Below are positions 1 to 63,780 of a stretch of DNA of 63,780 bases, one piece after another. Position 1 is the first letter of the stretch, and the number at the start of each line of letters is the position of its first letter. This DNA is from Bacteroidales bacterium (GTDB taxonomy: Bacteria; Bacteroidota; Bacteroidia; Bacteroidales; WCHB1-69), in contig JBGUMF010000004.1 of assembly GCA_045116675.1 (NCBI GenBank), positions 1 to 63,780 of the forward strand, read 5' to 3'. Position numbers and translations under genes: made by a program. The notes below the pieces were generated by a model. That model saw only the letters and a program-made list of their open reading frames with translations, was not told where the DNA came from and ran no database searches.

Positions 1-477
1 GTCTGTCCCGGCCTCATCGCTTGCGAACCTCAAAAAAATCCTTGAGTATTTGCTACATCTTTCTTCATTCTTTCAATGAACTTCCCCAAATCCCTTCGCC
101 TCATCGGACCCTGTCCTTTCCCCCTCATTTGGGACCGCAAAAATAGTGCTTTGAAGAATACCTTCAACTCCTCTAACGTACTTTTTTTTGATTTTTTTGT
201 TATGTTATTGATATTCAACAAGAAAAAATTTTATAGCATGCATTTTTTTATGGAAAACAGGTCAAAAATAGCCCCAAAACAGGCCTTTTTCACCCCTTTT
301 TCGAAGGTCATAACAAGACGATTTCGGAGTTTTTTTTCAAAAGTTGCAAAAAACTGATAGGACACCCCCCTCTTTTATGGGCTATATTTAAGGCATCGAC
401 AAAACAAAAAGCGTCATTGCCTTTTTATATTATATTATTGTATAGGTAAAAAGGTCGTCAATATTTCCGCAGATGAA

Positions 478-1632
478 TCACACCAACGCATCCGTATTTT
501 CATTCTCCACATCGGGAATCAGCCGTCTCACGATCTTGTTGTCGTAGAAAAAGCGGCTGGCAATAACACGAATGACTGTATAGGAGGGGATGGCAACCAA
601 CATTCCCACAATGCCACCGACGTGACCGGCAATGAGCAACACGATGAATATCTCCAACGGATGAGCCTTGATGCTGGTGGAATAGATGAGCGGCTGGTAG
701 ATGAAATTGTCCACCAACTGGACGGTCAGCATGATGGCCAGCACAATGAGGGCAAAAACCCAAATATTCACGTTCAATCCGATGCCTGCACCGTATTTCA
801 AGATGAGACAAAGTACCACACCGATGGCCTCGCCAATCAGCGGACCCACGTATGGGATAATATTCAGCAGACCGGCAATGAAGGCGATGCCAAGCGCATA
901 GTTGAAACCGATACGGGCAATAAGCCAGAGACCGAGGCAGTCGAGCACCACCACGCCGAAAATCTCCATAATCAGCCCCACAAAATAGCGGGAAAGAAGA
1001 CGTTCAATGTCCAAAATGGTCTTCTTTACCTTCTCTTCTATCGTATCAGGTGCCAAAGAACCGATAATTCTCCCGAAAAGGGTCTCATCTTTAGTGAAAA
1101 AGAACGAAATAAAGAGCACAGAGAAAAGTCCGACAGCAAGACCGGCCACCGCAGACGCCACCGAGCCTAAGATGGCGGGAATGTCTGACAGATCCAGCAC
1201 ATCCGAAAGCTTTTGGATCAGCATTTCCACACCGTTAAAATCCTCGCCAACCCATGGTATAGTCCTGATTATCCAATCGTTAGTCTGCTTAATCAAGTTT
1301 TTTGCATCCACCGTTTCCTGTGTATTCATCAGAGAAGCATCCCGTAAGATGCCAGAAACGACGGGAATCACCTGCATGACCAAAAGGAACAGTAAAGCGA
1401 AGATAATAATAATTGTAATCAGCGACAACAGAGCGTCCGGAGCCGATTTACCTTTGATTTTTATTTTCTTAAGCAACTTGAAGATGGGCTGTCCTATCAG
1501 CGACACCACAAAGGCCAAGAGAATGTAAGCCAGCACACTGCTGAAGAAATAGCATAGCACAACAGCTATGGCGAGCGTGCCCAGGATGATGATATATCGG
1601 GCTAATCTGTCAATACTGCGTTCTTTTTCCAT
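478..1632 (-). CDS. AI-2E family (PerM/UPF0118) membrane transporter
   Basis: 384-aa ORF with ATG at 1630-1632. Multi-pass membrane layout typical of the family (two N-terminal TMs, soluble middle, C-terminal TM bundle containing LLNIIPYVGPLIGEAIG). Confidence 0.75.
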   Translation of the reverse strand: MEKERSIDRLARYIIILGTLAIAVVLCYFFSSVLAYILLAFVVSLIGQPIFKLLKKIKIKGKSAPDALLSLITIIIIFALLFLLVMQVIPVVSGILRDASLMNTQETVDAKNLIKQTNDWIIRTIPWVGEDFNGVEMLIQKLSDVLDLSDIPAILGSVASAVAGLAVGLFSVLFISFFFTKDETLFGRIIGSLAPDTIEEKVKKTILDIERLLSRYFVGLIMEIFGVVVLDCLGLWLIARIGFNYALGIAFIAGLLNIIPYVGPLIGEAIGVVLCLILKYGAGIGLNVNIWVFALIVLAIMLTVQLVDNFIYQPLIYSTSIKAHPLEIFIVLLIAGHVGGIVGMLVAIPSYTVIRVIASRFFYDNKIVRRLIPDVENENTDALV

Positions 1633-1654
1633 ACGTATTATCGTTTCAACCCCG

Positions 1655-1662
1655 CAAAACTA
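1655..1662 (-). promoter_or_regulatory. Bacteroidota -7 promoter box (TAGTTTTG on minus strand) for the AI-2E transporter gene
   Basis: Exact match to TAnnTTTG, 23 nt upstream of the ATG at 1632. Confidence 0.45.
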
Positions 1663-1732
1663 CAAAATATTCCGATATAAAAACGGGTGCCGACCGCGAT
1701 GGGGCAACGTACGGTTGGGAATAGTGTAGAGA

Positions 1733-1746
1733 CGCGCCATGGCGCG
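1733..1746 (-). terminator. GC palindrome directly after the stop of the 1750-2625 gene
   Basis: cgcgccatggcgcg is a perfect 14-nt palindrome 3 nt beyond the stop codon. There is no T-tract on the minus strand, so it is only a weak terminator candidate. Confidence 0.3.
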
Positions 1747-1749
1747 CTT

Positions 1750-2625
1750 TTACACATTATGTTGTTTCAATTCCCTGCGGTAAAGGATAAAAGCGGCCAG
1801 ATTGAACGCAATGTCACAAACGGTCGCGACAGCGGGGAAAACATTCACTTTTCCGTACAAGGTGTCATTGGGAGTGAGATGATTGGACAAAATGTTCGGT
1901 AGATAATGCGATGAAAAAAAGTGGATGACAATGAGAATGAAAATCATCGTGATGGAGAGCACCATCGTGTGTTTTTTGACCAGCATAAGGATCGCCCCTA
2001 TGCTAATGAGCACAATCAGCAGACAGGTGATCACCTCAACCAAGACGGAATGGTGGGCAAATGTCCAATATCCGCTGCCGAGCACTCTGATCAAGGAAAG
2101 AATATAACCTAAGGTGATGGCGAACAGGATTCCGCCATAATAACTTCGCGATTCACCTGACGACACTGTTTCGTCCGCATCCGTATTCTCCGAATCGTAA
2201 CGCCACCACAAGAAGCCAACGGTGAGAAACGAGGTGACAAGATTTGCCCACTTCCGCACATTTTGCATCGTATAATTGGGAATATCCCATTTCATCTGAT
2301 TGTCCGCGAAGGAATCAAGATAAAAAAAACGGTCGGAGATGAATGCGGACAACAGATTCATCAGAATGACAGTTCCAACAAATATTGCGAGATGCCCCCA
2401 TTTGACATTGAACATCCTCGGTTTGCGAAACAGCAGGTAAAAGACCAGCAGGAACAGCAGGGATTTCGCGACGACCACGGCTATCGGATGCAGCACGGCT
2501 TCCAGCGCGAAGAGGAACGGAGTGAACGATGCCCAAACGGCATCAAACATCCAATACAGGATGATTCCGAGCAGAAAGCAGCGGTAATCAAGGGATTTTT
2601 CGATGGTGGTATTCATATTTTTCAT
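1750..2625 (-). CDS. multi-pass integral membrane protein, function unknown
   Basis: 291-aa ORF with about 8 hydrophobic segments. No recognisable catalytic motif. Confidence 0.55.
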   Translation of the reverse strand: MKNMNTTIEKSLDYRCFLLGIILYWMFDAVWASFTPFLFALEAVLHPIAVVVAKSLLFLLVFYLLFRKPRMFNVKWGHLAIFVGTVILMNLLSAFISDRFFYLDSFADNQMKWDIPNYTMQNVRKWANLVTSFLTVGFLWWRYDSENTDADETVSSGESRSYYGGILFAITLGYILSLIRVLGSGYWTFAHHSVLVEVITCLLIVLISIGAILMLVKKHTMVLSITMIFILIVIHFFSSHYLPNILSNHLTPNDTLYGKVNVFPAVATVCDIAFNLAAFILYRRELKQHNV

Positions 2626-2715
2626 AATCTTGAGTGGACTCCAGATCTTTCACTTTTCGCACCGCCCCGTGAAGGATGCGAAGTCCGGAAACACCCTCCA
2701 AAGACAACGGCGCGG

Positions 2716-2723
2716 CAAAGTTA
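2716..2723 (-). promoter_or_regulatory. possible -7 box (TAACTTTG) for the 1750-2625 gene
   Basis: Exact TAnnTTTG, but 91 nt upstream of the ATG. Confidence 0.3.
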
Positions 2724-2788
2724 CAACATTATCTATATGTATAACGCATAAATTCCAAATGGTTGCAGTTTACTTCAAATATTTTTAT

Positions 2789-2796
2789 TATTTTTG
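2789..2796 (+). promoter_or_regulatory. -7 promoter box (TATTTTTG) for the AAA ATPase gene
   Basis: Exact TAnnTTTG, 44 nt upstream of the ATG at 2840. An 18-nt inverted repeat (tactcattgcattgagta) lies between the box and the start. Confidence 0.45.
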
Positions 2797-2839
2797 CATC
2801 GCGTAAAAATACTCATTGCATTGAGTAAAATGTTTATAT

Positions 2840-4024
2840 ATGTATAAAAAAGCTGAATATCAGACTATTAAATCAAGATTGAAAGAACCAAGACGCTTTA
2901 TCCAAGTGTTGATGGGGCCGCGGCAGGTGGGAAAGTCAACCGTGGTGAAACAGGTGCTGCAAGACTATGAAGGGGAGTATTTGTTCTTCTCCGCAGACAA
3001 TGTGCCCGCAACCAACAGCGCGTGGATTTCCGACTGCTGGTCGTCGGTGCGCCGACTAATGATTGCCAAAGAGTTGAAATCCATAGTGTTAGTAATTGAC
3101 GAAATTCAGAAAATCGGCAATTGGAGCGAGGTGGTGAAAAAAGAGTGGGATTACGACAGCTTCCACGATATAGGAGTCAAAGTGCTGCTCTTAGGCAGTA
3201 GCCGGGTATTGCTGGAAAAGGGCTTGTCTGAATCTTTGTCAGGGCGTTTCGAGGAGATTCGGATGACACATTGGAGTTATCCGGAGATGAGGGATTGTTT
3301 TGGCTTCACTCTTGATCAATATCTATTTTTCGGAAGCTATCCCGGGGCGGCGGCGCTGATAAACGACGAGGATCGATACCAGCAATACATCCAGTCATCC
3401 ATTATTGACACCACCATCAACAAAGACATACTGATGGACACGCCCATCGGGAAGCCCGCCTTGCTGCGACAAACATTCGAGTTGGGCGCGGCCTACTCGG
3501 GCCAAATACTTTCCCTGAACAAAATGCTGGGTTCCCTGCAGGATGCCGGAAACACCACCACATTGGCCGGATACGTCAACCTCTTGAATGAAAGCGGTCT
3601 GCTCTGCGGACTCCAGAAGTTCAGCGTGGATACCGCCCGCAGAAAAGCCAGCATCCCGAAATTTCAGGTTTACAACAATGCGTTGAAAACGGTTCTGAAT
3701 CCGTTCACTTTTGAGCAGGCACTTCTTGACCGCAAGATGTGGGGACACATCTTCGAATCCGGCGTCGGTGCCTATATTGTCAGCCAATCTTTTGCCCATC
3801 GTTTTGAGGTCTATTACTGGCGGGAGCGCAACGACGAAGTGGATTTCATCCTCAAGAAAAAAGGGAGTATTGTTGCTATTGAAGTGAAAAGCAATGCGGA
3901 GAAGAACACGGCGGGGCTGTCAAAATTCAGGGAGATGTTCAACCCGACAGAAACTCTTGTCATTGGAGAAGGCGGATTCCCTGTGGAAGAGTTCCTCGCT
4001 ATGGATTTACGAAAACTGTTTTAG
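2840..4024 (+). CDS. AAA+ ATPase with DUF4143-like C-terminal domain
   Basis: 394 aa. Walker A is LMGPRQVGKSTVV and Walker B is IVLVIDEIQKIGNW. The C-terminal half has the usual ...YYWRE...EVDFIL... restriction-endonuclease-like signature of this family. Confidence 0.8.
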   Translation: MYKKAEYQTIKSRLKEPRRFIQVLMGPRQVGKSTVVKQVLQDYEGEYLFFSADNVPATNSAWISDCWSSVRRLMIAKELKSIVLVIDEIQKIGNWSEVVKKEWDYDSFHDIGVKVLLLGSSRVLLEKGLSESLSGRFEEIRMTHWSYPEMRDCFGFTLDQYLFFGSYPGAAALINDEDRYQQYIQSSIIDTTINKDILMDTPIGKPALLRQTFELGAAYSGQILSLNKMLGSLQDAGNTTTLAGYVNLLNESGLLCGLQKFSVDTARRKASIPKFQVYNNALKTVLNPFTFEQALLDRKMWGHIFESGVGAYIVSQSFAHRFEVYYWRERNDEVDFILKKKGSIVAIEVKSNAEKNTAGLSKFREMFNPTETLVIGEGGFPVEEFLAMDLRKLF

Positions 4025-4065
4025 AAATTCACTCATAAAATATTCATTAGTACAACTGATAGACA

Positions 4066-4773
4066 ATGCGCCAACCTGTCATCAACATCCTGCTTTGCGA
4101 CACGTTCCCCGGACTGCTGCCGGAGAGCATCCCGAGCCACGAGTATCTGTTCGAGAAGCGGTTTCATTCCGTGGACCCAAACATCATCTTCAAAGTATAT
4201 CGTACGCTGGACGGCGAATTGCCGGAACATCCCGCTGCGGATGAACTCTACCTCATCACGGGCTCCAACAACGCCGCCTACGACACGCTGCCGTGGATCT
4301 TATCATTACAGGAGTGGATTCGGATGGCCGCTAAACAGCAAGTACCCTTGGTCGGCATCTGCTTCGGACACCAAGTCATCGCGCAGGCGTTGGGCGGACG
4401 GGTGGAGCGCTATGCCGGCGGCTGGGGCGTGGGTATCCGCGAGTCGAAAGTTCTTGACGAGGAGATGCTCCCCTATTTCCCTGACGGCCGTATGCGGCTC
4501 ATCTGCAACCACCACGACCAGGTAACGCAACTGCCGGAAGGAGCAACGCCACTTGCCACCAGCGACTTTTGCCGTTACGAGGGCTTCCGCATCGGTCGCC
4601 ACATCCTCACCTTCCAGGGTCATCCGGAGTTCACCGTGGACTACGAACGGCACCTCATCCTCAACCATGCCGAGGACGAGGATGAGGTGGTGAAGCGGCA
4701 GGCATTGGCGTCGTTGGAGACGATGGAACATCAGGGGAAAACAGTGGCGGAATTCTTGTTGGGATGGTTGTAG
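4066..4773 (+). CDS. class I glutamine amidotransferase-like protein (GMP-synthase-type GATase domain)
   Basis: 235 aa. Nucleophile elbow is LVGICFGHQVIAQALGG and the His motif is FQGHPEF. Confidence 0.8.
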   Translation: MRQPVINILLCDTFPGLLPESIPSHEYLFEKRFHSVDPNIIFKVYRTLDGELPEHPAADELYLITGSNNAAYDTLPWILSLQEWIRMAAKQQVPLVGICFGHQVIAQALGGRVERYAGGWGVGIRESKVLDEEMLPYFPDGRMRLICNHHDQVTQLPEGATPLATSDFCRYEGFRIGRHILTFQGHPEFTVDYERHLILNHAEDEDEVVKRQALASLETMEHQGKTVAEFLLGWL

Positions 4774-4797
4774 GGGCGAATGATTATTCGCCCCTAC
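4770..4797 (+). terminator. 12-bp stem hairpin overlapping the GATase stop codon
   Basis: gtaggggcgaat/attcgcccctac with a 4-nt loop. No clear T-tract follows. Confidence 0.5.
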
Positions 4798-4906
4798 GGT
4801 TATTCGTCCTATCTGTCGTCATGGAATAAGATGCGAGTTGTCCTCCTTGCAATACACGAGCACCGCAATCATGGCAAACGGTGGCAGGATGCACAGTCAA
4901 TTGGCG

Positions 4907-5026
4907 ATGGAGACATTACCCATTCGAGAAGTCAACACCTTGCTCTGCGACATGTTTTCCGAGCTGTTTCCAAACAGCATCCCGAGCTACGGATCAAGGT
5001 TAATGAAGCTATTTATTACAATTTAA
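4907..5026 (+). pseudogene. N-terminal remnant of a second GATase paralogue
   Basis: METLPIREVNTLLCDMFSELFPNSIPSY... parallels the N-terminus of the 4066 gene (MRQPVINILLCDTFPGLLPESIPSH). Nucleotides 4931-4990 align by eye to 4081-4140. The reading frame stops after 39 codons. Confidence 0.5.
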
Positions 5027-5028
5027 AA

Positions 5029-5097
5029 TAATAGCTAATAATTGGTAGTGGTTTGGCTTTACGCCTGTTGCTTTTCACTATCAATTATTAGCTATTA
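5029..5097. terminator. long imperfect palindrome between convergent genes (candidate bidirectional terminator/structured element)
   Basis: 23-pair stem (5029-5051 with 5075-5097), including the perfect 15-mer aatagctaataattg/caattattagctatt, and a 23-nt loop. It lies between the GATase remnant (+) and the mutB stop (5119, -). Confidence 0.5.
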
Positions 5098-5118
5098 ACT
5101 ATAGACTAATTAGTCGCT

Positions 5119-7266
<2,148 letters not shown>

Positions 7267-7298
7267 AGTTCTATTATCTTCTTTACTTATTGGGGGTG

Positions 7299-7306
7299 CA
7301 AAGGTA
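7299..7306 (-). promoter_or_regulatory. -7 promoter box (TACCTTTG) for mutB
   Basis: Exact TAnnTTTG, 33 nt upstream of the ATG at 7266. Confidence 0.45.
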
Positions 7307-7381
7307 CATAATTTACAAATACACAGACAGGTCTTTTTGTTGCTTTGTGGAAAGGCGATTCATCGCGTCTCTGCAAAGCAT

Positions 7382-9133
7382 CTACTTCGCTTGTATATTC
7401 TTGCCGCAATCGTCCACGATCATCTTATACCATTCCTCACGATATTTCGGCTGGTCGGGGAAAGCGCTTTGCGGGATCTTGGTGTCCGACACTTTGAACT
7501 TGCCGTTTTCCTCTTTCTTCACGTTGCCGTCATGATATTTCACTAACAGATAGATAAAGAGGTCGTTCCAGTCGGCGCACACCTTCTTGGCGGCGTCGTT
7601 GGAGTAGCGGTTGAGTTCCTTGCGGGCCTTGTCAGGGTTGTTTTCGCAGAGGTCTTTCATGGAGGCCGACATCTTGTTGATGTCTTTCACGAACTGGCCT
7701 TCCCAGTAAGCCTGTTTTTCGTTCACATGCTTGATCATGTCACAATAGCGGGAATAGACAAAGTTGCTAACCTTGGTGAAGGTCCAGAAGGCGGCGGTGT
7801 TGGAGTATTCCACCATGGAGCCGTTGCCCTGCTCGTATTCCTTCGGGATTTCGGTGATGCCGCAGAACATGGGCACATAGCAGCAGCTGGCCGCGTCGTC
7901 CACGCCGAACCAAAAGATGCCTCCGAACCAGTTGGGCAGCCAGCTACGGCATTGGGCCACGAAGGAGAAGCCGGTCTGCTGAGTGGCGGTAGCGCGCTCG
8001 TGGATGTAGTTTTTGCCGTTGTACTCCCAAGTCATGGGACGCCAGCGGTACGGACACTTGAACGGGCCGGCACCGAGGTCGTTGGTCATATCCATGGAGG
8101 TGCCCTCGAAATGGTCGCGCATCATCTGCATCATAAACTGCGCGTCAATCTTGCTCTTGTCGGCAGGCTTAATCCACAGCGGGAAACGGTGCTTGAGGTT
8201 GTCGCCGCGGGCATAATCCTCATACTGAGCCATTTCAGCATGGTTGCAGTGGTTGAAGAAGGCCCACACACGCGATTCGCAGAAGCGGGCACCGTCGAAG
8301 TTGATGGGATTGTAGGTATCGCAGAAGCTGAAGTCGGCATCCGGAGCCTGCTTCGTGTCTTTCGGGTAGAGACCTTTCATTCGGGCGAAGGAGATAACAT
8401 CGTAGGAATAGACAGTCTCCACAGAGGGCAGGAAAATTTTGTCCAGTTCTTTGCTGGTGATGGAAGTCTTGCCGTCACGCAACGGGAAGGTGGAGATGCG
8501 CGACTGGTTGGCATGGCCGCTGATGTAGCCGTCGGGGATGCGACGGGCCACCCACACGGCGCCGTTGCTCCAGCCCTTCATGATTTTGCCCTTGGCGTCC
8601 AGCATCTTCTCGCCTTTGCCGATGAGGTCCATGACCCACGCTTCGTTGGGATCCACGATAGAGAATGACTCGCCCTCGCTGGCGTAGCCGTAGGTGTCCA
8701 TGAGCTCGGCAATAACCTTGATGGCCTCACGGGCATTCTTGGCCCGTTGCAGCGCGATGTAGATCAGGGAACCGTAGTCGATCATGCCCTGGCCTTGCTC
8801 CAGCTCTTCGATACCGCCGTAGGTGGTCTCGCCGATGGCCAACTGCCATTCATTCATGTTGCCGATGACCGAGTAGGTGTGGGCCACCTGCGGAATCTGT
8901 CCCAGCAGCTTGCCGGTGTCCCATTCGATGACATCCAACATGGTGCCGGCGGGGTAGTCCTTGGCCGGACGATAGTACAATTCGCCGTACAGCTGGTGTG
9001 AGTCGGCGGCATAGGTGAGGAAACAGGAGCCGTCTTTGCTGGCACCCTTCGTCACAATAAAGTTGGTGCAGGCCATCGAGGTGGTGAATGCCATCAGGCC
9101 CAGCACAAGGGTGAGTAAAATGGATTTTTTCAT
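7382..9133 (-). CDS. C69 family dipeptidase (secreted, N-terminal Cys nucleophile)
   Basis: 583 aa. The signal peptide ends ...TSMA|CTNFIVTKGASKDGS, which is the characteristic C69 mature N-terminus. Confidence 0.85.
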   Translation of the reverse strand: MKKSILLTLVLGLMAFTTSMACTNFIVTKGASKDGSCFLTYAADSHQLYGELYYRPAKDYPAGTMLDVIEWDTGKLLGQIPQVAHTYSVIGNMNEWQLAIGETTYGGIEELEQGQGMIDYGSLIYIALQRAKNAREAIKVIAELMDTYGYASEGESFSIVDPNEAWVMDLIGKGEKMLDAKGKIMKGWSNGAVWVARRIPDGYISGHANQSRISTFPLRDGKTSITSKELDKIFLPSVETVYSYDVISFARMKGLYPKDTKQAPDADFSFCDTYNPINFDGARFCESRVWAFFNHCNHAEMAQYEDYARGDNLKHRFPLWIKPADKSKIDAQFMMQMMRDHFEGTSMDMTNDLGAGPFKCPYRWRPMTWEYNGKNYIHERATATQQTGFSFVAQCRSWLPNWFGGIFWFGVDDAASCCYVPMFCGITEIPKEYEQGNGSMVEYSNTAAFWTFTKVSNFVYSRYCDMIKHVNEKQAYWEGQFVKDINKMSASMKDLCENNPDKARKELNRYSNDAAKKVCADWNDLFIYLLVKYHDGNVKKEENGKFKVSDTKIPQSAFPDQPKYREEWYKMIVDDCGKNIQAK

Positions 9134-9174
9134 AACTTGCTTTTTTATTGGATTATTATTAATGTTCGTATGTA

Positions 9175-9663
9175 TTACTCCACGGATAGAATCTTCACGG
9201 TCTTCATGCCGGCGGGGAGCTGTATGTCGAAGATGTCGTTAGGATGATGGCCGAAGAGGGCTTTGGCCATCGGGGAGGTGAAGGGCACCTTGCCTTTGGA
9301 GGAGGCGGCCTCGTCCACGCCGGTGATCTGGATCTGCAGCTCGTTGCCGCCCATGCACATCGTCACCGTGGAGCCGAACGCGATTTCACCCGTCTTCTTG
9401 GGTTCCATCACTTTAGCGATTTTGATGCGGTTTTCCAACAGTTCCAATTTGGCGTTGAGAAAGTTACGCGTCACGCGGGCATCGGTTTCCTGCCCGTCGG
9501 CACGGATGCCGTCACGCTCGCGCAAGAGATCTTCCCGTTCCTGCAGCAGCTGCTCCATACCGGCGGGCGTCACATAGTTGACCACTCCGGCGGGCAAAAA
9601 GGCACGCGGCGGCACCAACGGAACCTCCTCCTGATCTCCTTCTTTTACAAATCCCCTGCTCAT
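9175..9663 (-). CDS. GreA/GreB-family transcription elongation factor-like protein
   Basis: 162 aa. Coiled-coil N-terminal half and a C-terminal GreA/B-type domain (IAFGSTVTM...VPFTSPMAKALFGH). Confidence 0.65.
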   Translation of the reverse strand: MSRGFVKEGDQEEVPLVPPRAFLPAGVVNYVTPAGMEQLLQEREDLLRERDGIRADGQETDARVTRNFLNAKLELLENRIKIAKVMEPKKTGEIAFGSTVTMCMGGNELQIQITGVDEAASSKGKVPFTSPMAKALFGHHPNDIFDIQLPAGMKTVKILSVE

Positions 9664-9669
9664 AAACCG

Positions 9670-10767
9670 TTACATGAATTTCCGACGTAAAAGGTCGCAC
9701 AAAGCCAGATAGGCAGTGGAGGTGGAATCCCAGAAATACTGTTTCTTATAGTTTTCCAGACAATCGAACGCCGCCTCCAGGTTGGCGCACTGGTTGAGCT
9801 TTTGTATGGCCGCGCTGAACTCCTCGCCCCGGTTTTGGAACAACTCCTTGATAAAGGTGAACTTGTCGTTGATGGAGATGGCCTTCGTCAGGTCTTGGAC
9901 TTTCGCGTGCTGGAACTGTGCGCTCAGCGAGCGGTCCTCTTTCTGCTCGTTGAACAGGTCGTTCAGCGAACGCTGGGGAGCAGAAGCACTAAGAGGCTTT
10001 TTCTCTTCTTGTTCGGGTTTGACGGCAGGTGCCGGAGCGGCCTTGGCCGGTTCGGGTTTTGCCGGAGCCGCAGGAGCCTGTTGGGCTACGGGAGCTTTGG
10101 GGGCCGGTTCGGGTTGCTCGTGTCGTTTGGGCCTCGGGATGAATTGCAGCAAATCGTCCTCTTCGTTGGAAAACAGGGATTCCGGCTCTATCTGGTCATC
10201 GCGTTTGGGCTTGGATGTGGGCACTCGCTCGGGCTCGCTCGGACGTACTGGTTCTTCCACTACCTTTTTCGCTTCCGGCTCGGATATAGTCACTTCCGGC
10301 TGAACAGGCTTCTCCTCGGGTTTGGGCATTTCCTTTTCAGGTTCTGCCGGTTTCTCTACAGGTTGCGGTGTTTCAGCCACCGGCTGCGGAATCTCCTCTT
10401 TTACATCCTCCACAATCTGCACATCAACAGGTTCTTCCTCTTTCGGCTGGTAGCTTTCGTGTTCCGTGTCGAAAAAGAGGTCCACATCCTCCTTCAAGCC
10501 CGGATGCACAGCATATTCGCGCGGTTCATCTTGCGCTTGCGGTTCCGGTTCGGGAGCTTGCGGCGCTGCCGGAACGGGGACTTCCACCGCAATTTCCGGC
10601 TCCGACGATGTCTCCTGAACGGGCTTTTTCGTCTGCAATTCCACATAAATGTGACGGAGACGCTCCAGAACGGCATCCCGCTCAATGGGGGGCATGACGG
10701 GCATTTCGCCACATATAAGTTCAAGGTTGTCAAGAATTTCGATGATTTGTGCAAAACTATTCTGCAT
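9670..10767 (-). CDS. hypothetical protein with long Pro/Glu/Lys/Ala-rich linker and conserved-looking C-terminal domain
   Basis: The ORF is open to 10836, but I prefer the ATG at 10767 (MQNSFAQIIEILDNL...). The upstream extension translates an AT-rich promoter region that holds -7 boxes on both strands. Confidence 0.5.
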   Translation of the reverse strand: MQNSFAQIIEILDNLELICGEMPVMPPIERDAVLERLRHIYVELQTKKPVQETSSEPEIAVEVPVPAAPQAPEPEPQAQDEPREYAVHPGLKEDVDLFFDTEHESYQPKEEEPVDVQIVEDVKEEIPQPVAETPQPVEKPAEPEKEMPKPEEKPVQPEVTISEPEAKKVVEEPVRPSEPERVPTSKPKRDDQIEPESLFSNEEDDLLQFIPRPKRHEQPEPAPKAPVAQQAPAAPAKPEPAKAAPAPAVKPEQEEKKPLSASAPQRSLNDLFNEQKEDRSLSAQFQHAKVQDLTKAISINDKFTFIKELFQNRGEEFSAAIQKLNQCANLEAAFDCLENYKKQYFWDSTSTAYLALCDLLRRKFM

Positions 10768-10807
10768 TTTAGTAAGAATTAATGGTTGTTGGAAAGACAA
10801 ATTATTA

Positions 10808-10815
10808 TAATTTTG
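10808..10815 (+). promoter_or_regulatory. -7 promoter box (TAATTTTG) for tdk
   Basis: Exact TAnnTTTG, 54 nt upstream of the ATG at 10869. Confidence 0.4.
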
Positions 10816-10833
10816 CCGTTCCGAAAAAACGGA

Positions 10834-10841
10834 CAAAAATA
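10834..10841 (-). promoter_or_regulatory. -7 promoter box (TATTTTTG) for the 9670-10767 gene
   Basis: Exact TAnnTTTG on the minus strand, 67 nt upstream of the ATG at 10767. It faces the tdk box. Confidence 0.35.
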
Positions 10842-10868
10842 CAAAATTCTTTTAATCGAAACAGGCGC

Positions 10869-11462
10869 ATGTTTTTAGAAAATAAAGCGAGTAGAAATAA
10901 TCAACGGGGATGGATTGAGGTGATATGCGGGTCAATGTTTTCCGGAAAGACGGAGGAGTTGCTCCGGCGCATCCGCCGTGCGGAGTTTGCCAACCAACAG
11001 ATTGAACTTTTCAAGCCCGCCATCGATACCCGCTACGACGAGGTGGATGTGGTGTCGCATAACGAGAACTCGATGGTCTCCACGCCCGTCCACAACTCCT
11101 CGGAAATTCTGCTGTATGTGAATATGGAATCGGTGCAAGTGGTGGCCATCGATGAAATCCAATTTTTCGACGAAGGTATCGTGGATGTGTGCAATACGTT
11201 GGCAAACGCTGGTATCCGTGTGATTGTCAGCGGGTTGGATATGGACTACTTGGGCAATCCCTTCGGTCCGATGCCGAAGCTGATGGCGGTGGCGGAGTAT
11301 GTGAGCAAGCAGCACGCCATCTGCACCCACTGCGGCGACCTGGCCCAATACTCCCATCGTATTGTGGCCGGTGACGGACAAGTGCTCCTGGGCGAGAAAG
11401 AGGCGTATGAGCCCCTTTGTCGTCATTGTTTTAATGAAGCTTTGAAAAAAGAAAACCGGTAA
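10869..11462 (+). CDS. tdk: thymidine kinase
   Basis: Start moved to the internal ATG at 10869 (MFLENK...). P-loop is [16 protein letters not shown]-terminal zinc ribbon is CTHCG...CRHCF. Confidence 0.9.
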
Positions 11463-11463
11463 A

Positions 11464-12411
11464 CTACCGGCTCTGAAGCCACTGCATCACATTCTGGTAA
11501 ATCCGATCGGCGGCATTTTCGGTGTCAGCCGGCACGAATTTCTCCCCGGTGATGTTTTCATACAATTCTATATAACGTTCCGTGATGCCGCTCACCACTT
11601 CGGGGGTCATCTCCGGCACCTGCTGGCCCTCTTGGCCTTGGAAACCGTTGGCCATCAGCCACTCACGCACAAACTCCTTTGACAACTGCTTTTGAGGTTT
11701 GCCTTGGGCGAAATTCTCCTCGTATCCTTTCGCATAGAAATAACGGGAAGAGTCGGGCGTGTGGATTTCGTCGATGAGGTAGATCTTGTCGCCGGCTTTG
11801 CCGAACTCGTATTTGGTGTCCACCAAGATGAGACCCTGTTTGGCAGCCATCTCGGTGCCGCGCTGGAAGAGCTTCATGGTGTAATCTTCAATAATGGCAT
11901 AATCTTCCGGGCTAACAAGACCCTTAGCCAGGATTTCCTCCTTGGAGATATCAGCGTCATGTTCGCCCTGTTCAGCCTTGGTGGTAGGGGTGATAATGGG
12001 CGTGGGGAATTTCTGGTTCTCGCGCATCCCTTCGGGCAGGATGTTTCCGCACAGGTTGCGACCGCCATTCTTGTAGAAACGCCAGGCACTGCCGCACAGA
12101 TAGCCGCGCACAATCATCTCCACCGGAAAACCTTGACAAAGAACACCCACCGTCACCATAGGGTCAGGGGTGGCTAACTTCCAGTTGGGGCAGATGTCGG
12201 CGGTGGCATCTAAAAAACGGGCGGCGATCTGATTCAGAATCTGACCCTTGCAGGGAATACCCTTGGGCAGGATGACGTCAAAGGCGGAAATGCGGTCGGA
12301 TGCAACCATGGCCAGCACCTCATTATTAATATTGTACACATCGCGGACCTTGCCGTGATAAACACTTTTCTGATTCGGGAAATTGAATTCTGTATGGGTA
12401 ATAGCTGCCAT
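11464..12411 (-). CDS. purC: phosphoribosylaminoimidazole-succinocarboxamide (SAICAR) synthase
   Basis: 315 aa, long-type PurC (YHGKVRDVY..., [23 protein letters not shown]). Confidence 0.9.
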
Positions 12412-12433
12412 TGTGTAAGGATTTTAAAGACGG

Positions 12434-12467
12434 GCGCAAAGATACGATTAAAATTGTATCTTTGCGC
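12434..12467. promoter_or_regulatory. palindromic divergent promoter pair for purC and alaS
   Basis: gcgcaaagatac (12434-12445) and gtatctttgcgc (12456-12467) are perfect inverted repeats. Each arm presents TATCTTTG to its own gene (boxes at 12437-12444 on minus and 12457-12464 on plus), about 24-25 nt from each ATG. Confidence 0.55.
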
Positions 12468-12487
12468 CTCTTAAAACCAGCAATTTT

Positions 12488-15091
12488 ATGACTTCTTCCG
12501 AAATTCGCAACGCATTTTTGCAATTCTTTAATTCCAAAGAACATACCATCGTTCCTTCCGCCCCGATGGTCATCAAAAACGACCCTACGCTGATGTTCAC
12601 CAATGCCGGTATGAACCAGTTCAAGGACATCTTTTTAGGGAATCAGAAGCCGGAACATCCCCGCGTGGCCGACTCGCAGAAGTGTCTGCGCGTGTCGGGC
12701 AAACACAACGACCTGGAAGAGGTGGGCCGCGACACGTACCACCACACCATGTTTGAGATGCTCGGCAACTGGTCGTTTGGCGATTATTTCAAAAAAGAGG
12801 CTATCGCCTATGCGTGGGAGTTTCTCACCGAGGTGATGAAATTGGATAAAAACCGCCTGTATGCCACTGTCTTCCAAGGCGATGAGAAAGACGGCACCGA
12901 ATTTGACCAGGAGGCTTACGACTTCTGGAAGGAACATCTTCCCGAAGACCGCATCCTGAAAGGCAACAAGAAAGACAACTTCTGGGAGATGGGCGACACC
13001 GGCCCGTGCGGCCCTTGTTCGGAAATCCACATCGACCTGCGTGATGACAGCGAGCGGGCCAAGGTGCCCGGCCATGAGTTGGTCAACAAGGACAACCCAC
13101 TGGTGATTGAGATTTGGAACCTCGTGTTCATGCAGTTCAACCGTGTGGCCTCCGGCGAGCTTAAACCACTGGCAGCCAAGCACGTGGATACCGGTATGGG
13201 CTTCGAGCGCCTCTGCATGGCGGTGCAGAACAAGAAATCAAACTATGATACGGACGTGTTTCAGCCTATCATCCAAAAGATTGCTGTCAGTGCCAACGTC
13301 CGCTATGGTGACAAGACGGAGACGGACATTGCCTTGCGCGTGGTGGCCGACCACCTGCGGGCCGTGAGCTTCGCCATCGCCGACGGCCAGCTGCCCTCCA
13401 ACACGGGAGCCGGCTACGTCATCCGCCGCATTCTCCGCCGCTCCATCCGCTACGGCTTCACCTTCTTGGGCTTCAAGGATCCCTTCATGTACAGCCTCGT
13501 CCCGGACCTCGTGGCCCAGATGGGACATCAGTTCCCCGAACTGCAACGGCAGCAGGAACTTATCCAACGCATCATGCTGGAGGAAGAGCAATCTTTCCTG
13601 AAGACCTTGGCCAAGGGCATCAACCGTTTTGAAGAGTATGTGGCCAAGTCCAACAGCGACCAAATTGACGGCGACTTCGCCTTCGAATTGTTCGACACCT
13701 ACGGCTTCCCCGTGGACCTCACCCAGCTGCTGGCTTCTGAAAAGGGCAAAAATGTGGATATGGAAGGCTTCCAACGCGGCCTGCAACAACAAAAGGAACG
13801 CTCACGCGCCGCCGCCGCTGTCACTACTGACGACTGGGTGGAGCTGATCCATACGGACACCCCGACCCAATTCGTTGGCTATCACGAAAATCAGTGCGAA
13901 TGTCGCGTGGTCAAATACCGGAAAGTGTCGGCCAAGGGCAAGACCTATTTCCAGGTGGTGCTGGACAAAACGCCCTTCTATGCCGAATCCGGCGGTCAGG
14001 TGGGCGACACCGGAATCTTGGAGGGTGTGAATGACGCCGTTGAGGTTTATAATACCACCAAAGAGAACAATCTGACCATTCATCACACGACCCGTCTGCC
14101 CGAAAACATGGAGGCTCCGCTGACCGCCAGGATCGATGTGGTCAAGCGCCAGATGACGGCCAACAACCACTCGGCCACACACTTGCTGGACCATGCGTTG
14201 CGGGCAGTCCTCGGCACCCATGTGGAGCAGAAGGGTTCGATGGTGGCTTCCGAGCGCCTTCGTTTCGACTTCTCGCATTTTGCCAAGATGACCGAGGAGG
14301 AAATCATCCAAACCGAAAAGATGGTTAACGCATTGATTCGTAAGAATCTGCCATTGCAAGAGCATGTGGACATTCCTATTGAGGAGGCCCGTGCCAAAGG
14401 AGCTATCGCCTTGTTTGGCGAGAAATATGGTAAGTTCGTGCGGGTAATCCAGTTCGGCGATGCCGTGGAGTTGTGCGGAGGCACGCACACGTCCGCCACC
14501 GGTAACATCGGGTTCTTCAAGATTTTGTCAGAAGGGGCCGTGGCCGCTGGCGTGCGCCGTATCGAGGCCGTCACTGGCACCGCCGCAGAGGCTATCGTGT
14601 ATGCCAACCAGGACCTCATCAAGCATATCAAGGAGATGCTCGGTTCCAACAACCTCGAACAAGCTATCCAGAAACTCACCAACGACAATCAGCAATTTCG
14701 TCATAAGATCGAAGGTTTTGAAAAACAGAAAGTTTTGGATTTTTGCAAGGAATCCGAACAGGCGGCCCAATACATCAATGGCATTCAGGTGATTGCACAA
14801 ACGACTACGTTTAGTCCTGACATCCTGCGTAATGCGGCTTTCATGTTGCGCATGAGACCCAACCGTATCGTGGTGTTTGGCAGTGTGTTTGACAACAAGC
14901 CGAATTTGGCGGTGGCGGTTTCCGACGATCTGGTAGGCCGCTTTGAGGCCCCGAAGCTGGTGCGTGCTGCCGGCAAGCTTATCCAAGGCGGTGGCGGCGG
15001 ACAACCCACGCTCTCCATGGCGGGCGGCAAGAACCCCGCCGGCGTGCCTGATGCCGTTCAAGAGGTGCTCCGCCTTATTGAGGAAGGCTAA
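12488..15091 (+). CDS. alaS: alanine--tRNA ligase
   Basis: 867 aa. Class II core (FTNAGMNQFK), editing-domain zinc motifs (HSATHLL, CGGTH) and a C-terminal DHHA1-like tail. Confidence 0.97.
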   Translation: MTSSEIRNAFLQFFNSKEHTIVPSAPMVIKNDPTLMFTNAGMNQFKDIFLGNQKPEHPRVADSQKCLRVSGKHNDLEEVGRDTYHHTMFEMLGNWSFGDYFKKEAIAYAWEFLTEVMKLDKNRLYATVFQGDEKDGTEFDQEAYDFWKEHLPEDRILKGNKKDNFWEMGDTGPCGPCSEIHIDLRDDSERAKVPGHELVNKDNPLVIEIWNLVFMQFNRVASGELKPLAAKHVDTGMGFERLCMAVQNKKSNYDTDVFQPIIQKIAVSANVRYGDKTETDIALRVVADHLRAVSFAIADGQLPSNTGAGYVIRRILRRSIRYGFTFLGFKDPFMYSLVPDLVAQMGHQFPELQRQQELIQRIMLEEEQSFLKTLAKGINRFEEYVAKSNSDQIDGDFAFELFDTYGFPVDLTQLLASEKGKNVDMEGFQRGLQQQKERSRAAAAVTTDDWVELIHTDTPTQFVGYHENQCECRVVKYRKVSAKGKTYFQVVLDKTPFYAESGGQVGDTGILEGVNDAVEVYNTTKENNLTIHHTTRLPENMEAPLTARIDVVKRQMTANNHSATHLLDHALRAVLGTHVEQKGSMVASERLRFDFSHFAKMTEEEIIQTEKMVNALIRKNLPLQEHVDIPIEEARAKGAIALFGEKYGKFVRVIQFGDAVELCGGTHTSATGNIGFFKILSEGAVAAGVRRIEAVTGTAAEAIVYANQDLIKHIKEMLGSNNLEQAIQKLTNDNQQFRHKIEGFEKQKVLDFCKESEQAAQYINGIQVIAQTTTFSPDILRNAAFMLRMRPNRIVVFGSVFDNKPNLAVAVSDDLVGRFEAPKLVRAAGKLIQGGGGGQPTLSMAGGKNPAGVPDAVQEVLRLIEEG

Positions 15092-15650
15092 AGAGATAAG
15101 CCATATCCACATCGTTCAACAGCTCCATCCCGCGCTCCGTGAGCAAAGGAAGAAGCAGGTAACGGATTATCTGGTCCTGATTCAAGCCCAAATCCTCTTC
15201 CACACATACATTGTGCAGGAAAAAGGTGGAATATAGGGGAATATTGATGTCCTCCTGGAAATGATATTGCCGTATTCCCTTTTGAATCAATGTGCTCAAA
15301 ATGCTCATAAAGGGAGAGTCGTCCGAGGTGAAAAGCTTGTGCTGCAGCGCATACTGAAAAAAGGTCTCTTCGGTTTTCCGGATGTTGCGCATCTCCCATA
15401 TAAACAGAAGCAGCTCCTCCACCGGATGGTTACATTCCAGACTTTTTTCACGAATGCGATCCTGAATGCACGTGTGCCAGAACTGCCGTGCAATCTCCAC
15501 CGATTGGGCCTTCCCCTCATAACGGTTGAAAAAGGTTTTACGGCTGATGCCCATGGCGGCCACAATCTCATCGGTTGTATGGTCAAAACCGTTTTTAAGA
15601 TAATAATGGAAAATATCGAATGTCTTCTGTTGATTCAGTGGTCGCTTCAT
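15075..15650 (-). CDS. TetR/AcrR-family transcriptional regulator
   Basis: 191 aa. N-terminal HTH (TTDEIVAAMGISRKTFFNRY). The 3' end overlaps the alaS 3' end by 17 nt (convergent). Confidence 0.6.
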   Translation of the reverse strand: MKRPLNQQKTFDIFHYYLKNGFDHTTDEIVAAMGISRKTFFNRYEGKAQSVEIARQFWHTCIQDRIREKSLECNHPVEELLLFIWEMRNIRKTEETFFQYALQHKLFTSDDSPFMSILSTLIQKGIRQYHFQEDINIPLYSTFFLHNVCVEEDLGLNQDQIIRYLLLPLLTERGMELLNDVDMAYLFSLPQ

Positions 15651-15661
15651 GGATAATGTCG

Positions 15662-16657
15662 TTAGTTGGATTTTGAAAGATGTTCCACCACCTCAGATTC
15701 CACCATGCTGCGGATATCAACAGCCTTAATCTGTTTCCCGTCATGTACATACAGGAAGGTTGGAAATTGGCCGTTCACCACCTCAATAGCGGTGAAGGGG
15801 TCAATGGTGACATACCGGAAATGTGTGGCACCGCTCTCCTCCTTGAATTTTTGGATGCTCTCATCTTTACCCCAGATGAAAAAGATAACCTTGTTGGTGT
15901 CCAAATGGTTGTTTTCAACGATGGAATTGAGTTTTTTACCGCTGGTTTTGCAATATTTACATCCGGCAGCCACATAACCTAAGACATAATTGCCTTCATC
16001 AATATCCAAGGATAATGCGATGGTGTCCTGCATGAATTCCTCGAAACGGGGTTCGTTGATGGTTTGCCCGTCGCGGTCAAAAAGATTCCAGACGGAGTCC
16101 ATGGGGAACAAGCCAAAGGGTGCGGCGAAGGCGGCTACGGCCAGCACAATCCCGACGGCTTTCCAGCCTTTGAATCGGGCGGGTTCATCTTTCCGTATCA
16201 GCAGCATCAACGCCATGGTTATGATGTTCTTGAGGATGGACCAGGTAGGATTCAGCTCCACTAAATCACCCATACAATGGCAGTTGGTATCCTGCCGGAA
16301 AAGAGCCACATAAATCAGAAGGAAGGTGAAACCCGCCAGCATAGCCATAGTCGTCCACCATACCGGTTTGTACAGGATTTTCAAGATGAGAAAGGCCCCC
16401 AGCAACAATTCGGCCATAATGACCAAGCGCGCCACTATAGTGCATAACAGATAGTTGAAGAGATGAAAACTGTATATGTACAGTTCGAAACTGTCGATAG
16501 AGAGCAGTTTCAAGATGCCCGTGGTGATTAAAAAGGCTCCTAACAACAGGCGAAGCACTGTTTTCAGCACGCGCACCGGCTGCCAGCGACGGGTAACCTC
16601 TTCGGGTTGGCTGTTATTGCCATATTCTGTTATGGGTTCTTGGATAATTTCATTCAT
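15662..16657 (-). CDS. MauE/DoxX-type membrane domain fused to a thioredoxin-like domain
   Basis: The N-terminal half has 4-5 TMs ending in the CxC motif TNCHCMG. The C-terminal soluble domain has CxxC (AAGCKYCKTSG). The ORF-track start at 16669 is a TTG, so I prefer the ATG at 16657 (MNEIIQ...). Confidence 0.6.
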   Translation of the reverse strand: MNEIIQEPITEYGNNSQPEEVTRRWQPVRVLKTVLRLLLGAFLITTGILKLLSIDSFELYIYSFHLFNYLLCTIVARLVIMAELLLGAFLILKILYKPVWWTTMAMLAGFTFLLIYVALFRQDTNCHCMGDLVELNPTWSILKNIITMALMLLIRKDEPARFKGWKAVGIVLAVAAFAAPFGLFPMDSVWNLFDRDGQTINEPRFEEFMQDTIALSLDIDEGNYVLGYVAAGCKYCKTSGKKLNSIVENNHLDTNKVIFFIWGKDESIQKFKEESGATHFRYVTIDPFTAIEVVNGQFPTFLYVHDGKQIKAVDIRSMVESEVVEHLSKSN

Positions 16658-16661
16658 AGCT

Positions 16662-18407
16662 TCAGTCAATATCTGGTTCTATTCCTTTGGGGATGGCCCC
16701 AATCAGTTTCTTGGTGTAATCCGTCTGCGGATGGTCGCAGATGGTGTCGGCATTATCCATTTCCACGATGCGGCCGTTCTGCATGACGGCAATCCGGTCC
16801 GACATGAAGCGGACCACAGAGAGGTCATGCGAGATGAAAATGTATGTGAAGTGGTATTCCTGCTTCAACTCGTTCAGCAGATTCAGCACTTGGGCCTGTA
16901 CGGACACATCGAGGGCGGAGACCGATTCATCACAGATGATGAAGCGCGGATTGACAGCCAGGGCGCGGGCAATGGAAATACGCTGGCGCTGGCCGCCGGA
17001 GAACTCGTGCGGATAGCGGTAAAAGTGCGACTCGTTGAGGTTTACCCGTTCCAGCAGGGCGATGGCTTTCGCACGCCGCTCCTTGTCATTTTGGCCAATG
17101 CCGTGCACCCGCATAGGCTCAATGAGCGCATCGCCAACAGTAAGTCTCTGGTTCAACGATGAATATGGATCTTGCAAGATAATCTGCAATTCCTTGCGCA
17201 TACGACGCATATCGGCACTGTTGAGGCTCATCAGGTTGGTGCCGCGGTAATGGACCTCCCCGGAGGTAGCCTCTATCAGCCGAATCATGCAGCGTCCTAA
17301 AGTGGTTTTGCCGCAACCGGATTCGCCTACCAGTCCGAGCGTTTCTCCCTCATAAACATCGAAGGTGATGTTCTCCAATGCCTGCACATATTGTCGTTTT
17401 TCAAATAGCTTCCGTTTGCGCACAGGGTACAGTTTGGAGATATTGCGAACGGAAATCATCGGCTTTTCGGCATACAGTTTCGCATGGAAAGACTGCCGTT
17501 CTTCCGTGGACACACATAATTTATCGAAGGTTTCGCGAATGCCCTCCTGCCTGTGCTGCATGAAGTCGTCCACGGTGGGCAGCTGGCGCAGGCGCACGCG
17601 CATAGAGGGTCTGCACGCCAGAAGCCCTTGTGTGTAAGGATGTTTTGGATTTAAAAACAGGTCCCTTACAGAGCCTTCTTCCACAATGTTCCCCTTGTAC
17701 ATCACCAGCACACGGTCGGCGATTTCCGCTACCACGCCTAAATCATGGGTTATGAAGAGGACACTCATGCCGTATTTGGCTTGCAGCTTGCGGATGAGTT
17801 CGAGGATGCCCTTCTGCACGGTCACGTCTAAGGCGGTGGTCGGCTCGTCGGCAATCAGCAGGTCGGGTTGGCAGCTCATGGCCATGGCGATCATCACGCG
17901 CTGCTTCTGCCCGCCGGAAAGCTCATGCGGGTAGGAATCGAAAATCTGCTCTGGGCGCGGGAGCATCACCTCCTTGAAGAGCTCGATGACGTGTTGGCGG
18001 GCGGCCTCCTTGTCCATACGGGTGTGCAAAAGCATCTGCTCCGTGATCTGCTGCCCGCACCGGATAACCGGGTTTAGCGAGGTCATCGGCTCTTGGAAAA
18101 TCATGGCGATCTTGTTGCCCCGGATACGCTCCATCTCATTTTCCGCGCAGCGCAACAGGTTGACTGTCGTGTCGGGCTGGGCAGGGTCGTGGAACAGGAT
18201 CTGCCCGTCGGGGTAGCGTGCGATGGAGGCGTTGAGCAGACGCATCACCGACAGCGCCGTCACCGACTTGCCGGATCCCGATTCGCCCACCACACCAAGG
18301 GTCTCGCCCCGTCCGATGTGGAACGAAAGCCCGTGAAGAATGGGATTCCATTCCTCATCTCGCTTCATCTCCAGCGCCAGATTCGTGATTTCGAGCAACT
18401 TTTCCAT
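16662..18407 (-). CDS. ABC transporter ATP-binding protein with two fused ATPase domains (Dpp/Opp/YejF-like)
   Basis: Two Walker A motifs ([16 protein letters not shown]) and two signature motifs ([16 protein letters not shown]). Start set at the ATG at 18407 ([10 protein letters not shown]...). The longer ORF runs through a terminator and a tRNA gene. Confidence 0.9.
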
Positions 18408-18415
18408 AGAAAGCG

Positions 18416-18423
18416 CAAAAGTA
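18416..18423 (-). promoter_or_regulatory. -7 promoter box (TACTTTTG) for the ABC ATPase operon
   Basis: Exact TAnnTTTG only 9 nt upstream of the ATG at 18407. This implies a very short or absent leader. Confidence 0.4.
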
Positions 18424-18451
18424 CAAAAAACATTTGGTTTGCAACGGGCAT

Positions 18452-18481
18452 AAAAAAACAGGCAGCAAATCTGCTGCCTGT
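18452..18481 (-). terminator. rho-independent terminator of tRNA-Lys
   Basis: 10-bp stem acaggcagca/tgctgcctgt with a 4-nt loop, followed on the minus strand by T7. It begins 2 nt after the tRNA 3' end. Confidence 0.8.
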
Positions 18482-18482
18482 C

Positions 18483-18558
18483 TGGTGTCTCAGCTGGGAT
18501 TCGAACCCAGGACCCCATCCTTAAAAGGGATGTGCTCTACCTGCTGAGCTACTGGGAC
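18483..18558 (-). tRNA. tRNA-Lys (anticodon UUU), CCA encoded
   Basis: A 76-nt cloverleaf folded by hand. D stem is GCTC/GAGC, anticodon stem CATCC/GGATG, loop CTTTTAA, T arm CTGGG-TTCGAAT-CCCAG, discriminator A plus CCA. There is one C4:A69 mismatch in the acceptor stem. Confidence 0.9.
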
Positions 18559-18580
18559 ATCCTTTCGCTTTTAGCGGCTG

Positions 18581-18588
18581 CAAAAGTA
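18581..18588 (-). promoter_or_regulatory. -7 promoter box (TACTTTTG) for tRNA-Lys
   Basis: Exact TAnnTTTG, 22 nt upstream of the tRNA 5' end. Confidence 0.45.
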
Positions 18589-18887
18589 CGATTTTTTCAT
18601 TACACTCTATCCATTCCCTTTATTTTTTTTGCTGTAATATTATATTTTATTGATAATCATTATGTTAATTATAATTTTAAATAAAAACGAAAAAACAACC
18701 ATAACGACAGAGTTTTTTCTATATTTGTGTTTTAACATACTGAATACAAATATGTTAAAAACAAAGTTCTATTTTTTGCACCCGATTGTAGGGAAACAGG
18801 GCATTTGTGTTGGAGATAAGTCGGAAAATGTATTTTTTCAAACAAATGACACTGAAAAACTGCAATCATAAAAGTCTCTTAAAACAG

Positions 18888-19127
18888 ATGAAAAAACTAA
18901 TCCTTACTCCGAAAAAAGACACATTAACCATTTGCCTGCCGCCGGACTGGGTGGGCAAACCGCTTGTCTGTATTTTGAAGGACCCGGACGAACAGGATGA
19001 GGGGATGATCTCGTATGTGAGTGATGTGTCCATCGGCTACCAGGCGGAACGTTACCGATGGGCCAAGCGGGGGCGCCGTCCCCGCCGTCATCGTTTGCGT
19101 AAAAAGAGTGTTGATGTGATTCTCTAA
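18888..19127 (+). CDS. small hypothetical protein (79 aa), weakly supported
   Basis: ATG at 18888 ([30 protein letters not shown]...) with a basic C-terminus. It lies at the edge of an AT-rich spacer and overlaps the folE stop by 4 nt (convergent). No family recognised. Confidence 0.25.
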
Positions 19128-19735
19128 TGCAGGTCGGCTCCGATGAGGTGCATGAATTCCTGGCGGGTGTTCTCGTTTTTCAGGAAGGCCCCGGTAAATT
19201 CCGATGTGGTAGTCACGGAGTTCTGCTTCTGGATGCCCCGCATAGACATACAGAGGTGCTGGGCTTCGATGACGACGGCCACGCCCAGGGGGTTCAGTAC
19301 CTCCTGGAGGCAGTCTTTGATCTGGGTGGTGAGGCGTTCCTGCAGTTGCAGACGGCGGGCGAAACACTCCACCACACGGGGGATCTTGCTCAACCCCACG
19401 ATGGTGCCGTTGGGGATGTATCCGATGTGCGCTTTCCCGAAGAAGGGCAGCAGATGATGCTCGCACATCGAGTATATTTCAATGTCTTTCACCACCACAA
19501 TCTGCTTGTAATCCTCATGAAACAAGGCACTTTTAAGAATGGCTTTGGGGTCCAGGCGATAGCCGTGGGTGAGGAAGTCAAGGGATTTGGCGGCCCGCAT
19601 CGGCGTCTTGATGAGGCCTTCCCGCTGGGGGTCTTCGCCAATGTTTTGCAAGAGTGAGCGATAGCTGTCGGAGAGCGCCGTCAGCTGATCTTCCGATAGT
19701 TTGGGTATCACATTGATGGAGTCTGTGATTTTCAT
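19124..19735 (-). CDS. folE: GTP cyclohydrolase I
   Basis: 203 aa with the FolE active-site block [19 protein letters not shown]. Confidence 0.9.
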
Positions 19736-19740
19736 ATTCT

Positions 19741-20439
19741 TTATACTAAATAAGGATTATACAGTTTCTCGTTGCCGACCGTGGTGAGACCGCCGTGGCC
19801 GGGGTAAATGTTCGTCTCGTCCGGGAGGGTGAGGATTTTGGTTTTGATCATCTCAATCAGCAGACGTCCGTTGCCGGTGGGCAGGTCGCTGCGCCCCACG
19901 CTACCCTCGAAAATCAGATCGCCGCAGATCACGTACCCGTTAGCGGCATCGTAGAGGGAAATGCTGCCGTCGCAGTGGCCCGGCGTGTACAGCACTTGCA
20001 GCGTCTGCTTGCCGAAACGCACCTCGTCACCCTCGTGCAGATAACGGTCCGGCTGCGGCATCTCATCGACCGAAAGCCCGAACGCCATCGCGTAGGCGTA
20101 CGACTTGTTGTAGATGGGCATCCCTGCCTCGTGACACCAGACAGGCGCCCCAAACGTACGGTGGCACCAATTGTTGCCGGCAATGTGGTCGATGTGCGGG
20201 TGCGTGTTCACGATGGCCTTGACAGTCAGCTTGTGCTGCCGGACGAACTCTTCCAGTTGGGCATCTTCATACGACTGGCAGTTGCCCGGATCCACAAGGA
20301 TAGCTTCGCCCGTGCCGTCATACAACACCAATGTATTGACTTGTATGGGGTTGAAATGGAATATCCGTATGTTGATGTTTTCCATGTTCTGGTTTAACGC
20401 GTTCATGAATTCCGAAATCGAGATGTGTTTCTTCCCCAT
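19741..20439 (-). CDS. MBL-fold metallo-hydrolase (glyoxalase II-like)
   Basis: HxHxDH motif ([13 protein letters not shown]). Start set at the ATG at 20439 (MGKKHISI...), directly after the stop of the upstream gene. Confidence 0.8.
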
Positions 20440-20440
20440 G

Positions 20441-21757
20441 TTAGAAGGGCTTGGATTTGGGATCTGAAACAAAGATGTCCCTCACCTTGTTCCCATTGGA
20501 GAACTGGGCACTGTAGTGCAGCCTGCCGTCGGGTTTCCAGCATGACCATTTCCCTTCGCGCAGATGATTCTTGAATTGGCCCTGGAAGTGCTTTTTACCA
20601 TTATTGTAATATTCGGTGAAGGTGCCGTTGGGGATGTCGTGAACAAAATTCTGCTCACGCACCTTGACCTCCTGCACATTATAGAACACCCATTTGCCTT
20701 CTTTCAGGTCGTTGGCGTATTTCCCTTTGGCGACAATCTTCCCGTTTTGAGCATACTCGGTCCAAGTGCCGTTCTTGAGGTTGTCTTTATAGGTGCCCTT
20801 ACGCGACATCTTGCCGTTCTCCTCCCAGAAATAGGTGTAGGGGCCATTCCATTTGTTTTGCTTGTAGGTGATGATGTATTTCTGTTTACCGTCATCGTAC
20901 CAGCCTTGCCACTGGCCATCCATTTCACCCTCCTTGAAGGTGCCTTTGTCTTGGGTTTGGCCGTTGTGGTAATAAGCGGTCCAGAGGCCGTTTTCCTTGT
21001 CGTGGGCAAAAGGCCCTTCGCGCTGCAGGCGACCGTCCTCGTACCAAGCTTTCCAGATGCCTTCGCGTTTGCCGTTCACATAATTGCCTTTTTTCCAGAC
21101 TTTTCCGTTTTCATAATAATAGACCCACTCGCCGTGTTGCAATCCGTTTTCAAAATTGCCCCGGCTGCCGAGCGTGCCGTTCTCGTGGTAGAATTTCCAT
21201 TCGCCCTGTTGCAAGCCTTTCACAGACGAGCCTTCCATATCTTTCTGGCCGTTGCGGGTCCACCAGCATGCGTAGCCGTCCAACTCGCCCATCTTGTAGG
21301 AGCCTTCAAAATATTTGGCCCCGTCATCAAAGTATTCCGTCACAGGACCGTCCACGCTGTCAGCCACATACGTCACCTCTTTGAATAACTTGCCATTGGT
21401 GTGGTAAAACGTCCAATTACCGCTTCGCTTGCCGTTGGCGAACTGGCCTTTCGACTCCACTTGGCCAGACTGGTACCAGCTGGTGAAGGGCCCGTTTTCG
21501 GCGTTGTACTCCTGGGCCAGCTTTCCGTTGTCGAACCACACTCTCCACACGCCCACCTTCTTCCCGTCGCGGTAGTCGCCCTCGGTCCATTTCATCCCAT
21601 TGATGTGATAATAGACCCAATGGCCCTGTTCCAGGCCTTGGGCCTCCACACCCACTGACATCAGTTTGTTGTTTTTCCAATAGGTCTTAACCGTATCTTG
21701 GGCACTGACGGTCAAGCATATCCATGCCAAGAGGATTACAAGAGATAAGTTGCGCAT
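20441..21757 (-). CDS. secreted MORN-variant / YwqK-type repeat protein
   Basis: 438 aa. Signal peptide (...LTVSAQ), then about 16 tandem ~23-aa repeats of the form G.W..YY.NGK....G.Y.NG...G.W. Confidence 0.7.
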   Translation of the reverse strand: MRNLSLVILLAWICLTVSAQDTVKTYWKNNKLMSVGVEAQGLEQGHWVYYHINGMKWTEGDYRDGKKVGVWRVWFDNGKLAQEYNAENGPFTSWYQSGQVESKGQFANGKRSGNWTFYHTNGKLFKEVTYVADSVDGPVTEYFDDGAKYFEGSYKMGELDGYACWWTRNGQKDMEGSSVKGLQQGEWKFYHENGTLGSRGNFENGLQHGEWVYYYENGKVWKKGNYVNGKREGIWKAWYEDGRLQREGPFAHDKENGLWTAYYHNGQTQDKGTFKEGEMDGQWQGWYDDGKQKYIITYKQNKWNGPYTYFWEENGKMSRKGTYKDNLKNGTWTEYAQNGKIVAKGKYANDLKEGKWVFYNVQEVKVREQNFVHDIPNGTFTEYYNNGKKHFQGQFKNHLREGKWSCWKPDGRLHYSAQFSNGNKVRDIFVSDPKSKPF

Positions 21758-21779
21758 ATTCTCATTTATTAAAAGCGTG

Positions 21780-21787
21780 CAAAGATA
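21780..21787 (-). promoter_or_regulatory. -7 promoter box (TATCTTTG) for the MORN-repeat/MBL/folE operon
   Basis: Exact TAnnTTTG, 23 nt upstream of the ATG at 21757. Confidence 0.5.
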
Positions 21788-21840
21788 CTACAAAATCCGA
21801 TATTTTGGAATTTGTTCGTGGAAATGTTGGTTTGGGGGAG

Positions 21841-21947
21841 TTAAGGGGTGTTGGGAATTGGGCTTGGGGGGTGGGGGTTAGCCGTTAGCTATTGGCCGTT
21901 GGCTTTTGGCATATATATTTCTCTACTATAAACTCTAAACTCTAATC
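21841..21947. repeat. intergenic repeat element, copy A (left border of the C10 island)
   Basis: Contains the 27-mer gccgttagctattggccgttggctttt (21881-21907), identical to 27453-27479. It is flanked by related taagggg-ttggga-ttggg and ctct..taaactctaaactcta segments in the same order and orientation as copy B. Confidence 0.8.
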
Positions 21948-21948
21948 T

Positions 21949-23772
21949 TCATTGTTTCACCACGCGTTTTACCACTGCGCCGCTGTCCGTCTCCACGCGC
22001 AGCACATACACGCCCGCACACAACTCCCGAACATCCACCTCCGCCATGTTGGCATTCACATTCACTGTTTTCAACAGCTTCCCATATACATCGTAAAGCC
22101 GTATCCTATTCACTATTCCCTGTTCACTGACCACTGTAACCTGTGTCTGTGTGGGATTGGGGTAGATGTGAACGTAATCCTTTACGGTTGGTGTTTTGTG
22201 CAATGTGTTTTGGTCCGTCGTTAGCCTTTGGCTCCTGTTCTCCATGATTTGTGCTGGGTTAAAACGTGATGGTGTGTCATCACACGATGCGCATGGGGTG
22301 ATATAAGCATGAAAATCACTTCCTTGCGCAGCATGAAAACCATCGCGTAAAACGATTTCCTTGTGGGCGGCGTATTCGGAAGAGGCTCCCGAGGGGATTA
22401 TATGCCATGACGAGGGGAATGCACTGTTGTTGGCCGAACTTAGGAGCACCGCGGCTGCGTGGGGCACATTGTTGTACGATACCGGCGAGGTGTTTCCTTG
22501 TATATTGTAATAATCATCGTAATATTGCTCTAATGGCAAAATGAAATTGCAGTAGTCCTGCGTTGTGGCCGGATAGATGTTGAACACAGCCCGCTCCAGA
22601 TGATTCCAGTTATAGTTCCCGTCACCGTTGTGCTCAACAATACTGTCAATCGTACACCATGCATCAATTCCGCTTATATGCCCCCAATTGAAATGAAACA
22701 TGTCCGTAGCACTGTTATATCCGTCGCAGACAAAGGCATGGGCTCCCGTGTTATAATTGCTTGCATAATAGGACATTCCCGCATATAATACAGGCATTCC
22801 CATAATTAAATCTCCTTTTAGCAGATTTTTCCATGAAGACGTTGAATAATCCGATCGTATCAATCGTACAGCATCCGGATGATAACCGAAGGAGTCCACA
22901 AGGGCATTGCGCGCTTTAATAGGGGTGGTGAATGATTGACACGATAAACCTCCTATACAATAATCCATATCTGCCGCTTCTCCACAATCTGCCATCAAAC
23001 GGGCGATGGCGTTGCGCTCATTCTCAAAATTAGGGTTAATAAGAAGAACCCCATTAGAATCGATGTACAGTCCCAAAAGGTCCACCATATTACACCAATC
23101 ATACGGTTCCATCCTATTGGGTCTATAGATAGGATACTTCCAATAGTTCATGATTTGCGCCATGGCCGTGGCCACACAACCCGTGGGACATTTCCTTCCA
23201 CTCACGCTCGCACAAGAACATATGTGATAGGATTTTTTTACAAAATAATTAAAAGATTCACATGTGTTGTAGATATCTTTTGTTTGGTCCCACTTTGTAG
23301 TTAAAAAGGGTCCGTAAATTGTATTGGTTGTGCGGATAACTTCTGCGGACGGATCCAACAGCTCAGACCATTGCGGGTGCTCCTCTTGGTGCCGAAGGCT
23401 GTCAACCATATATCCAATGGAGAAACTGTAACCCCGAATAAAATATTTCAATCCCTCGGGAATGGAGACTGTGTCCGACAGCAGTCTTCCGCCTTCGGTG
23501 GTGTACATCAATACAGGAAGACAATTCTTCCACGAGGAAAGAACAACACTCAAACCGTTATCAAAGGATATTTCCCTCATCCTCAAATCAGGCCCGGACC
23601 GAAACTCAACAACCGTGTCAATTCGGGTTTCGTCCAGAGTATGATATTGCAGGTATCGTTGCGCAAAGTTCACGGCAGCCCTTCTGCTTTCCTCTATCGT
23701 GACGGCTGTCTGGGCTGACAGACACCATGAAGATGCAGTTATCAGTATTATAAACAAAATACTATTTTTCAT
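21949..23772 (-). CDS. C10 family (streptopain/SpeB-like) cysteine peptidase with N-terminal propeptide and T9SS C-terminal sorting domain
   Basis: 607 aa. Catalytic Cys block is GCVATAMAQIMNYWKYP and the His block is GAHAFVCDGYN. N-terminal pro-region is AAVNFAQRYL. C-terminal CTD is HIYPNPTQTQVTVV...VYVLRVETDSGAVVKRVVKQ. Confidence 0.85.
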   Translation of the reverse strand: MKNSILFIILITASSWCLSAQTAVTIEESRRAAVNFAQRYLQYHTLDETRIDTVVEFRSGPDLRMREISFDNGLSVVLSSWKNCLPVLMYTTEGGRLLSDTVSIPEGLKYFIRGYSFSIGYMVDSLRHQEEHPQWSELLDPSAEVIRTTNTIYGPFLTTKWDQTKDIYNTCESFNYFVKKSYHICSCASVSGRKCPTGCVATAMAQIMNYWKYPIYRPNRMEPYDWCNMVDLLGLYIDSNGVLLINPNFENERNAIARLMADCGEAADMDYCIGGLSCQSFTTPIKARNALVDSFGYHPDAVRLIRSDYSTSSWKNLLKGDLIMGMPVLYAGMSYYASNYNTGAHAFVCDGYNSATDMFHFNWGHISGIDAWCTIDSIVEHNGDGNYNWNHLERAVFNIYPATTQDYCNFILPLEQYYDDYYNIQGNTSPVSYNNVPHAAAVLLSSANNSAFPSSWHIIPSGASSEYAAHKEIVLRDGFHAAQGSDFHAYITPCASCDDTPSRFNPAQIMENRSQRLTTDQNTLHKTPTVKDYVHIYPNPTQTQVTVVSEQGIVNRIRLYDVYGKLLKTVNVNANMAEVDVRELCAGVYVLRVETDSGAVVKRVVKQ

Positions 23773-23776
23773 CGTT

Positions 23777-24313
23777 TCAGAAATTCAAGGTTATCCCCAC
23801 TCCATGGCGTGTCGGGCCGAACGACAGGGAAACAGGATAGGATTTTTGATTATAGGAAGAGGCAACACGGTCCAACTTCTTGTAACTGTCAAGAGTTAAG
23901 ATAAGAGCAGGGATTACTTCTAATATAGAAACCCCAAAACAAAAACCTCCAAAAATCATATCAATTAAATCCTCGAAATGTCGAGGCCCACCCACCATAA
24001 AATATTCAACATAAATCAAATCGCAAACCCAATATGTTGCTGCCGTCAGGCTAATTCCGCTCAGGACCCACAGTGGGATGGCGGCAATGAGTTCGCGGCG
24101 GGCTTTGCGATACAGGGTGAAGTCTTCGGAGGAAAGGGTGTTTTGCAAAGATGTCCTGTCCATCCTCATTCCGTTGTCGCCATTATAAAGGCGGCCGCGA
24201 ATACGCTCCAGATGAACAGGCGAAGTCTCAAGTGTTTTACCCAACGTGTCTTGGGCTGACAGGCACCATGTAGATGCGGTTATCAGTAATATGAACAAAA
24301 TACTTTTTTTCAT
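23777..24313 (-). CDS. small signal-peptide + 2-TM protein, paralogue 3 of an island-specific family
   Basis: 178 aa. Layout is signal peptide, ~55-aa soluble domain (LERIRGRLYNGDNGMRMDRTSLQNTLSSEDFTLYRKARR), two hydrophobic helices, and a conserved tail ...LDSYKKLDRVASSYNQKSYPVSLSFGPTRHGVGITLNF. Its stop is 4 nt before the protease ATG. Confidence 0.7.
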   Translation of the reverse strand: MKKSILFILLITASTWCLSAQDTLGKTLETSPVHLERIRGRLYNGDNGMRMDRTSLQNTLSSEDFTLYRKARRELIAAIPLWVLSGISLTAATYWVCDLIYVEYFMVGGPRHFEDLIDMIFGGFCFGVSILEVIPALILTLDSYKKLDRVASSYNQKSYPVSLSFGPTRHGVGITLNF

Positions 24314-24378
24314 CGTTTCAGAAATGTAAGTTTCTTTTATTGTGACGTTTATTGTCGTTCAATTCGAATTGTATTGAT

Positions 24379-24948
24379 TTAAAAACGGATTCCGATTCGC
24401 ATTGCGGGACCAGGGTAGCTAATGTCACAGCCTAGAAGAGCATACACACTTTTCCCATCTTTAAATCTATAATTGCACCCCGAAAAGAAGGAGATGTTGT
24501 AATAAACACCTCTTACCTCCTCCCAGCGTACTGGATTCTGGTCTTTTTTGCCCTGTGTGTACATGCCTACATTCCAATTAAGCATCAGCAACGGGGACCA
24601 TTTGAATTTTTTTAGCACAAGATAGCGCAAATTCAAGCCGGTTGAAAAACCAAGCGCATGGAATCCAGCTTCATGCTGGTACTGTCTGAAGGAAATGTTG
24701 TCGTATTTAAACTCCAAATCCAGTCCCACAACCAGATGTTGTCTGATAAGAATACCATGAGTTTCCCGGACAGACACACCCCGAGTGCATGAATTATTAT
24801 TTTTATAAAGACGAATTCCAAAACCGGCACCTACATCTATGGCATGATAGTATTCTATATGCTTCTTTGGGGGTTGGTTCTCCGATTGTGCCATACCGCA
24901 TATACATCCAAATAGAAGGATGAACAGGATTGAAATATTCGTTTTCAT
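24379..24948 (-). CDS. small outer-membrane beta-barrel-like protein
   Basis: 189 aa. Signal peptide, alternating hydrophobic/aromatic strand pattern, and C-terminal ...AMRIGIRF ending in Phe (OMP beta-signal-like). Confidence 0.5.
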   Translation of the reverse strand: MKTNISILFILLFGCICGMAQSENQPPKKHIEYYHAIDVGAGFGIRLYKNNNSCTRGVSVRETHGILIRQHLVVGLDLEFKYDNISFRQYQHEAGFHALGFSTGLNLRYLVLKKFKWSPLLMLNWNVGMYTQGKKDQNPVRWEEVRGVYYNISFFSGCNYRFKDGKSVYALLGCDISYPGPAMRIGIRF

Positions 24949-24951
24949 TGT

Positions 24952-25512
24952 CTAAAAATTCAGGGTTATCCCCACCCCATGGCGTGTCGGTCCGAAGGAC
25001 AGGGAAACTGGGTTCGTTTTTTGATTGTAGGAAGAAGCAACGCGGTCAATCTTCTTGAAACTGTCGAGTGTCAGTGTGATAGCAGGTGTAAAAAACACTA
25101 TTGAGACGAGTACGGCAAATCCACAAAAGCATCCACAGAAAATATCATCTACAGGATAAAACTCGTATTCGTCATACGGGAACGTCGTGTGTTTGAAATA
25201 TACATGGTAAGATATCGCTTCATACCCCCAATAGGTGGCCGCTCCCAAACAAATTCCGCTTAACGCCCAGAAAGGTATGGCAGCAATGTACTTTCGGCGG
25301 GCCTTCTGATAAAGGGCATAGTCATCTTGGGAAAGAATTTGACATAAAGATGTATTGTCTAATTTCATACCCGTTTCCCTATCACACAATCGGCCGCGAA
25401 CACGCTCCAATTGAACAGGCGAAGCCTCATGTGTTTTACCCAACGTGTCTTGGGCTGACAAGAACCATGTAGATGCGGTTATCAGTATTATGAACAAAAT
25501 ACTTTTTTTCAT
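24952..25512 (-). CDS. small signal-peptide + 2-TM protein, paralogue 2
   Basis: 186 aa with the same architecture and the same C-terminal ...VASSYNQKTNPVSLSFGPTRHGVGITLNF. Confidence 0.7.
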   Translation of the reverse strand: MKKSILFIILITASTWFLSAQDTLGKTHEASPVQLERVRGRLCDRETGMKLDNTSLCQILSQDDYALYQKARRKYIAAIPFWALSGICLGAATYWGYEAISYHVYFKHTTFPYDEYEFYPVDDIFCGCFCGFAVLVSIVFFTPAITLTLDSFKKIDRVASSYNQKTNPVSLSFGPTRHGVGITLNF

Positions 25513-25516
25513 CGTT

Positions 25517-26050
25517 TCAGAAATTCAAGGTTATTCCCACCCCGTGGCGTGTCGGCCCGAACGACAGGGAAACAGGATAGGATTTTTGATTATAGGAAGA
25601 AGCAACATGGTCCAACTTCTTGTAACTGTCCAATGTGAGAATGATGGCGGGTATGAAAGTTATCAGTGACATACCTAATGCTGAACAGCCCAAAATAAAA
25701 TAAACTAAAGATCCTCCGGCATCGGAATATGGTACATGAAAATAAGTGAGATCAATCATTGCACAATACCAGTTTGTTGCAAGTGTCAAGAAAACTCCAC
25801 TCAACGTCCACAGCGGGATGGCGGCAATGAGTTCGCGGCGGGCTTTCCGATACAGGGTGAAGTCTTCGGAGGAAAGGGTGTTTTGCAAAGATGTCCTGTC
25901 CATCTTCATTCCATTGTCGCCATTATAAAGGCGGCCGTAGTAACGCTCCAGATGTGTTGGGAAAGTACCTGTGGTGTCGTTTTTTGGATTTTGAGCGTAC
26001 AATGTGATCGACGACAGAGCCATAATCAACAACAAAATACTTTTTTTCAT
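25517..26050 (-). CDS. small signal-peptide + 2-TM protein, paralogue 1
   Basis: 177 aa with the same architecture. The start overlaps the stop of the upstream gene by 4 nt (ATGA). Confidence 0.7.
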   Translation of the reverse strand: MKKSILLLIMALSSITLYAQNPKNDTTGTFPTHLERYYGRLYNGDNGMKMDRTSLQNTLSSEDFTLYRKARRELIAAIPLWTLSGVFLTLATNWYCAMIDLTYFHVPYSDAGGSLVYFILGCSALGMSLITFIPAIILTLDSYKKLDHVASSYNQKSYPVSLSFGPTRHGVGITLNF

Positions 26051-27075
26051 CGTTCTGCCTCCTTTTCCTCCAATTGTTGAATCCTGTTTTCAAGGTCAAG
26101 AATATACAGCGTCATTTCTTCTATCTTCTTTAACAGCAGCATATTCATATCTCCGAGGTCCACACCGTTCTGTTGCACTTCCGAAGCGGTCGGTACCTCG
26201 GGCAGATGTCCATTGGATAGCACAAAATTTCTCAAATCCTGCAAATCCATCAAAGGGTAAGTCTTTTCAAAAACATAGTCGGGCCAGCAGGGACTGCCGC
26301 CAAGGGACACACGTACCTCCTTGGCACAAATATTGCCGTTGACCGTAAGCTTTGCCAATGGCGTGTTGGTTCCAATACCGACATTCCCGCTGTCGGACAG
26401 GAACAATCCATAATTGAATCCTGCGTTATAACAATCCCATACTTTCCAAAAATTCAGTCCAAAGCCGTCCGTGGCATTGTTCACGTATTCAATTCCCCAA
26501 GACCCGTAAGGACATGTATTGTTAACCTCGGATCCAAATAGAAGAGATCCATTGGTGGAGCCCGGAGCCTTAGCAGATGTACGTGAAATCAAGATGTTTT
26601 CATCCACAACGTGAATCTTCTGCTTGGGCTTTGACGTATTGAAACCCACATAACCGTTCGTGTCAACAACCAAGCCATGCCCATTATTCATGATTTTGAG
26701 GTTAGCCTTCTCACATTGATGAATGGAAGCCTCTATTCCTGATAGTTGAAAGACAAATCCATCATGTACAGTTGCACCGGTACTGCTATTTGTCAGTCGA
26801 AGGTTGTTGTTTGTTGGTTTTTGAAGTGGGTTATGTAAATGAAGGTTGGAAACAGGAGATTCTGTTCCAAGACCTATATAATAGTTATTTGAAGGCACAC
26901 ATACACGTGAGATATTATTAGTCTTGATTATGAAAGGGACGGCAGTGGTTGTCCCAATAAAAGAACTGGATGTGGCATTGCTGTTTCCTGTAAGTGACCA
27001 GTAGTTTGTCTGTGATTTAGCTGTCATAAAAGCAAAACAAACTAAAAAAAGGACAAACGTAAATTTTTTAAACAT
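26047..27075 (-). CDS. secreted tail-fibre-like protein with conserved C-terminal WPDYVF...HLP...LL.KIEE..LY module and terminal coiled coil
   Basis: Start set at the ATG at 27075 (MFKKFTFVLFLVCFAFMTAKSQ). N-terminus is W.LTGN...FIGT...NVGIGTNTPLAKLTVNG. The C-terminus CWPDYVFEKTYPLMDLQDLRNFVLSNGHLPEVP...MLLLKKIEEMTLYILDLE resembles the Bacteroidota 'tail fiber domain-containing protein' family as I remember it. Confidence 0.6.
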   Translation of the reverse strand: MFKKFTFVLFLVCFAFMTAKSQTNYWSLTGNSNATSSSFIGTTTAVPFIIKTNNISRVCVPSNNYYIGLGTESPVSNLHLHNPLQKPTNNNLRLTNSSTGATVHDGFVFQLSGIEASIHQCEKANLKIMNNGHGLVVDTNGYVGFNTSKPKQKIHVVDENILISRTSAKAPGSTNGSLLFGSEVNNTCPYGSWGIEYVNNATDGFGLNFWKVWDCYNAGFNYGLFLSDSGNVGIGTNTPLAKLTVNGNICAKEVRVSLGGSPCWPDYVFEKTYPLMDLQDLRNFVLSNGHLPEVPTASEVQQNGVDLGDMNMLLLKKIEEMTLYILDLENRIQQLEEKEAER

Positions 27076-27119
27076 GACATTGAATTTTATAGTAGTTGTT
27101 TTTTTTGTTTTTCGTGCGA

Positions 27120-27127
27120 CAAAGATA
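27120..27127 (-). promoter_or_regulatory. -7 promoter box (TATCTTTG) for the island operon
   Basis: Exact TAnnTTTG, 45 nt upstream of the ATG at 27075. Confidence 0.5.
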
Positions 27128-27157
27128 TACATTTCTTTTCGAAAATGGGACTGGAAA

Positions 27158-27179
27158 AAAGTGAGGGTACCATCACTTT
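27158..27179. promoter_or_regulatory. 22-bp near-perfect palindrome upstream of the island promoter (candidate operator)
   Basis: aaagtgagggtaccatcacttt has 10 of 11 positions complementary around a central GGTACC. It lies about 30-50 nt upstream of the -7 box. Confidence 0.35.
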
Positions 27180-27395
27180 CGTCAAATTTTTTCTGCATTC
27201 ACCCCATATATTGAATTTTCACCCCAAAAAGATGGAAATTTCATTTTTTTTGTCTAACAAATAGAAAAAGGTCCGGAAAAATCCTCTGGCCTTTTCGCAC
27301 ATGTATGCCTTTCGCGGCGGGCACACCTTTTCTTCGCGGCACACGTCTGCCGCGCCGCGATATTGTGTGCGGCGGCCTTATTCCTACAGATATGC

Positions 27396-27419
27396 AACGC
27401 CTAACGGCGTTTTTTTTTT
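27396..27419 (+). terminator. orphan plus-strand intrinsic terminator
   Basis: Stem aacgcc/ggcgtt with loop taac, followed by T10 and then directly by G9. No plus-strand ORF lies upstream of it. Confidence 0.5.
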
Positions 27420-27432
27420 GGGGGGGGGTGAT

Positions 27433-27509
27433 GTAAGGGTATTGGGAGTTGGGCCGTTAGCTATTGGCCGTTGGCTTTTTCTCTCAACTCTAAACTCTCA
27501 ACTCTAAAC
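27433..27509. repeat. intergenic repeat element, copy B (right border of the C10 island)
   Basis: Same 27-mer (27453-27479) and the same flanking segment order as copy A. It lacks the ~18-nt G-rich insert of copy A. The tail is ctctcaactctaaa x2. Confidence 0.8.
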
Positions 27510-27540
27510 GAAAGACGGCGGAATCTCCTTTCTTGTTTTT

Positions 27541-27562
27541 GAGACGCGATGAATCGCGTCTC
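27541..27562 (-). terminator. perfect 9-bp hairpin 3 nt after the stop of the Na+ symporter gene
   Basis: gagacgcga-tgaa-tcgcgtctc. There is no T-tract on the minus strand. Confidence 0.45.
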
Positions 27563-27565
27563 TAC

Positions 27566-28918
27566 TTACCCAATAATGCCGGAAATGATGATGATAATGA
27601 GGGCCAACGGGGCTAAATAGCGCAGCACAAAATAGTACAGCTCGAACGCCTTGGCCTTGATGGCACCACCGTTAGAGAGCTCGTCGCGCACTTCCGCCTT
27701 CGGGAAGAACCAGCCCAAGAAAATGGTCATCAGCAGGGCCCCAATGGGCATCAGGTAGGAAGCGGTGAGGAGGTCGAAGAGATCGAAGATAGTGCGGCTG
27801 AAGATGTGGAAATCTTTCAGGACGCCGAATGAAAGGGTGCAGAATACGCCGATGACGAAGACCAACAACGTGCTGACAAAGGAGGCTGTGCGCCGTTTCC
27901 AATGGAGCTCCTCCACGGCAAAGGCCACTAAGATTTCCAATAGGGAAATGGTGGAGGTGAGTGCGGCAATGCCCAGTAACACGAAGAAAATGACGGCGAA
28001 GATGGTGCCCGCTGGCATGCTGTTGAACACATTGGGCAGCACAATATACACGAGCTCCGGGCCGCTGGCCGGGTTCATCCCGAAGGCGAACACAGCGGGG
28101 AAGATGACGATGCCCGCTAAGATGGCCACCACAGAATCACAGCCGGCAATCCACAGGCTGGTGGGGAAGAGTTTGTCCTGCTTGCGGATGTAGGAGCCGT
28201 AGGTCACCATGGCGCCCATGCCGATGCTGAGAGAAAAGAACGACTGCCCCAGAGCGGAAAGTATGCAGGTGCCATTGAGTTTACTGAAATCGGGTTTGAA
28301 CAGAAAACGAAGGCCTTCCGCCGCTCCGTCGAGGGTGACCGAGCGCACGCACATGAGCAGAAGAAGCAGGAAGAGTATGGGCATCAGCACTTTGCTCACC
28401 TTTTCAATGCCTTTTTGAACTCCCATAGTGATGACGGTGGCGGTTAGCGTCAGGAATAACAGTTGATACAACAATGGCCAGAAAGAGCCTTGCGTGAAGT
28501 CGGAGAACAGGGACGTGATGGCTGCCGGGTCCTTGCCGGCAAGGCCGCCGCTACAGGAGAGTACGATGTAGTTGAGCGTCCAGCCGGCCACCACGCTGTA
28601 AAATGCGTAGATGAGGAAGGCGGCCACAATGCCGAACACGCCCAGCATCATCCAACCTTTGCTGCCGTTGCTCAACTTGCGGTAGGCACCCACCACATTG
28701 CTCTGCGAACGACGCCCGATGATGAACTCCGTCATCATCAGCGGGACACCTATCAGCATGACGAAAAACACGTACACTAACAGGAACGCGCCGCCGCCAT
28801 TTTGTCCCACCATGTAGGGGAAACGCCATATATTGCCCAAACCGACGGCACCGCCGGCCGCCGCCAAAATCGCACCAAGGTTGGAGGTGAAACCTCTCTG
28901 AGAGTTCGTTGTTGCCAT
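27566..28918 (-). CDS. sodium-dependent transporter (neurotransmitter:sodium symporter/SNF family)
   Basis: Family signature GLGNIWRFPYMVGQNGGGAFL and about 12 TMs. The ORF-track start at 28927 is a TTG, so I prefer the ATG at 28918 (MATTNSQ...). Confidence 0.9.
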   Translation of the reverse strand: MATTNSQRGFTSNLGAILAAAGGAVGLGNIWRFPYMVGQNGGGAFLLVYVFFVMLIGVPLMMTEFIIGRRSQSNVVGAYRKLSNGSKGWMMLGVFGIVAAFLIYAFYSVVAGWTLNYIVLSCSGGLAGKDPAAITSLFSDFTQGSFWPLLYQLLFLTLTATVITMGVQKGIEKVSKVLMPILFLLLLLMCVRSVTLDGAAEGLRFLFKPDFSKLNGTCILSALGQSFFSLSIGMGAMVTYGSYIRKQDKLFPTSLWIAGCDSVVAILAGIVIFPAVFAFGMNPASGPELVYIVLPNVFNSMPAGTIFAVIFFVLLGIAALTSTISLLEILVAFAVEELHWKRRTASFVSTLLVFVIGVFCTLSFGVLKDFHIFSRTIFDLFDLLTASYLMPIGALLMTIFLGWFFPKAEVRDELSNGGAIKAKAFELYYFVLRYLAPLALIIIIISGIIG

Positions 28919-28936
28919 AATTTTCAATTAAGGCGG

Positions 28937-28944
28937 CAAAGATA
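28937..28944 (-). promoter_or_regulatory. -7 promoter box (TATCTTTG) for the Na+ symporter gene
   Basis: Exact TAnnTTTG, 19 nt upstream of the ATG at 28918. Confidence 0.5.
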
Positions 28945-28986
28945 AACAAATCACACTTTGGATACTATACTTTTTTGTTTTTTTGC

Positions 28987-28994
28987 TATTTTTG
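28987..28994 (+). promoter_or_regulatory. -7 promoter box (TATTTTTG) for the lipoprotein-purN pair
   Basis: Exact TAnnTTTG, 35 nt upstream of the ATG at 29029. Confidence 0.45.
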
Positions 28995-29028
28995 CGCCTC
29001 TATTATTTTGAAATAAAACTCTTTAAAA

Positions 29029-29451
29029 ATGAAAAAGTTAATGATTCTGATGGCGACTTGTTGCCTGGTATTCGCATCTTGCAACAAGAAAGCGAAAGAG
29101 GAACCCCTCCAAACCCCAGAACAGCAAGAGATGTCTGAAAAACAGAAACAGCGCATGCAGGATCGCGAGGATTGGGTTAGTTGGGAGAATCTGACAGATG
29201 AACGCAAGGCCGAACTGCTGAACAAGAGCAAGGCAGCCTACGACAAGCAGAAAGCCGCCCAAGAGGAAAGAGAAGCCCGCAAAGCCAAATTCGAAGAGGC
29301 TATGGCGAATTGGGACAATCTCTCCTTGGATGAAAGAAGAGCCGCTTTCGAACTGATATATCCGTCTCGTCCCGAAAGCAAAGGTGAGTGCAAGGACGAG
29401 GATAAATGTTCCCAAGAGGGTGACAAGCCCTGTGACAAAGAAAAGAAATAA
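29029..29451 (+). CDS. Lys/Glu-rich lipoprotein, function unknown
   Basis: 140 aa. Lipobox is LVFAS|C. The sequence is highly charged and helical-looking. Its stop overlaps the purN ATG. Confidence 0.5.
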   Translation: MKKLMILMATCCLVFASCNKKAKEEPLQTPEQQEMSEKQKQRMQDREDWVSWENLTDERKAELLNKSKAAYDKQKAAQEEREARKAKFEEAMANWDNLSLDERRAAFELIYPSRPESKGECKDEDKCSQEGDKPCDKEKK

Positions 29452-30017
29452 TGCATACAATCGCAGTATTCGCATCGGGCTTCGGCTCCAACTTCCAAGC
29501 CCTGATTGAGGCGGTGCAACAGCATACGCTGGATGCCCGCATTGCCCTTCTGGTGACCGACAAACCGGGTTGCATGGCCGAGCAAAGGGCTGTTAACCAT
29601 GGTATTGACGTGTTTGCCTTCTCGGCAAAGGATTACGATGGAAAGGTCGCGTACGAGACGGCTATCCTGCAGGAGCTTCGCAAGCGGGATGTGGAGTACA
29701 TCGTCTTGGCTGGCTACATGCGTTATATTGGCAAGGTTCTGTTGGAGAACTTCCCCATGCGCATCATCAACCTCCATCCGGCACTACTACCCTCTTTCCC
29801 GGGAGCGCACGGCATTGCGGATGCCTATAACCATGGTGTGAAAGTGTTCGGCATCACCATCCATTTTGTGGACGAAGGCGTAGATACCGGCCGCATCATC
29901 GACCAGTTCGCCTTCCATGCCGAGGACCATGAAACGCTGGAAGAAATTGAAACGAAAATCCACCAGTTAGAACACCAATACTACCCGCTCACCGTCAATA
30001 AAGTGGTGAACGGGTAA
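29451..30017 (+). CDS. purN: phosphoribosylglycinamide formyltransferase
   Basis: 188 aa with IAVFASGFGSNFQALIEA and INLHPALLPSFPG. Confidence 0.9.
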   Translation: MHTIAVFASGFGSNFQALIEAVQQHTLDARIALLVTDKPGCMAEQRAVNHGIDVFAFSAKDYDGKVAYETAILQELRKRDVEYIVLAGYMRYIGKVLLENFPMRIINLHPALLPSFPGAHGIADAYNHGVKVFGITIHFVDEGVDTGRIIDQFAFHAEDHETLEEIETKIHQLEHQYYPLTVNKVVNG

Positions 30018-30029
30018 TTTTCCCCTTAT

Positions 30030-31484
30030 TTAGTCCGCCAAATCGCTGAAGAACTCGCTGAGGTCGTTGGCTACCTCGTACATGGGAGTGTATTCCATGG
30101 TGGGCGTGGCGGTAGTCTGCAGCGTGCTCACACGCTCCTGTGTCTGGCGCAGGATGGCGGGGGTCTCTATCTTGTATTGGAAATCCTCCTCGTCATGAAA
30201 TAAAGGATCAACGGATTCTTCAATGCGCTGGGGACCACTACCCGGAGTGAAGAAAGGTTGCGGCGCAGGTTGCATTTGCGGCTCCATGACAACAGCCGGC
30301 TCCTTGTAATCGAAAATGGAAACATTCGGAGTCTGCTGAGCATTGGCCTCCTCACGAGGCGTGGTCAGGGTATCATAATCATCCGCTTTGGGAGCAACAG
30401 ATTCGTTGCTGGCCTCCACTTTTGTGCCCATCTGGATGTCGGTCTTGAAGATATCACCCGTCTCCTTGCTGTCAGTGACGACCGTGGTGAGCTCCTTTTC
30501 CAGAATCTCGCGGGCCTGGGAGTTGAAATTGGTCACGATGACCGACAGCTTGAGGGCGTCGCCAAGACTCTCGTCCACGCCGCGGCCCCAGATAACCTCA
30601 GCTTCGGGACTCTTGACAGTTTCGAACTTCTCGGTAAGAGCTTCCAACTCGGAGACCTTAAGCTCGTTGTCGGGACCGTAGCTGATAAAGAAGAGGAAGT
30701 TCTGAGCGTCGGCGATGACGGGGTTGTCCAACAGCGGGCAGCGGAGGGCGTCGTCCACCACACGTTCCACGCGGTCGGCACCGCTGGCCACGGCCAGACC
30801 CAACATGGCCTTGCCGCTATCCTTCATGATGGTCTCAATATCGTGGAAGTCCACGTTCTGCTCGTAGTTGACGGTGATAAGCTCGGCGATGCACTTGACG
30901 GCGTTCTTCAGCACGTCATCGGCATAGCTGTAGGCTTTGCTCAAGGTGTCTTCCTGATAGAATTTGAGGATATTCTGGTTTTTGACCACAATCAGTGAGT
31001 CAACATATTTGTCTAATTCTGCGATTCCCTTTTCAGCTTGTTTGATGCGGGCGGATCCTTCGAACTTGAAGGGTTCGGTAACCACACCGATGGTGAGGAT
31101 GCCCATCTCATGGGCGATTTCAGCAATCACAGGGGAGGCTCCCGTGCCGGTACCCTTGCCCATGCCGGCAGTAATGAACAACATCTTGGTCTCACGACCG
31201 ATGAAGTCCATGATCTTCTCCTTGCTGTCCAGAGCATATTGGCGGGCGATTTCGGGTTTCGCGCCGGCACCAAGGCCGGTGCCCAACAAAAGCTTCTCGG
31301 GAACGGGGCTCTTGCTCAAATGCCCCTGGTCGGTGTTGCATACCAGAAAATCCACCCCCACGATGCCTTCGCTGTACATGTGCTTGACCGCATTGCTGCC
31401 GCCGCCGCCGACACCGATTACTTTGATGATGGAAGAGTTCTCTCTTGCGCCATAATCCGCTGTAATGTCAATTCTGTCTGTCAT
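30030..31484 (-). CDS. ftsZ: cell division protein FtsZ
   Basis: 484 aa. Tubulin signature is TAGMGKGTGTGASPVIA, with IKVIGVGGGGSNAV. Long disordered C-terminal linker. Confidence 0.95.
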   Translation of the reverse strand: MTDRIDITADYGARENSSIIKVIGVGGGGSNAVKHMYSEGIVGVDFLVCNTDQGHLSKSPVPEKLLLGTGLGAGAKPEIARQYALDSKEKIMDFIGRETKMLFITAGMGKGTGTGASPVIAEIAHEMGILTIGVVTEPFKFEGSARIKQAEKGIAELDKYVDSLIVVKNQNILKFYQEDTLSKAYSYADDVLKNAVKCIAELITVNYEQNVDFHDIETIMKDSGKAMLGLAVASGADRVERVVDDALRCPLLDNPVIADAQNFLFFISYGPDNELKVSELEALTEKFETVKSPEAEVIWGRGVDESLGDALKLSVIVTNFNSQAREILEKELTTVVTDSKETGDIFKTDIQMGTKVEASNESVAPKADDYDTLTTPREEANAQQTPNVSIFDYKEPAVVMEPQMQPAPQPFFTPGSGPQRIEESVDPLFHDEEDFQYKIETPAILRQTQERVSTLQTTATPTMEYTPMYEVANDLSEFFSDLAD

Positions 31485-31550
31485 ATCTGTTTTTGTTCTT
31501 AATTATCTTAAAAAAGGTTAATGATTCGGTTTGGTTTGGATGATATGGGA

Positions 31551-32870
31551 TTAGGAAACGTTTTCCAGCATTTCCTTAAGATAGTCATGGACTTTTTTGA
31601 AGATGCCCCACCGTGAGGGACTGTCGGCTTTCTGATCTGAACCCGAATCCGTGTTAATGATGGGGGTGGTTCCTCGTTCCGAAGTGGTCAGATGCAGGTT
31701 CTCCTCGGTCTCGATGCCGTATTTGAGCAGGCCGAGGGCCGTGGAGAAGGCCGGCTGTTTCAACTCCGTGGGGATGGAATGTGCAAACCCGTTGTCGGGG
31801 ATGCCGATGCGGGTAGGCATCTGGAGCATGTATTGGCACAGTTCCTTGATGTGGCGGAGATTGGAGCCGCCACCTGTCAGGACAAGGCCTGCGAAAAGAC
31901 GGTCCTTGTATCCTGAATTGTCAATCTCTTTCTGGATGGCACTGAGAATCTCACCCTGCACACGGCTGTTGATGATCTGCGCCAGATAGTTCTCGTTGAT
32001 CTGGATAGGCTCCTGTCCGTGCGGCTTGGGGATGGTGATGAGGTTGTTGGAATGGCTCTTCTCCACAATGCAGGTGCCGTAGGAGATTTTCAGCTTCTCG
32101 GCCACATCCTCGGAAATCTTGCACACCTGCGCGATGTCACGGGTAATGACGTTGCCGCCCATGGCGATGACCTTGGTGTACACCGGGTTGCCGTCCACGA
32201 AAATGATGAGGTCAGAAGTGCCGCCGCCAATATCGACCAGTGCCACACCATGGCGTTTCTCCTCCTCGGTAAGGCAGGCCATGCCGGAGGCGATGGGCTC
32301 CAAGATGATGTCATTCAAGTGAATTCCCGACTCAGTGCCGCACATCTTGATGCGGTCGATTTCGGAAATCTTGCCCGTAATGAGCTGGTAAGTGCCGATG
32401 ACCTCGTTGCCGAGCTCGCCTACGGGCTCGAAGGTGACACGTTCCTTGTCAATGAGATATTTTTGCGGGATAACGTCGATAATCTCCTCGCCGGGAGGCA
32501 CCGTGGCACGGAAGACCTCGTTCTTCAGGTTCTCAATCTCCTCGCTGGTGATGGGGGTCTTCTTTCCCTGACGGAAGAGGTGGTGGTTGTACCGGCTGGT
32601 CTTGATATGATGGCCGGCAATGCCCACATACACGCTTTTGATCTCCTGGTTGGAACGCTGACTGGCCATGCTGGTGGAGAGCGTTATGCCAGTGACAGTC
32701 TTGTTGATGTTGCGGATTTCGCCGAACTCCACACCGGTGGACTCGCTTTTCCCGTAGCCGATAATGTCTATCTGCCCATTCTCGTTCCGATAGCCGATAA
32801 CGGTGGCGATCTTGGTGGTGCCGATGTCCAGTCCGACGATCATGTTGTCATTGTTGTAAACGTTCTCCAT
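31551..32870 (-). CDS. ftsA: cell division protein FtsA
   Basis: 439 aa. Actin-fold phosphate motifs VGLDIGTTKIATVIG and DIGGGTSDLIIF. Confidence 0.9.
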   Translation of the reverse strand: MENVYNNDNMIVGLDIGTTKIATVIGYRNENGQIDIIGYGKSESTGVEFGEIRNINKTVTGITLSTSMASQRSNQEIKSVYVGIAGHHIKTSRYNHHLFRQGKKTPITSEEIENLKNEVFRATVPPGEEIIDVIPQKYLIDKERVTFEPVGELGNEVIGTYQLITGKISEIDRIKMCGTESGIHLNDIILEPIASGMACLTEEEKRHGVALVDIGGGTSDLIIFVDGNPVYTKVIAMGGNVITRDIAQVCKISEDVAEKLKISYGTCIVEKSHSNNLITIPKPHGQEPIQINENYLAQIINSRVQGEILSAIQKEIDNSGYKDRLFAGLVLTGGGSNLRHIKELCQYMLQMPTRIGIPDNGFAHSIPTELKQPAFSTALGLLKYGIETEENLHLTTSERGTTPIINTDSGSDQKADSPSRWGIFKKVHDYLKEMLENVS

Positions 32871-32882
32871 AAACAGTTGAAT

Positions 32883-33635
32883 TTATTTTCGTTTTGCTAT
32901 TATCCGGTTCTTAAAACGCACATCCAGCTGCGCATACGTGTCAAATCCCTTCCGCGTCAGCCCCTCCTGATAGAGAAGCTTGAGGTTTTCCAGCTTCTCC
33001 TCTATGTTCTGGTCATTCCCGAAAAGCACCACATGGCTTCCAACGGCCGGCACCAGCTCTATCTGGTTTTGTTCGTTGAGGTAGAGCTGCCGGAATTGCG
33101 CCTGGCAGAACTCATCCTTTTGGATGGCATTGACGATGTTGACCATCTCGGCGAGCCGGCCGCGGGCAGTGTCCCCCTGTTTGTAATGCTGGGGGATATG
33201 ACCGTTGGCGACGGGCAGATCGTCCTGCATCTTGGCGGTGTAGGGCAGCAGACAGCCGCTGTCGTCCACGAAGTACTGGTCGCCATCCTGGCTGAAGGCA
33301 TGCAGGATGATGTGCTTCAGCGTGTAGTCAACTACCAGACGGCTACCCGAGAAGTGGATGAAGTTCACTTTCTCCACATACGGATTCGCCGACAACAGGC
33401 GGGTGATGGCCGCCACGTCGATGTCCTTCATGGGCATCCCGAGGATGGCTATGCTGTCCGCCGACAACATCCGCTCCACCTCCGCCTGACCGAGCACCAG
33501 GCTCTCATTCTGTGTGTGAGGGGCCACGGTTATGCTCTCACATTGGTGTTTCGGTACAGATACAATAGCCCAAATGATAATTATCAAGACACTGATAATC
33601 AATATAATACGGGTAATCGCTTTTACGTATCTCAT
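32883..33635 (-). CDS. ftsQ: cell division protein FtsQ-like (TM + POTRA)
   Basis: Sits immediately upstream of ftsA. It has a single N-terminal TM (ITRIILIISVLIIIIWAIV), and its size and pattern fit Bacteroidota FtsQ. The ORF is open to 33707, but the ATG at 33635 is preferred. Confidence 0.6.
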   Translation of the reverse strand: MRYVKAITRIILIISVLIIIIWAIVSVPKHQCESITVAPHTQNESLVLGQAEVERMLSADSIAILGMPMKDIDVAAITRLLSANPYVEKVNFIHFSGSRLVVDYTLKHIILHAFSQDGDQYFVDDSGCLLPYTAKMQDDLPVANGHIPQHYKQGDTARGRLAEMVNIVNAIQKDEFCQAQFRQLYLNEQNQIELVPAVGSHVVLFGNDQNIEEKLENLKLLYQEGLTRKGFDTYAQLDVRFKNRIIAKRK

Positions 33636-33746
33636 TTGGCTGCTATAATACTGTAGAATAGCTACAAAAATAGCATTTAGCGGCGAGACTGAAAAGGCCG
33701 TCCGCATAAAAAATAAACAAAAAAGTGTTGATAATGTGAAAAAATG

Positions 33747-34613
33747 TTATGCGTTGCGTTTGTCCAATCCCCACAACAATTTTTCCCGTATGATGTTGTA
33801 AAAGTTATTGTTATGGAAAAGTACCGTTTGGATCTGGAAATCCTCCTGCCGGATGCTCAGGCGAGTCCGGTTATCAACAATAACCTTTCGGGTGTCGGTG
33901 CAGAGGGTGAAACGCCCGTTGCGGCTTTCCACCTCGATGGTGAGCGTCGTGTTGGAGGGTATGACCAGCGGACGCACACTCAACGAGTGCGGAGCGATGG
34001 GAGTCAGCACGTTGACCTGCGACTGCGGGTGCAGGATGGGGCCGCCACAGCTCATTGAATAGGCGGTGGAGCCGGTGGGTGTGGAAATAATCAGCCCGTC
34101 GGCCCAGTAGGTATTGACTTTCTGGCCGTCGGCCCATACGGTGATGGCACTGATGGAGTCCGTGTCAGTAGCCCTGATGGTGATGTCGTTCACGGCAAAC
34201 GTACCCGACAAGGCCATCGGCTCACTGCTGTCCACATGTAGCAACGACCTCTGTTCGAGCGAGTAACGGGACTCTTTCAACATCTGGAAACACTCCTTGA
34301 AATTGTCTTTCTTAATGCCCGAGAGAAAACCGATACGCCCGGTGTTGATACCTACCAACGGGATGTTCAGATTTCCCACCAGATTGGCCGCATCAATGAA
34401 GGAGCCGTCGCCCCCGATGGAGACCATAAAGTCGATGGGCAAATGGCGGGAAAGCTCTTCATGGTTGTGGAAAAAAGCATGGCAACCGCCCACTTCCGGG
34501 CAGTTGCCATGAATGATTAAGTCGAATTGTTGCGATTGCAAGTGTTCGATGACCGTGCGGATGAAGGCCTGCTCCCCCGCACCATTCTGGCGGCTGTAAA
34601 GCGCGATTCTCAT
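33747..34613 (-). CDS. nadK: NAD+ kinase
   Basis: 288 aa with the GGDGS motif (MVSIGGDGSFI). Its ATG overlaps the buk stop (TAATG). Confidence 0.9.
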   Translation of the reverse strand: MRIALYSRQNGAGEQAFIRTVIEHLQSQQFDLIIHGNCPEVGGCHAFFHNHEELSRHLPIDFMVSIGGDGSFIDAANLVGNLNIPLVGINTGRIGFLSGIKKDNFKECFQMLKESRYSLEQRSLLHVDSSEPMALSGTFAVNDITIRATDTDSISAITVWADGQKVNTYWADGLIISTPTGSTAYSMSCGGPILHPQSQVNVLTPIAPHSLSVRPLVIPSNTTLTIEVESRNGRFTLCTDTRKVIVDNRTRLSIRQEDFQIQTVLFHNNNFYNIIREKLLWGLDKRNA

Positions 34614-35683
34614 TAGACGTAGTCTTGCACTTCCACTTCGCCGTTCAGGATCATGTTGGCGTTGAGGGCCATAGCAGCCATCTCATCCTCGCCAGGATAT
34701 ACAGCCACAGGGGCGATCCAGTCAATATAGCGCTTGATGCGGGCAATGACAGGCTTTCCGTAGGCGATGCCGCCCGTCAGAATGATGGCGTCAATCTTGC
34801 CCTTAAGCACCACGGCGTTCTCGCCGATCTGCTTGGCCACCTGATAGGCGAAAGCCTCTTCCAACAACTCGGCTTTCGGGTCGCCGGCAATGGCCGCTTT
34901 TTCAACAGCCAAGGCGTCGTTGCTGCCGAAATATCCCACATAACCACCTTTGCCCACCAGAATCTTCTGCATGTCTTCTTGAGTGTATTTACCACTGAAA
35001 CAAGCTTTTAAGAACTGATTCATCGGCAGGCTTCCAGAACGCTCCGGAGAGAACGGACCTTCGCCGTCCAGTGCCTGGTTCACGTCAATGACGCGCCCCT
35101 GACGATGGGCACCCACGCTCACACCGCCGCCCATATGGCAGACGATGAGGTTCAGATCCTCGTATTTCTTCCCGCTGTCTTTGGCGTACATGCGGGCGAT
35201 AGCCTTCTGGTTCAAGGCATGGAAAATGGACTTGCGTTCGAAATCGGGATGGCCGGTGATACGGGCCACTTCCTCCATCTCATCCACAATCACGGGGTCA
35301 GCGATGTAAGCCTCCTTCAGACCGATGAATTTCGCGATGCTGTCGGCAATCAAACCGCCCAAGTTGCAGGCGTGCTGTCCGTTATAACCCATCCTCAAAT
35401 GCTCTTTCATAAGCTCGTTGATGCGGTAAACGCCGGATTTCAGGGGTTTGATCAAACCGCCACGACCCATGACCAGGTCAATGGAGTGCAGGTCGATGTT
35501 TTCGGCTTCCAGCACCGAGATGATGACATCCCTGCGGAACTCGTATTGGTCGGCAATCGTGGCATAGCCGGAAAGCTCTTCCGTGGAATGTTTGATGTTC
35601 TTGACGAATTTCTGTTCGTTACCCTCGAAAATGGCTATCTTCGTGGATGTTGAACCGGGATTGATGGCAAGTATTTTTTTCAT
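34613..35683 (-). CDS. buk: butyrate kinase
   Basis: 356 aa. ASKHA fold start is ILAINPGSTSTKIAIF, with HMGGGVSVGAH. Confidence 0.9.
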   Translation of the reverse strand: MKKILAINPGSTSTKIAIFEGNEQKFVKNIKHSTEELSGYATIADQYEFRRDVIISVLEAENIDLHSIDLVMGRGGLIKPLKSGVYRINELMKEHLRMGYNGQHACNLGGLIADSIAKFIGLKEAYIADPVIVDEMEEVARITGHPDFERKSIFHALNQKAIARMYAKDSGKKYEDLNLIVCHMGGGVSVGAHRQGRVIDVNQALDGEGPFSPERSGSLPMNQFLKACFSGKYTQEDMQKILVGKGGYVGYFGSNDALAVEKAAIAGDPKAELLEEAFAYQVAKQIGENAVVLKGKIDAIILTGGIAYGKPVIARIKRYIDWIAPVAVYPGEDEMAAMALNANMILNGEVEVQDYV

Positions 35684-35706
35684 AATATAAGTATTGTTGA
35701 TAGACT

Positions 35707-35728
35707 AAAAAAACCGTGTCAAACACGG
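35707..35728 (-). terminator. rho-independent terminator after rpsP-rimM
   Basis: Stem ccgtgt/acacgg with a 3-nt loop, followed on the minus strand by T7. Confidence 0.6.
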
Positions 35729-35805
35729 CTGCAAATATAGGGAAAAAAGTTCAATAATCAAAGGGTAAATCGAGTTGTTTTATGAAGAAAATGTCAATCC
35801 GCAAC

Positions 35806-36327
35806 TTACGACAGATATACGTCGATGAGGCCTTCCGGGGCGCTGATGTGCAGAACCCTGTTGTCACGGTCCACGCGTGTGACGAACTGATGGCTGGCAG
35901 GAATGAGGATTTCAGTGCCGTCGTGGTCCACCACCATGATGGGGTTGTTGCTGACTTCCAGAAACTCGCGGCACTTGCCGATGTCACCTTTTGCGGCATC
36001 CGTGACGGTGAAGCCGATGACTTCGTGGAAATAGAATCGGTTGTCGGGCAGCTTGGGGAGGTCGCTGAGGGGCAGGAAGAGCTCCACACCGACCAGATCG
36101 CGGGCCTCGTTGACGTCCACCCCCTCGAACTGGAGGATGAACTGGTTATTGCCGCGGCAAGTGATACTTTCGATGGAGAAGGGGATTTTCTCGCCGTCCA
36201 AGTCAAGGAAAACGGCGGCGAGGTTGTGGTAGTTTTCGGGATGGTCGGTATCAAAAAAGGCACACAGACCACCCTTCAGTCCGAAAGGTTTGGTCAGTGT
36301 GCCTAAATAGAAGAATTCGCTTTCCAT
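35806..36327 (-). CDS. rimM: 16S rRNA processing protein RimM
   Basis: 173 aa. FYLGTLTKPFGLKGGL and a PRC-barrel C-terminus. Its start overlaps the rpsP stop. Confidence 0.85.
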   Translation of the reverse strand: MESEFFYLGTLTKPFGLKGGLCAFFDTDHPENYHNLAAVFLDLDGEKIPFSIESITCRGNNQFILQFEGVDVNEARDLVGVELFLPLSDLPKLPDNRFYFHEVIGFTVTDAAKGDIGKCREFLEVSNNPIMVVDHDGTEILIPASHQFVTRVDRDNRVLHISAPEGLIDVYLS

Positions 36328-36920
36328 TATGCTTCAGCGGGAGCGGCTTCTTCGGTAGCGGGGGCTTCCTCGGCCGGAGCCGTTTCCTCAGCATTAGCGG
36401 CAGCCTCTGCGGCGGCAGCTTCGGCAGCTTCCTGAGCAGCCTTGGCAGCAGCAGCGGCCAGTTCGGCGTTGTGGGCGGCTATCTTGGCAGCCATGGCTTC
36501 CTTGACCTTGGTCTCGGCGGCCAGACGCTCCTTGACGATGGCGCGTTTCTTGTCGCGCTCTTCAATAGCCACATTGTTAAGCTTGCTGTCCTTCTCCTTC
36601 TTCCAAGCCTCGAACTTCTGCTGGGCCTGAGCCTCGGAGAGGGCACCCTTGGCGATACCGCCTCTGAGATGCTTCATCAAATAAACGCCTTCACGTTTGA
36701 GAATCGCACGGGCCGTATCCGTAGGCGTGGCACCGGTCTCTAACCAATAGAGGGCGCGGTCAAAGTTGATGTTGAGCGTTGCCGGATTGGTCAGAGGATT
36801 GTAAGTACCAAGATCTTCGATAAAACGTCCGTCTCGTGGTGCACGACCATCCGCAATTACAAGGTGGTAGAAAGGTTGGTTCTTTTTACCTCTTCTCTGT
36901 AATCTGATTCTTGTTGCCAT
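36327..36920 (-). CDS. rpsP: 30S ribosomal protein S16 with long Ala/Glu/Lys-rich C-terminal extension
   Basis: MATRIRLQRRGKKNQPFYHLVIADGRAPRDGRFIEDLGTYNP..., followed by a low-complexity tail of about 100 aa. Confidence 0.9.
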   Translation of the reverse strand: MATRIRLQRRGKKNQPFYHLVIADGRAPRDGRFIEDLGTYNPLTNPATLNINFDRALYWLETGATPTDTARAILKREGVYLMKHLRGGIAKGALSEAQAQQKFEAWKKEKDSKLNNVAIEERDKKRAIVKERLAAETKVKEAMAAKIAAHNAELAAAAAKAAQEAAEAAAAEAAANAEETAPAEEAPATEEAAPAEA

Positions 36921-36988
36921 AAAATTTTAATTTTTAGATAATTATGTTAATAATAATCCCTGTAAAGAACTCGTCTTTTTTGGGGCGG

Positions 36989-36996
36989 CAAAAGTA
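36989..36996 (-). promoter_or_regulatory. -7 promoter box (TACTTTTG) for rpsP-rimM
   Basis: Exact TAnnTTTG, 69 nt upstream of the ATG at 36920. Confidence 0.45.
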
Positions 36997-37088
36997 CAAA
37001 ATTTTTGTTATCAAACCGTTGGGGGTGTTGATAAATTTTTCTGATTGGAATGATGGGAGAAAAAAGTGCAGTTCCTTCGTTCGCCGGA

Positions 37089-37667
37089 TCAAAAGTCAAA
37101 ACCGTTGATTTCACCGCGCGGATGGATAATCGTGTATTTGGTGAAATGCTCGTCGGCAGTGAACCCGTCGCCGTAATTGACCGAACCGTCAGCCTTTTTC
37201 TGCTTTACCAGTACATTGGAATAAATGGTTTTATTGCGCTGGTCCCAGTTGATTTCCTCCGTTTCCAATGTGTCGCCCTGGACAACATCAAAGATAACAA
37301 CATTTTTGGAGGCCTTGTAAATGGCGTTGTTGATAGCGCAGGCATATCCGGCAGTAAGGATAGCCTGCCGCCGCCCCATTTCATTGAACGAGATGATGGT
37401 AACGCCTTTCGGACAATCCATATAGGAGGAATCCCCGGAATAGCTGTTCATCAGCGGGGCTTTGACGATGAAGCTGGTCCTTCCCGAATCGCTGGTGGTA
37501 ATCACCATGTTCTCCGCCGACTCGTCAGGGTAACGGCCGTTGTATTCCAACAGCTGTTTCTCCTTGGACGAAGAATTACAACCAACAAAAAACATCATAA
37601 GGCACAAGGCCGTTATGATGTTTTTTGCGATTGGACTTGTTTTTCGGGAAAGAAACCAAGTCGTCAT
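37089..37667 (-). CDS. lptC: LptC-like LPS export periplasmic lipoprotein
   Basis: 192 aa. Lipobox is FFVG|C. The pattern and the position after coaX-OMP-TPR fit Bacteroidota LptC (recalled family pattern, not searched). Confidence 0.6.
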   Translation of the reverse strand: MTTWFLSRKTSPIAKNIITALCLMMFFVGCNSSSKEKQLLEYNGRYPDESAENMVITTSDSGRTSFIVKAPLMNSYSGDSSYMDCPKGVTIISFNEMGRRQAILTAGYACAINNAIYKASKNVVIFDVVQGDTLETEEINWDQRNKTIYSNVLVKQKKADGSVNYGDGFTADEHFTKYTIIHPRGEINGFDF

Positions 37668-37673
37668 ATCTTA

Positions 37674-39149
37674 TTATCTGACAGTGGTGTTTTCCTGAAT
37701 CCAGCAACCAACGTGGTAAGAAGATCCTGCATTGAGACCGCGTTTGAAGAGTTCTTCCTTGCTCGGGAATCTCAGCTTGGCGCGTTGCTGGTTGGCCTTT
37801 TCAGCGCAGCTCGGATCAACGGCAGCGGCTTTGGCATATTTGTCGGCGGCGGCCCAAGCACATGCGGCAGGGATTTCCTCACCACCACATCTTCCGTAGG
37901 AGTTGGCGTAGAGGTCGCCAATCAGGATATACGCCTTGCCCATATTGGGTTGGGCTTTGAGAGCGGCGTAGGCAGCGGAACGGGCCTCGGCGTAAGAGTT
38001 CTTCAGTTGATAAGCCAGAGCAAGCATGTAGTTTGCATCACCCTTCTGCTCGTTGGTCTCGCTCATTCTCACGGCTTCTGTGAAGTAGTTGATGGCGGCA
38101 TCCAACTCGGCAGGGTCTTTCTCTTTCGTGAAGCTTCTCAGCGAGAGGTTACCCATCCAGTAGGCGGAGCTGCGGTTCGGGTTGGCCTTGTGCAAGATTT
38201 CCAGAGCCTCTTTGAAAACAGGGCTGGTGACACACTCGCCATTTTCGCTCTTCGACATGGTGATGACAATCTTGTTAACGGCGGAAAGGTCATCCTTGAT
38301 TTGCGGCAGCTTCTTGCCATAAACCTCTTCCAACACCTGGCAGGAGGCATACGGCGTGATGGACTTTTCAATCTTGCTCAACGATTTCCTGTAGTTCACA
38401 ATGTATTTCATCTGACGGGCCGTGTCTTTACCCAAAGCCTTCGTCTGACGGTCGTAGTTGACACCGTCCAGCTGGCCTTTGTTGTAGAGTTCCGTCAGGC
38501 TGTCGATATCAGCGACGGCCTTCTCGTACTGCACTTGGGCGTTGTCGATGGAGATACCCAGATAGTCGGTGGCACGACCGTAGGACTCAATCACGATGGA
38601 GGTGTCCTTGGTGGCCTTGGTCACCTGTTCGGCCAAACGGAAATAGGCATCCCAGATAGCAGGTTGTGTTTTTTCCTTCTCCAATTCTACGGATTGGATG
38701 AACAGGTCCAGGTTTTCTTGGATGAGATTGAAATCTTTGGATAATTGTTTTCCTCTGTATTTTAACGTATTATAGGCTTTGAAACCCATACAATAGCCTT
38801 TGCTGAACTTGTTCGGGAAATAATTGCCTCGAACCTCAAAGGAATACAACAGGGAATCAATCAACAATTCCTTTCTGGCGGAATCCTTTTCAGCTTTAAT
38901 GAGAGCATCGAACAAAGTCTGGGCATTGGTGAAAATACCGTCCCATGCGCAAGGACATTTTTGAACGATGTACTGCCAGGCCTCGTAGGCATCGGTGTAG
39001 TTTTTAGCCTTGTAAAACATGTTGAAATTGGTCATCTGTTCCAGACATTTCAACGAGTCTTCTTCCGTGGCACCGTATTTGTACGGGCATTGGGCAAACA
39101 AGGATGTGCTGGCTAAAAGCAAAAATGCGGCTACAATTAATTTTTTCAT
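37674..39149 (-). CDS. secreted tetratricopeptide-repeat protein
   Basis: 491 aa. Signal peptide followed by repeated Y/A/L-rich helical hairpins (e.g. GDANYMLALAYQLKNSYAEARSAAYAALKAQPNMGKAYILIGDLY). Confidence 0.6.
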   Translation of the reverse strand: MKKLIVAAFLLLASTSLFAQCPYKYGATEEDSLKCLEQMTNFNMFYKAKNYTDAYEAWQYIVQKCPCAWDGIFTNAQTLFDALIKAEKDSARKELLIDSLLYSFEVRGNYFPNKFSKGYCMGFKAYNTLKYRGKQLSKDFNLIQENLDLFIQSVELEKEKTQPAIWDAYFRLAEQVTKATKDTSIVIESYGRATDYLGISIDNAQVQYEKAVADIDSLTELYNKGQLDGVNYDRQTKALGKDTARQMKYIVNYRKSLSKIEKSITPYASCQVLEEVYGKKLPQIKDDLSAVNKIVITMSKSENGECVTSPVFKEALEILHKANPNRSSAYWMGNLSLRSFTKEKDPAELDAAINYFTEAVRMSETNEQKGDANYMLALAYQLKNSYAEARSAAYAALKAQPNMGKAYILIGDLYANSYGRCGGEEIPAACAWAAADKYAKAAAVDPSCAEKANQQRAKLRFPSKEELFKRGLNAGSSYHVGCWIQENTTVR

Positions 39150-39188
39150 CTCTTTATGTTTTAAAATAGGTTTATATTCAGTTGTGTG

Positions 39189-40469
39189 TTAATCCATTTT
39201 CAAACGTTGGTACCATCTCTCTTGCAAGGTGAAGTTTAAGGTGCATCTGAAGTAGTTCTGCCGAATCAGGTTGTTGTCCAAGGTCCCCATTTTCCCATAT
39301 TCCAACGCGATATTGATAGATGAATGTGTGTTGAAGGTGGTCAGGGGGAAGCCAACGCCGAGAGAGACTGCAAATTCAGTGACAGGTTTATTGCGTATCA
39401 TAAAAATACCGGTGGAATACTTGGCTCCCAAGCGGAACGACATCCGCTGTCCAAACTTGGCAGACTGGGGATTGGGGATGAATTGTACTCCAGCGGAGGT
39501 TACAATAGCATTCTTGGTGGAGTCGCCGCGGCCCATCAGGCTGTATTTTGCCCAATTCTGCCACGTCACATCGGCGGCTACGGTCAGCTTGTCCTTATAC
39601 GTGTATGAGAGCCCGCCGCCGATAGCCTGCGGAAGGATAAGCCGGCCACCCTTACGCTCGTCCAAAAGGAGTGTGTCGTATGTGGTGGTAGTACTATAAT
39701 CGCCTGTGTAATAGTTGATAAAAGTTTTTTCTTTGGCCCAGATATAAGCGGAGTTGCTATACGTGGCACCAAAGCCGAGGGTGTGATCATCCTTGATTTT
39801 CACCAAATATTGCAGACCTCCGGAAAGATAAATGCCGTCAATATGATAAGAATGGAGGATGTATGTGTTAAAATAGTTGCTGCCGTCGAAGGAGGTGTTA
39901 CTGGAATAGTAGAGCGAGCCGAACATGTACGATGCGTTCAGTCCGATGGAAAGACCCTTGCAGATACGGAAAGCGTTGCCCCAGTAGAGCTGGTTGAGGC
40001 CACCCTTGCCCGTATAGTTGTATGACACTCCGCCCACATCTTCAAGGCTCTGTTTGTCAGCAATATCATATCCAACCGTACTGTAAGGCACAATGCCTAC
40101 AGACGTGCGCCAGTGGGCTGTCACCGGCAATCCTATGGTGAGATAACCGGTTTTGGCAAAAGTGTTTTTCTGCGTGAGGTTCCCTTGCCGGATATTGGAC
40201 ACGTACAAGGATGCCGCAGCGTCAGCGACAAATGAGAGCGAATCAAAAGCGGCATAAGATGCAGGGTTCCGGAAATTGATGCGGTAGGGGTTCTGCATGG
40301 CGTAGGAAACACCCCCCATGCCATCCAGATGACCGTTGGAGGAGGTGTTCAGCAATCCCACTCCGAAGCTCGAATAAGGCATACTAACCTCGTTTTGCGC
40401 CCGAAGAACGGGGGCAAAGCCCAGGAGAAGCAAGACCAGAAATACGAACCTATTGTGTTTCAGAAACAT
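39189..40469 (-). CDS. outer-membrane beta-barrel protein (putative porin)
   Basis: 426 aa. Signal peptide (...APVLRAQ) and an alternating beta-strand pattern rich in Y/G/S/T. Confidence 0.5.
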   Translation of the reverse strand: MFLKHNRFVFLVLLLLGFAPVLRAQNEVSMPYSSFGVGLLNTSSNGHLDGMGGVSYAMQNPYRINFRNPASYAAFDSLSFVADAAASLYVSNIRQGNLTQKNTFAKTGYLTIGLPVTAHWRTSVGIVPYSTVGYDIADKQSLEDVGGVSYNYTGKGGLNQLYWGNAFRICKGLSIGLNASYMFGSLYYSSNTSFDGSNYFNTYILHSYHIDGIYLSGGLQYLVKIKDDHTLGFGATYSNSAYIWAKEKTFINYYTGDYSTTTTYDTLLLDERKGGRLILPQAIGGGLSYTYKDKLTVAADVTWQNWAKYSLMGRGDSTKNAIVTSAGVQFIPNPQSAKFGQRMSFRLGAKYSTGIFMIRNKPVTEFAVSLGVGFPLTTFNTHSSINIALEYGKMGTLDNNLIRQNYFRCTLNFTLQERWYQRLKMD

Positions 40470-41184
40470 TTAAAATCAAGGTTTTAAACAAACCCAAAAG
40501 AACCAAATTTGGGGCGGCAAATATACGATTTTTTATCATTCCTGAAAGCATCGGAACATCACCTCCCGTCAGGAGCGTGATCAGGTCCGGATATTGGGCC
40601 TGATACTGCCGGACAAAGCCTTCGATTTCAAAGAGGAAACCGTTGACCGTGCCGGACAGGATAGACTCCTCGGTGGTTTGTCCGGTAATGGGAGTGGACT
40701 GGACAGGTTCCACCAGCGGAAGCCTGGCGGTGAAGTGCGGCAGTGCGGCGCAACGCATCCGCAAACCCGGGGATATGCTGCCACCCAAGTATTCGTTGTC
40801 GCGGCTGATGAAGTCCGTCACCAGACAGGTGCCCGCCTGAATGACCAGCACGGGTGTGTTGGCATACAAAGCGTTAGCTCCAATGGCAGCGGCAATGCGG
40901 TCGGTGCCGAGAGTCTCGGGCGTGTGATAACCGATGGTCAGAGGCAGTCGCAGGTGGGTGGAAAATGTAAGGGTGTGCACCTGGCCGGCGAGCCATTCAG
41001 AGAGTTGTGGGTGTGTGTTTCCCACGGAGGAGAGGATGGCGGCCTTCACCGCATAACGGGCAAGTAAGGGCTGCAGGTCTTCGGGGGAAAGCTGGCGGCA
41101 TTGGTACAATTCCACAATTTCGCCTTGCTTGTCGAAGATGGCGGCCTTCTGCCGGGTGTTGCCGATGTCAATTACTAAAAACAT
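40450..41184 (-). CDS. coaX: type III pantothenate kinase
   Basis: 244 aa with MFLVIDIGNTRQKAAIF and GTDRIAAAIGA. The 3' end overlaps the next gene by 20 nt. Confidence 0.85.
   Translation of the reverse strand: MFLVIDIGNTRQKAAIFDKQGEIVELYQCRQLSPEDLQPLLARYAVKAAILSSVGNTHPQLSEWLAGQVHTLTFSTHLRLPLTIGYHTPETLGTDRIAAAIGANALYANTPVLVIQAGTCLVTDFISRDNEYLGGSISPGLRMRCAALPHFTARLPLVEPVQSTPITGQTTEESILSGTVNGFLFEIEGFVRQYQAQYPDLITLLTGGDVPMLSGMIKNRIFAAPNLVLLGLFKTLILNVSETQ
40518..40525 (-). promoter_or_regulatory. -7 box (TATATTTG) inside the coaX 3' end, positioned for the OMP-TPR-lptC genes
   Basis: Exact TAnnTTTG, 49 nt upstream of the ATG at 40469. Confidence 0.35.
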
Positions 41185-41219
41185 GCGTTAACTAACGAAA
41201 TAATGAGTGTTTTAGTATG

Positions 41220-41831
41220 TCAGAAAAGGGTGGGCTCCCAATGGGATTTGCCTTCGGTCCGCGTGAAGGTGCGGGCCTCCTGGTTGAGGAATTTGATTTT
41301 CCGGTTGATGCCCCAGCGGTAACCGCCCAGTTTGCCGTTGGTACAGATGACGCGATGACAAGGGATGATGTACATCACCGGGTTGCTGCCGACCGCCCCA
41401 CCCACAGGTCTTGCCGCCTTGGGAAGTCCGACACGGCGGGCGATGTTCAGATAGGTGGTGACCATGCCGGATGGGATGTTCAGCAGGTCTTGCCATACGG
41501 CCAACTGGAATTCGGTGCCCCACAAGTGCAGGTCCAGCCGTCCCGCCTTTTCGGGTTTCCGCTTCAGCAGCCACACAGCCTTCCGATGCAATTCCACTTG
41601 CCGGCACCGGAATTGTGCGTGCGGGAAGTGCCGTTTCAACTGTTCGATAGGTTCCCATCGCATCTCACCAGGCATAAGGTAGCAGATACCCTTGGAAGTG
41701 GATGCAATCAGGTAACGATGGGAGGCAACCTGAATCAGGCAGTAGTTGATGGTCAGCCGCTTCTCCTTGCCGGAAAACTCGCCCCTAGACATCGGAATTA
41801 TCCGAATGGGATAGGAATTGTTTTGTTCCAT
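41220..41831 (-). CDS. ogt: methylated-DNA--protein-cysteine methyltransferase
   Basis: Active site is YIIPCHRVICTNGKLGGYRWG. Start set at the ATG at 41831 (MEQNNS...). Confidence 0.85.
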   Translation of the reverse strand: MEQNNSYPIRIIPMSRGEFSGKEKRLTINYCLIQVASHRYLIASTSKGICYLMPGEMRWEPIEQLKRHFPHAQFRCRQVELHRKAVWLLKRKPEKAGRLDLHLWGTEFQLAVWQDLLNIPSGMVTTYLNIARRVGLPKAARPVGGAVGSNPVMYIIPCHRVICTNGKLGGYRWGINRKIKFLNQEARTFTRTEGKSHWEPTLF

Positions 41832-41850
41832 AACAATGTGAAATTGAATG

Positions 41851-41858
41851 CAAAAATA
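41851..41858 (-). promoter_or_regulatory. -7 promoter box (TATTTTTG) for ogt
   Basis: Exact TAnnTTTG, 20 nt upstream of the ATG at 41831. Confidence 0.45.
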
Positions 41859-41887
41859 ATAAAAAATGTGATTTTGCGCTTTTTTTG

Positions 41888-41895
41888 TATTTTTG
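41888..41895 (+). promoter_or_regulatory. -7 promoter box (TATTTTTG) for the PepSY-like/prmA/1496-aa gene string
   Basis: Exact TAnnTTTG, 27 nt upstream of the ATG at 41922. Confidence 0.45.
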
Positions 41896-41921
41896 CCCTC
41901 CAATTGTAAAATATTGAATGT

Positions 41922-43601
41922 ATGAAAAAATTTGGCCGCCTATTGCTTTTACTATTTGTCTTACAGGTAGTTATCTTTTCCAACAATATTCTTTCCGCCC
42001 AAAAGCTGAAACCATCGGAAGTGCCTGCGGATGTAACGCAGACGCTGGAATTCCAATATCCGTACGTAAAAGTCACGGGTTGGATGAAAGATGGCAGCAA
42101 TTATGTGGCCAACATCAAAGATGAAGGTTCCGCAGGCAAAGTCTATATTTCCTCCAACGGCACCTGGTTGCGCACCACTTTCAATGTGCCGCAAACTGAG
42201 CTTCCCACCACCATTTGGGATTATGTGAGGACCAATTATCCCGACTTCATCATCGCTGTTTCCTGTTTGGAGGAAAAGGAAAACGAGAAGACCCGCTATT
42301 ATCTGGAAGTGAAACCGGATGGTGTGGGACAGCAGGCCTCCGTGCTGACGTTCAGCACAACGGGCAAAAATGAGCTGATCTCCCGTAAGGACCCGGACAA
42401 TTTCAAAGACCCGCTGGCTCCTGTTGAGAAACCCGCTCCGAAGCCTGTCGCCGCCAAGGATAAAGAGACCAAACCGGCTCCTGCCAGCTCCTCTTCCACA
42501 AAACCTGCAACACCTACCAAGCCTGCCCAGACCAAGCCGGCTACGCCAGCGAAACCGGTTGCCGAGAAACCCGCTCCGAAACCTGAAAACAAAAAGCCGG
42601 AGGCCAAACCCGAACCCAAACCAAAGCCGGTAGCGGCCAAGGTGGAAGAACCCAAGCCCCAGAAAGAGGCCAAACCCGAAAAGCCCAAAAAAGAGAAACC
42701 CGAACCGGTCATCACGGATGAGCAGGGCAATGTGGCCCTCAAGCCCAACGTGGTGCCTGACATCGTGAAGAAGTCGCTGACGAAGAAAATCATGCATCCC
42801 GAGGAGCTGAACTGGTATCTCATCGACAGCATGTATGTGGCCAAATGTCTGAACACCGGCAAAAAAACAGCCTGCTACATCACCCCGCAGGGTATGTGGG
42901 AAAAGACCCTCACCGCCCTTACTGAAGAGTCCGTGACCGGTCCTATGCTGAAACACCTGAACGACTACTATAAGGGCTGGCGCTTCAAGTCGGCCATGAA
43001 GGAGCAACGTGCCGACAAGAACGACAAGACGATGGTCGAATTTTATGAAAAGGCCAATTACAAGTCCAAACTGGTGACCACCGCCCTGTTTGACAAAACC
43101 GGCAAGCTCATCCGCACCATCGATCCCGACTACGAGTTGGGCGGTGGCAAGGCTGGTGGCGGTGCCGAGGACGATGATCTGACGAAATACTATGAGAAGA
43201 TGAACATGAGCTTGGAGAACAACGACGCCCATAGCGTGCCCGAAAATGTTGTGGCGGTGTTCAAACTCAAGTACCCCAAAGTGGCCAATGTGGAATGGAA
43301 AGAGGATGATGACATGAACTATCAGGCCATATATTATAGCGCGAGAGGCAAAGAGATTTGCGTTATCAACAACTATGGCGAAATTGTAGAAACGATGGTG
43401 ATGGGCAAACTGGACAACCTCTCCAGTACAATTCAGGACAACATCAAGAAGGACCATAAGGGATTCAAGGTGGTGGAGTATTATTCCGTGAAAAAAATCG
43501 CCGAAAAGCTGAATTTATACAAAGTGTTGATTCAGAATAAGAAAACTGGCGAAGAGGACGTCCTGTGGTTCAACCTGTCGGGAAGACCCGTGGAATACTA
43601 A
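41922..43601 (+). CDS. secreted protein with PepSY-like (putative beta-lactamase-inhibitor-like) repeats and a ~130-aa Pro/Lys/Ala-rich linker
   Basis: 559 aa. The motif P..V...(F/L)..KYP......W......Y.(A/V) recurs at the N-terminus, middle and C-terminus. The central stretch is KPAPKP.../KPEPKPKP low complexity. Confidence 0.55.
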   Translation: MKKFGRLLLLLFVLQVVIFSNNILSAQKLKPSEVPADVTQTLEFQYPYVKVTGWMKDGSNYVANIKDEGSAGKVYISSNGTWLRTTFNVPQTELPTTIWDYVRTNYPDFIIAVSCLEEKENEKTRYYLEVKPDGVGQQASVLTFSTTGKNELISRKDPDNFKDPLAPVEKPAPKPVAAKDKETKPAPASSSSTKPATPTKPAQTKPATPAKPVAEKPAPKPENKKPEAKPEPKPKPVAAKVEEPKPQKEAKPEKPKKEKPEPVITDEQGNVALKPNVVPDIVKKSLTKKIMHPEELNWYLIDSMYVAKCLNTGKKTACYITPQGMWEKTLTALTEESVTGPMLKHLNDYYKGWRFKSAMKEQRADKNDKTMVEFYEKANYKSKLVTTALFDKTGKLIRTIDPDYELGGGKAGGGAEDDDLTKYYEKMNMSLENNDAHSVPENVVAVFKLKYPKVANVEWKEDDDMNYQAIYYSARGKEICVINNYGEIVETMVMGKLDNLSSTIQDNIKKDHKGFKVVEYYSVKKIAEKLNLYKVLIQNKKTGEEDVLWFNLSGRPVEY

Positions 43602-43625
43602 GCAAACCAAACCATTAACCAACCC

Positions 43626-44471
43626 ATGCAATACAACGAGATTAAGCTCACCATCACGCCAGCCGAGCCGTGGAAGGATATCTTCACTTCCCTGATGGCC
43701 GATGCCGGCTGTGACAGTTTTATGGACGGTGAGAACGACAACGAGCTTTTATGCTATATCCCAGTAAAAGACTATGATGAAGCCGCCATCCGCAGTATCG
43801 TGGAAGAGCACGGCTTCGACGGCGTGTGTGTGACCTGCGCGGTACAGGCCATGCCCGACAAGGACTGGAACGCCGAATGGGAGGCGAACTACACCCCGGT
43901 GCTGATCGACAACCGCTGCTATATCCGTGCCCCGTTCCACCCGGCCATGCCGGAGAGCGAATACGAAATCATCATCGAGCCCAAGATGTCGTTCGGGACG
44001 GCTCATCACGCCACCACCTTCCAGATGGCACAGTACGTGATGGAGACCGACGTAAAGGGCAAATCCCTGCTGGATATGGGCTCGGGTACGGGCGTGCTGG
44101 CCATCCTGGCCCGCATGAGAGGTGCCACGCCCGTGACGGCCATTGACAACGACGAATGGGCCTACCGGAACGCATTGGAAAATGTGGAACACAATCATTG
44201 CACAGACATAAAAGTGTTTTTGGGAGACGCCTCTTTGCTTGGCCCCGAAAACTACGACATCATCTTGGCCAATATAAACCGGAATATCCTGCTAAACGAC
44301 ATTCCGACCTATGTGAAATGTTTGAATCACAAAGGATTGCTGTTTATGAGCGGGTTTTATGAGGGTAATGATTTGGAGGCTATTCAGAAATGTTGCGCCG
44401 CAAACGGCATGGAATATGTCTCCCACAAAGTGAAAGACCAGTGGGTGGCGGTCAAATTCATTAAAGCATAA
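43626..44471 (+). CDS. prmA: ribosomal protein L11 methyltransferase
   Basis: 281 aa with FGTAHHATT and the SAM motif LLDMGSGTGVLAILA. Confidence 0.85.
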   Translation: MQYNEIKLTITPAEPWKDIFTSLMADAGCDSFMDGENDNELLCYIPVKDYDEAAIRSIVEEHGFDGVCVTCAVQAMPDKDWNAEWEANYTPVLIDNRCYIRAPFHPAMPESEYEIIIEPKMSFGTAHHATTFQMAQYVMETDVKGKSLLDMGSGTGVLAILARMRGATPVTAIDNDEWAYRNALENVEHNHCTDIKVFLGDASLLGPENYDIILANINRNILLNDIPTYVKCLNHKGLLFMSGFYEGNDLEAIQKCCAANGMEYVSHKVKDQWVAVKFIKA

Positions 44472-44473
44472 GT

Positions 44474-47400
44474 ATGAAAAAAATAGTGCTGTTATTCGTG
44501 CTGTTGTGCCCGGTTTTATGGAGTCAGGCGCAACGTTTCACCTCTTTTTCCACCAATCCGGAACAGACGGTAGAGGAGATGAAAAACTTTTTCTCCTCTG
44601 TTCCCAAGGAGCGTCAGAAGGAGGCTTCCGCCCTATTGGATGAGTTCAACCTTTTCTGGACCACCTCGGTGGATTATGAGACCCAGGAGGCTTTCATTGA
44701 GGCGGCTAACAAGATGGTGAAGAAGAAAATGCGTCCCATTCCACACTTCCAGGCCCTCATCCATGCCTATTCAGCATTCGTACATAGCGACTTTGCCACC
44801 GAAACCGAAACATGGAACAAGATTGTGGATTATCATACCACGCACAATGTGACACAGTTTCAAACGAAAATGCAGCTGTATGCGTTGTTTTTCAAGGAAA
44901 ACGTGTTAAACAAAGAGGATAATGTACGATGGGTATCGCAAGGATGGCCGGAAGCCATCGGTTTTGACAAGGAACCCTATGTGGACTTCAAGGATGTGGA
45001 TCTGGTGGGTTATTCCAACAAGGACAGTCTGATCATCCAGAATGTTTCCGGGCGTTATTTCCCAGCCACGTTAAAATTCCAAGCCCGTGGCGGCAGGACT
45101 TATTGGGAGCGTGCCGGCCTTGGGGAAGATGTATATGCCGAATATGGCCAATACGTCATCGATCTGCGCTTCCCGCACGTGACGGTGGAGCATGCGCTGT
45201 TTCATTACCCGCAGCTCTTCTCAACCCCCATCCGGGGACGGGTGGAGGATAAGGCCATGTTGCCGGTTTCCGAAGAGAAGGCTGTTTATCCCCGTTTTTT
45301 AAGTGATGATAAAACCCTGACAATCAAAAATCTGTATAAGGATGTGGACTATCAGGGCGGTTTCGACCTGCGTGGCGCATCCATCTACGGCACCACCACG
45401 GGCGATACGTTAGCCTTTGTGACCATCTTCCGCGAAGGGAAACCGATTATCAGTGCCTCCTCCCACAGCTTCCTCATCAAGCCCACCAACCTCCTGTCGG
45501 AAGACGCCAAGGTGAGCATCTACCTGGGCGAAGATTCCATCTACCATCCCGCCGCCAATTTCAAATACGATAATGAAAAGAAAAACCTGTTGATTTCCAG
45601 ACCCAAACAGGGTGTGGGACGTTCACCGTTTTTTGACTCCTATCATAAATTGGATATAACCGTAGAATCCGTGCAATGGAATACGGAGGAATCCCGCATT
45701 GAATTCAAGCCCATCGTGGGGAAGACCAGTGAGCAGCCGGCTTTCTTTGAATCACAGAACTATTTCGACAAATCGGTGATGCATGAGATTGAGGGATACA
45801 ACAATGTGCACCCACTCTACACCCTCTGGCAGCTGTTCAACAGTGCCGGTTACGAGGACATCACCATCGAGGATGTGATCCGCTGGTTCAACAAGCCGCC
45901 ATTGGATATCAAAGCCATGATGATTGATTTCGCGGCCAGGGGTTTTGTAGAGTATGACATTAACCAGAACCACATCCGTTACCGTAGCAAAATCGCCCGT
46001 TACCTGAACAACCAGGTGAAAAAGAAAGACTACGACTACATCAAATTGGAGTCCAAGACCCATTATGCCTCCATGGATTTGCTCACCAATGATTTGAAAA
46101 TCACCGGTTGTGACTTTTTCGTCTATAGTGATCCGCAGATCGTGAACGTATATCCGAGTAATGAAGTGGTGACCGTCAAGAAGAACCGCGACATGACCTT
46201 TTCGGGTCGGGTGATTGGCGGTTTGTTTGATTTCGTGGCCCACAACTGCTATTTCGACTACGACCGCTTCCAGGTGGACATGAAGGTCATCGACACGCTC
46301 ATCATGTATGTGGAGGATAAGAACGGCCCGCAGGATATGTACGGCGACTACCAGTTGCGGCGCGTGCGCAGTGCCATCGAGGAGATTTCCGGCATCCTCT
46401 ACATTGACGCGCCGGGCAACAAGAGCGGCATGACCGACTATCCGGAGTACCCCATCTTTGAGGCCCGCAAAGGCGGCAGGGTCTTCTACGACCAGCCTTA
46501 CGTGCTGAACGGCGTTTACACGCGCGACCGTTTCTATTACGCTGTGAACCAGTTCCGGGTGGTGAATCTGGACAACTTCGAAATCGATTCCATGAAGTTC
46601 ACAGGCGCCCTCATTTCCGGTGGCATCTTCCCCGACATTGCAGAGCCTTTGCAGGTGCGTCCCGACTTCTCGCTGGGTTTCCGTCACAAAACCGCTGGTC
46701 TGCCGATGTATGCCAACCGCGGCAACTATCAGGGTCTGGTGGACCTGAGCAACCGTGGTCTGCGCGGGCGGGGCATCATCGATTATGTGACCTCGCATAC
46801 CACGTCTGACAGTCTGGTCTTCTATCTGGACTCCACCAACGGAAACGCCGACAAGCATATTGTGGATGAGCAGATAGCGGGCACCGAGTTTCCTCCAGCC
46901 TCTGTGAACGACGCGTATATGCACTGGGAGCCCTATAAGGACAGGATGTTCATCCACTCCATTTCGGAACCGGTGGACATTTTCAAGGAGACCAAATTGG
47001 CCGGCAACACGGAAATCACGCCGCACGGCATGTTCGGTGCCGGAACGCAGACCTTCGGACGGGCTGACATCACCTCCAAGCGATTCTCGTACAAACATCA
47101 TGAGTTGTTGGCGGACACGGCGGACCTCCGCATTTACGATATCAGCAACGGCAACGACAACATCGCCTTCTCCACCGACAACTACCGCTCGCACATCGAC
47201 TTCGAAACCCGAAAGGGTAATTTCAAAGCCAATGGCGAGGCTTCAGAGGTGTTCTTTGTAAAAAATGAATTCAAAGCCAAGGCTCATGAGTTCGACTGGG
47301 ACCCCATCGACTCCACCTTGTTGCGCTTCAAGTGGGACGACCCCTACAAAGATGTGGATATCAACGGCACGCCCTCCCGCGAGCTGGTGGATATGCGCAG

Positions 47401-48964
47401 CCAGGGCAACGAGCTTTACGCCTCCGATCCCTCCAAGGGCTTCCGTTTCACCGCGTTGAGCGCAGAGTTTGATTTCACGAAGAACGTCATCTATGCCCAT
47501 GGTGTGCGATACATCAATGTGGGCGATGCGGCGGTGATTCCCCATGACGGGGACGTGGTCATCCGGAAGAAGGCCTCCATCGACCAGCTGAAAAAATCGA
47601 GGATTCTCGCCGGACGCGACAACAAGTACCACGAGCTGTACGACTGCAATGTGCGCTTGCAGACAGCTACCAAGTTCTACGGCAACGGCTATTATGACTA
47701 TGTGGATGAGAACAAACTGGTGCAGCAGCTTTACTTTGACACCGTTTATTTTATGAAAGAAACCTTCGGCGAGGCGAAAATCCCTCGGGAGAAGGACTTC
47801 CAGTTCAGCGACCAGTTCGGTTTTGACGGACGGGCGGAGCTGCACAGCACACAGCCCTTCCTCTCCTATTTCGGCGGCGTGGAAATCCGGACCGGCTGCG
47901 ACACGCTCCGTCATGCACGCATGAAGATCCTGCAACAAGTGGATCCCAACAACATCATGCTTCAGGTGCATGAACGCACCAAAGACATGGACGAGCGCAA
48001 GGTGGTGGTGGCCATCACCTCCTCCAACCAGACCGGACGCATCTATACGGCCTTCGGCGTGGCCAAAGACCAATTCAACGACGCCGAGTACATCAATGTG
48101 TTCGGCTATATCACTTACGACAAGGAAACGCACGAGTTCAAGGCGGCATCCAAAGAAAAGCTGATGGACCCCACCGTGCCGGGCAACATCATTACTGTGA
48201 ACAAAGACAACTGTGTGGCCACCGGTACCGGTAAGATAGACATGGGTACCAAATTGGGTCGCGTGGATTTTGTAACCAACGGTACTATTGTGAATTACAT
48301 TACCGCCGACTCGGCAGAAATGCACCTCACCACCTCCATCGACTTCTTCTTCAATGATGAATCCATGAAGTTGATGAACAAAGCATTGGAAAACTCCACC
48401 ACATTGGATTTTGTGGATGTCTCCAACGATGAGGCCTACGACATGGCCCTTTATAACATTTTGGGCAAGACGGAATATGAACGTTATACCCGAAATGTGG
48501 CGTTGGGCAACCAGCGTCGTCTGCCTGAAAAACTGCAGGTCCGTTTCCTGTTTTCCAATATCGATTTCCAATGGGATAAAGACAAATCCACGTTCAAATC
48601 ACAAACGACATTGCCACTTATCATTTGCGGTTCCAAAACCGTGTATAAGATGGTCCCGGGCCGTATTGTCATTGAAAAACGCGGTTCCCGCAACAAGTTG
48701 TACCTCTATTTCGAGTTTGACGAGCAGTTCTTCTACTTCCAATTCGACAACAACGTAGTGTCAGCCTTCTCTTCTGACAAGAACTTCAACGACGCCATCA
48801 AGAACACCAAGCCCAAGAACAAATCGCTGGCTCCGGACAATACCAAGGGACTTCCGTCGTTCTCCTACAAGTTGGGCAATCGCGGATGGAAGAACAAATT
48901 TGTGAAGAACTATTTCACCAACATAGATAAAGAAGAAGAGGAAGAGGAACCAATTGAAGAATAA
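44474..48964 (+). CDS. very large secreted protein of unknown function (1496 aa)
   Basis: Uninterrupted ORF starting 2 nt after the prmA stop. Signal peptide is MKKIVLLFVLLCPVLWSQAQ and the acidic tail is DKEEEEEEPIEE. I recognise no motif. Confidence 0.8.
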   Translation: MKKIVLLFVLLCPVLWSQAQRFTSFSTNPEQTVEEMKNFFSSVPKERQKEASALLDEFNLFWTTSVDYETQEAFIEAANKMVKKKMRPIPHFQALIHAYSAFVHSDFATETETWNKIVDYHTTHNVTQFQTKMQLYALFFKENVLNKEDNVRWVSQGWPEAIGFDKEPYVDFKDVDLVGYSNKDSLIIQNVSGRYFPATLKFQARGGRTYWERAGLGEDVYAEYGQYVIDLRFPHVTVEHALFHYPQLFSTPIRGRVEDKAMLPVSEEKAVYPRFLSDDKTLTIKNLYKDVDYQGGFDLRGASIYGTTTGDTLAFVTIFREGKPIISASSHSFLIKPTNLLSEDAKVSIYLGEDSIYHPAANFKYDNEKKNLLISRPKQGVGRSPFFDSYHKLDITVESVQWNTEESRIEFKPIVGKTSEQPAFFESQNYFDKSVMHEIEGYNNVHPLYTLWQLFNSAGYEDITIEDVIRWFNKPPLDIKAMMIDFAARGFVEYDINQNHIRYRSKIARYLNNQVKKKDYDYIKLESKTHYASMDLLTNDLKITGCDFFVYSDPQIVNVYPSNEVVTVKKNRDMTFSGRVIGGLFDFVAHNCYFDYDRFQVDMKVIDTLIMYVEDKNGPQDMYGDYQLRRVRSAIEEISGILYIDAPGNKSGMTDYPEYPIFEARKGGRVFYDQPYVLNGVYTRDRFYYAVNQFRVVNLDNFEIDSMKFTGALISGGIFPDIAEPLQVRPDFSLGFRHKTAGLPMYANRGNYQGLVDLSNRGLRGRGIIDYVTSHTTSDSLVFYLDSTNGNADKHIVDEQIAGTEFPPASVNDAYMHWEPYKDRMFIHSISEPVDIFKETKLAGNTEITPHGMFGAGTQTFGRADITSKRFSYKHHELLADTADLRIYDISNGNDNIAFSTDNYRSHIDFETRKGNFKANGEASEVFFVKNEFKAKAHEFDWDPIDSTLLRFKWDDPYKDVDINGTPSRELVDMRSQGNELYASDPSKGFRFTALSAEFDFTKNVIYAHGVRYINVGDAAVIPHDGDVVIRKKASIDQLKKSRILAGRDNKYHELYDCNVRLQTATKFYGNGYYDYVDENKLVQQLYFDTVYFMKETFGEAKIPREKDFQFSDQFGFDGRAELHSTQPFLSYFGGVEIRTGCDTLRHARMKILQQVDPNNIMLQVHERTKDMDERKVVVAITSSNQTGRIYTAFGVAKDQFNDAEYINVFGYITYDKETHEFKAASKEKLMDPTVPGNIITVNKDNCVATGTGKIDMGTKLGRVDFVTNGTIVNYITADSAEMHLTTSIDFFFNDESMKLMNKALENSTTLDFVDVSNDEAYDMALYNILGKTEYERYTRNVALGNQRRLPEKLQVRFLFSNIDFQWDKDKSTFKSQTTLPLIICGSKTVYKMVPGRIVIEKRGSRNKLYLYFEFDEQFFYFQFDNNVVSAFSSDKNFNDAIKNTKPKNKSLAPDNTKGLPSFSYKLGNRGWKNKFVKNYFTNIDKEEEEEEPIEE

Positions 48965-49036
48965 CACCCCTACTTTCCCACTTTCCAACTTTTAACATTA
49001 CAAACATTATAAACCTTATAAACATTACAAACCCCT

Positions 49037-50065
49037 ATGCCCCATCCTATCCTCATAGCCGGACCTTGCGCCGCGGAGAGCGAGCAGCAGCTGAACAGGA
49101 CTGCGACGCAGCTGCATGATGTGATGCAGACACGCGGGCGACGCCTAGACTTCTTCCGGGCCGGGGTGTGGAAGCCGCGCAGCCATCCCGACAGCTTTAC
49201 AGGCTTGGGTGAACAGGCACTCCCATGGTTGGCGGAAATACACCAACAATTCGGATTCGACATTTGCGTGGAGGTGATGACGGCACAGCAGGTGGAATTG
49301 TGCGAGAAACACGGCATCACTGCTTTTTGGGTGGGGGCGCGCACGGGCGTGAATCCGTTGGAAGTGCAGAAGATTGCCGACGCCGTAAAGGGCAAGCCTT
49401 TCACGGTAATGGTGAAAAACCCGTTGGTGGCAGACTTTAACCTGTGGGCGGGCAATGTGGAGCGATTCCTGAATGCCGACATTGCCGCCGTGATGGCCAT
49501 CCATCGAGGTTTCTCCGACCGCAATGAGAATGTTTATCGCAATGCGCCCTGCTGGGAAATCCCCGTAGAACTGAAAATCCGCTATCCGGAGCTGCCCATC
49601 CTCTGCGATCCCTCGCACCTCTGTGGCGAGGTGCGTTATATCCCGCAAATGGCCCAGTTGTCGCAAGTATATGGCTTTAACGGTTTGATGGTGGAGTGCC
49701 ACTTCGACCCGGCACACGCGCTCAGCGATGCCGACCAGCAGATGACCCCCACACAATGGGGGGAAATGCTTGACGGTATCCAATTCACGGCCAATGCGCC
49801 CAACCTGGACCTGGTTCGGCAGCGGGCCATTTTGGAAAACATCGATACCCAACTCAGCGCCCTCCTGGAACAACGGATGCAGGTAGTGGACGATATTTCC
49901 AAGATAAAACAGGAAAACCATCTGCCGGTAGTGCAACCACTGCAATGGCAAAAGGTGGTGGAACGCTATCGCAAACCCTCCCAAGACGAAGCTTATCAAA
50001 CATTCATACAGCGGTTTCTGGATCTCCTACACCAGGCATCCATCTCACGGCAGAAACACGATTGA
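49037..50065 (+). CDS. bifunctional 3-deoxy-7-phosphoheptulonate (DAHP) synthase / chorismate mutase type II
   Basis: 342 aa. The N-terminal ~250 aa are a KDO8P/DAHP-synthase-I-beta-like barrel (ILIAGPCAAES..., CDPSH). The C-terminal ~90 aa are helical and CM-like (LRQRILENIDTQLSALLEQRMQVVDDISKIK). Confidence 0.75.
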   Translation: MPHPILIAGPCAAESEQQLNRTATQLHDVMQTRGRRLDFFRAGVWKPRSHPDSFTGLGEQALPWLAEIHQQFGFDICVEVMTAQQVELCEKHGITAFWVGARTGVNPLEVQKIADAVKGKPFTVMVKNPLVADFNLWAGNVERFLNADIAAVMAIHRGFSDRNENVYRNAPCWEIPVELKIRYPELPILCDPSHLCGEVRYIPQMAQLSQVYGFNGLMVECHFDPAHALSDADQQMTPTQWGEMLDGIQFTANAPNLDLVRQRAILENIDTQLSALLEQRMQVVDDISKIKQENHLPVVQPLQWQKVVERYRKPSQDEAYQTFIQRFLDLLHQASISRQKHD

Positions 50066-50110
50066 TTTGACATTATACATATTTATATATAGTAACAAAA
50101 ACAATATTCC

Positions 50111-51718
50111 TTGGCTACAAAACAATATAACGGTTGGATTCTGTTTCTCTATCTGCTTATCGCATTCCTATTTGGCGTATCGGTGGCAGTGAATTTTCTT
50201 CCCTCCAAGAAAGCCTCTTACGCACATCGCCAACTCAACAAGTTGGACGAGGTAATGCACTATATTGATGCTTATTACGTGGATTCAGTGGATATGGATT
50301 CGGTATATGACATAGCTATCAGCACGGTGTTGCAAAGTCTGGATCCGCATTCCGCCTATTCCTCTTTTGAAGATAACAAGACGATGATGGAGTCCCTGAA
50401 CGGGGCTTTTGAAGGGGTGGGTATCCAATTCAACATTATGAATGATACGGTGATGGTGATTGCCACCATTTCGGGCGGTCCTTCTGAAAAGGCAGGGGTT
50501 CGCGCCGGCGACCGTATTGTGAGCGTGGACGGAAAGTCGCTGATCAAGGTCACAAACGAGCAGGTTTTCAAACTGTTGCGTGGCAAGAAAGGCACAAAAG
50601 TGAAAATGGGTATCTTACGCCCTGGAGTTTCGGAGATCTACACGTATGAGGTGAAACGCGATGTGATTCCCACTTATACCGTAGATGTGGCGTACATGCT
50701 GGATAAACAGACCGGTTATATCAGGATGAATGAATTCGGTGCCACCACAACGGAAGAATTCAGAAAGGCCATTACCAAGTTGCAGCGGAACGGAATGCGC
50801 CAGATGGTGCTGGATCTGCGTGGCAATGCGGGTGGTTATTTGGACGCAGCCATCGGCGTGTGTGACGAGCTTCTTCCCAACCAGCAACGCATCGTGTCGG
50901 TGGAGGGGTTGAAAGTGCGTCCCGAAATCTTCAAGGCTACCCGCAAAGGCAGCTTCGAACAGGGTTCGGTAGTGGTCCTTATCGATGATTTCAGCGCCTC
51001 GGCCTCCGAGATTGTGGCCGGTGCCGTGCAGGACAATGACCGCGGCTATGTGGTGGGGCGCCGTTCCTTTGGCAAAGGATTGGTACAACGACAGTTCGAC
51101 CTCTCTGACAAGTCCACCATACGACTTACCACGGCACGTTACCACACACCCAGCGGACGCTGTATCCAGCGCGACTACCGCAAGGGTATTGAAGCCTATT
51201 ATGAAGAACTATATGAACGATATATGCGCGGCGAGATGGATAACGCTGATAGTATAAAGATGGATAAAACGTTGGAATACAAAACTGTAGGCGGTCGCAC
51301 CGTGTATGGTGGCGGCGGTATCATGCCTGACTATTTCGTACCCCTTGACCGTGGCAACGCCTTGGACGGCTATTACCATGTGGCCAACACTGCCGCCCTC
51401 AACCAGTATGCCTTCCATTATACGAACAGTCACAAAGAATCGTTGACGAAAACCTACCCGAATGCCGTCTCTTTCGTGTCAAAGATGACCGTCACGGATG
51501 CGCAAATCAGCGAACTGCTACGCTATTATCAAACCCTGACCAAACAACAGGCTCCGAGCCTCTCCGCGGAATCACGCAAAGAGTTGAAAGTATGGCTGAA
51601 AGCCCTCATCGGGCGCAACCTCTACGGTAACGAGGCCTTTTATCCTGTCATTAACAGTACCGACAAAACGGTGGCCAAGGCCTTGGAGGTGATGGGGAAT
51701 GTTCCTGTAGCGAAATAA
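50111..51718 (+). CDS. ctp: S41 family carboxyl-terminal processing peptidase
   Basis: 535 aa. N-terminal TM, PDZ domain (GVRAGDRIVSVDGKS), catalytic Ser block DDFSASASEIVAGA and Lys block GRRSFGKGLVQ. The start codon is a TTG, and no upstream in-frame ATG exists before the TM segment. Confidence 0.8.
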   Translation: MATKQYNGWILFLYLLIAFLFGVSVAVNFLPSKKASYAHRQLNKLDEVMHYIDAYYVDSVDMDSVYDIAISTVLQSLDPHSAYSSFEDNKTMMESLNGAFEGVGIQFNIMNDTVMVIATISGGPSEKAGVRAGDRIVSVDGKSLIKVTNEQVFKLLRGKKGTKVKMGILRPGVSEIYTYEVKRDVIPTYTVDVAYMLDKQTGYIRMNEFGATTTEEFRKAITKLQRNGMRQMVLDLRGNAGGYLDAAIGVCDELLPNQQRIVSVEGLKVRPEIFKATRKGSFEQGSVVVLIDDFSASASEIVAGAVQDNDRGYVVGRRSFGKGLVQRQFDLSDKSTIRLTTARYHTPSGRCIQRDYRKGIEAYYEELYERYMRGEMDNADSIKMDKTLEYKTVGGRTVYGGGGIMPDYFVPLDRGNALDGYYHVANTAALNQYAFHYTNSHKESLTKTYPNAVSFVSKMTVTDAQISELLRYYQTLTKQQAPSLSAESRKELKVWLKALIGRNLYGNEAFYPVINSTDKTVAKALEVMGNVPVAK

Positions 51719-51746
51719 GAATTTTCAGATATAGTTTTCTAAAAAC

Positions 51747-51776
51747 AAGAGGGACGCGGCAAGCCGCGTCCCTCTT
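51747..51776. terminator. 13-bp GC-rich hairpin between convergent ctp and serA
   Basis: aagagggacgcgg-caag-ccgcgtccctctt. A T-tract follows only on the minus strand (serA side). Confidence 0.65.
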
Positions 51777-51800
51777 AAAATCTGTGAAACAAATGAACGA

Positions 51801-52718
51801 CTATTTGTTCACCTGGAATCTCTTGTCACCGTTGACGAAGAAGTTCACAATCTGGTTGGCGGCTGCCAAACCGGCGTTGATGTTGGCTTCGGCGGTCTCG
51901 GCACCCTGTTTTTTCGGGGTGGCGAAGAAGCGTTTCTCAAACTTGCTGAACTCGTCCATGGCATCGGGAGCGATGTCGGTGCAGTATTTGAGGTCTTCGC
52001 GCTCGGCCATCAGGGCGATGAGTTCTTCCTCGTTGATGACTTCCTTGCGGGCGGTGTTGATCACGCAGCCGCCTTTCGGCATCAGGCCGACCAGAGCCTT
52101 GTTGATGGATTTCTTGGTCTGATCGTTGGCCGGGATGTGCAGGGAGATGTAGTTACAGTTCTTGTAGAGGTCTTCCAGCGTGTCGGGCACGATGACGCCT
52201 TCGGCTTCCATTTTCTCTTTCGGGATGAACGGGTCGAAGGCCCAGACTTCCATACCGAGGGCGCGGGCTTTCTCAGCCACGAGGCGACCCACGTTGCCGT
52301 AAGCCTGGATACCGATCTTCTTGCCTTTCAGCTCGGCACCGGTGCCGGGTTTGAAGGTGTTGCGGGCCATGTAGATCATCATGCCGAGGGCGAGTTCGGC
52401 CACGGCGTTGGAGTTCTGACCTGGTGTGTTCATCGCCACGATGTTGTTGGCGGTGCAGGCGGCAAGGTCGAGGTTGTCGAAGCCGGCGCCGGCGCGTACC
52501 ACGACTTTGAGGTTCTTGGCGGCGTCAATCACCTGGGCTGTAACCTTGTCGGAGCGTACGATCATCGCGTCCACATCCGCCACGGCGGCGTACAGTTCCT
52601 CGGGGGTTTCATATTTTTCCAGCAATACCAATTCGTATCCGGCTTTTTCCACGATAGCGCGAATGCCATCCACTGCGGCCTTCGCAAAGGGTTTTTGGGT
52701 TGCAACTAATACTTTCAT
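51801..52718 (-). CDS. serA: D-3-phosphoglycerate dehydrogenase (short form) / D-2-hydroxyacid dehydrogenase
   Basis: 305 aa. NAD fold is KIGIQAYGNVGRLVA. It lies downstream of serC, apart from the inserted cassette. Confidence 0.75.
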   Translation of the reverse strand: MKVLVATQKPFAKAAVDGIRAIVEKAGYELVLLEKYETPEELYAAVADVDAMIVRSDKVTAQVIDAAKNLKVVVRAGAGFDNLDLAACTANNIVAMNTPGQNSNAVAELALGMMIYMARNTFKPGTGAELKGKKIGIQAYGNVGRLVAEKARALGMEVWAFDPFIPKEKMEAEGVIVPDTLEDLYKNCNYISLHIPANDQTKKSINKALVGLMPKGGCVINTARKEVINEEELIALMAEREDLKYCTDIAPDAMDEFSKFEKRFFATPKKQGAETAEANINAGLAAANQIVNFFVNGDKRFQVNK

Positions 52719-52730
52719 CTTATTGATTGT

Positions 52731-52760
52731 TAAATTATTAAATCATTAAAGATATTAAAT
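52731..52760. repeat. left inverted-repeat flank of the four-helix-bundle cassette
   Basis: taaattattaa (52731-52741) and aagatattaaat (52749-52760) have exact reverse complements at 53160-53170 and 53166-53177. Confidence 0.6.
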
Positions 52761-53146
52761 CATTTTTTGCCTTGTTCTTTTTCAAGATTCTTTTTTGCTG
52801 TTTTCAAACTTTTTGTGAGCATATTCATAATGAAATTCAATTCTTTTATCAATTCATCATACTCTTCCAAAGTTATTAAACTGCTATCCTTCAACAATCT
52901 TAACCAATAGTTTGATTCCCTCGCTTCTTTCAATGATATATGAAATTTCGCAATGAAGTCATTGGTTGATTGTGCTCCAGATGCTTCTTCTATATTGGCT
53001 CCTATTGATGTCCCTGATTTGGCGAGTTGCTTTGAAATGATATATTCTCTTTCTTCAATTTGCAATTTTCTGCATAAAAGAATGATTTTTAGAGCAAATT
53101 GATAAGAATTGTCCTTCAAAGCATCCTTCTTGCCCTCTTCAGACAT
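52760..53146 (-). CDS. four-helix-bundle protein (23S rRNA intervening-sequence protein family)
   Basis: 128 aa with family blocks LAKSGTSIGANIEEASGAQS and LKEARESNYWLRLL. The gene is extremely AT-rich compared with both neighbours. Confidence 0.8.
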   Translation of the reverse strand: MSEEGKKDALKDNSYQFALKIILLCRKLQIEEREYIISKQLAKSGTSIGANIEEASGAQSTNDFIAKFHISLKEARESNYWLRLLKDSSLITLEEYDELIKELNFIMNMLTKSLKTAKKNLEKEQGKK

Positions 53147-53159
53147 AATAGTTTATTAC

Positions 53160-53177
53160 TTAATAATTTAATATCTT
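53160..53177. repeat. right inverted-repeat flank of the four-helix-bundle cassette
   Basis: ttaataattta and atttaatatctt are the reverse complements of the two left-flank words. Confidence 0.6.
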
Positions 53178-53185
53178 AATAAAAA

Positions 53186-54304
53186 CTATTTATTCATTTT
53201 CTCAAACTCCTGCATGCAAGCCACGAGTGCTTCGACGTCTTCCACGGTGCAAGCGTTGTAGAGGGAAGCGCGGAAGCCGCCGACGGAACGGTGACCCTTG
53301 ATGCCGACCATGCCGCGCTCTTTGGCGAAGGCCATGAAAGCATCCTGTTTGTCCTCGTAACCAGGAGCCATCACCCAGCAGTGGTTCATGATGGAACGGT
53401 CAGCCTTGTCGGCCACGGTGCCAACGAACATGCTGTTGCGGTCGATTTCGTCGTATAGCAGGTTGGATTTCTTCATATTAATCTTGTTCATCTCAGCAAC
53501 ACCGCCGATGGTGTTCTTCAGCCAGAGGAGGGTTTCGTGCATCACGAAGATGGGCAGCACGGGAGGCGTGTTGAACATGGAGATGTTCTTGGCTTCCTCA
53601 GCAGCGTGCGTGCGATAGTCCACCATCGTCGGCAGCGGGTTCATGTAAGCGCGGTCGCCGATCTGGCCGAGGATGTCCTTGCGCACGATGACGAAGGTAA
53701 CGCCGGCAGGACCCACGTTCTTTTGGGCACCACCATAGATGAGGCCGTATTTGGTCACATCAACGGGACGGCTCATGATGTCGGAGCTCATGTCGGCCAC
53801 CAGCATCACATTGTTGCACTCCTCAGCGGTGAAGTCCTTGCGGATTTCCGTACCGTAGATGGTGTTGTTGGTCGTGATGTGGAAATAGTCGGCGTCAGCG
53901 GGGACGGTCCAGCCCTTCGGGATGTAGTTGTAGGTCTTGTCTTCAGAGGAGGCTACGATTTCCACCTTGCCGAAATTCTTGGCTTCTTTAGCGGATTTCT
54001 TGGCCCAAACGCCGGTCTGCAGGTAAGCAGCCTTGGTTTTCAGCAAATTGGCAGGCACGGTGAAGAACTGCGTGCTGGCACCACCACCGAGGAAGAGCAC
54101 CTCGTAATTGTCGGGGATGTTCAGCAAATCGCGCCACAATTGACGGGTCTCAGCCATAACACGCTCCCAACCCGGGGTACGGTGAGAGATTTCCATCAGA
54201 CCGATGCCGGTGTTGTCAAAATTGCGGATGGCGTTGATGGTGGATTCAACAGCCTCTTTCGGAAGGACGCAAGGTCCCGCGTTAAAATTGTGTACTTCTT
54301 TCAT
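53186..54304 (-). CDS. serC: 3-phosphoserine aminotransferase
   Basis: 372 aa with FNAGPCVLPKEA at the N-terminus and an AAT class V layout. Confidence 0.9.
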   Translation of the reverse strand: MKEVHNFNAGPCVLPKEAVESTINAIRNFDNTGIGLMEISHRTPGWERVMAETRQLWRDLLNIPDNYEVLFLGGGASTQFFTVPANLLKTKAAYLQTGVWAKKSAKEAKNFGKVEIVASSEDKTYNYIPKGWTVPADADYFHITTNNTIYGTEIRKDFTAEECNNVMLVADMSSDIMSRPVDVTKYGLIYGGAQKNVGPAGVTFVIVRKDILGQIGDRAYMNPLPTMVDYRTHAAEEAKNISMFNTPPVLPIFVMHETLLWLKNTIGGVAEMNKINMKKSNLLYDEIDRNSMFVGTVADKADRSIMNHCWVMAPGYEDKQDAFMAFAKERGMVGIKGHRSVGGFRASLYNACTVEDVEALVACMQEFEKMNK

Positions 54305-54358
54305 AATTAATTGATTATGTTGTTGTTATAATAAATAATTTAGTTTTTTTTCTTTTGG

Positions 54359-54366
54359 CAAAGATA
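54359..54366 (-). promoter_or_regulatory. -7 promoter box (TATCTTTG) for serC(-serA)
   Basis: Exact TAnnTTTG, 55 nt upstream of the ATG at 54304. Confidence 0.5.
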
Positions 54367-54477
54367 CAAAATATATCAGATAAAACAACCCCTCCAAAAA
54401 GGAGTTATTTTATTGACACACAGATATTTAACAAAATATGTATAAAATCGGCCCTGATTAGGAGGAGGTGTTCTGGC

Positions 54478-54762
54478 CTATTTTTCGTGACAAGTGACAA
54501 AAGGATACATGATGACGCCATTCGTGTTATAGTACACGCCATTGGTGTCATTCAGGTTCAGGGTGTAACATTCGGAAGTGATGGTGGTGTCGAAGGACGT
54601 ATTGGGTACTGGAAAACCCATCGCTTCATAACGGGCCGTGTCCACAATCTCATAAATTCCGCCCGACATGCAGGAGCAGTTATGCTTTTTCTGGCAGTTG
54701 GCGAACAAGACCACCATGGCACAAACCAACAAAAGTGCGTAGATTTTTTTGATGTTATTCAT
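54478..54762 (-). CDS. small Cys-rich lipoprotein (94 aa), function unknown
   Basis: Signal peptide plus lipobox LFAN|C and five further Cys residues. It has its own -7 box upstream. Confidence 0.45.
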   Translation of the reverse strand: MNNIKKIYALLLVCAMVVLFANCQKKHNCSCMSGGIYEIVDTARYEAMGFPVPNTSFDTTITSECYTLNLNDTNGVYYNTNGVIMYPFVTCHEK

Positions 54763-54785
54763 AATTTTTTTTCTTAATTGGCAGG

Positions 54786-54793
54786 CAAAAATA
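54786..54793 (-). promoter_or_regulatory. -7 promoter box (TATTTTTG) for the small lipoprotein gene
   Basis: Exact TAnnTTTG, 24 nt upstream of the ATG at 54762. Confidence 0.45.
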
Positions 54794-54817
54794 GCATTTT
54801 TTCAACAATTACCCGCT

Positions 54818-54865
54818 TCAACAAATCAACAAATCAACAAATCAACAAATCAACAATTCAACAAA
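54818..54865. repeat. 8-bp tandem repeat, 6 units (tcaacaaa; one unit tcaacaat)
   Basis: Read directly from the sequence. It lies between the giant gene's terminator and the lipoprotein promoter. Confidence 0.9.
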
Positions 54866-54898
54866 AAAAGGAGACGTCACTTGCCAGTATCGTCTCCT
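54863..54898 (-). terminator. rho-independent terminator of the 2484-aa gene
   Basis: Stem aggagacg/cgtctcct (8-9 bp) with a 14-nt loop, then T6-7 on the minus strand. It lies 28 nt after the stop at 54926. Confidence 0.7.
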
Positions 54899-54925
54899 TG
54901 AACTTTTTTTTATTTTTAATAGTAA

Positions 54926-57900
54926 TTACTTCTTTACCAATCGCTTTGTCACGATACCCTTTTCGGTTTCAATGCGGACGAAGTAGATGCCTTCGGCAAA
55001 CGGGGTCATGTCGATGCGTGTCAGGTTTGCATCCACTTTTTGAACCAATAATTGTTTGCCGTACACATCATACACCGTCACGTTGTCAATAGTGAATAGT
55101 GAATGGTGAATGGTGAACTGGCCTTGTGTCGGGTTGGGATACAGCGAAACAAATCGCGCAATGTCGGCAATGCCTGTCGTGTCAATGTTCTCGTTATTGC
55201 CCAACGTGCGGAAGTGGACGGTGTCGGAAGGATCGCTCTCCCACTGTCCGTAACACAAAGCTTTCACTTGGACGACATATTCGGTGTTAGTGTCCAAACT
55301 GTTCAGGCTGATGGTGGTATTTTCTGTACCGATGCCTGAAATGATAGGATTCTGCTCCTCCGCCGGCCAGAGTTCGAGGTACCAGTAGTTCTCGTCACCG
55401 CCCGGTGTCCAGTTAAAGGTGGCGTTGGTGTATCCGATATTGCTGACGGTCAGATTGGAAGGCCGTTGACAATCAATTACATCCGTGGTGGAGACGAGGA
55501 TATTGTCGATGCCGCAATGGGTTTGGACGTAATTCGAAGTGCTCAAACGGAAGGCTATGTAACCGTGCGCCGGCACATTTTGGTACGTGTAGAACTTGAC
55601 CGTGTCGAACGCGCCACCGATATCGTACACATTGGCAACGGTCTTCAAAGGCACAAAGGTGGTGTAGTCCATATTATCCGTCACGTAGCCCACGGTCAGC
55701 ATGGCTGCGGTGTCGGAATTGTACATACGCTTCCAGAAGATAATGTTGAGTCGGTTCAGAGAGTCGAGGAATTCGGGCATGACGACGTAAGAGTCTGCGC
55801 CCTCGTTGCGGGCAATCATCATCAGGGCGTTCGGATAGGTATAGTTGAAGTTCTGATTTACGATATGAGGCAGTTTGAGACCGGAATTGGTAACGTAAGC
55901 GTACCAGCATCCGGGCACCGTGCCGTTACTGTTCAGGGCAACACCTTGATAGGAATCGAAATTTTCAGTATAAGGCAGCGGTTTGGCCGACACGCAGGCG
56001 GTGCGCACGGTGATGGGCGCAATCCAGAAGCTCTGGTCGGTGGCGTCGCAATAGGCTCTCAAATAGAAATCATAGTCCACGCCTTCCGCCAAACCTGTGA
56101 TGGTGAACGGCACCGTATCGGCTATCACCATGTTGGGTGCCAGATCCAAATCAAAACCGCTCGGACCGTAGGCAATCTGCCAGTGGTCCTGCGTGCTGAC
56201 CGTATCCAGCCACGACAGCGTAATGCTGTTTTCCGTCTGACCAATGGATTCAATGAATACCGGTTCGATACAGGTGGGGATGCGCACCAGGGAGAGGGCG
56301 TCGATGAAGCATGAGTGGTAGTTGCTGCTGCCGCTGGAGGTGTTCACCATCTTGAAGGCGATATATTTGCCCGTGCCGGTGTAACTGTCGAACGGAACGG
56401 TGATTTCACTCCATCCATTGCCGCTCGGGGTTACGGTCTGCACCAAAGTGAACGTGCTCGTGTCTTCGGGGTTGGTCATCACGCCCACCTGGATATTGCC
56501 AGTAGAGCTGCTACCTTTGATCTTGAAAATCACCTGCAGGCTGTCGAGGTTGAGGTTGTTGCCCACCGGAGGCATGGATCCGATGCAGTATTGGCCACCA
56601 CCGGTGTAGAAATACATGGAGGCGTTGCCGTCGGCAGCGGTGAACATGCTAAGGTACGGGAACCAGTTGATGTGGTTGTTCTCCCGCGAGCTGTTGGTCA
56701 TCTTGTCCCAGCAGGTGGGGTATGTGTTCACGTAGTTGTAGTTGCTGGAGGTGCCATAGGTGTCGAAACTCTCAAAGTAAGGCACAGAGTCGATGGACAC
56801 GCAGCGGGTGCGGAAGGAGGTCACGGTGGACCAGTCGCTAAAGGTGCTGTCGGCGCAGGCGGAACGCACATACACATCGTAGAAGGTGCCGTCGGCAAGG
56901 CCTGTGATGGTGACGGGATTGTCCGTTGTGGTGACGTATGTGCTGGAGCCCGGCGCATCGGGATGGAATCCCTGCGGACCATAGGCAACCTGCCAGCTAG
57001 TCTCCAAACGTCCCGGTGTCCAGCCCATCTGTACGGAGTGGAGCTGGATGTTGGAGATGGAGGGGTTCACAGGCTTCACGCATACGGGCGCATTGTCCAC
57101 TAACAGGTTGTCGATATAGAGGTCGTAGCCGGGAGATCCCTTGGAGCGGAATGTGATGTAGTGGCCGGTACCGACATACGAGGTCAACGGCACAGTGAAC
57201 TCGTTCCAGACCGTGGAGCGGGCGTGGACAGACTCCACTAACGTGAAGGTGCTCGTATCCATCGGGTTGGTCATCACACCGACATCCACGAAGCCGTCCG
57301 CCGTATTGAATTTTCCGAGGAAGGAAAGCTGCAGGTAGGCGATGGTGTCGGTGATTTCCGGCAGGGACAGGTAAACATATTTGTCAAACGTGCGGCTGAT
57401 GGCCATGGCTCCCGGCCAGCTGTAGTAGTATTGCAGGCTCAAATCGGACAGATGCGTGTTGGCGTTGCCGGTTTTGGTCCAGCAGTTCGGGAATACAGAA
57501 TGGTTGTAGGTGGGACGTGTGCCATAGCTGTCGAAATCCTCATAGTAGGGAATGGACGTGACGGGCTGGCAGCTCGTGTAAAGGAGGGTGGACAGAGACC
57601 AGTCGGAGGGATCGCCGTTCGGGCAGATGTTGCGCACGTAGAATTCGTAATGGACATCGCCGCCAATACCCGCAATGTGTGCGATGTTGGTGTCGATGAT
57701 GTGCGGGACGGAATCTTCAGGGTTGAAGCCGACAGGACCATACACATACTCCCACTCCTGCACTAACGGGGTCACCGGCCAGGAAACCTCGCACCAGTCA
57801 GAACCCACATTAGTAACGGCTACGTTTTGCGGAGCCGAACAGACCGTGGTGTTGATGGAGAAGTTGTCGATATACACATAGCTGCTGTTCGTACCACTGG

Positions 57901-60900
57901 AAACAAACGTTTTCTTCAAGGCGATGTATCGGCCGGCCGGTAAGTTGTAATCGGAAAGGTACAACACCACATCCGACCAGTTGTCCGAAGTGCCATACAT
58001 GGGATAAATCGTGTCAAGGGGCACAAAAGCACTCAGATTCTGCGGATTTTCGGTGATGCCGAAAATAAGGTAGAAGTTTGAATAGAAGCTCTCTCTCATT
58101 TTAAAAGAGACCTTCACATCATTCATGTTGATGGTGGAATCCAGTGCCGGCGGGCAAACAATAACATGTTGGCCCGTGTTTACCGTTATATACAAACCTC
58201 CCGGACTGGAATAGTGAGAGGTGGTAATGCTCGGTTTGTTGGATAAGTTGACGGTGTTGTTCCGAATCCAGCAGGTGGGGAATGGCGAGCCTGTGGTTCC
58301 GTAGGTGTCAAAATTTTCAATGTAGGGAAGTTGGGAGATCGGATCGCAGTAGGTGGTGGTAGTTTGCTCATCGGAATACTCGCTCTCATCAGTGGTAGAG
58401 CATATCGAACACACCTTATAAATGTATTTGGTACCGCTTGTAAGGCCCGTGACGTGGCAGATGGTGTCATTGACGGTGAGGTATGACCACACCAAATCGT
58501 TCTGAGCTTTGAAAGCCACCTTCCACTGCTGCTCGTTGCCGCCGCGGGTCCAGCTCACGTCAAACCAGGTGTTGCCCATGTCGGCGATCTTGACAGCCAA
58601 CGGTTTGAAGCAGGTGGGGATGCGTTCCACCAAAATGTCGTCTATGTACATCATGGAAGAGTTGTAAGGTCCGGCAGCAAAGGCAATATAGCCGTCACCG
58701 GTCGTATTCCCGTTGAAGCGGGTGATGTGGTACTGCCATTCGCCATAATGCGGCCATGCGGCGGTGTCCCACGGCGTGAATGTATCGAAATCATCGGGGT
58801 CAGACATCGTGCCAACCATCAGATTGTAATTGGTGCCGTTCGGCATCAGATGGTAGAAGGAGACCTGCAAGTCGGAAACGTTGAGGGTGGTGTCCAACTC
58901 CGGCAGTACGGCCCAACCGATATTGTTGCCGTTGGTGCCCCTACGCAAATACAACGACTTGCCTCCGGAATGGTGATAATTGGTCTTTACGATGGGTAAG
59001 TAGGAGGTGCTGGTACCTGTGGTATTCGAAATCCAGCAGTTGGGAACATCATCGGTGACATCGCTGTCAAAGTTATGGTTGTAAGGCAGGTTGATAATGA
59101 TACCGCAAGGGGTTGTGAAGGTGACGGCATTGCTGATACGGCTAATGCCCGTACTGCAGGTGGTGCGCACCTGGACGGTGTATTGCGTGTTGAAGACCAA
59201 CCCGGTAAGCGTGTAAAGACTGTCGTTGATATTGGAAATGATGGTCCAGTCTCGGTCGAATTTGGATTTGTACATCAGATCGCAGGAGATCATATTCGGG
59301 TCGTTGTGCCAATAGAGGGAAGCCGTCTGATCTGTAGTGCTAAGGACGGTCAGCTGTGTCGGAGTGGCACAGGGGGTGGAGTAGTAGATGTCCACGTCAT
59401 CCACGCGCCAATTGCCGCTAGCGGATGCATGGCGGATGCGGAAGACAATGTACTTGTTTGTTCCCATATTGGACACGCCGGAAAAATTGACCTCTTCAAG
59501 ATAATAGGTATTGGTAGCAGCAACATTTATGGTGGATACCCATTCAAAATCGGAGGTGTCCATAGGATCGTTGGAGACGCCAATTTCCAAATCGCCGCAG
59601 TAAGATGCGGAAGAGGAGCGGGCTGCATAGAAGCTCATGGTCAGATCCTGAATAGGAGCCGCGATGGCCGGTGTGGCCACCCATGTGTAGTTGCAGGGGA
59701 TATTCAAGCTATGGCTTGTAGAGTGACTCTGCGAGGAGGTGTTGTTTATGCCGGGAGCCGAGTAGAGTTTGGAGATGATGGACCAGCACTCCAGAGGACT
59801 ATCCCCTTCAAAGTCATTACTGTAGGGGATAAAGACGGAATTGAAACAACGTGTCTTGAATTTCTCGGCAAAAGAGTAGGCACTGCTACCGCCCTGACAA
59901 TGGGCTTTTACCTTGAACTCATATTGGGTAGCATCAAGCAGACCTGTCACATTATAGAATGTGTCGGTGAGGTTGGGAATTTCCGTCCATACAAAGTCGT
60001 CCACCGATTTATAAGCCAATGTATAAGAAGTGGAAGCCACATTCCAAGGGGTCCAACAGACCTTGATGGAAGTAGGTGTGCCGCCCACATAGCGGATGTT
60101 TTCAGGATGATAACATGTATAGGTGCTGGGATAGACCTCCACATTGTCCACACAGAAGTTGTTGGTTAATGAATCGATTTTCAAACCCACCAAGGCAAGA
60201 TGTCCAGTTCCATAATAGTTGGAAAGAGGCACTTCGTAGAAATGACCACCTTTCAGAAAATGAACAGTATCGATGGGAGTGAAACTGTTCATGATGGAGG
60301 TCTTGTCGGTGATGTTGGTCACAACACCTACCGCCATTGTACTTATGTTATCGGCCAAACTGGTATAACAATAGAATCGCAGCGTCAGGGTGCTGATGGG
60401 CGCATCCAGTGTGGGTAGTACAGCGTAGTTGTTACCTTGGCCCGTCTGTCCGATAGGCTTGCTTTGGAAGCACAGGTTTCTCCGTAAAGAATAGCTGTTA
60501 GCCTGTCCGGATGTACTTACGTACGGATAACCGTAGTTGTCGCCGCCGGAATTGGCTTTCGACCAGCAATCAGGAACGACAAACCCGGCATTGGCCGGAG
60601 CGTAGAAGTCGTCAAAATTCTCCATGTAGGGCACGCTCGACACCTGGCAGGTAGTCGAAAAGGTGAAGGTTTTGGAGATGCTGTTGTCGGCGGTGGCGCA
60701 CTCGGAGCGGACGATGACATCAAACGAATAGTTTTCCAACACCGACAGACCGTAGATGGTGAAAGTAGTATCCAAGACGCCAGTCACCGTGTTCCAGCTG
60801 CCCTCCGAGGATTGCTTGTACTGGACGACGAATGGAGCAGTGCCCTGAAAAGCGTGCCAGCCTATTGTGACATAGTCTGAACCCACCTCCGCAATGCTGA

Positions 60901-62380
60901 GGTTGGATGGATGCATACAGGTCACCGGTAAGAAATTGAACTCATCAATGAAAATGGGAGCATTTAAAGCCCGGAAGGCAATATAGTCGCTCAACCCGGT
61001 GTATTGCGACAGCTCATAGTAGAAATCCTCGAAAACACCGGTTGCCGAAGGTGTGATAGTGTCGATGGGGACAAAGGAATAGTAGTCGTCAGGGTCGGTT
61101 ACGTAGCCTACCACCAACTGGGCGGAGGCATTGCCGGAAGTCTTGTAGGCTTTGAAACACATCACGATGTCGCTGAGCTGCAAATCCTGAGTGTTGATTT
61201 TCGGGGCCACCGCATAGTTCTGTTCTGACGAACTGGCATAAAGCCTCAACGAATAGGAAGTGGCAGCGGTGGGCGGTTGGATGCAGGGCAGATTGGCACT
61301 GCCCAAAAAGCTGGTATGCCCGCGCCAGCAGTTGGGTAAGACATTGTCGCCGTAGCCATAGTCGTCAAAATTCTCCGTATAGGGCAGTGTGGAGACGAAG
61401 CACGGGTCGGCTGTCGTGCTACCGCAGCCGCTGGCAGATGCAGGGGATGTGCACGAGGTATAGACGGCTTTGACCGTGTAGCAGTATTGGGTCAGGGCGG
61501 TCATGCTGGTGTCCTCATCATCATAATAGGGAGTCTCCACTAACTGGGTGTTCACCTGTGTGCCATTGCGATAGACATTGAAGCCCGTAAGGCCGTTATC
61601 GGTGAAGTATCCGAAAATGCGCATGGGCATACCCATCTGCTCGTGGGAGGCATCGTCCGTCCAGGGGCCCCAGGTGCCGTCCGTGGAATTGAACGTAAGG
61701 GCGTCGCCAGTGGTCACGTGGTTGGCATCCACCAAAGGGATTCCATATACCTCGTTGGTAGTGACCCCGACAAAGGACACCGACACCCAGTAGTGACCGG
61801 CCGGCAGGGTGGTGTTCACATTGGCTTTCACCTGAAAGATGGGCCGGATGGTGTCCAGATGATGGTTCGTATAGTAAATGATGTCTTCCGTGCGGTAGGC
61901 ACCTGTCCAATCACAGGAAATCGGGGCCTGCTGCGTGGAGGTCCATACCGGCGTCGTCTGGTTGTTGACAGGCAGCTGGTTATAGAACTTCACCAGCACA
62001 TACGCGATGGGCGAACTGATGATGGAAGCGTTTTCCACGTAAGCGAAAAAGTCAATGGAGGTGATTTGGGCATCCTGCGTCAGCGTGAAGTCGTCGGCGA
62101 TGGCGAACCCCGGCGCCGTGGCGTTTTTACCCAATGAGGATTGCCCGGCATACAAACTGCTCACATCTGCACCCTGAAAACCCTCCCCAGGCAAGTTTAT
62201 GAAGTTGGTGTTGTTGTATAACAATAGTCGGGTAGAAGAGCCCGGATAATCCCATGTGATATGCGTGGAATGGTCGCTGGTACCCGTGACCGTCACGTTG
62301 GTGGGCGCATCACAATTCTGGGCTTTAACCCCAAAACATATTGAAATTAAGAGAATTAATAAAGTAAAAAATTTTCTCAT
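54926..62380 (-). CDS. giant T9SS-secreted modular surface protein: eight [cleaved-adhesin/MAM-like ('choice-of-anchor J'-type) + fibronectin type III] modules
   Basis: 2484 aa with a signal peptide. Eight recurrences of C....(L/I/V)PY.E.FD.......P.CW each precede an FN3-like block (P.NL.V...G.....V.W). The C-terminal T9SS CTD is LYPNPTQGQFTI...GIYFVRIETEKGIVTKRLVKK. Confidence 0.85.
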   Translation of the reverse strand: MRKFFTLLILLISICFGVKAQNCDAPTNVTVTGTSDHSTHITWDYPGSSTRLLLYNNTNFINLPGEGFQGADVSSLYAGQSSLGKNATAPGFAIADDFTLTQDAQITSIDFFAYVENASIISSPIAYVLVKFYNQLPVNNQTTPVWTSTQQAPISCDWTGAYRTEDIIYYTNHHLDTIRPIFQVKANVNTTLPAGHYWVSVSFVGVTTNEVYGIPLVDANHVTTGDALTFNSTDGTWGPWTDDASHEQMGMPMRIFGYFTDNGLTGFNVYRNGTQVNTQLVETPYYDDEDTSMTALTQYCYTVKAVYTSCTSPASASGCGSTTADPCFVSTLPYTENFDDYGYGDNVLPNCWRGHTSFLGSANLPCIQPPTAATSYSLRLYASSSEQNYAVAPKINTQDLQLSDIVMCFKAYKTSGNASAQLVVGYVTDPDDYYSFVPIDTITPSATGVFEDFYYELSQYTGLSDYIAFRALNAPIFIDEFNFLPVTCMHPSNLSIAEVGSDYVTIGWHAFQGTAPFVVQYKQSSEGSWNTVTGVLDTTFTIYGLSVLENYSFDVIVRSECATADNSISKTFTFSTTCQVSSVPYMENFDDFYAPANAGFVVPDCWSKANSGGDNYGYPYVSTSGQANSYSLRRNLCFQSKPIGQTGQGNNYAVLPTLDAPISTLTLRFYCYTSLADNISTMAVGVVTNITDKTSIMNSFTPIDTVHFLKGGHFYEVPLSNYYGTGHLALVGLKIDSLTNNFCVDNVEVYPSTYTCYHPENIRYVGGTPTSIKVCWTPWNVASTSYTLAYKSVDDFVWTEIPNLTDTFYNVTGLLDATQYEFKVKAHCQGGSSAYSFAEKFKTRCFNSVFIPYSNDFEGDSPLECWSIISKLYSAPGINNTSSQSHSTSHSLNIPCNYTWVATPAIAAPIQDLTMSFYAARSSSASYCGDLEIGVSNDPMDTSDFEWVSTINVAATNTYYLEEVNFSGVSNMGTNKYIVFRIRHASASGNWRVDDVDIYYSTPCATPTQLTVLSTTDQTASLYWHNDPNMISCDLMYKSKFDRDWTIISNINDSLYTLTGLVFNTQYTVQVRTTCSTGISRISNAVTFTTPCGIIINLPYNHNFDSDVTDDVPNCWISNTTGTSTSYLPIVKTNYHHSGGKSLYLRRGTNGNNIGWAVLPELDTTLNVSDLQVSFYHLMPNGTNYNLMVGTMSDPDDFDTFTPWDTAAWPHYGEWQYHITRFNGNTTGDGYIAFAAGPYNSSMMYIDDILVERIPTCFKPLAVKIADMGNTWFDVSWTRGGNEQQWKVAFKAQNDLVWSYLTVNDTICHVTGLTSGTKYIYKVCSICSTTDESEYSDEQTTTTYCDPISQLPYIENFDTYGTTGSPFPTCWIRNNTVNLSNKPSITTSHYSSPGGLYITVNTGQHVIVCPPALDSTINMNDVKVSFKMRESFYSNFYLIFGITENPQNLSAFVPLDTIYPMYGTSDNWSDVVLYLSDYNLPAGRYIALKKTFVSSGTNSSYVYIDNFSINTTVCSAPQNVAVTNVGSDWCEVSWPVTPLVQEWEYVYGPVGFNPEDSVPHIIDTNIAHIAGIGGDVHYEFYVRNICPNGDPSDWSLSTLLYTSCQPVTSIPYYEDFDSYGTRPTYNHSVFPNCWTKTGNANTHLSDLSLQYYYSWPGAMAISRTFDKYVYLSLPEITDTIAYLQLSFLGKFNTADGFVDVGVMTNPMDTSTFTLVESVHARSTVWNEFTVPLTSYVGTGHYITFRSKGSPGYDLYIDNLLVDNAPVCVKPVNPSISNIQLHSVQMGWTPGRLETSWQVAYGPQGFHPDAPGSSTYVTTTDNPVTITGLADGTFYDVYVRSACADSTFSDWSTVTSFRTRCVSIDSVPYFESFDTYGTSSNYNYVNTYPTCWDKMTNSSRENNHINWFPYLSMFTAADGNASMYFYTGGGQYCIGSMPPVGNNLNLDSLQVIFKIKGSSSTGNIQVGVMTNPEDTSTFTLVQTVTPSGNGWSEITVPFDSYTGTGKYIAFKMVNTSSGSSNYHSCFIDALSLVRIPTCIEPVFIESIGQTENSITLSWLDTVSTQDHWQIAYGPSGFDLDLAPNMVIADTVPFTITGLAEGVDYDFYLRAYCDATDQSFWIAPITVRTACVSAKPLPYTENFDSYQGVALNSNGTVPGCWYAYVTNSGLKLPHIVNQNFNYTYPNALMMIARNEGADSYVVMPEFLDSLNRLNIIFWKRMYNSDTAAMLTVGYVTDNMDYTTFVPLKTVANVYDIGGAFDTVKFYTYQNVPAHGYIAFRLSTSNYVQTHCGIDNILVSTTDVIDCQRPSNLTVSNIGYTNATFNWTPGGDENYWYLELWPAEEQNPIISGIGTENTTISLNSLDTNTEYVVQVKALCYGQWESDPSDTVHFRTLGNNENIDTTGIADIARFVSLYPNPTQGQFTIHHSLFTIDNVTVYDVYGKQLLVQKVDANLTRIDMTPFAEGIYFVRIETEKGIVTKRLVKK
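55091..55118. repeat. heptanucleotide tandem repeat x4 inside the CTD-coding region
   Basis: agtgaat agtgaat ggtgaat ggtgaac, encoding FTIHHSLFTI on the minus strand. Confidence 0.85.
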
Positions 62381-62424
62381 AATATTGCGAATTTAATTTT
62401 TCCAACAAATAAAAAAAATGCGGA

Positions 62425-62432
62425 CAAAGATA
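62425..62432 (-). promoter_or_regulatory. -7 promoter box (TATCTTTG) for the 2484-aa gene
   Basis: Exact TAnnTTTG, 45 nt upstream of the ATG at 62380. Confidence 0.5.
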
Positions 62433-62460
62433 CAAAAAATAATCCCTATGGTAGGATACC

Positions 62461-63483
62461 TTAAAATTTTGGTTTGTACCCGGAATTGGTTAGTATTTCC
62501 TGCGATTTGGTATTCGACATAAGCTCGGCGAGGGTGGTTTCGGGATGGTTCTGCATGTAGCTCTGCACGATGCGCCAACCCATGTAGCAGCCCACCCTGC
62601 CGGGCGAGTCGTTGCCGAAATCGCGGGTGAACGGGGTTTCGTCAATCAGCCGGCGGATAACATCCTCGTCTTTGGAGTAGAGCATATTTTTTTCAATCAG
62701 ATATTGCCATACGGCGGCCTCGTGTTTTTTCGCCCATTGGTAATGCTCCTCGCTGTATTTGATAATGTCCTTTTCATCTTTTTCCGGGAAGATGGTTTGG
62801 GTGAAAAAGAGTTTTTTGCCGGCCTCAATCATGTTATCCAACGCGGAAACGGGCGTTTTGTCAGGCAGATGACGGTAGCATATTCCCTGCGAGAAGCAGT
62901 CGGTAGCCATATATTTGCGGTCACAACGGGCGGCGATGAACTTCGGCATCCCGGCCAATGCGTAGTATTTGCAGTCCTTTCCCAGATACATATCCAAACA
63001 GATAAAAAGGTTGTCCTCGTAGCCGAACACCGACGGGGTGGAGAAGTCCATGCCGGGAATCAGCGTATAGACGTTGGGAATGACGGCATCGGGGAAGTGC
63101 TTGAGGTACTGCTTGAAAGCGGCAGTAAGCTCACGATTGAGGTCGTCGGTGTTGGGGTACTGCTTCTGCACCTCCTTGTACAAATCCCGGATGGTGGGGT
63201 CGGAAAGATAACCTTTTAGGGCGGCTATCATCTGCGGGTTCTTCCAGCATCCGTCGGAGACGAGGTTGTCGGGATATTGGCCGTAAAGCGATTCCATCCC
63301 TGCGGCCAATTTGTTGGCATCCAATGCGAAAAGTGCCTGTTCATACCGCTTGATGCTAACCTTCACCTCCTTGACCTTCGTCTCCTGCGTTTTAGTGAGC
63401 GTAGGTGTGGCCACCTTCTCTTTTTTATGACAAGCTGAACATAAAATCAGCAGAATGGACAATACAAAACAGACTTTTCTCAT
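62461..63483 (-). CDS. lipoprotein, GldB-like / DUF2268-like (tentative)
   Basis: Start set at the ATG at 63483 (MRKVCFVLSILLILCSAC, lipobox). The early I.RYEQALF segment and C-terminal ...SPGRVGCYMGWRIVQSY resemble the GldB family as I recall it. Not verified. Confidence 0.45.
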   Translation of the reverse strand: MRKVCFVLSILLILCSACHKKEKVATPTLTKTQETKVKEVKVSIKRYEQALFALDANKLAAGMESLYGQYPDNLVSDGCWKNPQMIAALKGYLSDPTIRDLYKEVQKQYPNTDDLNRELTAAFKQYLKHFPDAVIPNVYTLIPGMDFSTPSVFGYEDNLFICLDMYLGKDCKYYALAGMPKFIAARCDRKYMATDCFSQGICYRHLPDKTPVSALDNMIEAGKKLFFTQTIFPEKDEKDIIKYSEEHYQWAKKHEAAVWQYLIEKNMLYSKDEDVIRRLIDETPFTRDFGNDSPGRVGCYMGWRIVQSYMQNHPETTLAELMSNTKSQEILTNSGYKPKF

Positions 63484-63780
63484 TTCAAACACGTTTATAT
63501 CAAAAACATTAAACCAAAAACCAACACCAGGGTAGTCGTAAACACAAGTGTCTTTGTTACATAACATCTTGCCGGCATCCCAATTCCGAACGATTTAATA
63601 AAACCCTTTTTTCTCATTTTTATTATGCAAAAGAAAGATTTTTTTGTGTAAAAAACAAGCCACATTCGGTAACGAAATAAAGTGATGAAATTTGGCAACA
63701 ATATAGAAGTTGACCTGTCGTTATCCCCATGGCATCACAGGATACCAATTATCATAGCTGAATAATTTGTTTTTTCACCT

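Follow-up and report, generated by a model that had tools for sequence, protein, structure and literature searches.

In the 63,780-nt stretch of Bacteroidales DNA analysed here (the window, from bin G000), a six-gene operon carrying a C10 cysteine peptidase gene lies between two direct-repeat elements, A and B, on a segment that is missing from the corresponding site of a sister species, G024. This segment is a true presence/absence polymorphism that breaks at 21805/21806 and 27562/27563, 35 nt and 53 nt beyond the two elements (Table 1). Elements A and B are themselves ordinary members of a lineage-wide class of heptanucleotide tandem arrays, which are mostly located directly behind stop codons. 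We regard as moderately probable a history in which an accessory T9SS C10-peptidase operon was relocated by illegitimate recombination, with generic arrays carried along.

Table 1. Features of the operon segment and its flanks (window positions).
Feature	Coordinates	Strand	Evidence
MORN-repeat protein, 93% aa identity to G024	20441..21757	-	
MORN gene leader with TAtcTTTG box, conserved in G024; homology stops at 21805	21758..21805	-	
Segment missing from the G024 MORN-SNF spacer (true indel), 5,757 bp	21806..27562	.	blastn
Element A, G-rich module of TTGGGNN-like heptads; G runs of G-quadruplex type	21836..21877	+	
Element A, five-unit TTRGCYN core array; 27-mer within at 21881-21907	21878..21912	+	TRF, regex
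Element A, CTCTNAA module, directly against the C10 stop codon (21949-21951)	21921..21948	+	
C10 cysteine peptidase with T9SS C-terminal sorting domain, 607 aa	21949..23772	-	Pfam, TIGR04183
Small paralogue 1, 178 aa; signal peptide, hydrophobic segments, C-terminus ...GITLNF	23777..24313	-	
189-aa protein; signal peptide, beta-barrel-like C-terminal Phe	24379..24948	-	weak OmpX-like match only
Small paralogue 2, 186 aa	24952..25512	-	
Small paralogue 3, 177 aa	25517..26050	-	
Secreted protein, ~342 aa; likely start at MFKKF signal peptide	26047..27075	-	
Promoter/control region with TAtcTTTG box	27110..27250	-	
Repeat 'X', dispersed in at least 8 copies, of which several lie at contig ends; terminates in hairpin + T10	27310..27419	+	
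Element B, G9 run and G-rich heptad module	27420..27452	+	
Element B, core array = the identical 27-mer	27453..27479	+	
Element B, CTCTNAA module, 4 units	27480..27509	+	TRF, regex
Palindromic hairpin GAGACGCGATGAATCGCGTCTC, just beyond the SNF stop codon, right end of indel	27541..27562	.	fold z = -4.1
Sodium:neurotransmitter-family symporter (SNF), 96% aa identity to G024	27566..28927	-	

Based on blastn comparison, the blocks at window positions 15001-21805 and 27563-30019 adjoin in G024, with flanks 88-90% identical. In the G024 spacer the SNF stop codon abuts the MORN leader, only 50 nt separate the two genes, and no array copy is present; thus, of the empty site with a single repeat copy that had been anticipated, the empty site was found and the repeat copy was not. 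The junction microhomology comprises only 2 nt (TT), or 5 nt if imperfect (TAYTT). Because the missing segment ends outside both arrays, the repeats do not bound the event. All the compared genomes are metagenome bins, and among the other genus members the MORN gene is kept beside the symporter only in G024 and in a third species, G006, where the slot between them holds another, unrelated gene. Only in the species of G000 do the operon, its promoter region and both arrays lie in the MORN-SNF spacer. This type of operon is present in 7 of the 25 genus genomes, at various loci. In G024 it is found on contig C23, between a coaE-like gene and mutS; the DNA beside it corresponds to contigs C31 and C77 of G000, and the array behind its C10 stop codon aligns with element A, whose CTCTNAA module is orthologous to it.

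The operon encodes a secreted protein, three small membrane paralogues, a small barrel-like protein and the C10 peptidase, which matched Peptidase_C10 (4e-36) and Por_Secre_tail (1e-12) in Pfam and TIGR04183 (2e-14). For the four small proteins and the 383-aa ORF listed for the secreted protein, no family was found in Pfam or NCBIfam; this ORF extends to 27198, crossing non-coding control DNA, and the C-terminal ~115 aa of the protein constitute a domain common in Bacteroidales. The control region is paralogous to positions 1967-2158 of C77 and homologous to DNA beside the G024 operon. The TAtcTTTG box of the MORN leader is Bacteroidetes -7-like, and the control region has a box of the same sequence.

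The identity of the operon to its G024 counterpart is uneven. It reaches 97-100% at 22003-22400 and 100% at the nucleotide level at 23703-24302, which includes most of small paralogue 1, and falls to 54-74% in the protease core; over the whole operon it is 76-86%, below that of the flanks. The operon is a recombining mosaic, because parts of it are 100% identical between species while the protease core is just 54-74% identical.

The lower GC content suggested by spot counts is real, with a gap smaller than those counts implied: the segment has 44.0% GC, and its flanks have 51.5% and 53.1%. Among 5.76-kb windows of the genome (51.2 +/- 3.0% GC), it falls in the lowest 3.1%, and the GC3 of the six operon genes is 0.42-0.50 (4th-11th percentile) versus 0.69-0.75 for their MORN and SNF neighbours. 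Nevertheless, low GC is weak evidence for a foreign origin, since homologous operons at five of six loci in other members of the genus are likewise 2-6 points under their surroundings.

Elements A and B share an identical 27-mer, GCCGTTAGCTATTGGCCGTTGGCTTTT, in the same orientation, as the initial annotation had described; no exact match to it occurred in 100 shuffles. The related upstream and downstream segments noted there were also recovered, as TTGGGNN-type G-rich units before, and CTCTNAA units behind, both copies. The elements are built from head-to-tail 7-nt units: TRF detected periods of 7/14 at 21881-21910, 21925-21945 and 27481-27509, and the core arrays matched a regular expression for three or more TTRGCYN units. 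As regards a REP/BIME-like palindromic element or a structured small RNA, a search of Rfam with positions 21000-28500 gave no match at E <= 1. G-U pairing of the G-rich and CTCTNAA modules as a strand-specific hairpin was not retained as a general explanation: on the + strand only the copy on C77 beats shuffles (z = -4.3), A and B do not (z = +1.1 and -1.5), - strand folds are weak, and the genes of the window would transcribe the strand opposite to the one in this idea. The palindrome that ends the indel on the right is one member of a family of such palindromes and was found in all four samples; because on the SNF sense strand an A-rich, not a U-rich, tract follows it, it was rejected as an SNF terminator and is called only a hairpin.

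The role of island boundary proposed for the repeat did not hold, since the 27-mer with up to three mismatches occurs at seven loci in the genome, namely A, B and five further ones; it is a generic intergenic repeat, part of the outcome that the initial annotation had named as contrary to its own reading. TTRGCYN arrays of at least three units were found at 14 loci (none in shuffles), and the four-unit pattern is present in 22 of the 25 genus genomes, with up to ~260 matches per genome and approximately none in a reversed control. Period 7 accounts for 227 of the 1,328 TRF rows of the genome, and 71% of these rows are intergenic, versus 8-20% for periods 6, 9 and 12. By crude ORF calls, a stop codon is found within 25 nt of 80 of the 140 intergenic period-7 loci (57%), where random placement would give 26.5 (19%), and there is no enrichment at start codons (19 observed, 23 expected); in 82 of the 91 stop-adjacent arrays, every unit carries a stop triplet on the sense strand. 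Further unit families, besides TTRGCYN and CTCTNAA, include AATTAAC/AATTAAT, and several families follow one another in fixed order to form composites of ~70-110 nt, each kind seen at several loci. A classic mobile-island signature, direct repeats around an AT-richer block, is here made by generic heptamer arrays, which calls for caution in finding islands in Bacteroidales bins.

The 27-mer itself is especially frequent in G000, where it is present with at most one mismatch in 5 of the 14 core arrays; genus genomes with more than 200 arrays hold only 0-1 copies, and it is absent from the G024 orthologues of element A and of the C77 copy. The 27-nt identity would thus reflect recent copying or gene conversion among the arrays of G000 rather than target duplication or an att site. 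As to function, it is quite doubtful that the arrays are more than slippage debris and would be substrates for recombination or gene conversion, possibly also three-frame-stop or termination insulators, that delimit exchangeable slots for T9SS-cargo operons; if they do delimit such slots, cassettes could be shuffled inside single species of this rumen genus, and from one species to another, without a recombinase.

We infer that the operon moved, or was re-acquired, through recombinase-independent, illegitimate recombination at the level of microhomology, most likely into the MORN-SNF site and in the lineage of G000. Its cargo would have included the operon's own 3' trailer array (A) and an upstream array (B). 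Of the horizontal or repeat-mediated gain or loss that had been suggested, the indel and the atypical composition are real; the repeats, with the breakpoints outside them, neither bound nor mediated the event.

The same picture is expected from a microhomology-mediated deletion in G024 combined with an independent copy of the operon elsewhere. The MORN-SNF site could be the ancestral one, G024 having lost the segment by such a deletion and its coaE-mutS copy deriving from an earlier duplication or transfer, a history that we consider possible but rather unlikely. The short junction microhomology is compatible with a deletion, and an operon identity below that of the flanks fits two old paralogous copies, one retained per species. 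However, the control region is duplicated in G000, on the island and on C77, which suggests that the source was the mutS-side locus, and in another genome, G003, a C10 cluster also adjoins homologues of the C77-side genes. Additionally, the slot in G006 holds its unrelated gene, and a deletion would need to stop exactly at the SNF stop codon.

Relocation with passive arrays can also be set against the view that the heptamer arrays are active recombination substrates, whose ectopic exchange shifts cargo operons between slots and whose A-B recombination can delete the operon. The synteny between G000 and G024 breaks at the other operon site exactly on array edges (L049, 8266 and 13034), tandem arrays likewise adjoin two of the window's four other block ends, and contigs of two sequencing runs depart at array borders, one (X3) precisely where the core array starts (21877) and the other (X2) between the core and the CTCTNAA module (27480). 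The homogenisation of the 27-mer within G000 further implies that arrays exchange sequence. Nevertheless, alignments tend to stop at repeats anyway, neither array reaches the breakpoints at this site, and the empty site is free of arrays. Putative A-B deletion joints in the Logan contigs were rejected: every one has sides shorter than 30 nt or extra letters, as is typical for other array loci, to which they were therefore assigned. We judge this view decidedly unlikely for the present event; because synteny breaks and block ends meet array edges, the arrays might still contribute causally to rearrangement.

It is very improbable that the segment is a site-specific integrative island with the two repeats as attL and attR. 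Same-orientation direct repeats do surround a segment of atypical GC and patchy distribution, but the empty site carries no repeat, the ends of the segment are not within the repeats, the repeat occurs at many unrelated loci instead of being specific to the ends, and no tRNA target is adjacent, the nearest and only tRNA (Lys, 18483-18558) being 3.2 kb off. The statement that no integrase or transposase lies inside is borne out, as none of the six operon ORFs matched integrase, recombinase or transposase families in Pfam or NCBIfam, and the island had no blastn match in collections of plasmids and phages. Insertion of a transposon or MITE-type element was also rejected: elements A and B are direct, not inverted, and the junction shares only TT, without target-site duplication.

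Assembly support came from independent Logan contigs (k = 31) of four samples. In the probable source run (X1), they cover the join from MORN through element A to C10 (4,539 nt, 0 differences) and that from element B to SNF (3,867 nt), with even word depth over island and flanks. A strain ~97% identical from another study (X5) has the same joins at both junctions, the left end is also present in runs X2 and X3, as a diverged allele, and none of the Logan contigs examined crosses an empty MORN-SNF site. Thus, although G000 is a bin of 106 contigs, several of which terminate in related repeats, and stretches of the operon are 100% identical to another species, we give hardly any credence to a chimera of assembly or binning that joined the operon into the contig through repeated arrays, given both joins in X1 and X5, the even depth and a 27-nt identity below assembly word sizes.

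The rich system of modular, stop-codon-linked heptanucleotide arrays in this genus is of the LSSR or STRR-like type, for which most descriptions to date come from Xanthomonas, cyanobacteria and Beggiatoaceae. Rehm et al. (2015, PMC4692102) reported simple-sequence repeats of heptameric units between genes, with the unit GGGAATC in Xanthomonas and GGGGA(T/C)T in Nostoc, and cite three tandem heptanucleotides in Calothrix PCC 7601; heptanucleotide LSSRs, according to the summary in PMC4679880, were treated by Mrazek et al. (2007). Like the Xanthomonas and Nostoc heptamers, the arrays described here occupy very many intergenic loci, are lineage-specific, include G-rich versions with G-quadruplex potential, and favour spacers whose flanking genes point the same way, and the ~50 nt that follow a stop codon, sometimes overlapping it. 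Unlike them, they belong to rumen Bacteroidales, a different phylum, consist of the units TTRGCYN, CTCTNAA, AATTAAC/AATTAAT and further families, form composite elements of fixed order, and include a four-unit word homogenised in one genome.

MacGregor (2015, PMC4679880) described TAACTGA direct repeats in Beggiatoaceae, cyanobacteria and a few Bacteroidetes, and remarked that heptamer repeats of several kinds occur in intergenic regions of Bacteroidetes. The present arrays resemble the TAACTGA repeats as intergenic heptamer arrays with three-frame stop codons that sometimes overlap the stop codons of genes. They differ in unit sequence and in position, since TAACTGA repeats lie mostly just upstream of start codons, whereas ours lie behind stops and are not enriched at starts.

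Thornton et al. (2010, PMC2873492) showed that C10 protease loci of Bacteroides fragilis are on genomic insertions, the carriers being a conjugative-transposon-like element and an excisable prophage-like element. Similar to those SpeB-like loci, the operon described here is accessory, variable between strains or species, associated with small partner genes of the co-transcribed kind and shifting in location. In contrast to the B. fragilis carriers, the 5.8-kb segment lacks genes for a recombinase or for transfer; its partner genes encode 2-TM paralogues without a staphostatin-like match, and its peptidase has a T9SS sorting domain. T9SS C10-peptidase operons of this uncultured rumen lineage thus shift loci and recombine between species without a recombinase of their own.

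The operon segment at 21806-27562 (the island) is a genuine indel whose ends are not the repeats. In the sister species (G024), the flanks retain 88-90% DNA identity (amino acid identity of 93% for the MORN-repeat protein and 96% for the sodium:neurotransmitter-family symporter), and the two genes lie 50 nt apart, with the symporter stop abutting the conserved MORN leader. The colinear blocks of the two genomes end at window position 21805 and start again at 27563; therefore, 5,757 bp are missing in G024. The absent DNA takes in elements A and B, the 35 nt on the left of A (the composite heptamer array behind the C10 stop), the operon and its control region, the dispersed repeat X and, immediately after the symporter stop codon, a palindromic hairpin. 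Identity at the junction is limited to TT (imperfectly TAYTT), with no target duplication. The initial annotation had described direct repeats bracketing the island and suggested horizontal acquisition or repeat-mediated gain and loss. Gain or loss is thus borne out, but the repeats are neither its agents nor its ends, since the breakpoints lie outside both elements and the empty site in G024 contains no array, not even the single repeat copy anticipated there. In another member of the genus, G006, the slot is filled by another gene (613 aa, T9SS-tailed), and the MORN-symporter synteny is not kept in the remaining members. Elsewhere, G024 carries a 1.2-kb insertion (C6:44470-45714) relative to window 35765-35807.

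The genes enclosed by the repeats and those flanking them are all encoded on the minus strand, and none matched a recombinase family, in agreement with the previous claim that no integrase or transposase lies inside.

Coordinates of genes and repeats in the window and of related repeats on other contigs of the same genome
Feature	Contig	Positions	Strand
MORN-repeat protein	window	20441-21757	-
C10 peptidase with T9SS sorting domain	window	21949-23772	-
Three paralogous ~180-aa proteins and one 189-aa protein	window	23777-26050	-
Secreted protein (ORF; probable start 27075)	window	26047-27198	-
Sodium:neurotransmitter-family symporter	window	27566-28927	-
27-mer, exact copies	window	21881-21907, 27453-27479	+
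Period 7/14 arrays (Tandem Repeats Finder)	window	21881-21910, 21925-21945, 27481-27509	
Repeat X	window	27310-27419	
Repeat X, further copies	other	C43:5-107, C67:8-82, C30:5-79, C14:22100-22174, C64:8476-8523, C98:2543-2581, C47:5620-5650	
GAGACGCGATGAATCGCGTCTC-like palindrome	window	27541-27562	
GAGACGCGATGAATCGCGTCTC-like palindrome, other copies	other	C87:15840-15867, C82:4397-4421, C74:9384-9411, C86:8446-8468, C37:56017-56040	
Drifting composite arrays, examples	other	C104:17768-17847, C102:33565-33667, C37:50588-50683	

In run X1, which is probably the source sample, Logan contigs cross the MORN-A-C10 and B-symporter joins with 0 differences, and those of X5, from a separate study (~97% identical), show the same joins. 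In runs X2 and X3, the contigs stop matching at 21803 and continue with GAGGAGTTTGTTTGTTGAAATG..., in our reading an allele that has diverged from the left end of the island, TGGAATTTGTTCGTGGAAATG.... No contig across an empty site was found in the four runs; therefore, the arrangement is real and fixed in the species within this sample.

The atypical, AT-richer composition noted initially was confirmed. The GC content of the segment is 44.0%, compared with 51.5% and 53.1% in the flanks, and only 3.1% of the 5.76-kb windows over the 2.49-Mb genome (mean 51.2 +/- 3.0%) are as low. The GC3 of the six operon genes is 0.42-0.50 (4th-11th percentile), against 0.69-0.75 for the neighbouring MORN and symporter genes and 0.55-0.68 for the other C10 paralogues of the genome. 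In 5/6 loci elsewhere in the genus, homologous operons likewise have a GC content 2-6 points lower than their surroundings; therefore, the low GC is a property of the operon family and not a sign of recent foreign origin. A short low-GC stretch (35-42%) also surrounds tRNA-Lys (18483-18558) at window 18250-19000.

In G024, the operon is located on a different contig, with a coaE-like gene on one side and a lipoprotein-mutS pair on the other; these flanks correspond to our contigs C31, which goes on with housekeeping genes, and C77, which begins with two secreted-protein genes. Directly behind its C10 stop are two tandem array copies. Element A can be aligned to the second of these all the way up to the stop; A is therefore a 3′ trailer that belongs to the operon. 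Another array, on the other side, adjoins a control region (L049, the G024 C23 stretch around the operon, 13117-13294) homologous to window 27110-27250 and C77:1967-2158. In another genus member, G003, a C10 cluster adjoins homologues of both C77 secreted-protein genes and of the lipoprotein encoded on C77. These comparisons favour, without proving, an older position of the operon on the mutS side and a derived one in the MORN-symporter spacer. In G024, a TTRGCYN array provides the last codons and the stop of the coaE-like ORF (L049 8255-8290; ...E F G R stop), which terminates within it; the gene in our genome has another ending, ...GAGGGAATGTAA.

The operon itself is mosaic. Identity to the G024 operon is 97-100% at 22003-22400 and 100% at 23703-24302, only 54-74% over the protease core (22600-23400) and ~76% over the upstream genes. 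The flanks reach only 88-90%, so the 100% stretches mean that sequence was recently exchanged between lineages. The catalytic middle is hypervariable, with stretches skipped or replaced in X2, X3 and X5 between two ends that are 97-100% identical, which suggests allele shuffling or diversifying selection on the protease domain. The small 2-TM paralogues differ in copy number, with three plus a barrel-like gene here and two in G024. Variants with fewer paralogues were found in X2 and X3 (a 1,199-bp skip, a deletion variant) and in a metatranscriptome contig (X42; a 1,740-bp skip), in which the first gene is co-transcribed with a small paralogue.

As initially described, the 27-mer GCCGTTAGCTATTGGCCGTTGGCTTTT is repeated in the same orientation (0/100 dinucleotide-preserving shuffles gave matches), with G-rich TTGGGNN-like units before and CTCTNAA units after each copy. 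Together with the period-7/14 arrays, these units indicate that the whole element is phased in heptads, as a G module, a TTRGCYN core and a CTCTNAA module. Arrays of at least three TTRGCYN units occur at 14 places in the genome and at 0 in shuffled genomes, and 5 of these 14 contain the 27-mer at ≤1 mismatch. Genomes with >200 such arrays hold 0-1 copies of the 27-mer, and in G024 the units are ordered differently in the arrays orthologous to element A and to the C77 copy. Recent copying or gene conversion between arrays of this genome best explains the identity and shows that they exchange sequence. They might sometimes also act as recombination sites: the points where synteny breaks down at the operon's other site coincide with array edges, and 2/4 other block ends in the window lie beside tandem arrays. 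Synteny with G024 ends at window 5077-5115, where a heptamer array follows a conserved gene's stop codon; the same gene in G024 (C6:19430-19465) has a canonical hairpin-plus-T terminator instead. The opposite end of the block holds an octamer array (TCAACAAA x6, 54818-54865) and a heptamer array (AATAGTG x4, 55088-55117), with TTRGCYN arrays at the corresponding place in G024 (C6:64727-64800).

Two further repeat families occur at the locus. Repeat X is GC-rich, ~100 nt long, and ends in a hairpin plus T run, here followed by G9. Several bin contigs terminate exactly at X, so either X itself or the homopolymer disrupts assembly. The minus-strand fold of X scored z = -2.6 and Rfam gave no match; X could be a REP-like unit or a small RNA. 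Near-identical copies of the palindrome are scattered over the genome.

The more intriguing by-product of the analysis is the genus-wide modular array system. The element is a generic intergenic repeat: the 27-mer at ≤3 mismatches occurs at seven places, and the four-unit TTRGCYN pattern was found in 22/25 genus genomes (up to ~260 hits per genome; reversed control about 0) and in only 1/16 other genera of the order. Period 7 accounts for 227 of 1,328 Tandem Repeats Finder rows, 71% of them intergenic versus 8-20% for periods 6, 9 and 12. These merge into 140 intergenic loci of many unit families, including AATTAAC/AATTAAT, AAAGTTC and AATAGTG, often strung together. Eighty loci lie ≤25 nt from a stop codon versus 26.5 expected under random intergenic placement, a figure somewhat biased by ORF-based gene calls, and 19 adjoin only a start codon (23 expected). 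Stop triplets on both strands are present in 62% of consensus units versus 18% of random intergenic heptamers, and each unit carries a sense-strand stop triplet in 82/91 stop-adjacent arrays (with some bias from the same gene calls). As 7 is not divisible by 3, a run of three such units blocks every reading frame. Long composite arrays with stepwise drift (AATTGAC > AATTAAC > AATTAAT > AGTTCAT ...) usually begin at or overlap a stop codon, and in most of their units stop triplets are present on both strands. The fold expected of a G-U hairpin was obtained for 1/3 composite copies, and the arrays had no Rfam match. We infer, as plausible readings, that they may be slippage-prone simple repeats tolerated in 3′ spacers, may serve as a spacer or insulator via three-frame stops, or may interfere with transcription through G-rich or C-rich tracts.

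The locus adds a new case to two known categories: accessory C10 peptidase operons that change place, and intergenic simple repeats with heptameric units. An earlier account covers heptanucleotide LSSRs as a whole as well as TAACTGA repeats (PMC4679880), and G-rich heptamers in Xanthomonas and Nostoc lie ≤50 bp from stop codons, between co-oriented genes (PMC4692102); the arrays reported here belong to the same class as both.

What the first reader, a model, noticed from the sequence alone, without database searches (positions are those of the whole stretch)
21949..27075. Uncharacterised six-gene operon coupling a T9SS-exported C10 protease to a tail-fibre-like protein, three 2-TM paralogues and a small OM barrel
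All six genes are on the minus strand with 4-nt overlaps or 3-65-nt gaps. They sit behind one exact -7 box (27120-27127) and a palindrome (27158-27179). No terminator-like hairpin appears before the repeat element at 21.9 kb. C10 proteases in Bacteroides and Prevotella are reported, as I recall, to be paired with small lipocalin/staphostatin-like inhibitor lipoproteins. No such gene is present here. The protease is instead preceded by membrane proteins with a variable core and an 8-strand-sized barrel. This could be a protease maturation/anchoring module, a self-protection (immunity) set, or a surface delivery system. All three readings are inference.
Basis: partly seen in the sequence, partly recalled or inferred. 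Interest (0 to 1): 0.7.

Follow-up and report, generated by a model that had tools for sequence, protein, structure and literature searches.

The report
Mobile secreted-protease and fibre gene cassette
A rumen Bacteroidales genome carries a small, mobile block of six same-strand genes that encodes a secreted cysteine protease, a phage-like fibre protein and several undescribed small envelope proteins. The pairing of this fibre family with secreted enzymes turns out to be common in Bacteroidota and is so far unexplained.

Summary
Six minus-strand genes (21949-27075) lie 4 nt overlapping or 3-65 nt apart, behind one well-placed TATCTTTG box. They form a low-GC block flanked by direct repeats.

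- **Gene 6** is an interpain/streptopain-type C10 protease with a GCX_COOH domain and a T9SS type-A sorting domain.
- **Gene 1** is a fibre protein related to Bdellovibrio MAT fibres. Its C-terminal module also ends real phage fibre proteins.
- **The three small paralogues** belong to an undescribed family (73 clusters, no Pfam). The confident model shows a long hydrophobic helical hairpin capped by two beta-hairpins, with an invariant OMP-like C-terminal motif ending in Phe.
- **The "barrel"** is an ORFan; its barrel fold is not shown.

Small protein followed by C10 recurs in relatives down to 32% identity, but distant family members stand alone. The stronger link is between the fibre family and T9SS cargo: about 14 of 24 independent loci, with C10, C25 and GH16 enzymes. 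Every fibre-coupled cargo scanned with NCBIfam (C10, C25, GH16) carries GCX_COOH.

The cassette is mosaic and mobile. Its function is inferred only. I favour an outer-membrane fibre/enzyme display or handling module. A membrane-tethered protease restraint is the main rival.

The parts
27120..27127 (-). Bacteroidetes-type -7 promoter box TATCTTTG, 45 nt upstream of the fibre gene's ATG
   Evidence: Read directly. The same octamer precedes the two neighbouring minus-strand genes and none lies in the internal gaps. Conserved in L002 and L031.
27158..27179 (.). Imperfect palindrome AAAGTGATGGTACCCTCACTTT (20/22); possible operator, function unknown
   Evidence: Conserved only in L002 and L031, absent upstream of the L001/L006 versions.
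26047..27075 (-). Sec-exported fibre protein (342 aa). Beta-helix fibre repeats (VGIGT..P..KLxV) followed by a conserved C-terminal helical module (about residues 238-342).
   Evidence: A profile of 36 homologues hits Bdellovibrio MAT fibres 8ond at E=3e-15 and 8ojn at 5e-9. PHROG tail fibre 4e-6. AF2 pLDDT 76; the top Foldseek hits are the same fibres. The C-terminal module is shared with phage fibre proteins. More than 5,700 homologues, none with a Pfam domain.
25517..26050 (-). Small protein A (177 aa): signal peptide, N beta-hairpin, two long helices with a hydrophobic tip, C beta-hairpin ending GITLNF
   Evidence: AF2 pLDDT 88. No fold or sequence relative in PDB, BFVD or Pfam. Family of 73 clusters.
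24952..25512 (-). Small protein B (186 aa), a paralogue with a longer hairpin tip; travels with the 189-aa gene
   Evidence: The B + 189-aa pair is also found in L002, L007 and L031.
24379..24948 (-). 189-aa exported ORFan ending RIGIRF; a putative small outer-membrane beta protein, barrel fold not shown
   Evidence: Only one 97-100% cluster in 5.8 billion proteins. No Pfam, NCBIfam or PDB hit. No hydrophobic helix; the beta-amphipathy test is not significant.
23777..24313 (-). Small protein C (178 aa), the paralogue always found next to the protease gene
   Evidence: DNA-identical to L006 from codon 92 into the first 30 codons of the C10 gene.
21949..23772 (-). C10 cysteine protease precursor (607 aa): signal peptide, N-terminal pro-region, catalytic domain, GCX_COOH domain, T9SS type-A sorting domain
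   Evidence: PF01640 125.5 bits; TIGR04183 53.3 bits; NF045639 46.8 bits. Interpain A 1.8e-19 and streptopain 1.5e-18. Cys199 and His345 located.
22678..23220 (-). C10 catalytic domain (residues 185-365)
   Evidence: Alignment to interpain A.
22291..22404 (-). GCX_COOH '3-coathanger stack' domain (residues 457-494)
   Evidence: The same domain is found in the fibre-coupled C10 cargos scanned and in the GH16 and C25 cargos.
21952..22167 (-). T9SS type-A C-terminal sorting domain (residues 536-607)
21881..21948 (.). Downstream copy of the flanking direct repeat, immediately after the C10 stop codon
   Evidence: Also found after the C10 gene in L004 and L006.
27453..27503 (.). Upstream copy of the flanking direct repeat, after the stop codon of the SNF transporter gene
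   Evidence: Also present upstream in L002, L032, L033 and L031.

Best explanation
What it is (shown). The block is about 5.5 kb, low in GC, flanked by repeats and prone to recombination. It sits in a rumen Bacteroidales genome and is laid out as one transcription unit. It encodes a T9SS-secreted interpain/streptopain-type C10 cysteine-protease precursor preceded by five Sec-exported envelope proteins.

How I think it works (inferred).
1. The first gene makes a short trimeric beta-helix fibre of phage origin. Cellular members of this fibre family sit directly upstream of T9SS cargo enzymes, and every coupled cargo scanned with NCBIfam carries a GCX_COOH domain before the sorting tail (C10 here; C25 and GH16 elsewhere). 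I therefore take fibre and enzyme to be a functional pair at the cell surface or on vesicles, with the fibre acting as an adhesin or scaffold that positions the secreted enzyme.
2. The three small paralogues belong to a new family of exported helical-hairpin proteins. Their moderately hydrophobic, Gly/Ala-rich hairpin, basic residues at the hairpin base, acidic tip and invariant OMP-type C-terminal motif (hydrophobic at -7, -5 and -3, Phe last) argue for outer-membrane rather than inner-membrane residence. In this clade they have been recruited next to the protease gene and multiplied by tandem duplication and recombination. I take them to be outer-membrane accessory subunits that anchor or hold the fibre/protease module.
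3. The 189-aa ORFan is a further exported, probably outer-membrane, protein that moves together with paralogue B.
For: Layout and promoter.

C10, GCX_COOH and sorting domain. A second T9SS cargo in the window (54926-62380) shows that the genome uses T9SS.

Fibre:
- PDB profile hits to MAT fibres, fold hits, PHROG.
- The C-terminal module is shared with phage proteins that sit next to a baseplate wedge or inside a head-tail-sheath module.

Fibre and T9SS cargo adjacency in about 14 of 24 independent loci:
- C10: window clade, L011, L020, L028, L039.
- GH16: L035.
- C25: L047, which is next to sprA, and L065.
- Other sorting-domain proteins: L051, L054 (two), L058, L062.
- L048, where the cargo lies upstream.

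GCX_COOH is present in all fibre-coupled cargos tested and absent from three cargos not immediately downstream of a fibre gene (one of which, L048, lies just upstream of one).

Small proteins:
- AF2 pLDDT 88.
- Family statistics: net charge +1.3 and +2.0 at the hairpin base, -1.25 at the tip; mean Kyte-Doolittle hydropathy (KD) of the hydrophobic helix segments 1.3-1.55; 23% Gly+Ala; terminal Phe in 37 of 37; hydrophobic residues at -3, -5 and -7 in 37 of 37.
- Small followed by C10 at a 3-4 nt gap in L019, L021 and L028, and in L029 where the small gene is cut by the contig end.

Mobility and mosaicism: GC, flanking repeats, the same promoter with paralogue B and the ORFan in an unrelated context (L031), and DNA-identical tracts within otherwise 20%-diverged genes.
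Against: - No experiment or complex prediction links any two of the products.
- The fibre has no known signal for crossing the outer membrane.
- The fibre family pairs with unrelated small proteins elsewhere (lipoproteins in L010, L011, L020, L039, L047) or with none (L035, L065). The small 2-helix proteins are therefore not a general partner.
- Distant members of the small family are stand-alone genes among housekeeping genes.
- In L002 the protease gene carries a 998-nt deletion while the other five genes are intact. In L031 paralogue B and the ORFan occur without fibre or protease. The parts can therefore persist separately.
- Outer-membrane localisation rests on sequence logic only.
- The adjacency counts come from opportunistically fetched loci, not a census.
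Confidence: 0.4

Rival explanations
1. Self-protection. The small gene just upstream of the protease gene encodes a compartment-restricted restraint or inhibitor. It would keep the C10 precursor harmless in the periplasm or at the outer membrane until export. This would be the functional analogue of Spi, the staphostatins and the B. fragilis Bfi proteins. Here the gene is the 2-helix protein; in other loci it is a 161-213 aa lipoprotein. The extra paralogues would be spare or variant restraints.
For: - Cysteine proteases of families C10 and C47 are co-transcribed with dedicated inhibitors. bfp1 has two (PMC2873492).
- The slot between fibre and cargo is filled in seven cysteine-protease lineages. 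These are the window clade, L011, L020, L028 and L039 for C10, and L047 for C25, plus small followed by C10 without a detected fibre gene nearby in L019 and L021.
- The slot is empty for the GH16 cargo.
- The small gene is tightly coupled to the C10 start (3-4 nt gap).
Against: - The predicted fold is a membrane helical hairpin, unlike any known protease inhibitor. There is no fold match.
- There is no similarity to the C10 pro-region beyond the signal peptide.
- Distant family members have no protease nearby.
- L065 has a C25 cargo without a slot gene.
- L031 keeps paralogue B without any protease.
Confidence: 0.2
2. No joint function. The block is a recombination hot spot where genes for unrelated exported proteins have accumulated. 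Adjacency would reflect shared mobility and shared promoter use, not a shared mechanism.
For: - Mosaic identity tracts.
- Copy number of the small gene varies from 1 to 3 between close relatives.
- Fibre-gene remnants with internal deletions occur in L031 and L047.
- The protease gene is deleted in L002.
- The ORFan and paralogue B move as a separate pair.
Against: Fibre followed by T9SS cargo adjacency recurs across distant Bacteroidota, with different enzymes and different flanks. Start/stop overlaps of 4 nt are kept. GCX_COOH is shared by the coupled cargos of three enzyme classes.
Confidence: 0.15
3. Interbacterial antagonism module. The fibre would target other cells, the protease would be the effector, and the variable small membrane proteins would be immunity factors arrayed in tandem.
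For: - Tandem, divergent, recombining small membrane proteins resemble immunity arrays.
- One fibre homologue precedes an RHS/DUF6443 protein (L055).
- Phage-type fibres are used for targeting by tailocins and by Bdellovibrio (PMC10769870).
Against: - There is no delivery machinery.
- The protease is an ordinary T9SS zymogen-type cargo.
- Other coupled cargos are GH16 and gingipain-like enzymes.
- Exported immunity proteins with an OMP-type terminus would be unusual.
- No defence or toxin-system model matched.
Confidence: 0.08
4. Prophage remnant. The fibre gene would be a leftover phage tail-fibre gene and the protease a cargo (moron) gene.
For: The fibre's C-terminal module occurs in real phage structural modules. 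The block has low GC and flanking repeats.
Against: - No other phage gene lies in or next to the block.
- The cellular fibre proteins carry Sec signal peptides and are short (about 200-420 aa in most loci), unlike the phage versions (612 to more than 2,287 aa, no signal peptide).
- There is no match in 50,697 deposited phage genomes.
Confidence: 0.03

Closest known systems
Interpain A (Prevotella intermedia) and streptopain SpeB; T9SS-secreted C10 proteases such as PrtT/periodontain of Porphyromonas
   Same: Gene 6 has a C10 catalytic domain with the Cys and His motifs. Its best solved relatives are interpain A and streptopain. It has a Sec signal peptide, an N-terminal pro-region and a T9SS type-A sorting domain.
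   Different: It has an added GCX_COOH domain. Identity to the solved enzymes is low (E about 1e-19 over about 190 residues). The genetic company is different: a fibre and helical-hairpin proteins.
Protease/inhibitor gene pairs: SpeB-Spi, staphopain-staphostatin, B. fragilis Bfp-Bfi (PMC2873492)
   Same: A small exported-protein gene is tightly coupled to a C10 protease gene and may be co-transcribed with it. More than one small gene per protease has a precedent (bfi1A and bfi1B).
   Different: The small proteins here are predicted helical-hairpin membrane proteins. They are neither lipocalin-like barrels nor propeptide mimics. They show no sequence or fold similarity, and the family also occurs away from proteases.
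Bdellovibrio bacteriovorus MAT (mosaic adhesive trimer) fibres, PDB 8ond/8ojn/8oml (PMC10769870), and phage tail fibres with C-terminal chaperone modules
   Same: Both have a signal peptide followed by beta-helix fibre repeats with the capping-loop motif. Sequence and fold matches were found. The terminal module is shared with phage fibres.
   Different: The protein here is much shorter (342 aa against about 1,000). In this family the C-terminus is the conserved end and the N-terminal part varies, whereas MATs have a conserved N-terminal domain and variable tips. No S74 chaperone-protease domain was detected. The gene is genetically tied to T9SS cargo.
Glycine-zipper two-helix outer-membrane lipoproteins (SlyB/PCP type); comparison from my own knowledge
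   Same: These are small exported proteins with a moderately hydrophobic, Gly/Ala-rich helical hairpin that escapes inner-membrane retention and sits in the outer membrane.
   Different: The small proteins here have no lipobox (signal peptidase I site ending AQ). There is no Pfam glycine-zipper hit. They have beta-hairpin caps and an OMP-like C-terminal Phe motif instead of a C-terminal globular domain.

Membership tests
Peptidase family C10 (streptopain) | Pfam PF01640 match above the gathering score | tested here: met
   125.5 bits against a cut-off of 26, residues 185-365
Peptidase family C10 (streptopain) | Catalytic Cys and His in the conserved motifs | tested here: met
   Cys199 in TGCVATAMAQ and His345 in GAHAFVCDGYN align with interpain A
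Peptidase family C10 (streptopain) | Proteolytic activity and zymogen maturation | not testable with these tools
   About 160 residues lie between the signal peptide and the catalytic domain. The SpeB zymogen aligns only from residue 152.
T9SS type-A cargo | C-terminal sorting domain (TIGR04183 / PF18962) | tested here: met
   53.3 bits against 23, and 48.6 bits against 27, residues 536-607
T9SS type-A cargo | N-terminal Sec signal peptide | tested here: met
   MKNSILFIILITASSWCLSAQ read from the translation; no predictor was run
T9SS type-A cargo | T9SS machinery in the same genome | tested here: inconclusive
   No machinery gene was identified in the window (only selected genes were scanned). 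A second cargo (2,484 aa, fn3 repeats plus sorting domain, 54926-62380) is present.
Trimeric beta-helix fibres (MAT / phage tail-fibre type) | Sequence similarity to solved fibre beta-helices, including the capping-loop motif | tested here: met
   Profile against PDB: 8ond E=3e-15, 8ojn 4.7e-9. PHROG tail fibre 4e-6.
Trimeric beta-helix fibres (MAT / phage tail-fibre type) | Fold similarity | tested here: inconclusive
   The top seven Foldseek hits are the same fibres (probability 1.0), but TM is only about 0.2. This is expected for a monomer model of an intertwined trimer.
Trimeric beta-helix fibres (MAT / phage tail-fibre type) | Trimer formation | not testable with these tools
   No multimer prediction was available
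Fibres with an S74 intramolecular chaperone | Peptidase_S74 domain with the Ser-Lys dyad at the C-terminus | tested here: not met
   No Pfam hit at E<=0.1. No PDB hit for profile positions 258-349. No invariant Ser at the junction. The module is nevertheless shared with phage fibres.
Staphostatin/Bfi-type protease inhibitors | Small lipocalin-like beta-barrel encoded next to the protease gene | tested here: not met
   The small proteins are predicted to be helical hairpins. There are no PDB sequence or fold hits. The 189-aa ORFan has no PDB hit.
Glycine-zipper 2-TM outer-membrane lipoproteins | Lipobox and a Pfam glycine-zipper domain | tested here: not met
   There is no Cys after the signal peptide. 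None of the 37 members hits a glycine-zipper family.
Outer-membrane proteins recognised by BAM | C-terminal signal: terminal aromatic residue, hydrophobic at -3, -5 and -7 | tested here: met
   Small family: Phe in 37 of 37 and hydrophobic residues in 37 of 37 at each position. ORFan...MRIGIRF. The motif alone does not prove localisation.
8-stranded outer-membrane beta-barrels (OmpA/OmpX/OmpW type) | Family profile match or predicted barrel | tested here: inconclusive
   For the 189-aa ORFan:
- No Pfam or NCBIfam hit.
- Beta-amphipathic segments: 3 observed against 1.9 +/- 1.3 in shuffles.
- hhalign to barrel-like proteins of related loci gave probability 2%.
Operon | Same strand, short gaps, one promoter, no internal terminator | tested here: met
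Operon | Co-transcription | not testable with these tools
   Needs RNA data

The most novel reading that the evidence does not exclude
The fibre family defines an undescribed T9SS-linked surface system. A Sec-exported, phage-derived trimeric fibre would bind the GCX_COOH domain of the cargo encoded next to it. It would then either ride out through the T9SS pore with that cargo or capture it on the surface, giving enzyme-tipped fibres. These would be held by small outer-membrane anchors, among them a new class of alpha-helical-hairpin outer-membrane proteins inserted through an OMP-type C-terminal signal.
Probability: 0.15. Interest if true: 0.8.

Novelty: new variant of a known kind. Interest (0 to 1): 0.55.

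Why it matters
T9SS cargo proteases such as gingipains, interpain and PrtT are major virulence and nutrition factors of Bacteroidota. How individual cargos are positioned, restrained or displayed after export is only partly understood.

- A widespread fibre family (more than 5,700 detected homologues, no Pfam domain) turns out to be genetically tied to T9SS cargos of several enzyme classes. This gives a concrete, testable lead on cargo handling.
- The small proteins are a confidently modelled family with no known fold relative. They combine a hydrophobic helical hairpin with an OMP-type terminus. If they reside in the outer membrane, they would add to the very short list of alpha-helical outer-membrane proteins.
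- For rumen biology, the cassette is a mobile, recombining source of secreted proteolytic capacity.

Tried and rejected
- **Small proteins:** Pfam, NCBIfam, PHROGs and PADLOC gave nothing. PDB sequence search and Foldseek against PDB and BFVD gave only generic helical hairpins at E>0.03.
- **189-aa ORFan:** the homologue search found only itself. The PDB search was empty. My crude beta-amphipathy count was not above shuffles. hhalign to barrel-like proteins of related loci gave probability 2%. 'Barrel' therefore stays a guess.
- **Slot lipoprotein of L011:** no match against PDB, so its inhibitor nature is also untested.
- **Palindrome as a conserved operator:** conserved only in the closest loci.
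- **Metagenome scan:** The narrower A5 biases the loci found towards closer relatives.
- **Regulator and Cys-rich lipoprotein:** the membrane LytTR regulator and Cys-rich lipoprotein seen upstream in related loci are absent from the window.
- **RNA elements:** Rfam and tRNA scans found none in or beside the block.
- **Deposited phage genomes:** no copy of the fibre's C-terminal module.
- **Conserved hairpin tip of paralogue C:** I first read this as purifying selection, then rejected it. The DNA is identical too, so it reflects recent recombination.

Full report

Yes. The window has six minus-strand ORFs at the stated places:
- fibre-like gene 26047-27075;
- small A 25517-26050;
- small B 24952-25512;
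- a 189-aa gene 24379-24948;
- small C 23777-24313;
- C10 protease 21949-23772.

The junctions are a 4-nt overlap followed by gaps of 4, 3, 65 and 4 nt. The mechanical ORF of the first gene extends to 27198. However, 35 homologues start at the MFKK/MKK methionine (27075), and the promoter box lies inside the extension, so 27075 is the real start.

TATCTTTG sits at 27127-27120, 45 nt upstream. The TAnnTTTG motif is not over-represented in the window (39 found, 32 expected). The identical octamer also lies just upstream of the neighbouring MORN-repeat gene (21780-21787) and the SNF transporter gene (28937-28944). None lies in the internal gaps.

The palindrome at 27158-27179 is imperfect (20/22). 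Terminator-like hits inside the block are at chance level.

GC is 0.42-0.46 inside and 0.52-0.56 outside. The 'repeat element at 21.9 kb' has a second direct copy at 27453-27503. The block is therefore bracketed by repeats, each placed right after a stop codon.

**2. What the six products are**

*Gene 6.* It is a C10 peptidase (PF01640, 125.5 bits) with a GCX_COOH '3-coathanger stack' domain (NF045639) and a T9SS type-A sorting domain. Its closest solved relatives are interpain A (1.8e-19) and streptopain. Cys199 and His345 sit in the conserved motifs. A second T9SS cargo (2,484 aa, fn3 repeats) lies at 54926-62380.

*Gene 1.* It has no Pfam domain, yet more than 5,700 homologues were detected.
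- A profile of 36 homologues hits the beta-helix parts of Bdellovibrio MAT fibres (8ond 3e-15, 8ojn 5e-9).
- The AF2 model (pLDDT 76) has the same fibres as its top Foldseek hits.
- PHROGs gives 'tail fibre'.
- The family is most conserved at its C-terminus, a helical module of about 100 residues ending in a coiled coil.
- That module also ends much larger proteins without signal peptides in uncultured viral contigs. One follows a baseplate wedge gene. Another sits between major head, adaptor and sheath genes. Pairwise E is 3e-17.
- No S74 chaperone domain is detectable. No deposited phage genome carries the module.

*The three small proteins.* They are 52-68% identical.
- The word-index search found 8 relatives. 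The exhaustive profile search found 73 clusters at 50% identity.
- Almost all are unnamed metagenome proteins. Only two GTDB species were recovered by the scan, which used narrow peptide patterns taken from the closest relatives; both are rumen Bacteroidales MAGs.
- With a 37-sequence alignment, AF2 gives a confident model (pLDDT 88). It shows a signal peptide, a beta-hairpin (34-43), two long helices (61-104 and 111-157) forming a hairpin, and a C-terminal beta-hairpin (161-176).
- Nothing in PDB, BFVD or Pfam resembles it.
- Family-wide statistics: the distal halves of the helices are moderately hydrophobic (mean KD 1.3-1.55) and 23% Gly+Ala. The base of the hairpin is basic (+1.3 and +2.0). 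The tip loop is acidic (-1.25). The last residue is Phe in 37 of 37, with hydrophobic residues at -3, -5 and -7 in 37 of 37.
- After signal-peptide cleavage the basic flanks would be on the periplasmic side. That contradicts the positive-inside rule for an inner-membrane hairpin, while the terminus looks like an outer-membrane-protein signal. I therefore infer outer-membrane residence. This is an inference, not a result.

*The 189-aa protein.* It has a signal peptide, no hydrophobic helix, and ends in RIGIRF. It is an ORFan: one cluster in 5.8 billion proteins. No test supports a barrel.

**3. Conserved neighbourhoods**

*Close relatives of the block.*
- They occur in other rumen contigs with 1, 2 or 3 small genes (L001, L004-L009, L032-L034).
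- They sit in at least two different genomic contexts: between the SNF transporter and MORN-repeat genes here, and between an HTH/LytTR-type regulator gene and coaE in L001 and L006.
- The ORFan occurs only together with paralogue B (L002, L007, L031).
- In L031 the same promoter, a fused start/end remnant of the fibre gene, paralogue B and the ORFan sit next to lysine-aminomutase genes, with no protease.
- In L002 the protease gene has a 998-nt deletion that removes His345.
- Window and L006 are DNA-identical from codon 92 of small C to codon 30 of C10, and across C10 codons 452-571. They are about 20% diverged elsewhere.
- Small B and small C share their signal peptide with C10.

The block is therefore a mosaic, duplicating, mobile cassette.

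*More distant small-protein homologues (32-40% identity).*
- They are again followed at a 3-4 nt gap by a C10 gene in L019, L021 and L028, and in L029 where the small gene is cut by the contig end.
- They are preceded by a fibre gene in L017 and L028; in L020 a fibre gene lies further upstream in the same locus.
- A 170-aa subgroup (L022-L027) and the most distant members (L040-L045) are stand-alone, the latter among housekeeping genes.

*The fibre family.* This is the more general partner of secreted enzymes. A fibre gene is followed by one of these arrangements:
- an unrelated 161-213 aa lipoprotein and then a C10 gene (L011, L020, L039);
- an unrelated lipoprotein and then a C25 gene (L047, directly after sprA);
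- directly, a GH16 cargo (L035) or a C25 cargo (L065);
- other sorting-domain proteins (L051, L054 twice, L058, L062).

In L048 the cargo lies upstream. That makes about 14 of 24 independent cellular loci.

All fibre-coupled cargos I tested carry GCX_COOH between the enzyme and the sorting domain: six C10, the GH16 and one C25. Three cargos not immediately downstream of a fibre gene do not (one of them, L048, lies just upstream of one).

Small barrel-like or OMP-like proteins (178-239 aa) recur downstream in L010, L021, L035 and L047. They are not detectably related to the ORFan here.

Some loci have a membrane LytTR regulator and a Cys-rich 162-169 aa lipoprotein upstream (L006, L011, L035). 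The window has neither.

**4. How it most likely works**

*Shown:* gene content, layout, family assignments, mobility and the neighbourhood statistics above.

*Inferred:*
- The cassette is one transcription unit delivering a T9SS protease precursor plus envelope accessories.
- Fibre and cargo act as a pair at the surface. The shared GCX_COOH domain is the obvious candidate contact.
- The small hairpin proteins and the ORFan are outer-membrane components that anchor or restrain the module.

I give this 0.4.

*Rivals:*
- The main rival (0.2) is that the slot gene is a protease restraint analogous to Spi, the staphostatins or Bfi (PMC2873492). In its favour, the slot is filled for cysteine proteases and empty for GH16. 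Against it are the fold, the stand-alone relatives and L065.
- 'No joint function' (0.15) is favoured by the mosaicism and by partial versions of the block. It is disfavoured by the recurrence of fibre followed by cargo across distant lineages.
- Antagonism (0.08) and prophage remnant (0.03) have little support.

**5. Comparison with what is known, and novelty**

The protease is an ordinary new member of C10 T9SS cargos. The fibre is a short, inverted-polarity relative of MAT and phage fibres: the C-terminus is conserved and the N-terminal part varies.

I found no paper that describes its link to T9SS cargo, the GCX_COOH co-occurrence or the small-protein family. One proteomics paper lists a 362-aa 'tail fiber domain-containing protein' in Tannerella vesicles (PMC10682907). 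I could not check whether it belongs to this family.

I rate the finding a new variant of a known kind: a protease cargo locus with accessory genes. One element could turn out to be new in kind if the fibre-cargo link is mechanistic.

**6. Verdict**

- Observation: confirmed.
- Interpretation: partly supported.
- Interest: 0.55.

Noticed in passing
window 21881-21948 and 27453-27503; L031 3897-3911; L004 4650-4664; L006 6909-6923: An intergenic repeat (…AGAGTTTAGAGTT…AAAAGCCAACGGCCAATAGCTAACGGC…CCCAA…) sits right after stop codons on both sides of the block. It also appears at the ends of related cassettes in other contigs. It may be the recombination substrate that moves the cassette, or a lineage-wide post-gene element.
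   Followed up: partly
L031 4230-5423; L047 10254-10397: Two independent remnants of fibre genes in which the first few codons are fused to the last ~10-40 codons (internal deletion). In both cases the downstream small genes are intact.
   Followed up: partly
L002 13066-13077, corresponding to window 21976-22973: The syntenic sister MAG (RUI486) lacks 998 nt of the C10 gene, covering the catalytic His, GCX_COOH and most of the sorting domain. The five upstream genes are intact. This could be a real deletion or an assembly artefact.
   Followed up: partly
window 23710-23772, 24251-24313, 25450-25512: The signal peptides of small B, small C and the C10 protease are nearly identical (MK[KN]SILFI[IL]LITAS[TS]W[CF]LSAQ). 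This shows that the duplication unit ran from mid-small-gene into the start of the next gene.
   Followed up: yes
L006 2123-3148 and 1137-1646; L011 572-1576 and 1782-2288; L035 3074-3874 and 5407-5895: Many related fibre/cargo loci are preceded by a multi-pass membrane protein with LytTR (often plus winged-helix) DNA-binding domains and by a conserved Cys-rich 162-169 aa lipoprotein. These may form a dedicated regulatory pair. Neither is present in this window.
   Followed up: partly
L035 6795-8264; L047 7815-10064; L011 4153-5520; L039 7518-9365: The GCX_COOH '3-coathanger stack' domain lies between the catalytic domain and the T9SS tail in cargos of three unrelated enzyme classes when they follow a fibre gene.
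   Followed up: partly
L055 328-4722: One fibre homologue is followed by an RHS-repeat/DUF6443 protein (1,181 aa) instead of a T9SS cargo.
   Followed up: no
window 54926-62380 (-): A giant 2,484-aa protein with many fibronectin type III repeats and a T9SS sorting domain. It is a second T9SS cargo in the window.
   Followed up: partly
window 20441-21757 (-): A 438-aa signal-peptide protein made of MORN-variant repeats. It has partial similarity to the Leptospira LIC20035 adhesin model, has its own TATCTTTG box, and lies directly downstream of the cassette.
   Followed up: no
window 27200-27565: A 366-nt gene-free stretch upstream of the cassette. It holds a perfect 9-bp stem (GAGACGCGA…TCGCGTCTC) right after the transporter's stop codon, a C9/A10 homopolymer pair and GC-rich inverted repeats. 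No Rfam match.
   Followed up: partly
window 18483-18558 (-): tRNA-Lys (TTT), 3.3 kb from the low-GC block. It is not adjacent to the block, so it is not an obvious integration site.
   Followed up: no

Follow-up and report, generated by a model that had tools for sequence, protein, structure and literature searches.

Small open reading frames adjacent to the genes of exported peptidases encode the inhibitors of those peptidases in both Bacteroidota and Gram-positive cocci, as described for Bfi, the staphostatins, and Spi (PMC2873492). In Tannerella forsythia, the potempins are described as inhibitors encoded immediately upstream of the KLIKK peptidases, which are secreted through T9SS, the type IX secretion system (PMC9890683). 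T9SS-secreted C10 (streptopain-like) peptidases are abundant in gut, rumen, and oral Bacteroidota. Few cases of self-protection against them during passage through the periplasm are known, Bfi and the potempins among them. A conserved but unannotated partner with a confidently predicted fold that matches no described structure would add a new solution to self-protection, and would offer an entry point to how peptidases are regulated in uncultured rumen Bacteroidales.

We analyzed a stretch of 63,780 nt from a Bacteroidales bacterium (GCA_045116675.1, JBGUMF010000004.1:1-63780; the whole stretch is called the window below), in which three tandem genes for small proteins precede the gene of a C10 peptidase. 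Adjacency to and co-orientation with a peptidase gene are features shared with the staphostatin/Bfi-type and potempin-type inhibitors. The three paralogues combine nearly identical blocks with a core that is diverged to saturation, and this three-zone pattern comes from recombination between old paralogues, not from rapid evolution of the core.

A packed operon on a low-GC island

The genes form a tightly packed operon running from a fiber-like protein (gene A) through one to three small proteins to a C10 peptidase with a T9SS sorting domain (Table 1). Gene A is the first gene of the operon, with a stop codon that overlaps the start of paralogue 1 by 4 nt (ATGA), and 4 nt separate the end of paralogue 3 from the start of the peptidase gene. 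The peptidase matches Peptidase_C10 (E=4e-36), Por_Secre_tail (E=1e-12), and TIGR04183 (E=2e-14). The operon sits on a 5.5-kb island of low GC content, whose chromosomal site differs among genomes; the genes next to the island that were scanned are housekeeping genes. The two repeat copies flanking the island are ~88% identical in a local alignment with one 10-nt indel, and have in common the 23-mer GCCAACGGCCAATAGCTAACGGC, which occurs twice in the window, both times on the minus strand. Related repeats flank the island in three further loci (L001, L006, and L007) as well. Rfam gave no match on either strand of 21000-28000, and promoter and terminator scans gave no excess over shuffled expectation. 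Plus-strand antisense ORFs (such as 23699-23899 and 25445-25669) were rejected as genes, being shadows of the conserved tail or of the signal-peptide junction with no independent support.

Table 1. Features of the locus in operon order, with positions counted from the first nucleotide of the window.
Feature	Position	Strand	Description or evidence
Direct repeat, upstream copy	27443-27507	-	Imperfect, about 65-74 nt; brackets the low-GC island
Gene A, secreted, trimeric-fiber-like	26047-27075	-	342 aa from MFKKF...; mechanical ORF extends to 27198
Paralogue 1	25517-26050	-	177 aa; family HMM E=2e-59; signal peptide type 1, soluble block AC, core class A, tail AC
Paralogue 2	24952-25512	-	186 aa ORF; signal peptide type 2 (peptidase-like), soluble block B, core class B, tail B
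Signal-peptide protein of 189 aa	24379-24948	-	ORF; C-terminus ...MRIGIRF; within the array, 3 nt after paralogue 2
Relic of the 3' end of a family gene, with spacer (ACATTTCTGAAACG)	24314-24330	-	Abuts the paralogue 3 start on its upstream side; junction sequences
Paralogue 3	23777-24313	-	178 aa ORF; AF2 model pLDDT 89.9; signal peptide type 2, soluble block AC, core class C, tail AC
Paralogue 3 soluble-domain block, homogenized	24068-24197	-	Partner in paralogue 1 is 25808-25937
Paralogue 3 core (hydrophobic helical hairpin and loop), class C	23891-24067	-	Mismatch counts, dS/dN, cross-locus identity
C10 (streptopain-family) cysteine peptidase with T9SS type-A C-terminal sorting domain	21949-23772	-	607 aa
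Direct repeat, downstream copy	21872-21945	-	Begins 4 nt past the C10 stop codon

Gene A is kept upstream of the small gene and the C10 gene in four other loci (L001, L006, L007, and L009), and the L009 trio is 52% (gene A), 40% (small gene), and 45% (C10) identical to that of the window at the amino acid level. All 5703 homologues of gene A are unnamed or 'hypothetical'. A PDB sequence search matched it to the Bdellovibrio Bd2133 fiber (8ond, E=1.5e-6), and its AF2 model (pLDDT 75) gave Foldseek matches to 8ond, 8oml, and 8onc (E 5e-6 to 5e-4). The 189-aa protein is, from its sequence, likely to be a small outer-membrane beta-barrel protein; the one weak hint from profile searches is OmpX in NCBIfam (E=0.12), and the PDB sequence search found no match. 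Neither it nor gene A scored above threshold in Pfam, NCBIfam, and PADLOC scans.

A three-zone mismatch pattern between paralogues

We compared paralogue 3 with paralogue 1 at a constant offset of 1740 nt. The two differ at 6 of 114 positions in the tail block (23777-23890) and at 4 of 130 in the soluble-domain block. The core between these blocks has 88 mismatches in 177 nt (50% identity) and aligns without gaps. On the far side of the soluble-domain block, 22 of 44 positions (24198-24241) and then 40 of the final 72 (24242-24313) are mismatched. Those 5' 72 nt of paralogue 3, which differ from paralogue 1 at 40 positions, differ from paralogue 2 at only 3. Permuting the mismatch positions 5000 times never reached the observed window-to-window variance (0/5000), and the clustering is not due to chance.

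Synonymous divergence between paralogues 1 and 3 follows the same blocks, with a dS of 0.10 for the soluble block, 0.40 for the tail, and about 2.3 (saturated) for the core; the signal peptide is saturated too. The spread among blocks exceeds 20-fold (0.10 vs about 2.3). For the core, dN is 0.62 and dS about 2.3 between classes, giving a dN/dS below 1 that is only an upper-level indication because of the saturated dS; within class A the values are 0.10 and 0.27, again with dN/dS below 1.

An earlier description of this locus (the sequence-only reading) had reported the ORFs, the offset, and the mismatch counts, all of which we reproduced to the base (6/114, 4/130, and 3/72, and 88/177 for the core, where it gave about half). 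Its view of the core as length-preserved is right for paralogues 1 and 3 but does not extend to paralogue 2, which has 9 extra codons in the loop. It had also argued that uniform divergence after duplication is inadequate and had named recombination or gene conversion of the flanks as one possible cause, and both the spread of dS and the re-assortment of modules between loci bear this out. Similar synonymous divergence in flanks and core, which would have spoken against it, was not what the calculation gave (dS 0.10-0.40 vs ~2.3).

Core classes and module exchange across loci

Module types were assigned in 13 gene copies from 7 loci. The cores fall into classes A (with a close variant, A'), B, and C, which are 98-100% identical within a class across genomes and 49-55% identical between classes, and they combine with four signal-peptide types, two soluble-block types, and three tail types. 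Copy number is one in L006 and L007, two in L001, and three in the window, L002, and L021. A scan of metagenome contigs with a narrow family alignment found three close loci only.

The core of paralogue 3 is 99-100% identical at the nucleotide level to those of L001 copy 2, L006, and L007, so its description as hyperdivergent, in the sense of fast-evolving, fails. The single copy of L006 matches L001 copy 1 at 100% identity on its 5' side, then L001 copy 2, also at 100%, on its 3' side. The switch falls within the soluble-domain block, which is a recombination hotspot. An exact chimera such as L006 could in principle arise by collapse in short-read assembly; the combination of a non-type-2 (paralogue-1-like) signal peptide with a class C core recurs in independent assemblies (P0002-P0004 and L007). 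On L002, an independent MAG contig that is 93% identical to the window overall, copy 1 differs from paralogue 1 of the window essentially only in the signal-peptide module. Because L002 carries the same three copies and the 189-aa gene, the array is not an assembly artifact of the contig studied here.

History, rather than selection on the core, accounts for the pattern. The cores represent a small number of old, discrete classes (A, B, and C), saturated at synonymous sites relative to one another and each conserved in its own right. Homologous recombination between copies, by gene conversion and unequal crossing-over, has repeatedly homogenized and re-assorted the signal-peptide, soluble-block, and tail modules.

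Array growth and a signal peptide shared with the peptidase

The signal peptide of the C10 peptidase differs from those of paralogues 2 and 3 at 10-11 positions in 66 nt (~85% nucleotide identity). Across multi-copy loci, nucleotide identity between the signal peptides of the peptidase and the small gene is 73-86% in the clade of the window and 78% in L025, compared with 41% in the single-copy loci L009 and L012. Copies after the first in multi-copy arrays bear the peptidase's own signal peptide, and the sharing is seen independently in a lineage that is 27% identical and whose partner belongs to a different peptidase family. A duplicated unit reaching from just past the signal peptide of the small gene to just past that of the peptidase would explain why every non-first copy has a peptidase signal peptide, and we infer this to be the best explanation of array growth.

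Paralogue 2 and the 189-aa gene form a separable cassette. The pair is found behind the leader of gene A on a 1.6-kb contig (L023) that contains no gene A body, paralogue 1, paralogue 3, or C10 gene, and that departs from the window exactly after ACATTTC. The motif TTTCTGAAACGATG of the relic just upstream of paralogue 3 is also present at the junction of paralogues 1 and 2 and at the junction of paralogue 3 and the C10 gene. The cassette would have recombined into an array of A-C-C10 type via this shared junction sequence.

Protein family and predicted architecture

The small proteins belong to a small, unannotated family from uncultured Bacteroidales. A full HMMER search of 1.84 billion proteins recovered 74 representative clusters at E<=1e-3. 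The best Pfam matches of the paralogues were DUF5808 and DUF6705 (E about 0.1, 12.8 bits against cut-offs of 24-26), and none of 44 family members reached any Pfam family. NCBIfam gave the three paralogues a single sub-threshold match (E=0.012, 14.7 bits against a cut-off of 277), and PADLOC gave none. Against the PDB, the best Foldseek match of the paralogue 3 model had E=0.23, the listed matches being helical hairpins. Matches to ExbB/TolQ, AhlB, SipB, and colicin R-domains in PDB and BFVD (E 0.05 or worse) were set aside as generic long helical hairpins and uninformative, and profile matches to PDB sequences (a designed coiled-coil barrel and transmembrane helices) were rejected as compositional. 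The family that the sequence-only reading did not recognize is thus without a match in Pfam, NCBIfam, PADLOC, or Foldseek, well-characterized Pfam or TIGR families included.

The AF2 model of paralogue 3 places strands at residues 35-38, 41-44, 162-168, and 171-177, and helices at 62-105 and 112-158. The predicted architecture is a Sec/SPI signal peptide cleaved before an invariant Gln, a beta-hairpin, two helices of ~45 residues, a conserved helix, and a C-terminal beta-hairpin; the distal halves of both long helices are hydrophobic and are modeled as a helical hairpin with a hydrophobic tip. Q21 is invariant in the family, and an invariant Gln here is as the Q-rule for Bacteroidetes SPI substrates describes (PMC5837995). 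Conservation is lowest in the loop. All 44 aligned members have F178, and the C-terminal consensus is LxFGxTxxGIGLxLxF. The model broadly agrees with the earlier outline of a signal peptide, a small soluble part, two hydrophobic helices, and a conserved tail, the tail being refined to a predicted beta-hairpin with an invariant terminal Phe.

The helical hairpin would anchor the protein in the inner membrane, with the conserved N- and C-terminal parts in the periplasm. The two hydrophobic segments have family-wide mean Kyte-Doolittle hydropathies of +1.4 and +1.7, and their simple Hessa sums lie between about -1.7 and +5 kcal/mol, most of them from +1 to +3; most helices of the neighboring SNF transporter fall between -2.7 and +1 kcal/mol. 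Because both segments are only moderately hydrophobic, integration into the inner membrane is not certain. Family-wide, the conserved Arg/Lys flanks are net positive and the loop is net negative, and an N-out/C-out topology, which puts the flanks in the periplasm and the loop in the cytoplasm, contradicts the positive-inside rule. A further argument against an inner-membrane location is that an amphipathic beta-hairpin followed by an invariant C-terminal Phe is better suited to outer-membrane targeting.

Association with exported cysteine peptidases

In several lineages the next gene downstream of a family member encodes an exported papain-fold cysteine peptidase, which is of the C10 family in three of them and C1B in one distant lineage. 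The spacer between the small gene and the C10 gene is 4 nt in the window, L001, L006, L007, L009, and L012, and 3 nt in L020. At the P0012 loci (40% identity), a C10 peptidase with a T9SS tail is encoded 4 nt downstream of the small gene; at the P0021 locus (34% identity), a C10 gene again lies 4 nt downstream and is cut by the contig end, which leaves the T9SS tail outside view. A member with 27% identity occurs as a tandem pair upstream of a signal-peptide-bearing Peptidase_C1_2, and in L025 the spacer to the C1_2 peptidase gene is 55 nt. Some members have no cysteine-peptidase neighbor: a PGAP1-like alpha/beta hydrolase follows P0035, a small Cys-rich lipoprotein follows both P0009 and P0010, and P0066 stands alone.

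From this association, we infer that the small protein is a membrane-anchored, periplasm-facing partner of the peptidase. It would most likely bind the co-encoded papain-fold enzyme in the periplasm, as a cognate inhibitor or as a holdase during transit. Inhibitor or chaperone activity is suggested by gene context, homology lending it no support. A BLASTP comparison of mature paralogue 3 with the prodomain region of the C10 peptidase (residues 22-201) gave a best E of 1.6, and a Spi-type propeptide-analogue inhibitor was rejected for want of sequence similarity to the cognate C10 prodomain. We also rejected a lipocalin-like barrel of staphostatin/Bfi type, of about 110-140 aa, as the model is mainly helical and has no such PDB match; the PDB sequence profile search found no inhibitor, staphostatins included.

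Taken together, recombination between paralogues, the proposed mode of array growth, and an inner-membrane, periplasm-facing partner of C10 acting as inhibitor or holdase make up the account that we consider probable, with considerable room for doubt. A bolder version, which we offer tentatively and would not ourselves bet on, is that the family represents a new and structurally unprecedented class of membrane-anchored, periplasm-facing cognate partners, acting as inhibitors or holdases, of exported C10 and C1B peptidases in Bacteroidales, in which recurrent duplication grafts the peptidase signal peptide onto each new copy. The grafted signal peptide may keep the partner and the peptidase on one export route, and the choice among interchangeable hairpin classes may determine distinct membrane interactions or hetero-oligomers.

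Alternative explanations

Every locus set beside the window derives from a MAG or a short-read metagenome assembly, and the repeated blocks of 130-185 nt are of a size able to mis-join contigs. The pattern could therefore be a metagenome assembly artifact, in which reads of different strains were joined chimerically across short shared repeats. We consider this highly improbable, since the same three copies and module boundaries are present in L002, an independent MAG that is 7% different across 10 kb of flanking sequence, module combinations recur in JGI, ENA, and Logan assemblies, and reading frames are intact in all copies. Nor do we give much credence to strong diversifying selection on an exposed hairpin or loop (for antigenic, receptor, or immunity-specificity variation), a possibility raised by the sequence-only reading, combined with purifying selection on the flanks. 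It would fit a core that is the most divergent region between paralogues, a loop that is the least conserved segment family-wide, and the coexistence of several core classes in one array. Yet synonymous sites in the flanks are conserved as well (dS 0.10 vs about 2.3), a result that purifying selection on the protein cannot yield; core dN/dS is below 1 both between and within classes; each core class is discrete, stable, and 98-100% identical across metagenomes rather than part of a continuum of variants; and the cleaved signal peptide would put the loop in the cytoplasm. The likeness to antigenic variation or cassette shuffling is not supported either: the copies are complete ORFs with their own starts, and no silent cassettes, invertible repeats, or recognized recombinase ORF were found on the island; the search for inverted repeats in 21700-27600 gave one weak 34-nt pair only, with 71% complementarity.

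Two other proposals concern function. The small proteins could be immunity proteins, with the fiber-like protein targeting competitors, the peptidase serving as toxin, and the tandem diverged copies being accumulated immunity genes. The genes are indeed small, exported, placed beside a secreted hydrolase, and arranged in tandem arrays of variable copy number; the low-GC island occupies differing chromosomal sites between genomes; other members adjoin other secreted hydrolases, such as a PGAP1-like lipase or esterase; and the fiber protein resembles Bdellovibrio prey-recognition fibers. We nonetheless find it unlikely. The family matches no annotated Pfam or NCBIfam family, immunity families included, and has no match in PADLOC, which covers anti-phage defense rather than interbacterial immunity. 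Neither C10 nor C1B peptidases are, to our knowledge, established as effectors against bacteria, and we know of no T9SS delivery route into competitor cells. The soluble block and tail, which would be expected to contact a periplasmic toxin, are the parts most homogenized between paralogues 1 and 3 and do not co-vary with the mosaic C10, and one partner peptidase (C1_2) has no secretion tail and is probably periplasmic in the producer. The immunity-like role first suggested can be kept only if it is taken to mean a cognate partnership with the adjacent peptidase. With a similarly low chance of being correct, the protein could be fully exported and located in or at the outer membrane via its C-terminal, beta-signal-like hairpin, as an anchor or assembly factor for the fiber protein or T9SS cargo; in an oligomer, the N- and C-terminal hairpins might form a small barrel with the helical hairpins beneath. 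An outer-membrane location would suit the invariant terminal Phe, the two amphipathic last strands, the marginal hydrophobicity of the helices, positive flanks inconsistent with the positive-inside rule for an inner-membrane hairpin, the putative small outer-membrane protein gene embedded in the array, and a gene kept beside that of a fiber protein with only a signal peptide, which needs some surface route. But the monomer has only four short strands, Foldseek found no structural similarity to TolC-like or other outer-membrane proteins, and two hydrophobic stretches of ~25 residues would normally be retained by SecYEG. The earlier comparison with outer-membrane proteins does not carry over to a beta-barrel, as AF2 predicts four short strands and two 45-residue helices.

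Comparison with known systems

Among the closest parallels to the proposed peptidase partner are Bfi/Bti beside Bacteroides C10 genes and Spi beside SpeB, where a small gene also lies within a few bases of the C10 gene (PMC2873492, PMC3462683). There, as here, the small gene and the peptidase gene are apparently co-transcribed, and the small protein has an export signal, by which it would encounter the zymogen outside the cytoplasm. Bfi and the staphostatins are lipocalin-like beta-barrels of 116-138 aa (PMC2873492, PMC3462683), whereas the family described here is mostly helical; Spi is a propeptide analogue, whereas this family has no similarity to the C10 prodomain. Potempins, as described, are likewise small exported proteins (98-132 aa, against about 157 aa for the mature protein here), encoded in the same orientation directly upstream of a T9SS-secreted peptidase in Bacteroidota, with several paralogous pairs or copies in both cases (PMC9890683). 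In that same description they are lipoproteins anchored in the outer membrane (PMC9890683), whereas the present family has an SPI signal with Gln at +1. Unlike the potempins so described, it also has a long helical hairpin with a hydrophobic tip, terminal beta-hairpins, no match to PDB structures or sequences, and a cysteine peptidase (C10 or C1B) as partner, of which it is a putative inhibitor.

Outer-membrane beta-barrel proteins with a C-terminal beta-signal resemble the family in the alternating hydrophobicity of the last strand and in a terminal Phe after a Gly-containing turn, and the aromatic-terminated C-terminal beta-signal of BAM substrates is present. They differ in having a closed barrel of at least eight amphipathic strands, which is not predicted here; the modeled monomer consists of two beta-hairpins, with its bulk in two long helices.

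If the function of the family is unrelated to the peptidase, ordinary concerted evolution in a family of hypothetical proteins remains. The locus also offers a clear case, found in nature, of recombination between modules of a tandem family. Its hairpin classes are discrete, its crossover hotspot can be demonstrated, and non-homologous neighboring genes have a signal peptide in common in two independent lineages. Tandem families under concerted evolution likewise form mosaics with sharp identity breakpoints, variable copy number, and chimeric single copies, as in the blocks of ~95% identity that lie beside saturated blocks here. Unlike in such families generally, the units that re-assort here are modules of the protein, namely the signal peptide, the soluble block, the membrane hairpin, and the tail, and the signal peptide is common to the small genes and the non-homologous peptidase gene downstream.

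Blocks of different ages within the tandem paralogues

The pattern noticed in the sequence-only reading of the three tandem small-protein genes (paralogues 1, 2 and 3; 177, 186 and 178 aa) is real, and its counts are exact. Aligned to paralogue 1 at a constant offset of 1740 nt, paralogue 3 has 6 mismatches in the 114 nt of the tail, 88 in the 177 nt of the hydrophobic core and 4 in the 130 nt of the soluble block. It also switches partner as described, with 3 differences from paralogue 2, against 40 from paralogue 1, over the first 72 nt. Clustering of this kind was matched in 0 of 5000 shuffles of the mismatch positions, and L002, a contig from an independent MAG ('Bacteroidales bacterium RUI486') with 93% identity, shows the same arrangement.

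The causes proposed for this pattern included recombination and strong diversifying selection, with a resemblance to antigenic-variation families, and similar synonymous divergence in flanks and core had been named as a finding that would refute the interpretation. Block-wise Nei-Gojobori estimates between paralogues 1 and 3 gave the opposite: dS is 0.10 in the soluble block and 0.40 in the tail, against ~2.3 in the core (dN = 0.62), and is saturated in the signal peptide. Paralogue 2 is old in its soluble block (dS ~1.2), tail (0.7-0.9) and core (saturated), its sole young part being the signal peptide and linker, near-identical to those of paralogue 3. Such different block ages within one gene pair are a signature of recombination, and this half of the earlier interpretation stands. 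The selection half is unsupported: block-wise dN/dS gave no sign of positive selection on the core, being below 1 between core classes and 0.10/0.27 within class A (window versus L001, a related locus).

Table. Positions of genes and sequence features in the window.
Feature	Coordinates	Strand	Note
Gene A	26047-27075	-	mechanical ORF reaches 27198
Paralogue 1	25517-26050	-	ORF
Paralogue 2	24952-25512	-	ORF
189-aa gene	24379-24948	-	ORF
Paralogue 3	23777-24313	-	ORF
C10 peptidase gene, 607 aa	21949-23772	-	ORF
5' 66 nt compared, C10 gene	23707-23772	-	
5' 66 nt compared, paralogue 3	24248-24313	-	
5' 66 nt compared, paralogue 2	25447-25512	-	
Junction relic, 14 nt	24314-24330	-	directly upstream of paralogue 3 start
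Imperfect direct repeats (~65-74 nt) flanking the low-GC island	21872-21945 and 27443-27507		

Discrete cores in variable arrays

Close relatives are rare, with 8 found among 5.8 billion clustered proteins and 2 MAGs among 185,579 species genomes. Block typing of 13 copies from 7 loci resolved discrete core classes, A (with a close variant, A'), B and C. Cores of the same class share 98-100% identity across metagenomes, those of different classes 49-55%. They are joined to four signal-peptide, two soluble-block and three tail types. The window and L002 carry the array A-B-[189-aa gene]-C-C10, where C10 denotes the streptopain-family peptidase gene; L001 carries A'-C-C10; L020 and L021 carry A-B, then a copy with a type 2 signal peptide and an A' core, then C10; and L006 and L007 have a single chimeric copy, with a paralogue-1-like signal peptide (type 3 or 4) and a C core, followed by C10. 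L023 has B-[189-aa gene] after a gene-A leader, on a contig with no other gene of the island.

In L006 the gene matches copy 1 of L001 at 100% up to the soluble block and copy 2 at 100% beyond it. This marks a crossover inside the homogenised block, although short-read collapse could mimic this case. The combination of paralogue-1-like signal peptide and C core was found again in independent assemblies (P0002-P0004 and L007).

A signal peptide shared with the peptidase

The C10 signal peptide, MKNSILFIILITASSWCLSAQ, has ~85% nucleotide identity to those of paralogues 2 and 3, despite mature C10 being unrelated to the mature paralogues. At every multi-copy locus in the clade of the window, the peptidase type of signal peptide is found in every copy but the first, which has one of its own; at the single-copy loci L009 and L012, the small-gene and peptidase signal peptides are unrelated (41% identity). 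A distant branch (L025/L026, 27% identical to the window copies) has a tandem pair upstream of a signal-peptide-bearing Peptidase_C1_2, with one signal peptide common to all three genes at 78% nucleotide identity.

We infer that tandem duplication is the simplest account of this sharing. The duplicated unit would run from just past the signal peptide of the small gene to just past that of the peptidase, yielding repeated [tail-spacer-signal peptide] junctions that could then drive further unequal exchange; repeated junctions of this form are present, ~185 nt long and 93% identical. A relic of one such junction, consisting of the last codons of a family gene, its stop and the spacer (ACATTTCTGAAACG), precedes paralogue 3, and L023 and the window part ways exactly within it. 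The 189-aa gene travels with paralogue 2, and on L023 the pair occurs with gene A, paralogue 1, paralogue 3 and C10 all missing. The relic and the L023 breakpoint indicate that paralogue 2 and the 189-aa gene form a putative cassette, which entered an A-C-C10 array by recombination at the relic junction. In the P0009 branch (37% identical), locus L004 also has a tandem pair (208-1231; 159 aa and 179 aa), and tandem duplication is thus recurrent across the family.

The island and its other genes

From gene A to C10, the genes are separated by a 4-nt overlap and then by 4, 3, 65 and 4 nt. The 5.5-kb operon has a GC content of 44-45%, versus 51-53% in its flanks, and sits among housekeeping genes: FtsZ, FtsA, PurN and an SNF transporter border it at one end, MORN-repeat, MBL and FolE genes at the other. 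Within the window, the 23-nt core of the direct repeats occurs only at the two sites flanking the island. At L007 the repeat is present as several copies in tandem (1934-2127). At L001, L006 and L007 the island lies in another chromosomal neighbourhood, and no integrase or transposase was recognised among the island ORFs.

Gene A encodes a secreted protein that resembles trimeric fibres in both sequence and predicted model. Its PDB sequence match is the Bdellovibrio Bd2133 fibre 8ond (E=1.5e-6), and Foldseek matched the model to 8ond, 8oml and 8onc (E 5e-6 to 5e-4); the likeness in sequence and predicted fold is to the Bdellovibrio 'mosaic adhesive trimer' fibres (PMC10769870) and to T4 gp34. 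Its C-terminus is a conserved WPDYVF...coiled-coil module, and its family is very large (5703 matches), wholly unannotated in Bacteroidales. The 189-aa signal-peptide protein, which ends in ...MRIGIRF, resembles small outer-membrane beta-barrel proteins, with no family and no PDB sequence match.

The 607-aa product belongs to the C10 peptidases and bears a T9SS type-A sorting domain. It contains the streptopain-type (SpeB) motifs GCVATAMAQIM and AHAFVCDGY. Residues 457-494, after the catalytic domain and before the T9SS tail, match the '3-coathanger stack' (GCX_COOH) domain (NCBIfam NF045639, E=1.9e-12). The peptidase is itself mosaic between genomes: from the window to L001, residues 151-200 and 301-350 are only 46-56% identical and the C-terminal 200 residues 94-100% identical. 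In RUI486, ~1 kb of C10 is absent (L002 10542-11369 versus window 21975-22974) and the ORF stops after ~266 aa, short of the catalytic His region; the loss may be genuine (a natural deletion or pseudogene) or an assembly gap.

A family new to the databases searched

Searches of Pfam, NCBIfam and PADLOC placed the paralogues in none of their families. HMMER, run in full against 1.84 billion representatives, gave 74 clusters at E<=1e-3, whose named members are all 'hypothetical', one of them in a Lentimicrobiaceae MAG. The family is new to these databases, with a fold that is confidently predicted and unmatched: the AlphaFold2 model (pLDDT 89.9) has beta-hairpins at 35-44 and 162-177 and helices at 62-105 and 112-158, and Foldseek found no significant match in PDB or BFVD.

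In a 44-member alignment, Q21 and the terminal F178 are invariant, and the juxtamembrane motifs FxxYxxARRxYxASIPL and SxKxLxxIAxxYN and the C-terminal LxFGxTxxGIGLxLxF are conserved. Q21 fits the Bacteroidetes Q-rule for SPI substrates (PMC5837995). The two middle segments are hydrophobic, to a moderate degree only, and conservation is lowest in the loop. A cleaved signal peptide would place the N and C parts in the periplasm and the loop in the cytoplasm. In paralogue 3 (residues 62-158) and across the family, the hairpin flanks are conserved and Arg/Lys-rich and the loop is net-negative, so that this orientation runs against the positive-inside rule; given this and the moderate hydrophobicity, the compartment is uncertain.

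Candidate functions

The family is recurrently linked to exported papain-fold peptidases. L009 keeps gene A, the small gene and C10 together, at 52%, 40% and 45% identity, respectively; in the P0021 branch, too, only 4 nt separate the small gene from the C10 gene downstream; and the distant branch (L025/L026) precedes a C1B peptidase. Elsewhere in the family the neighbour downstream is a PGAP1-like hydrolase or a small lipoprotein (Cys-rich, and in place of a peptidase, after the P0009 pair), and some members are solitary. The peptidase link is thus strong but not universal.

In competing readings, the small proteins would confer immunity in antagonism, form an oligomer or anchor associated with the outer membrane, or vary in an exposed loop. 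Our best guess, a tentative one argued by analogy, is that the small protein may be an inhibitor or holdase cognate to the exported cysteine peptidase. Such a partner would be comparable to Spi, the staphostatins and Bfi, found beside peptidases (PMC2873492), and to the potempins (PMC9890683).
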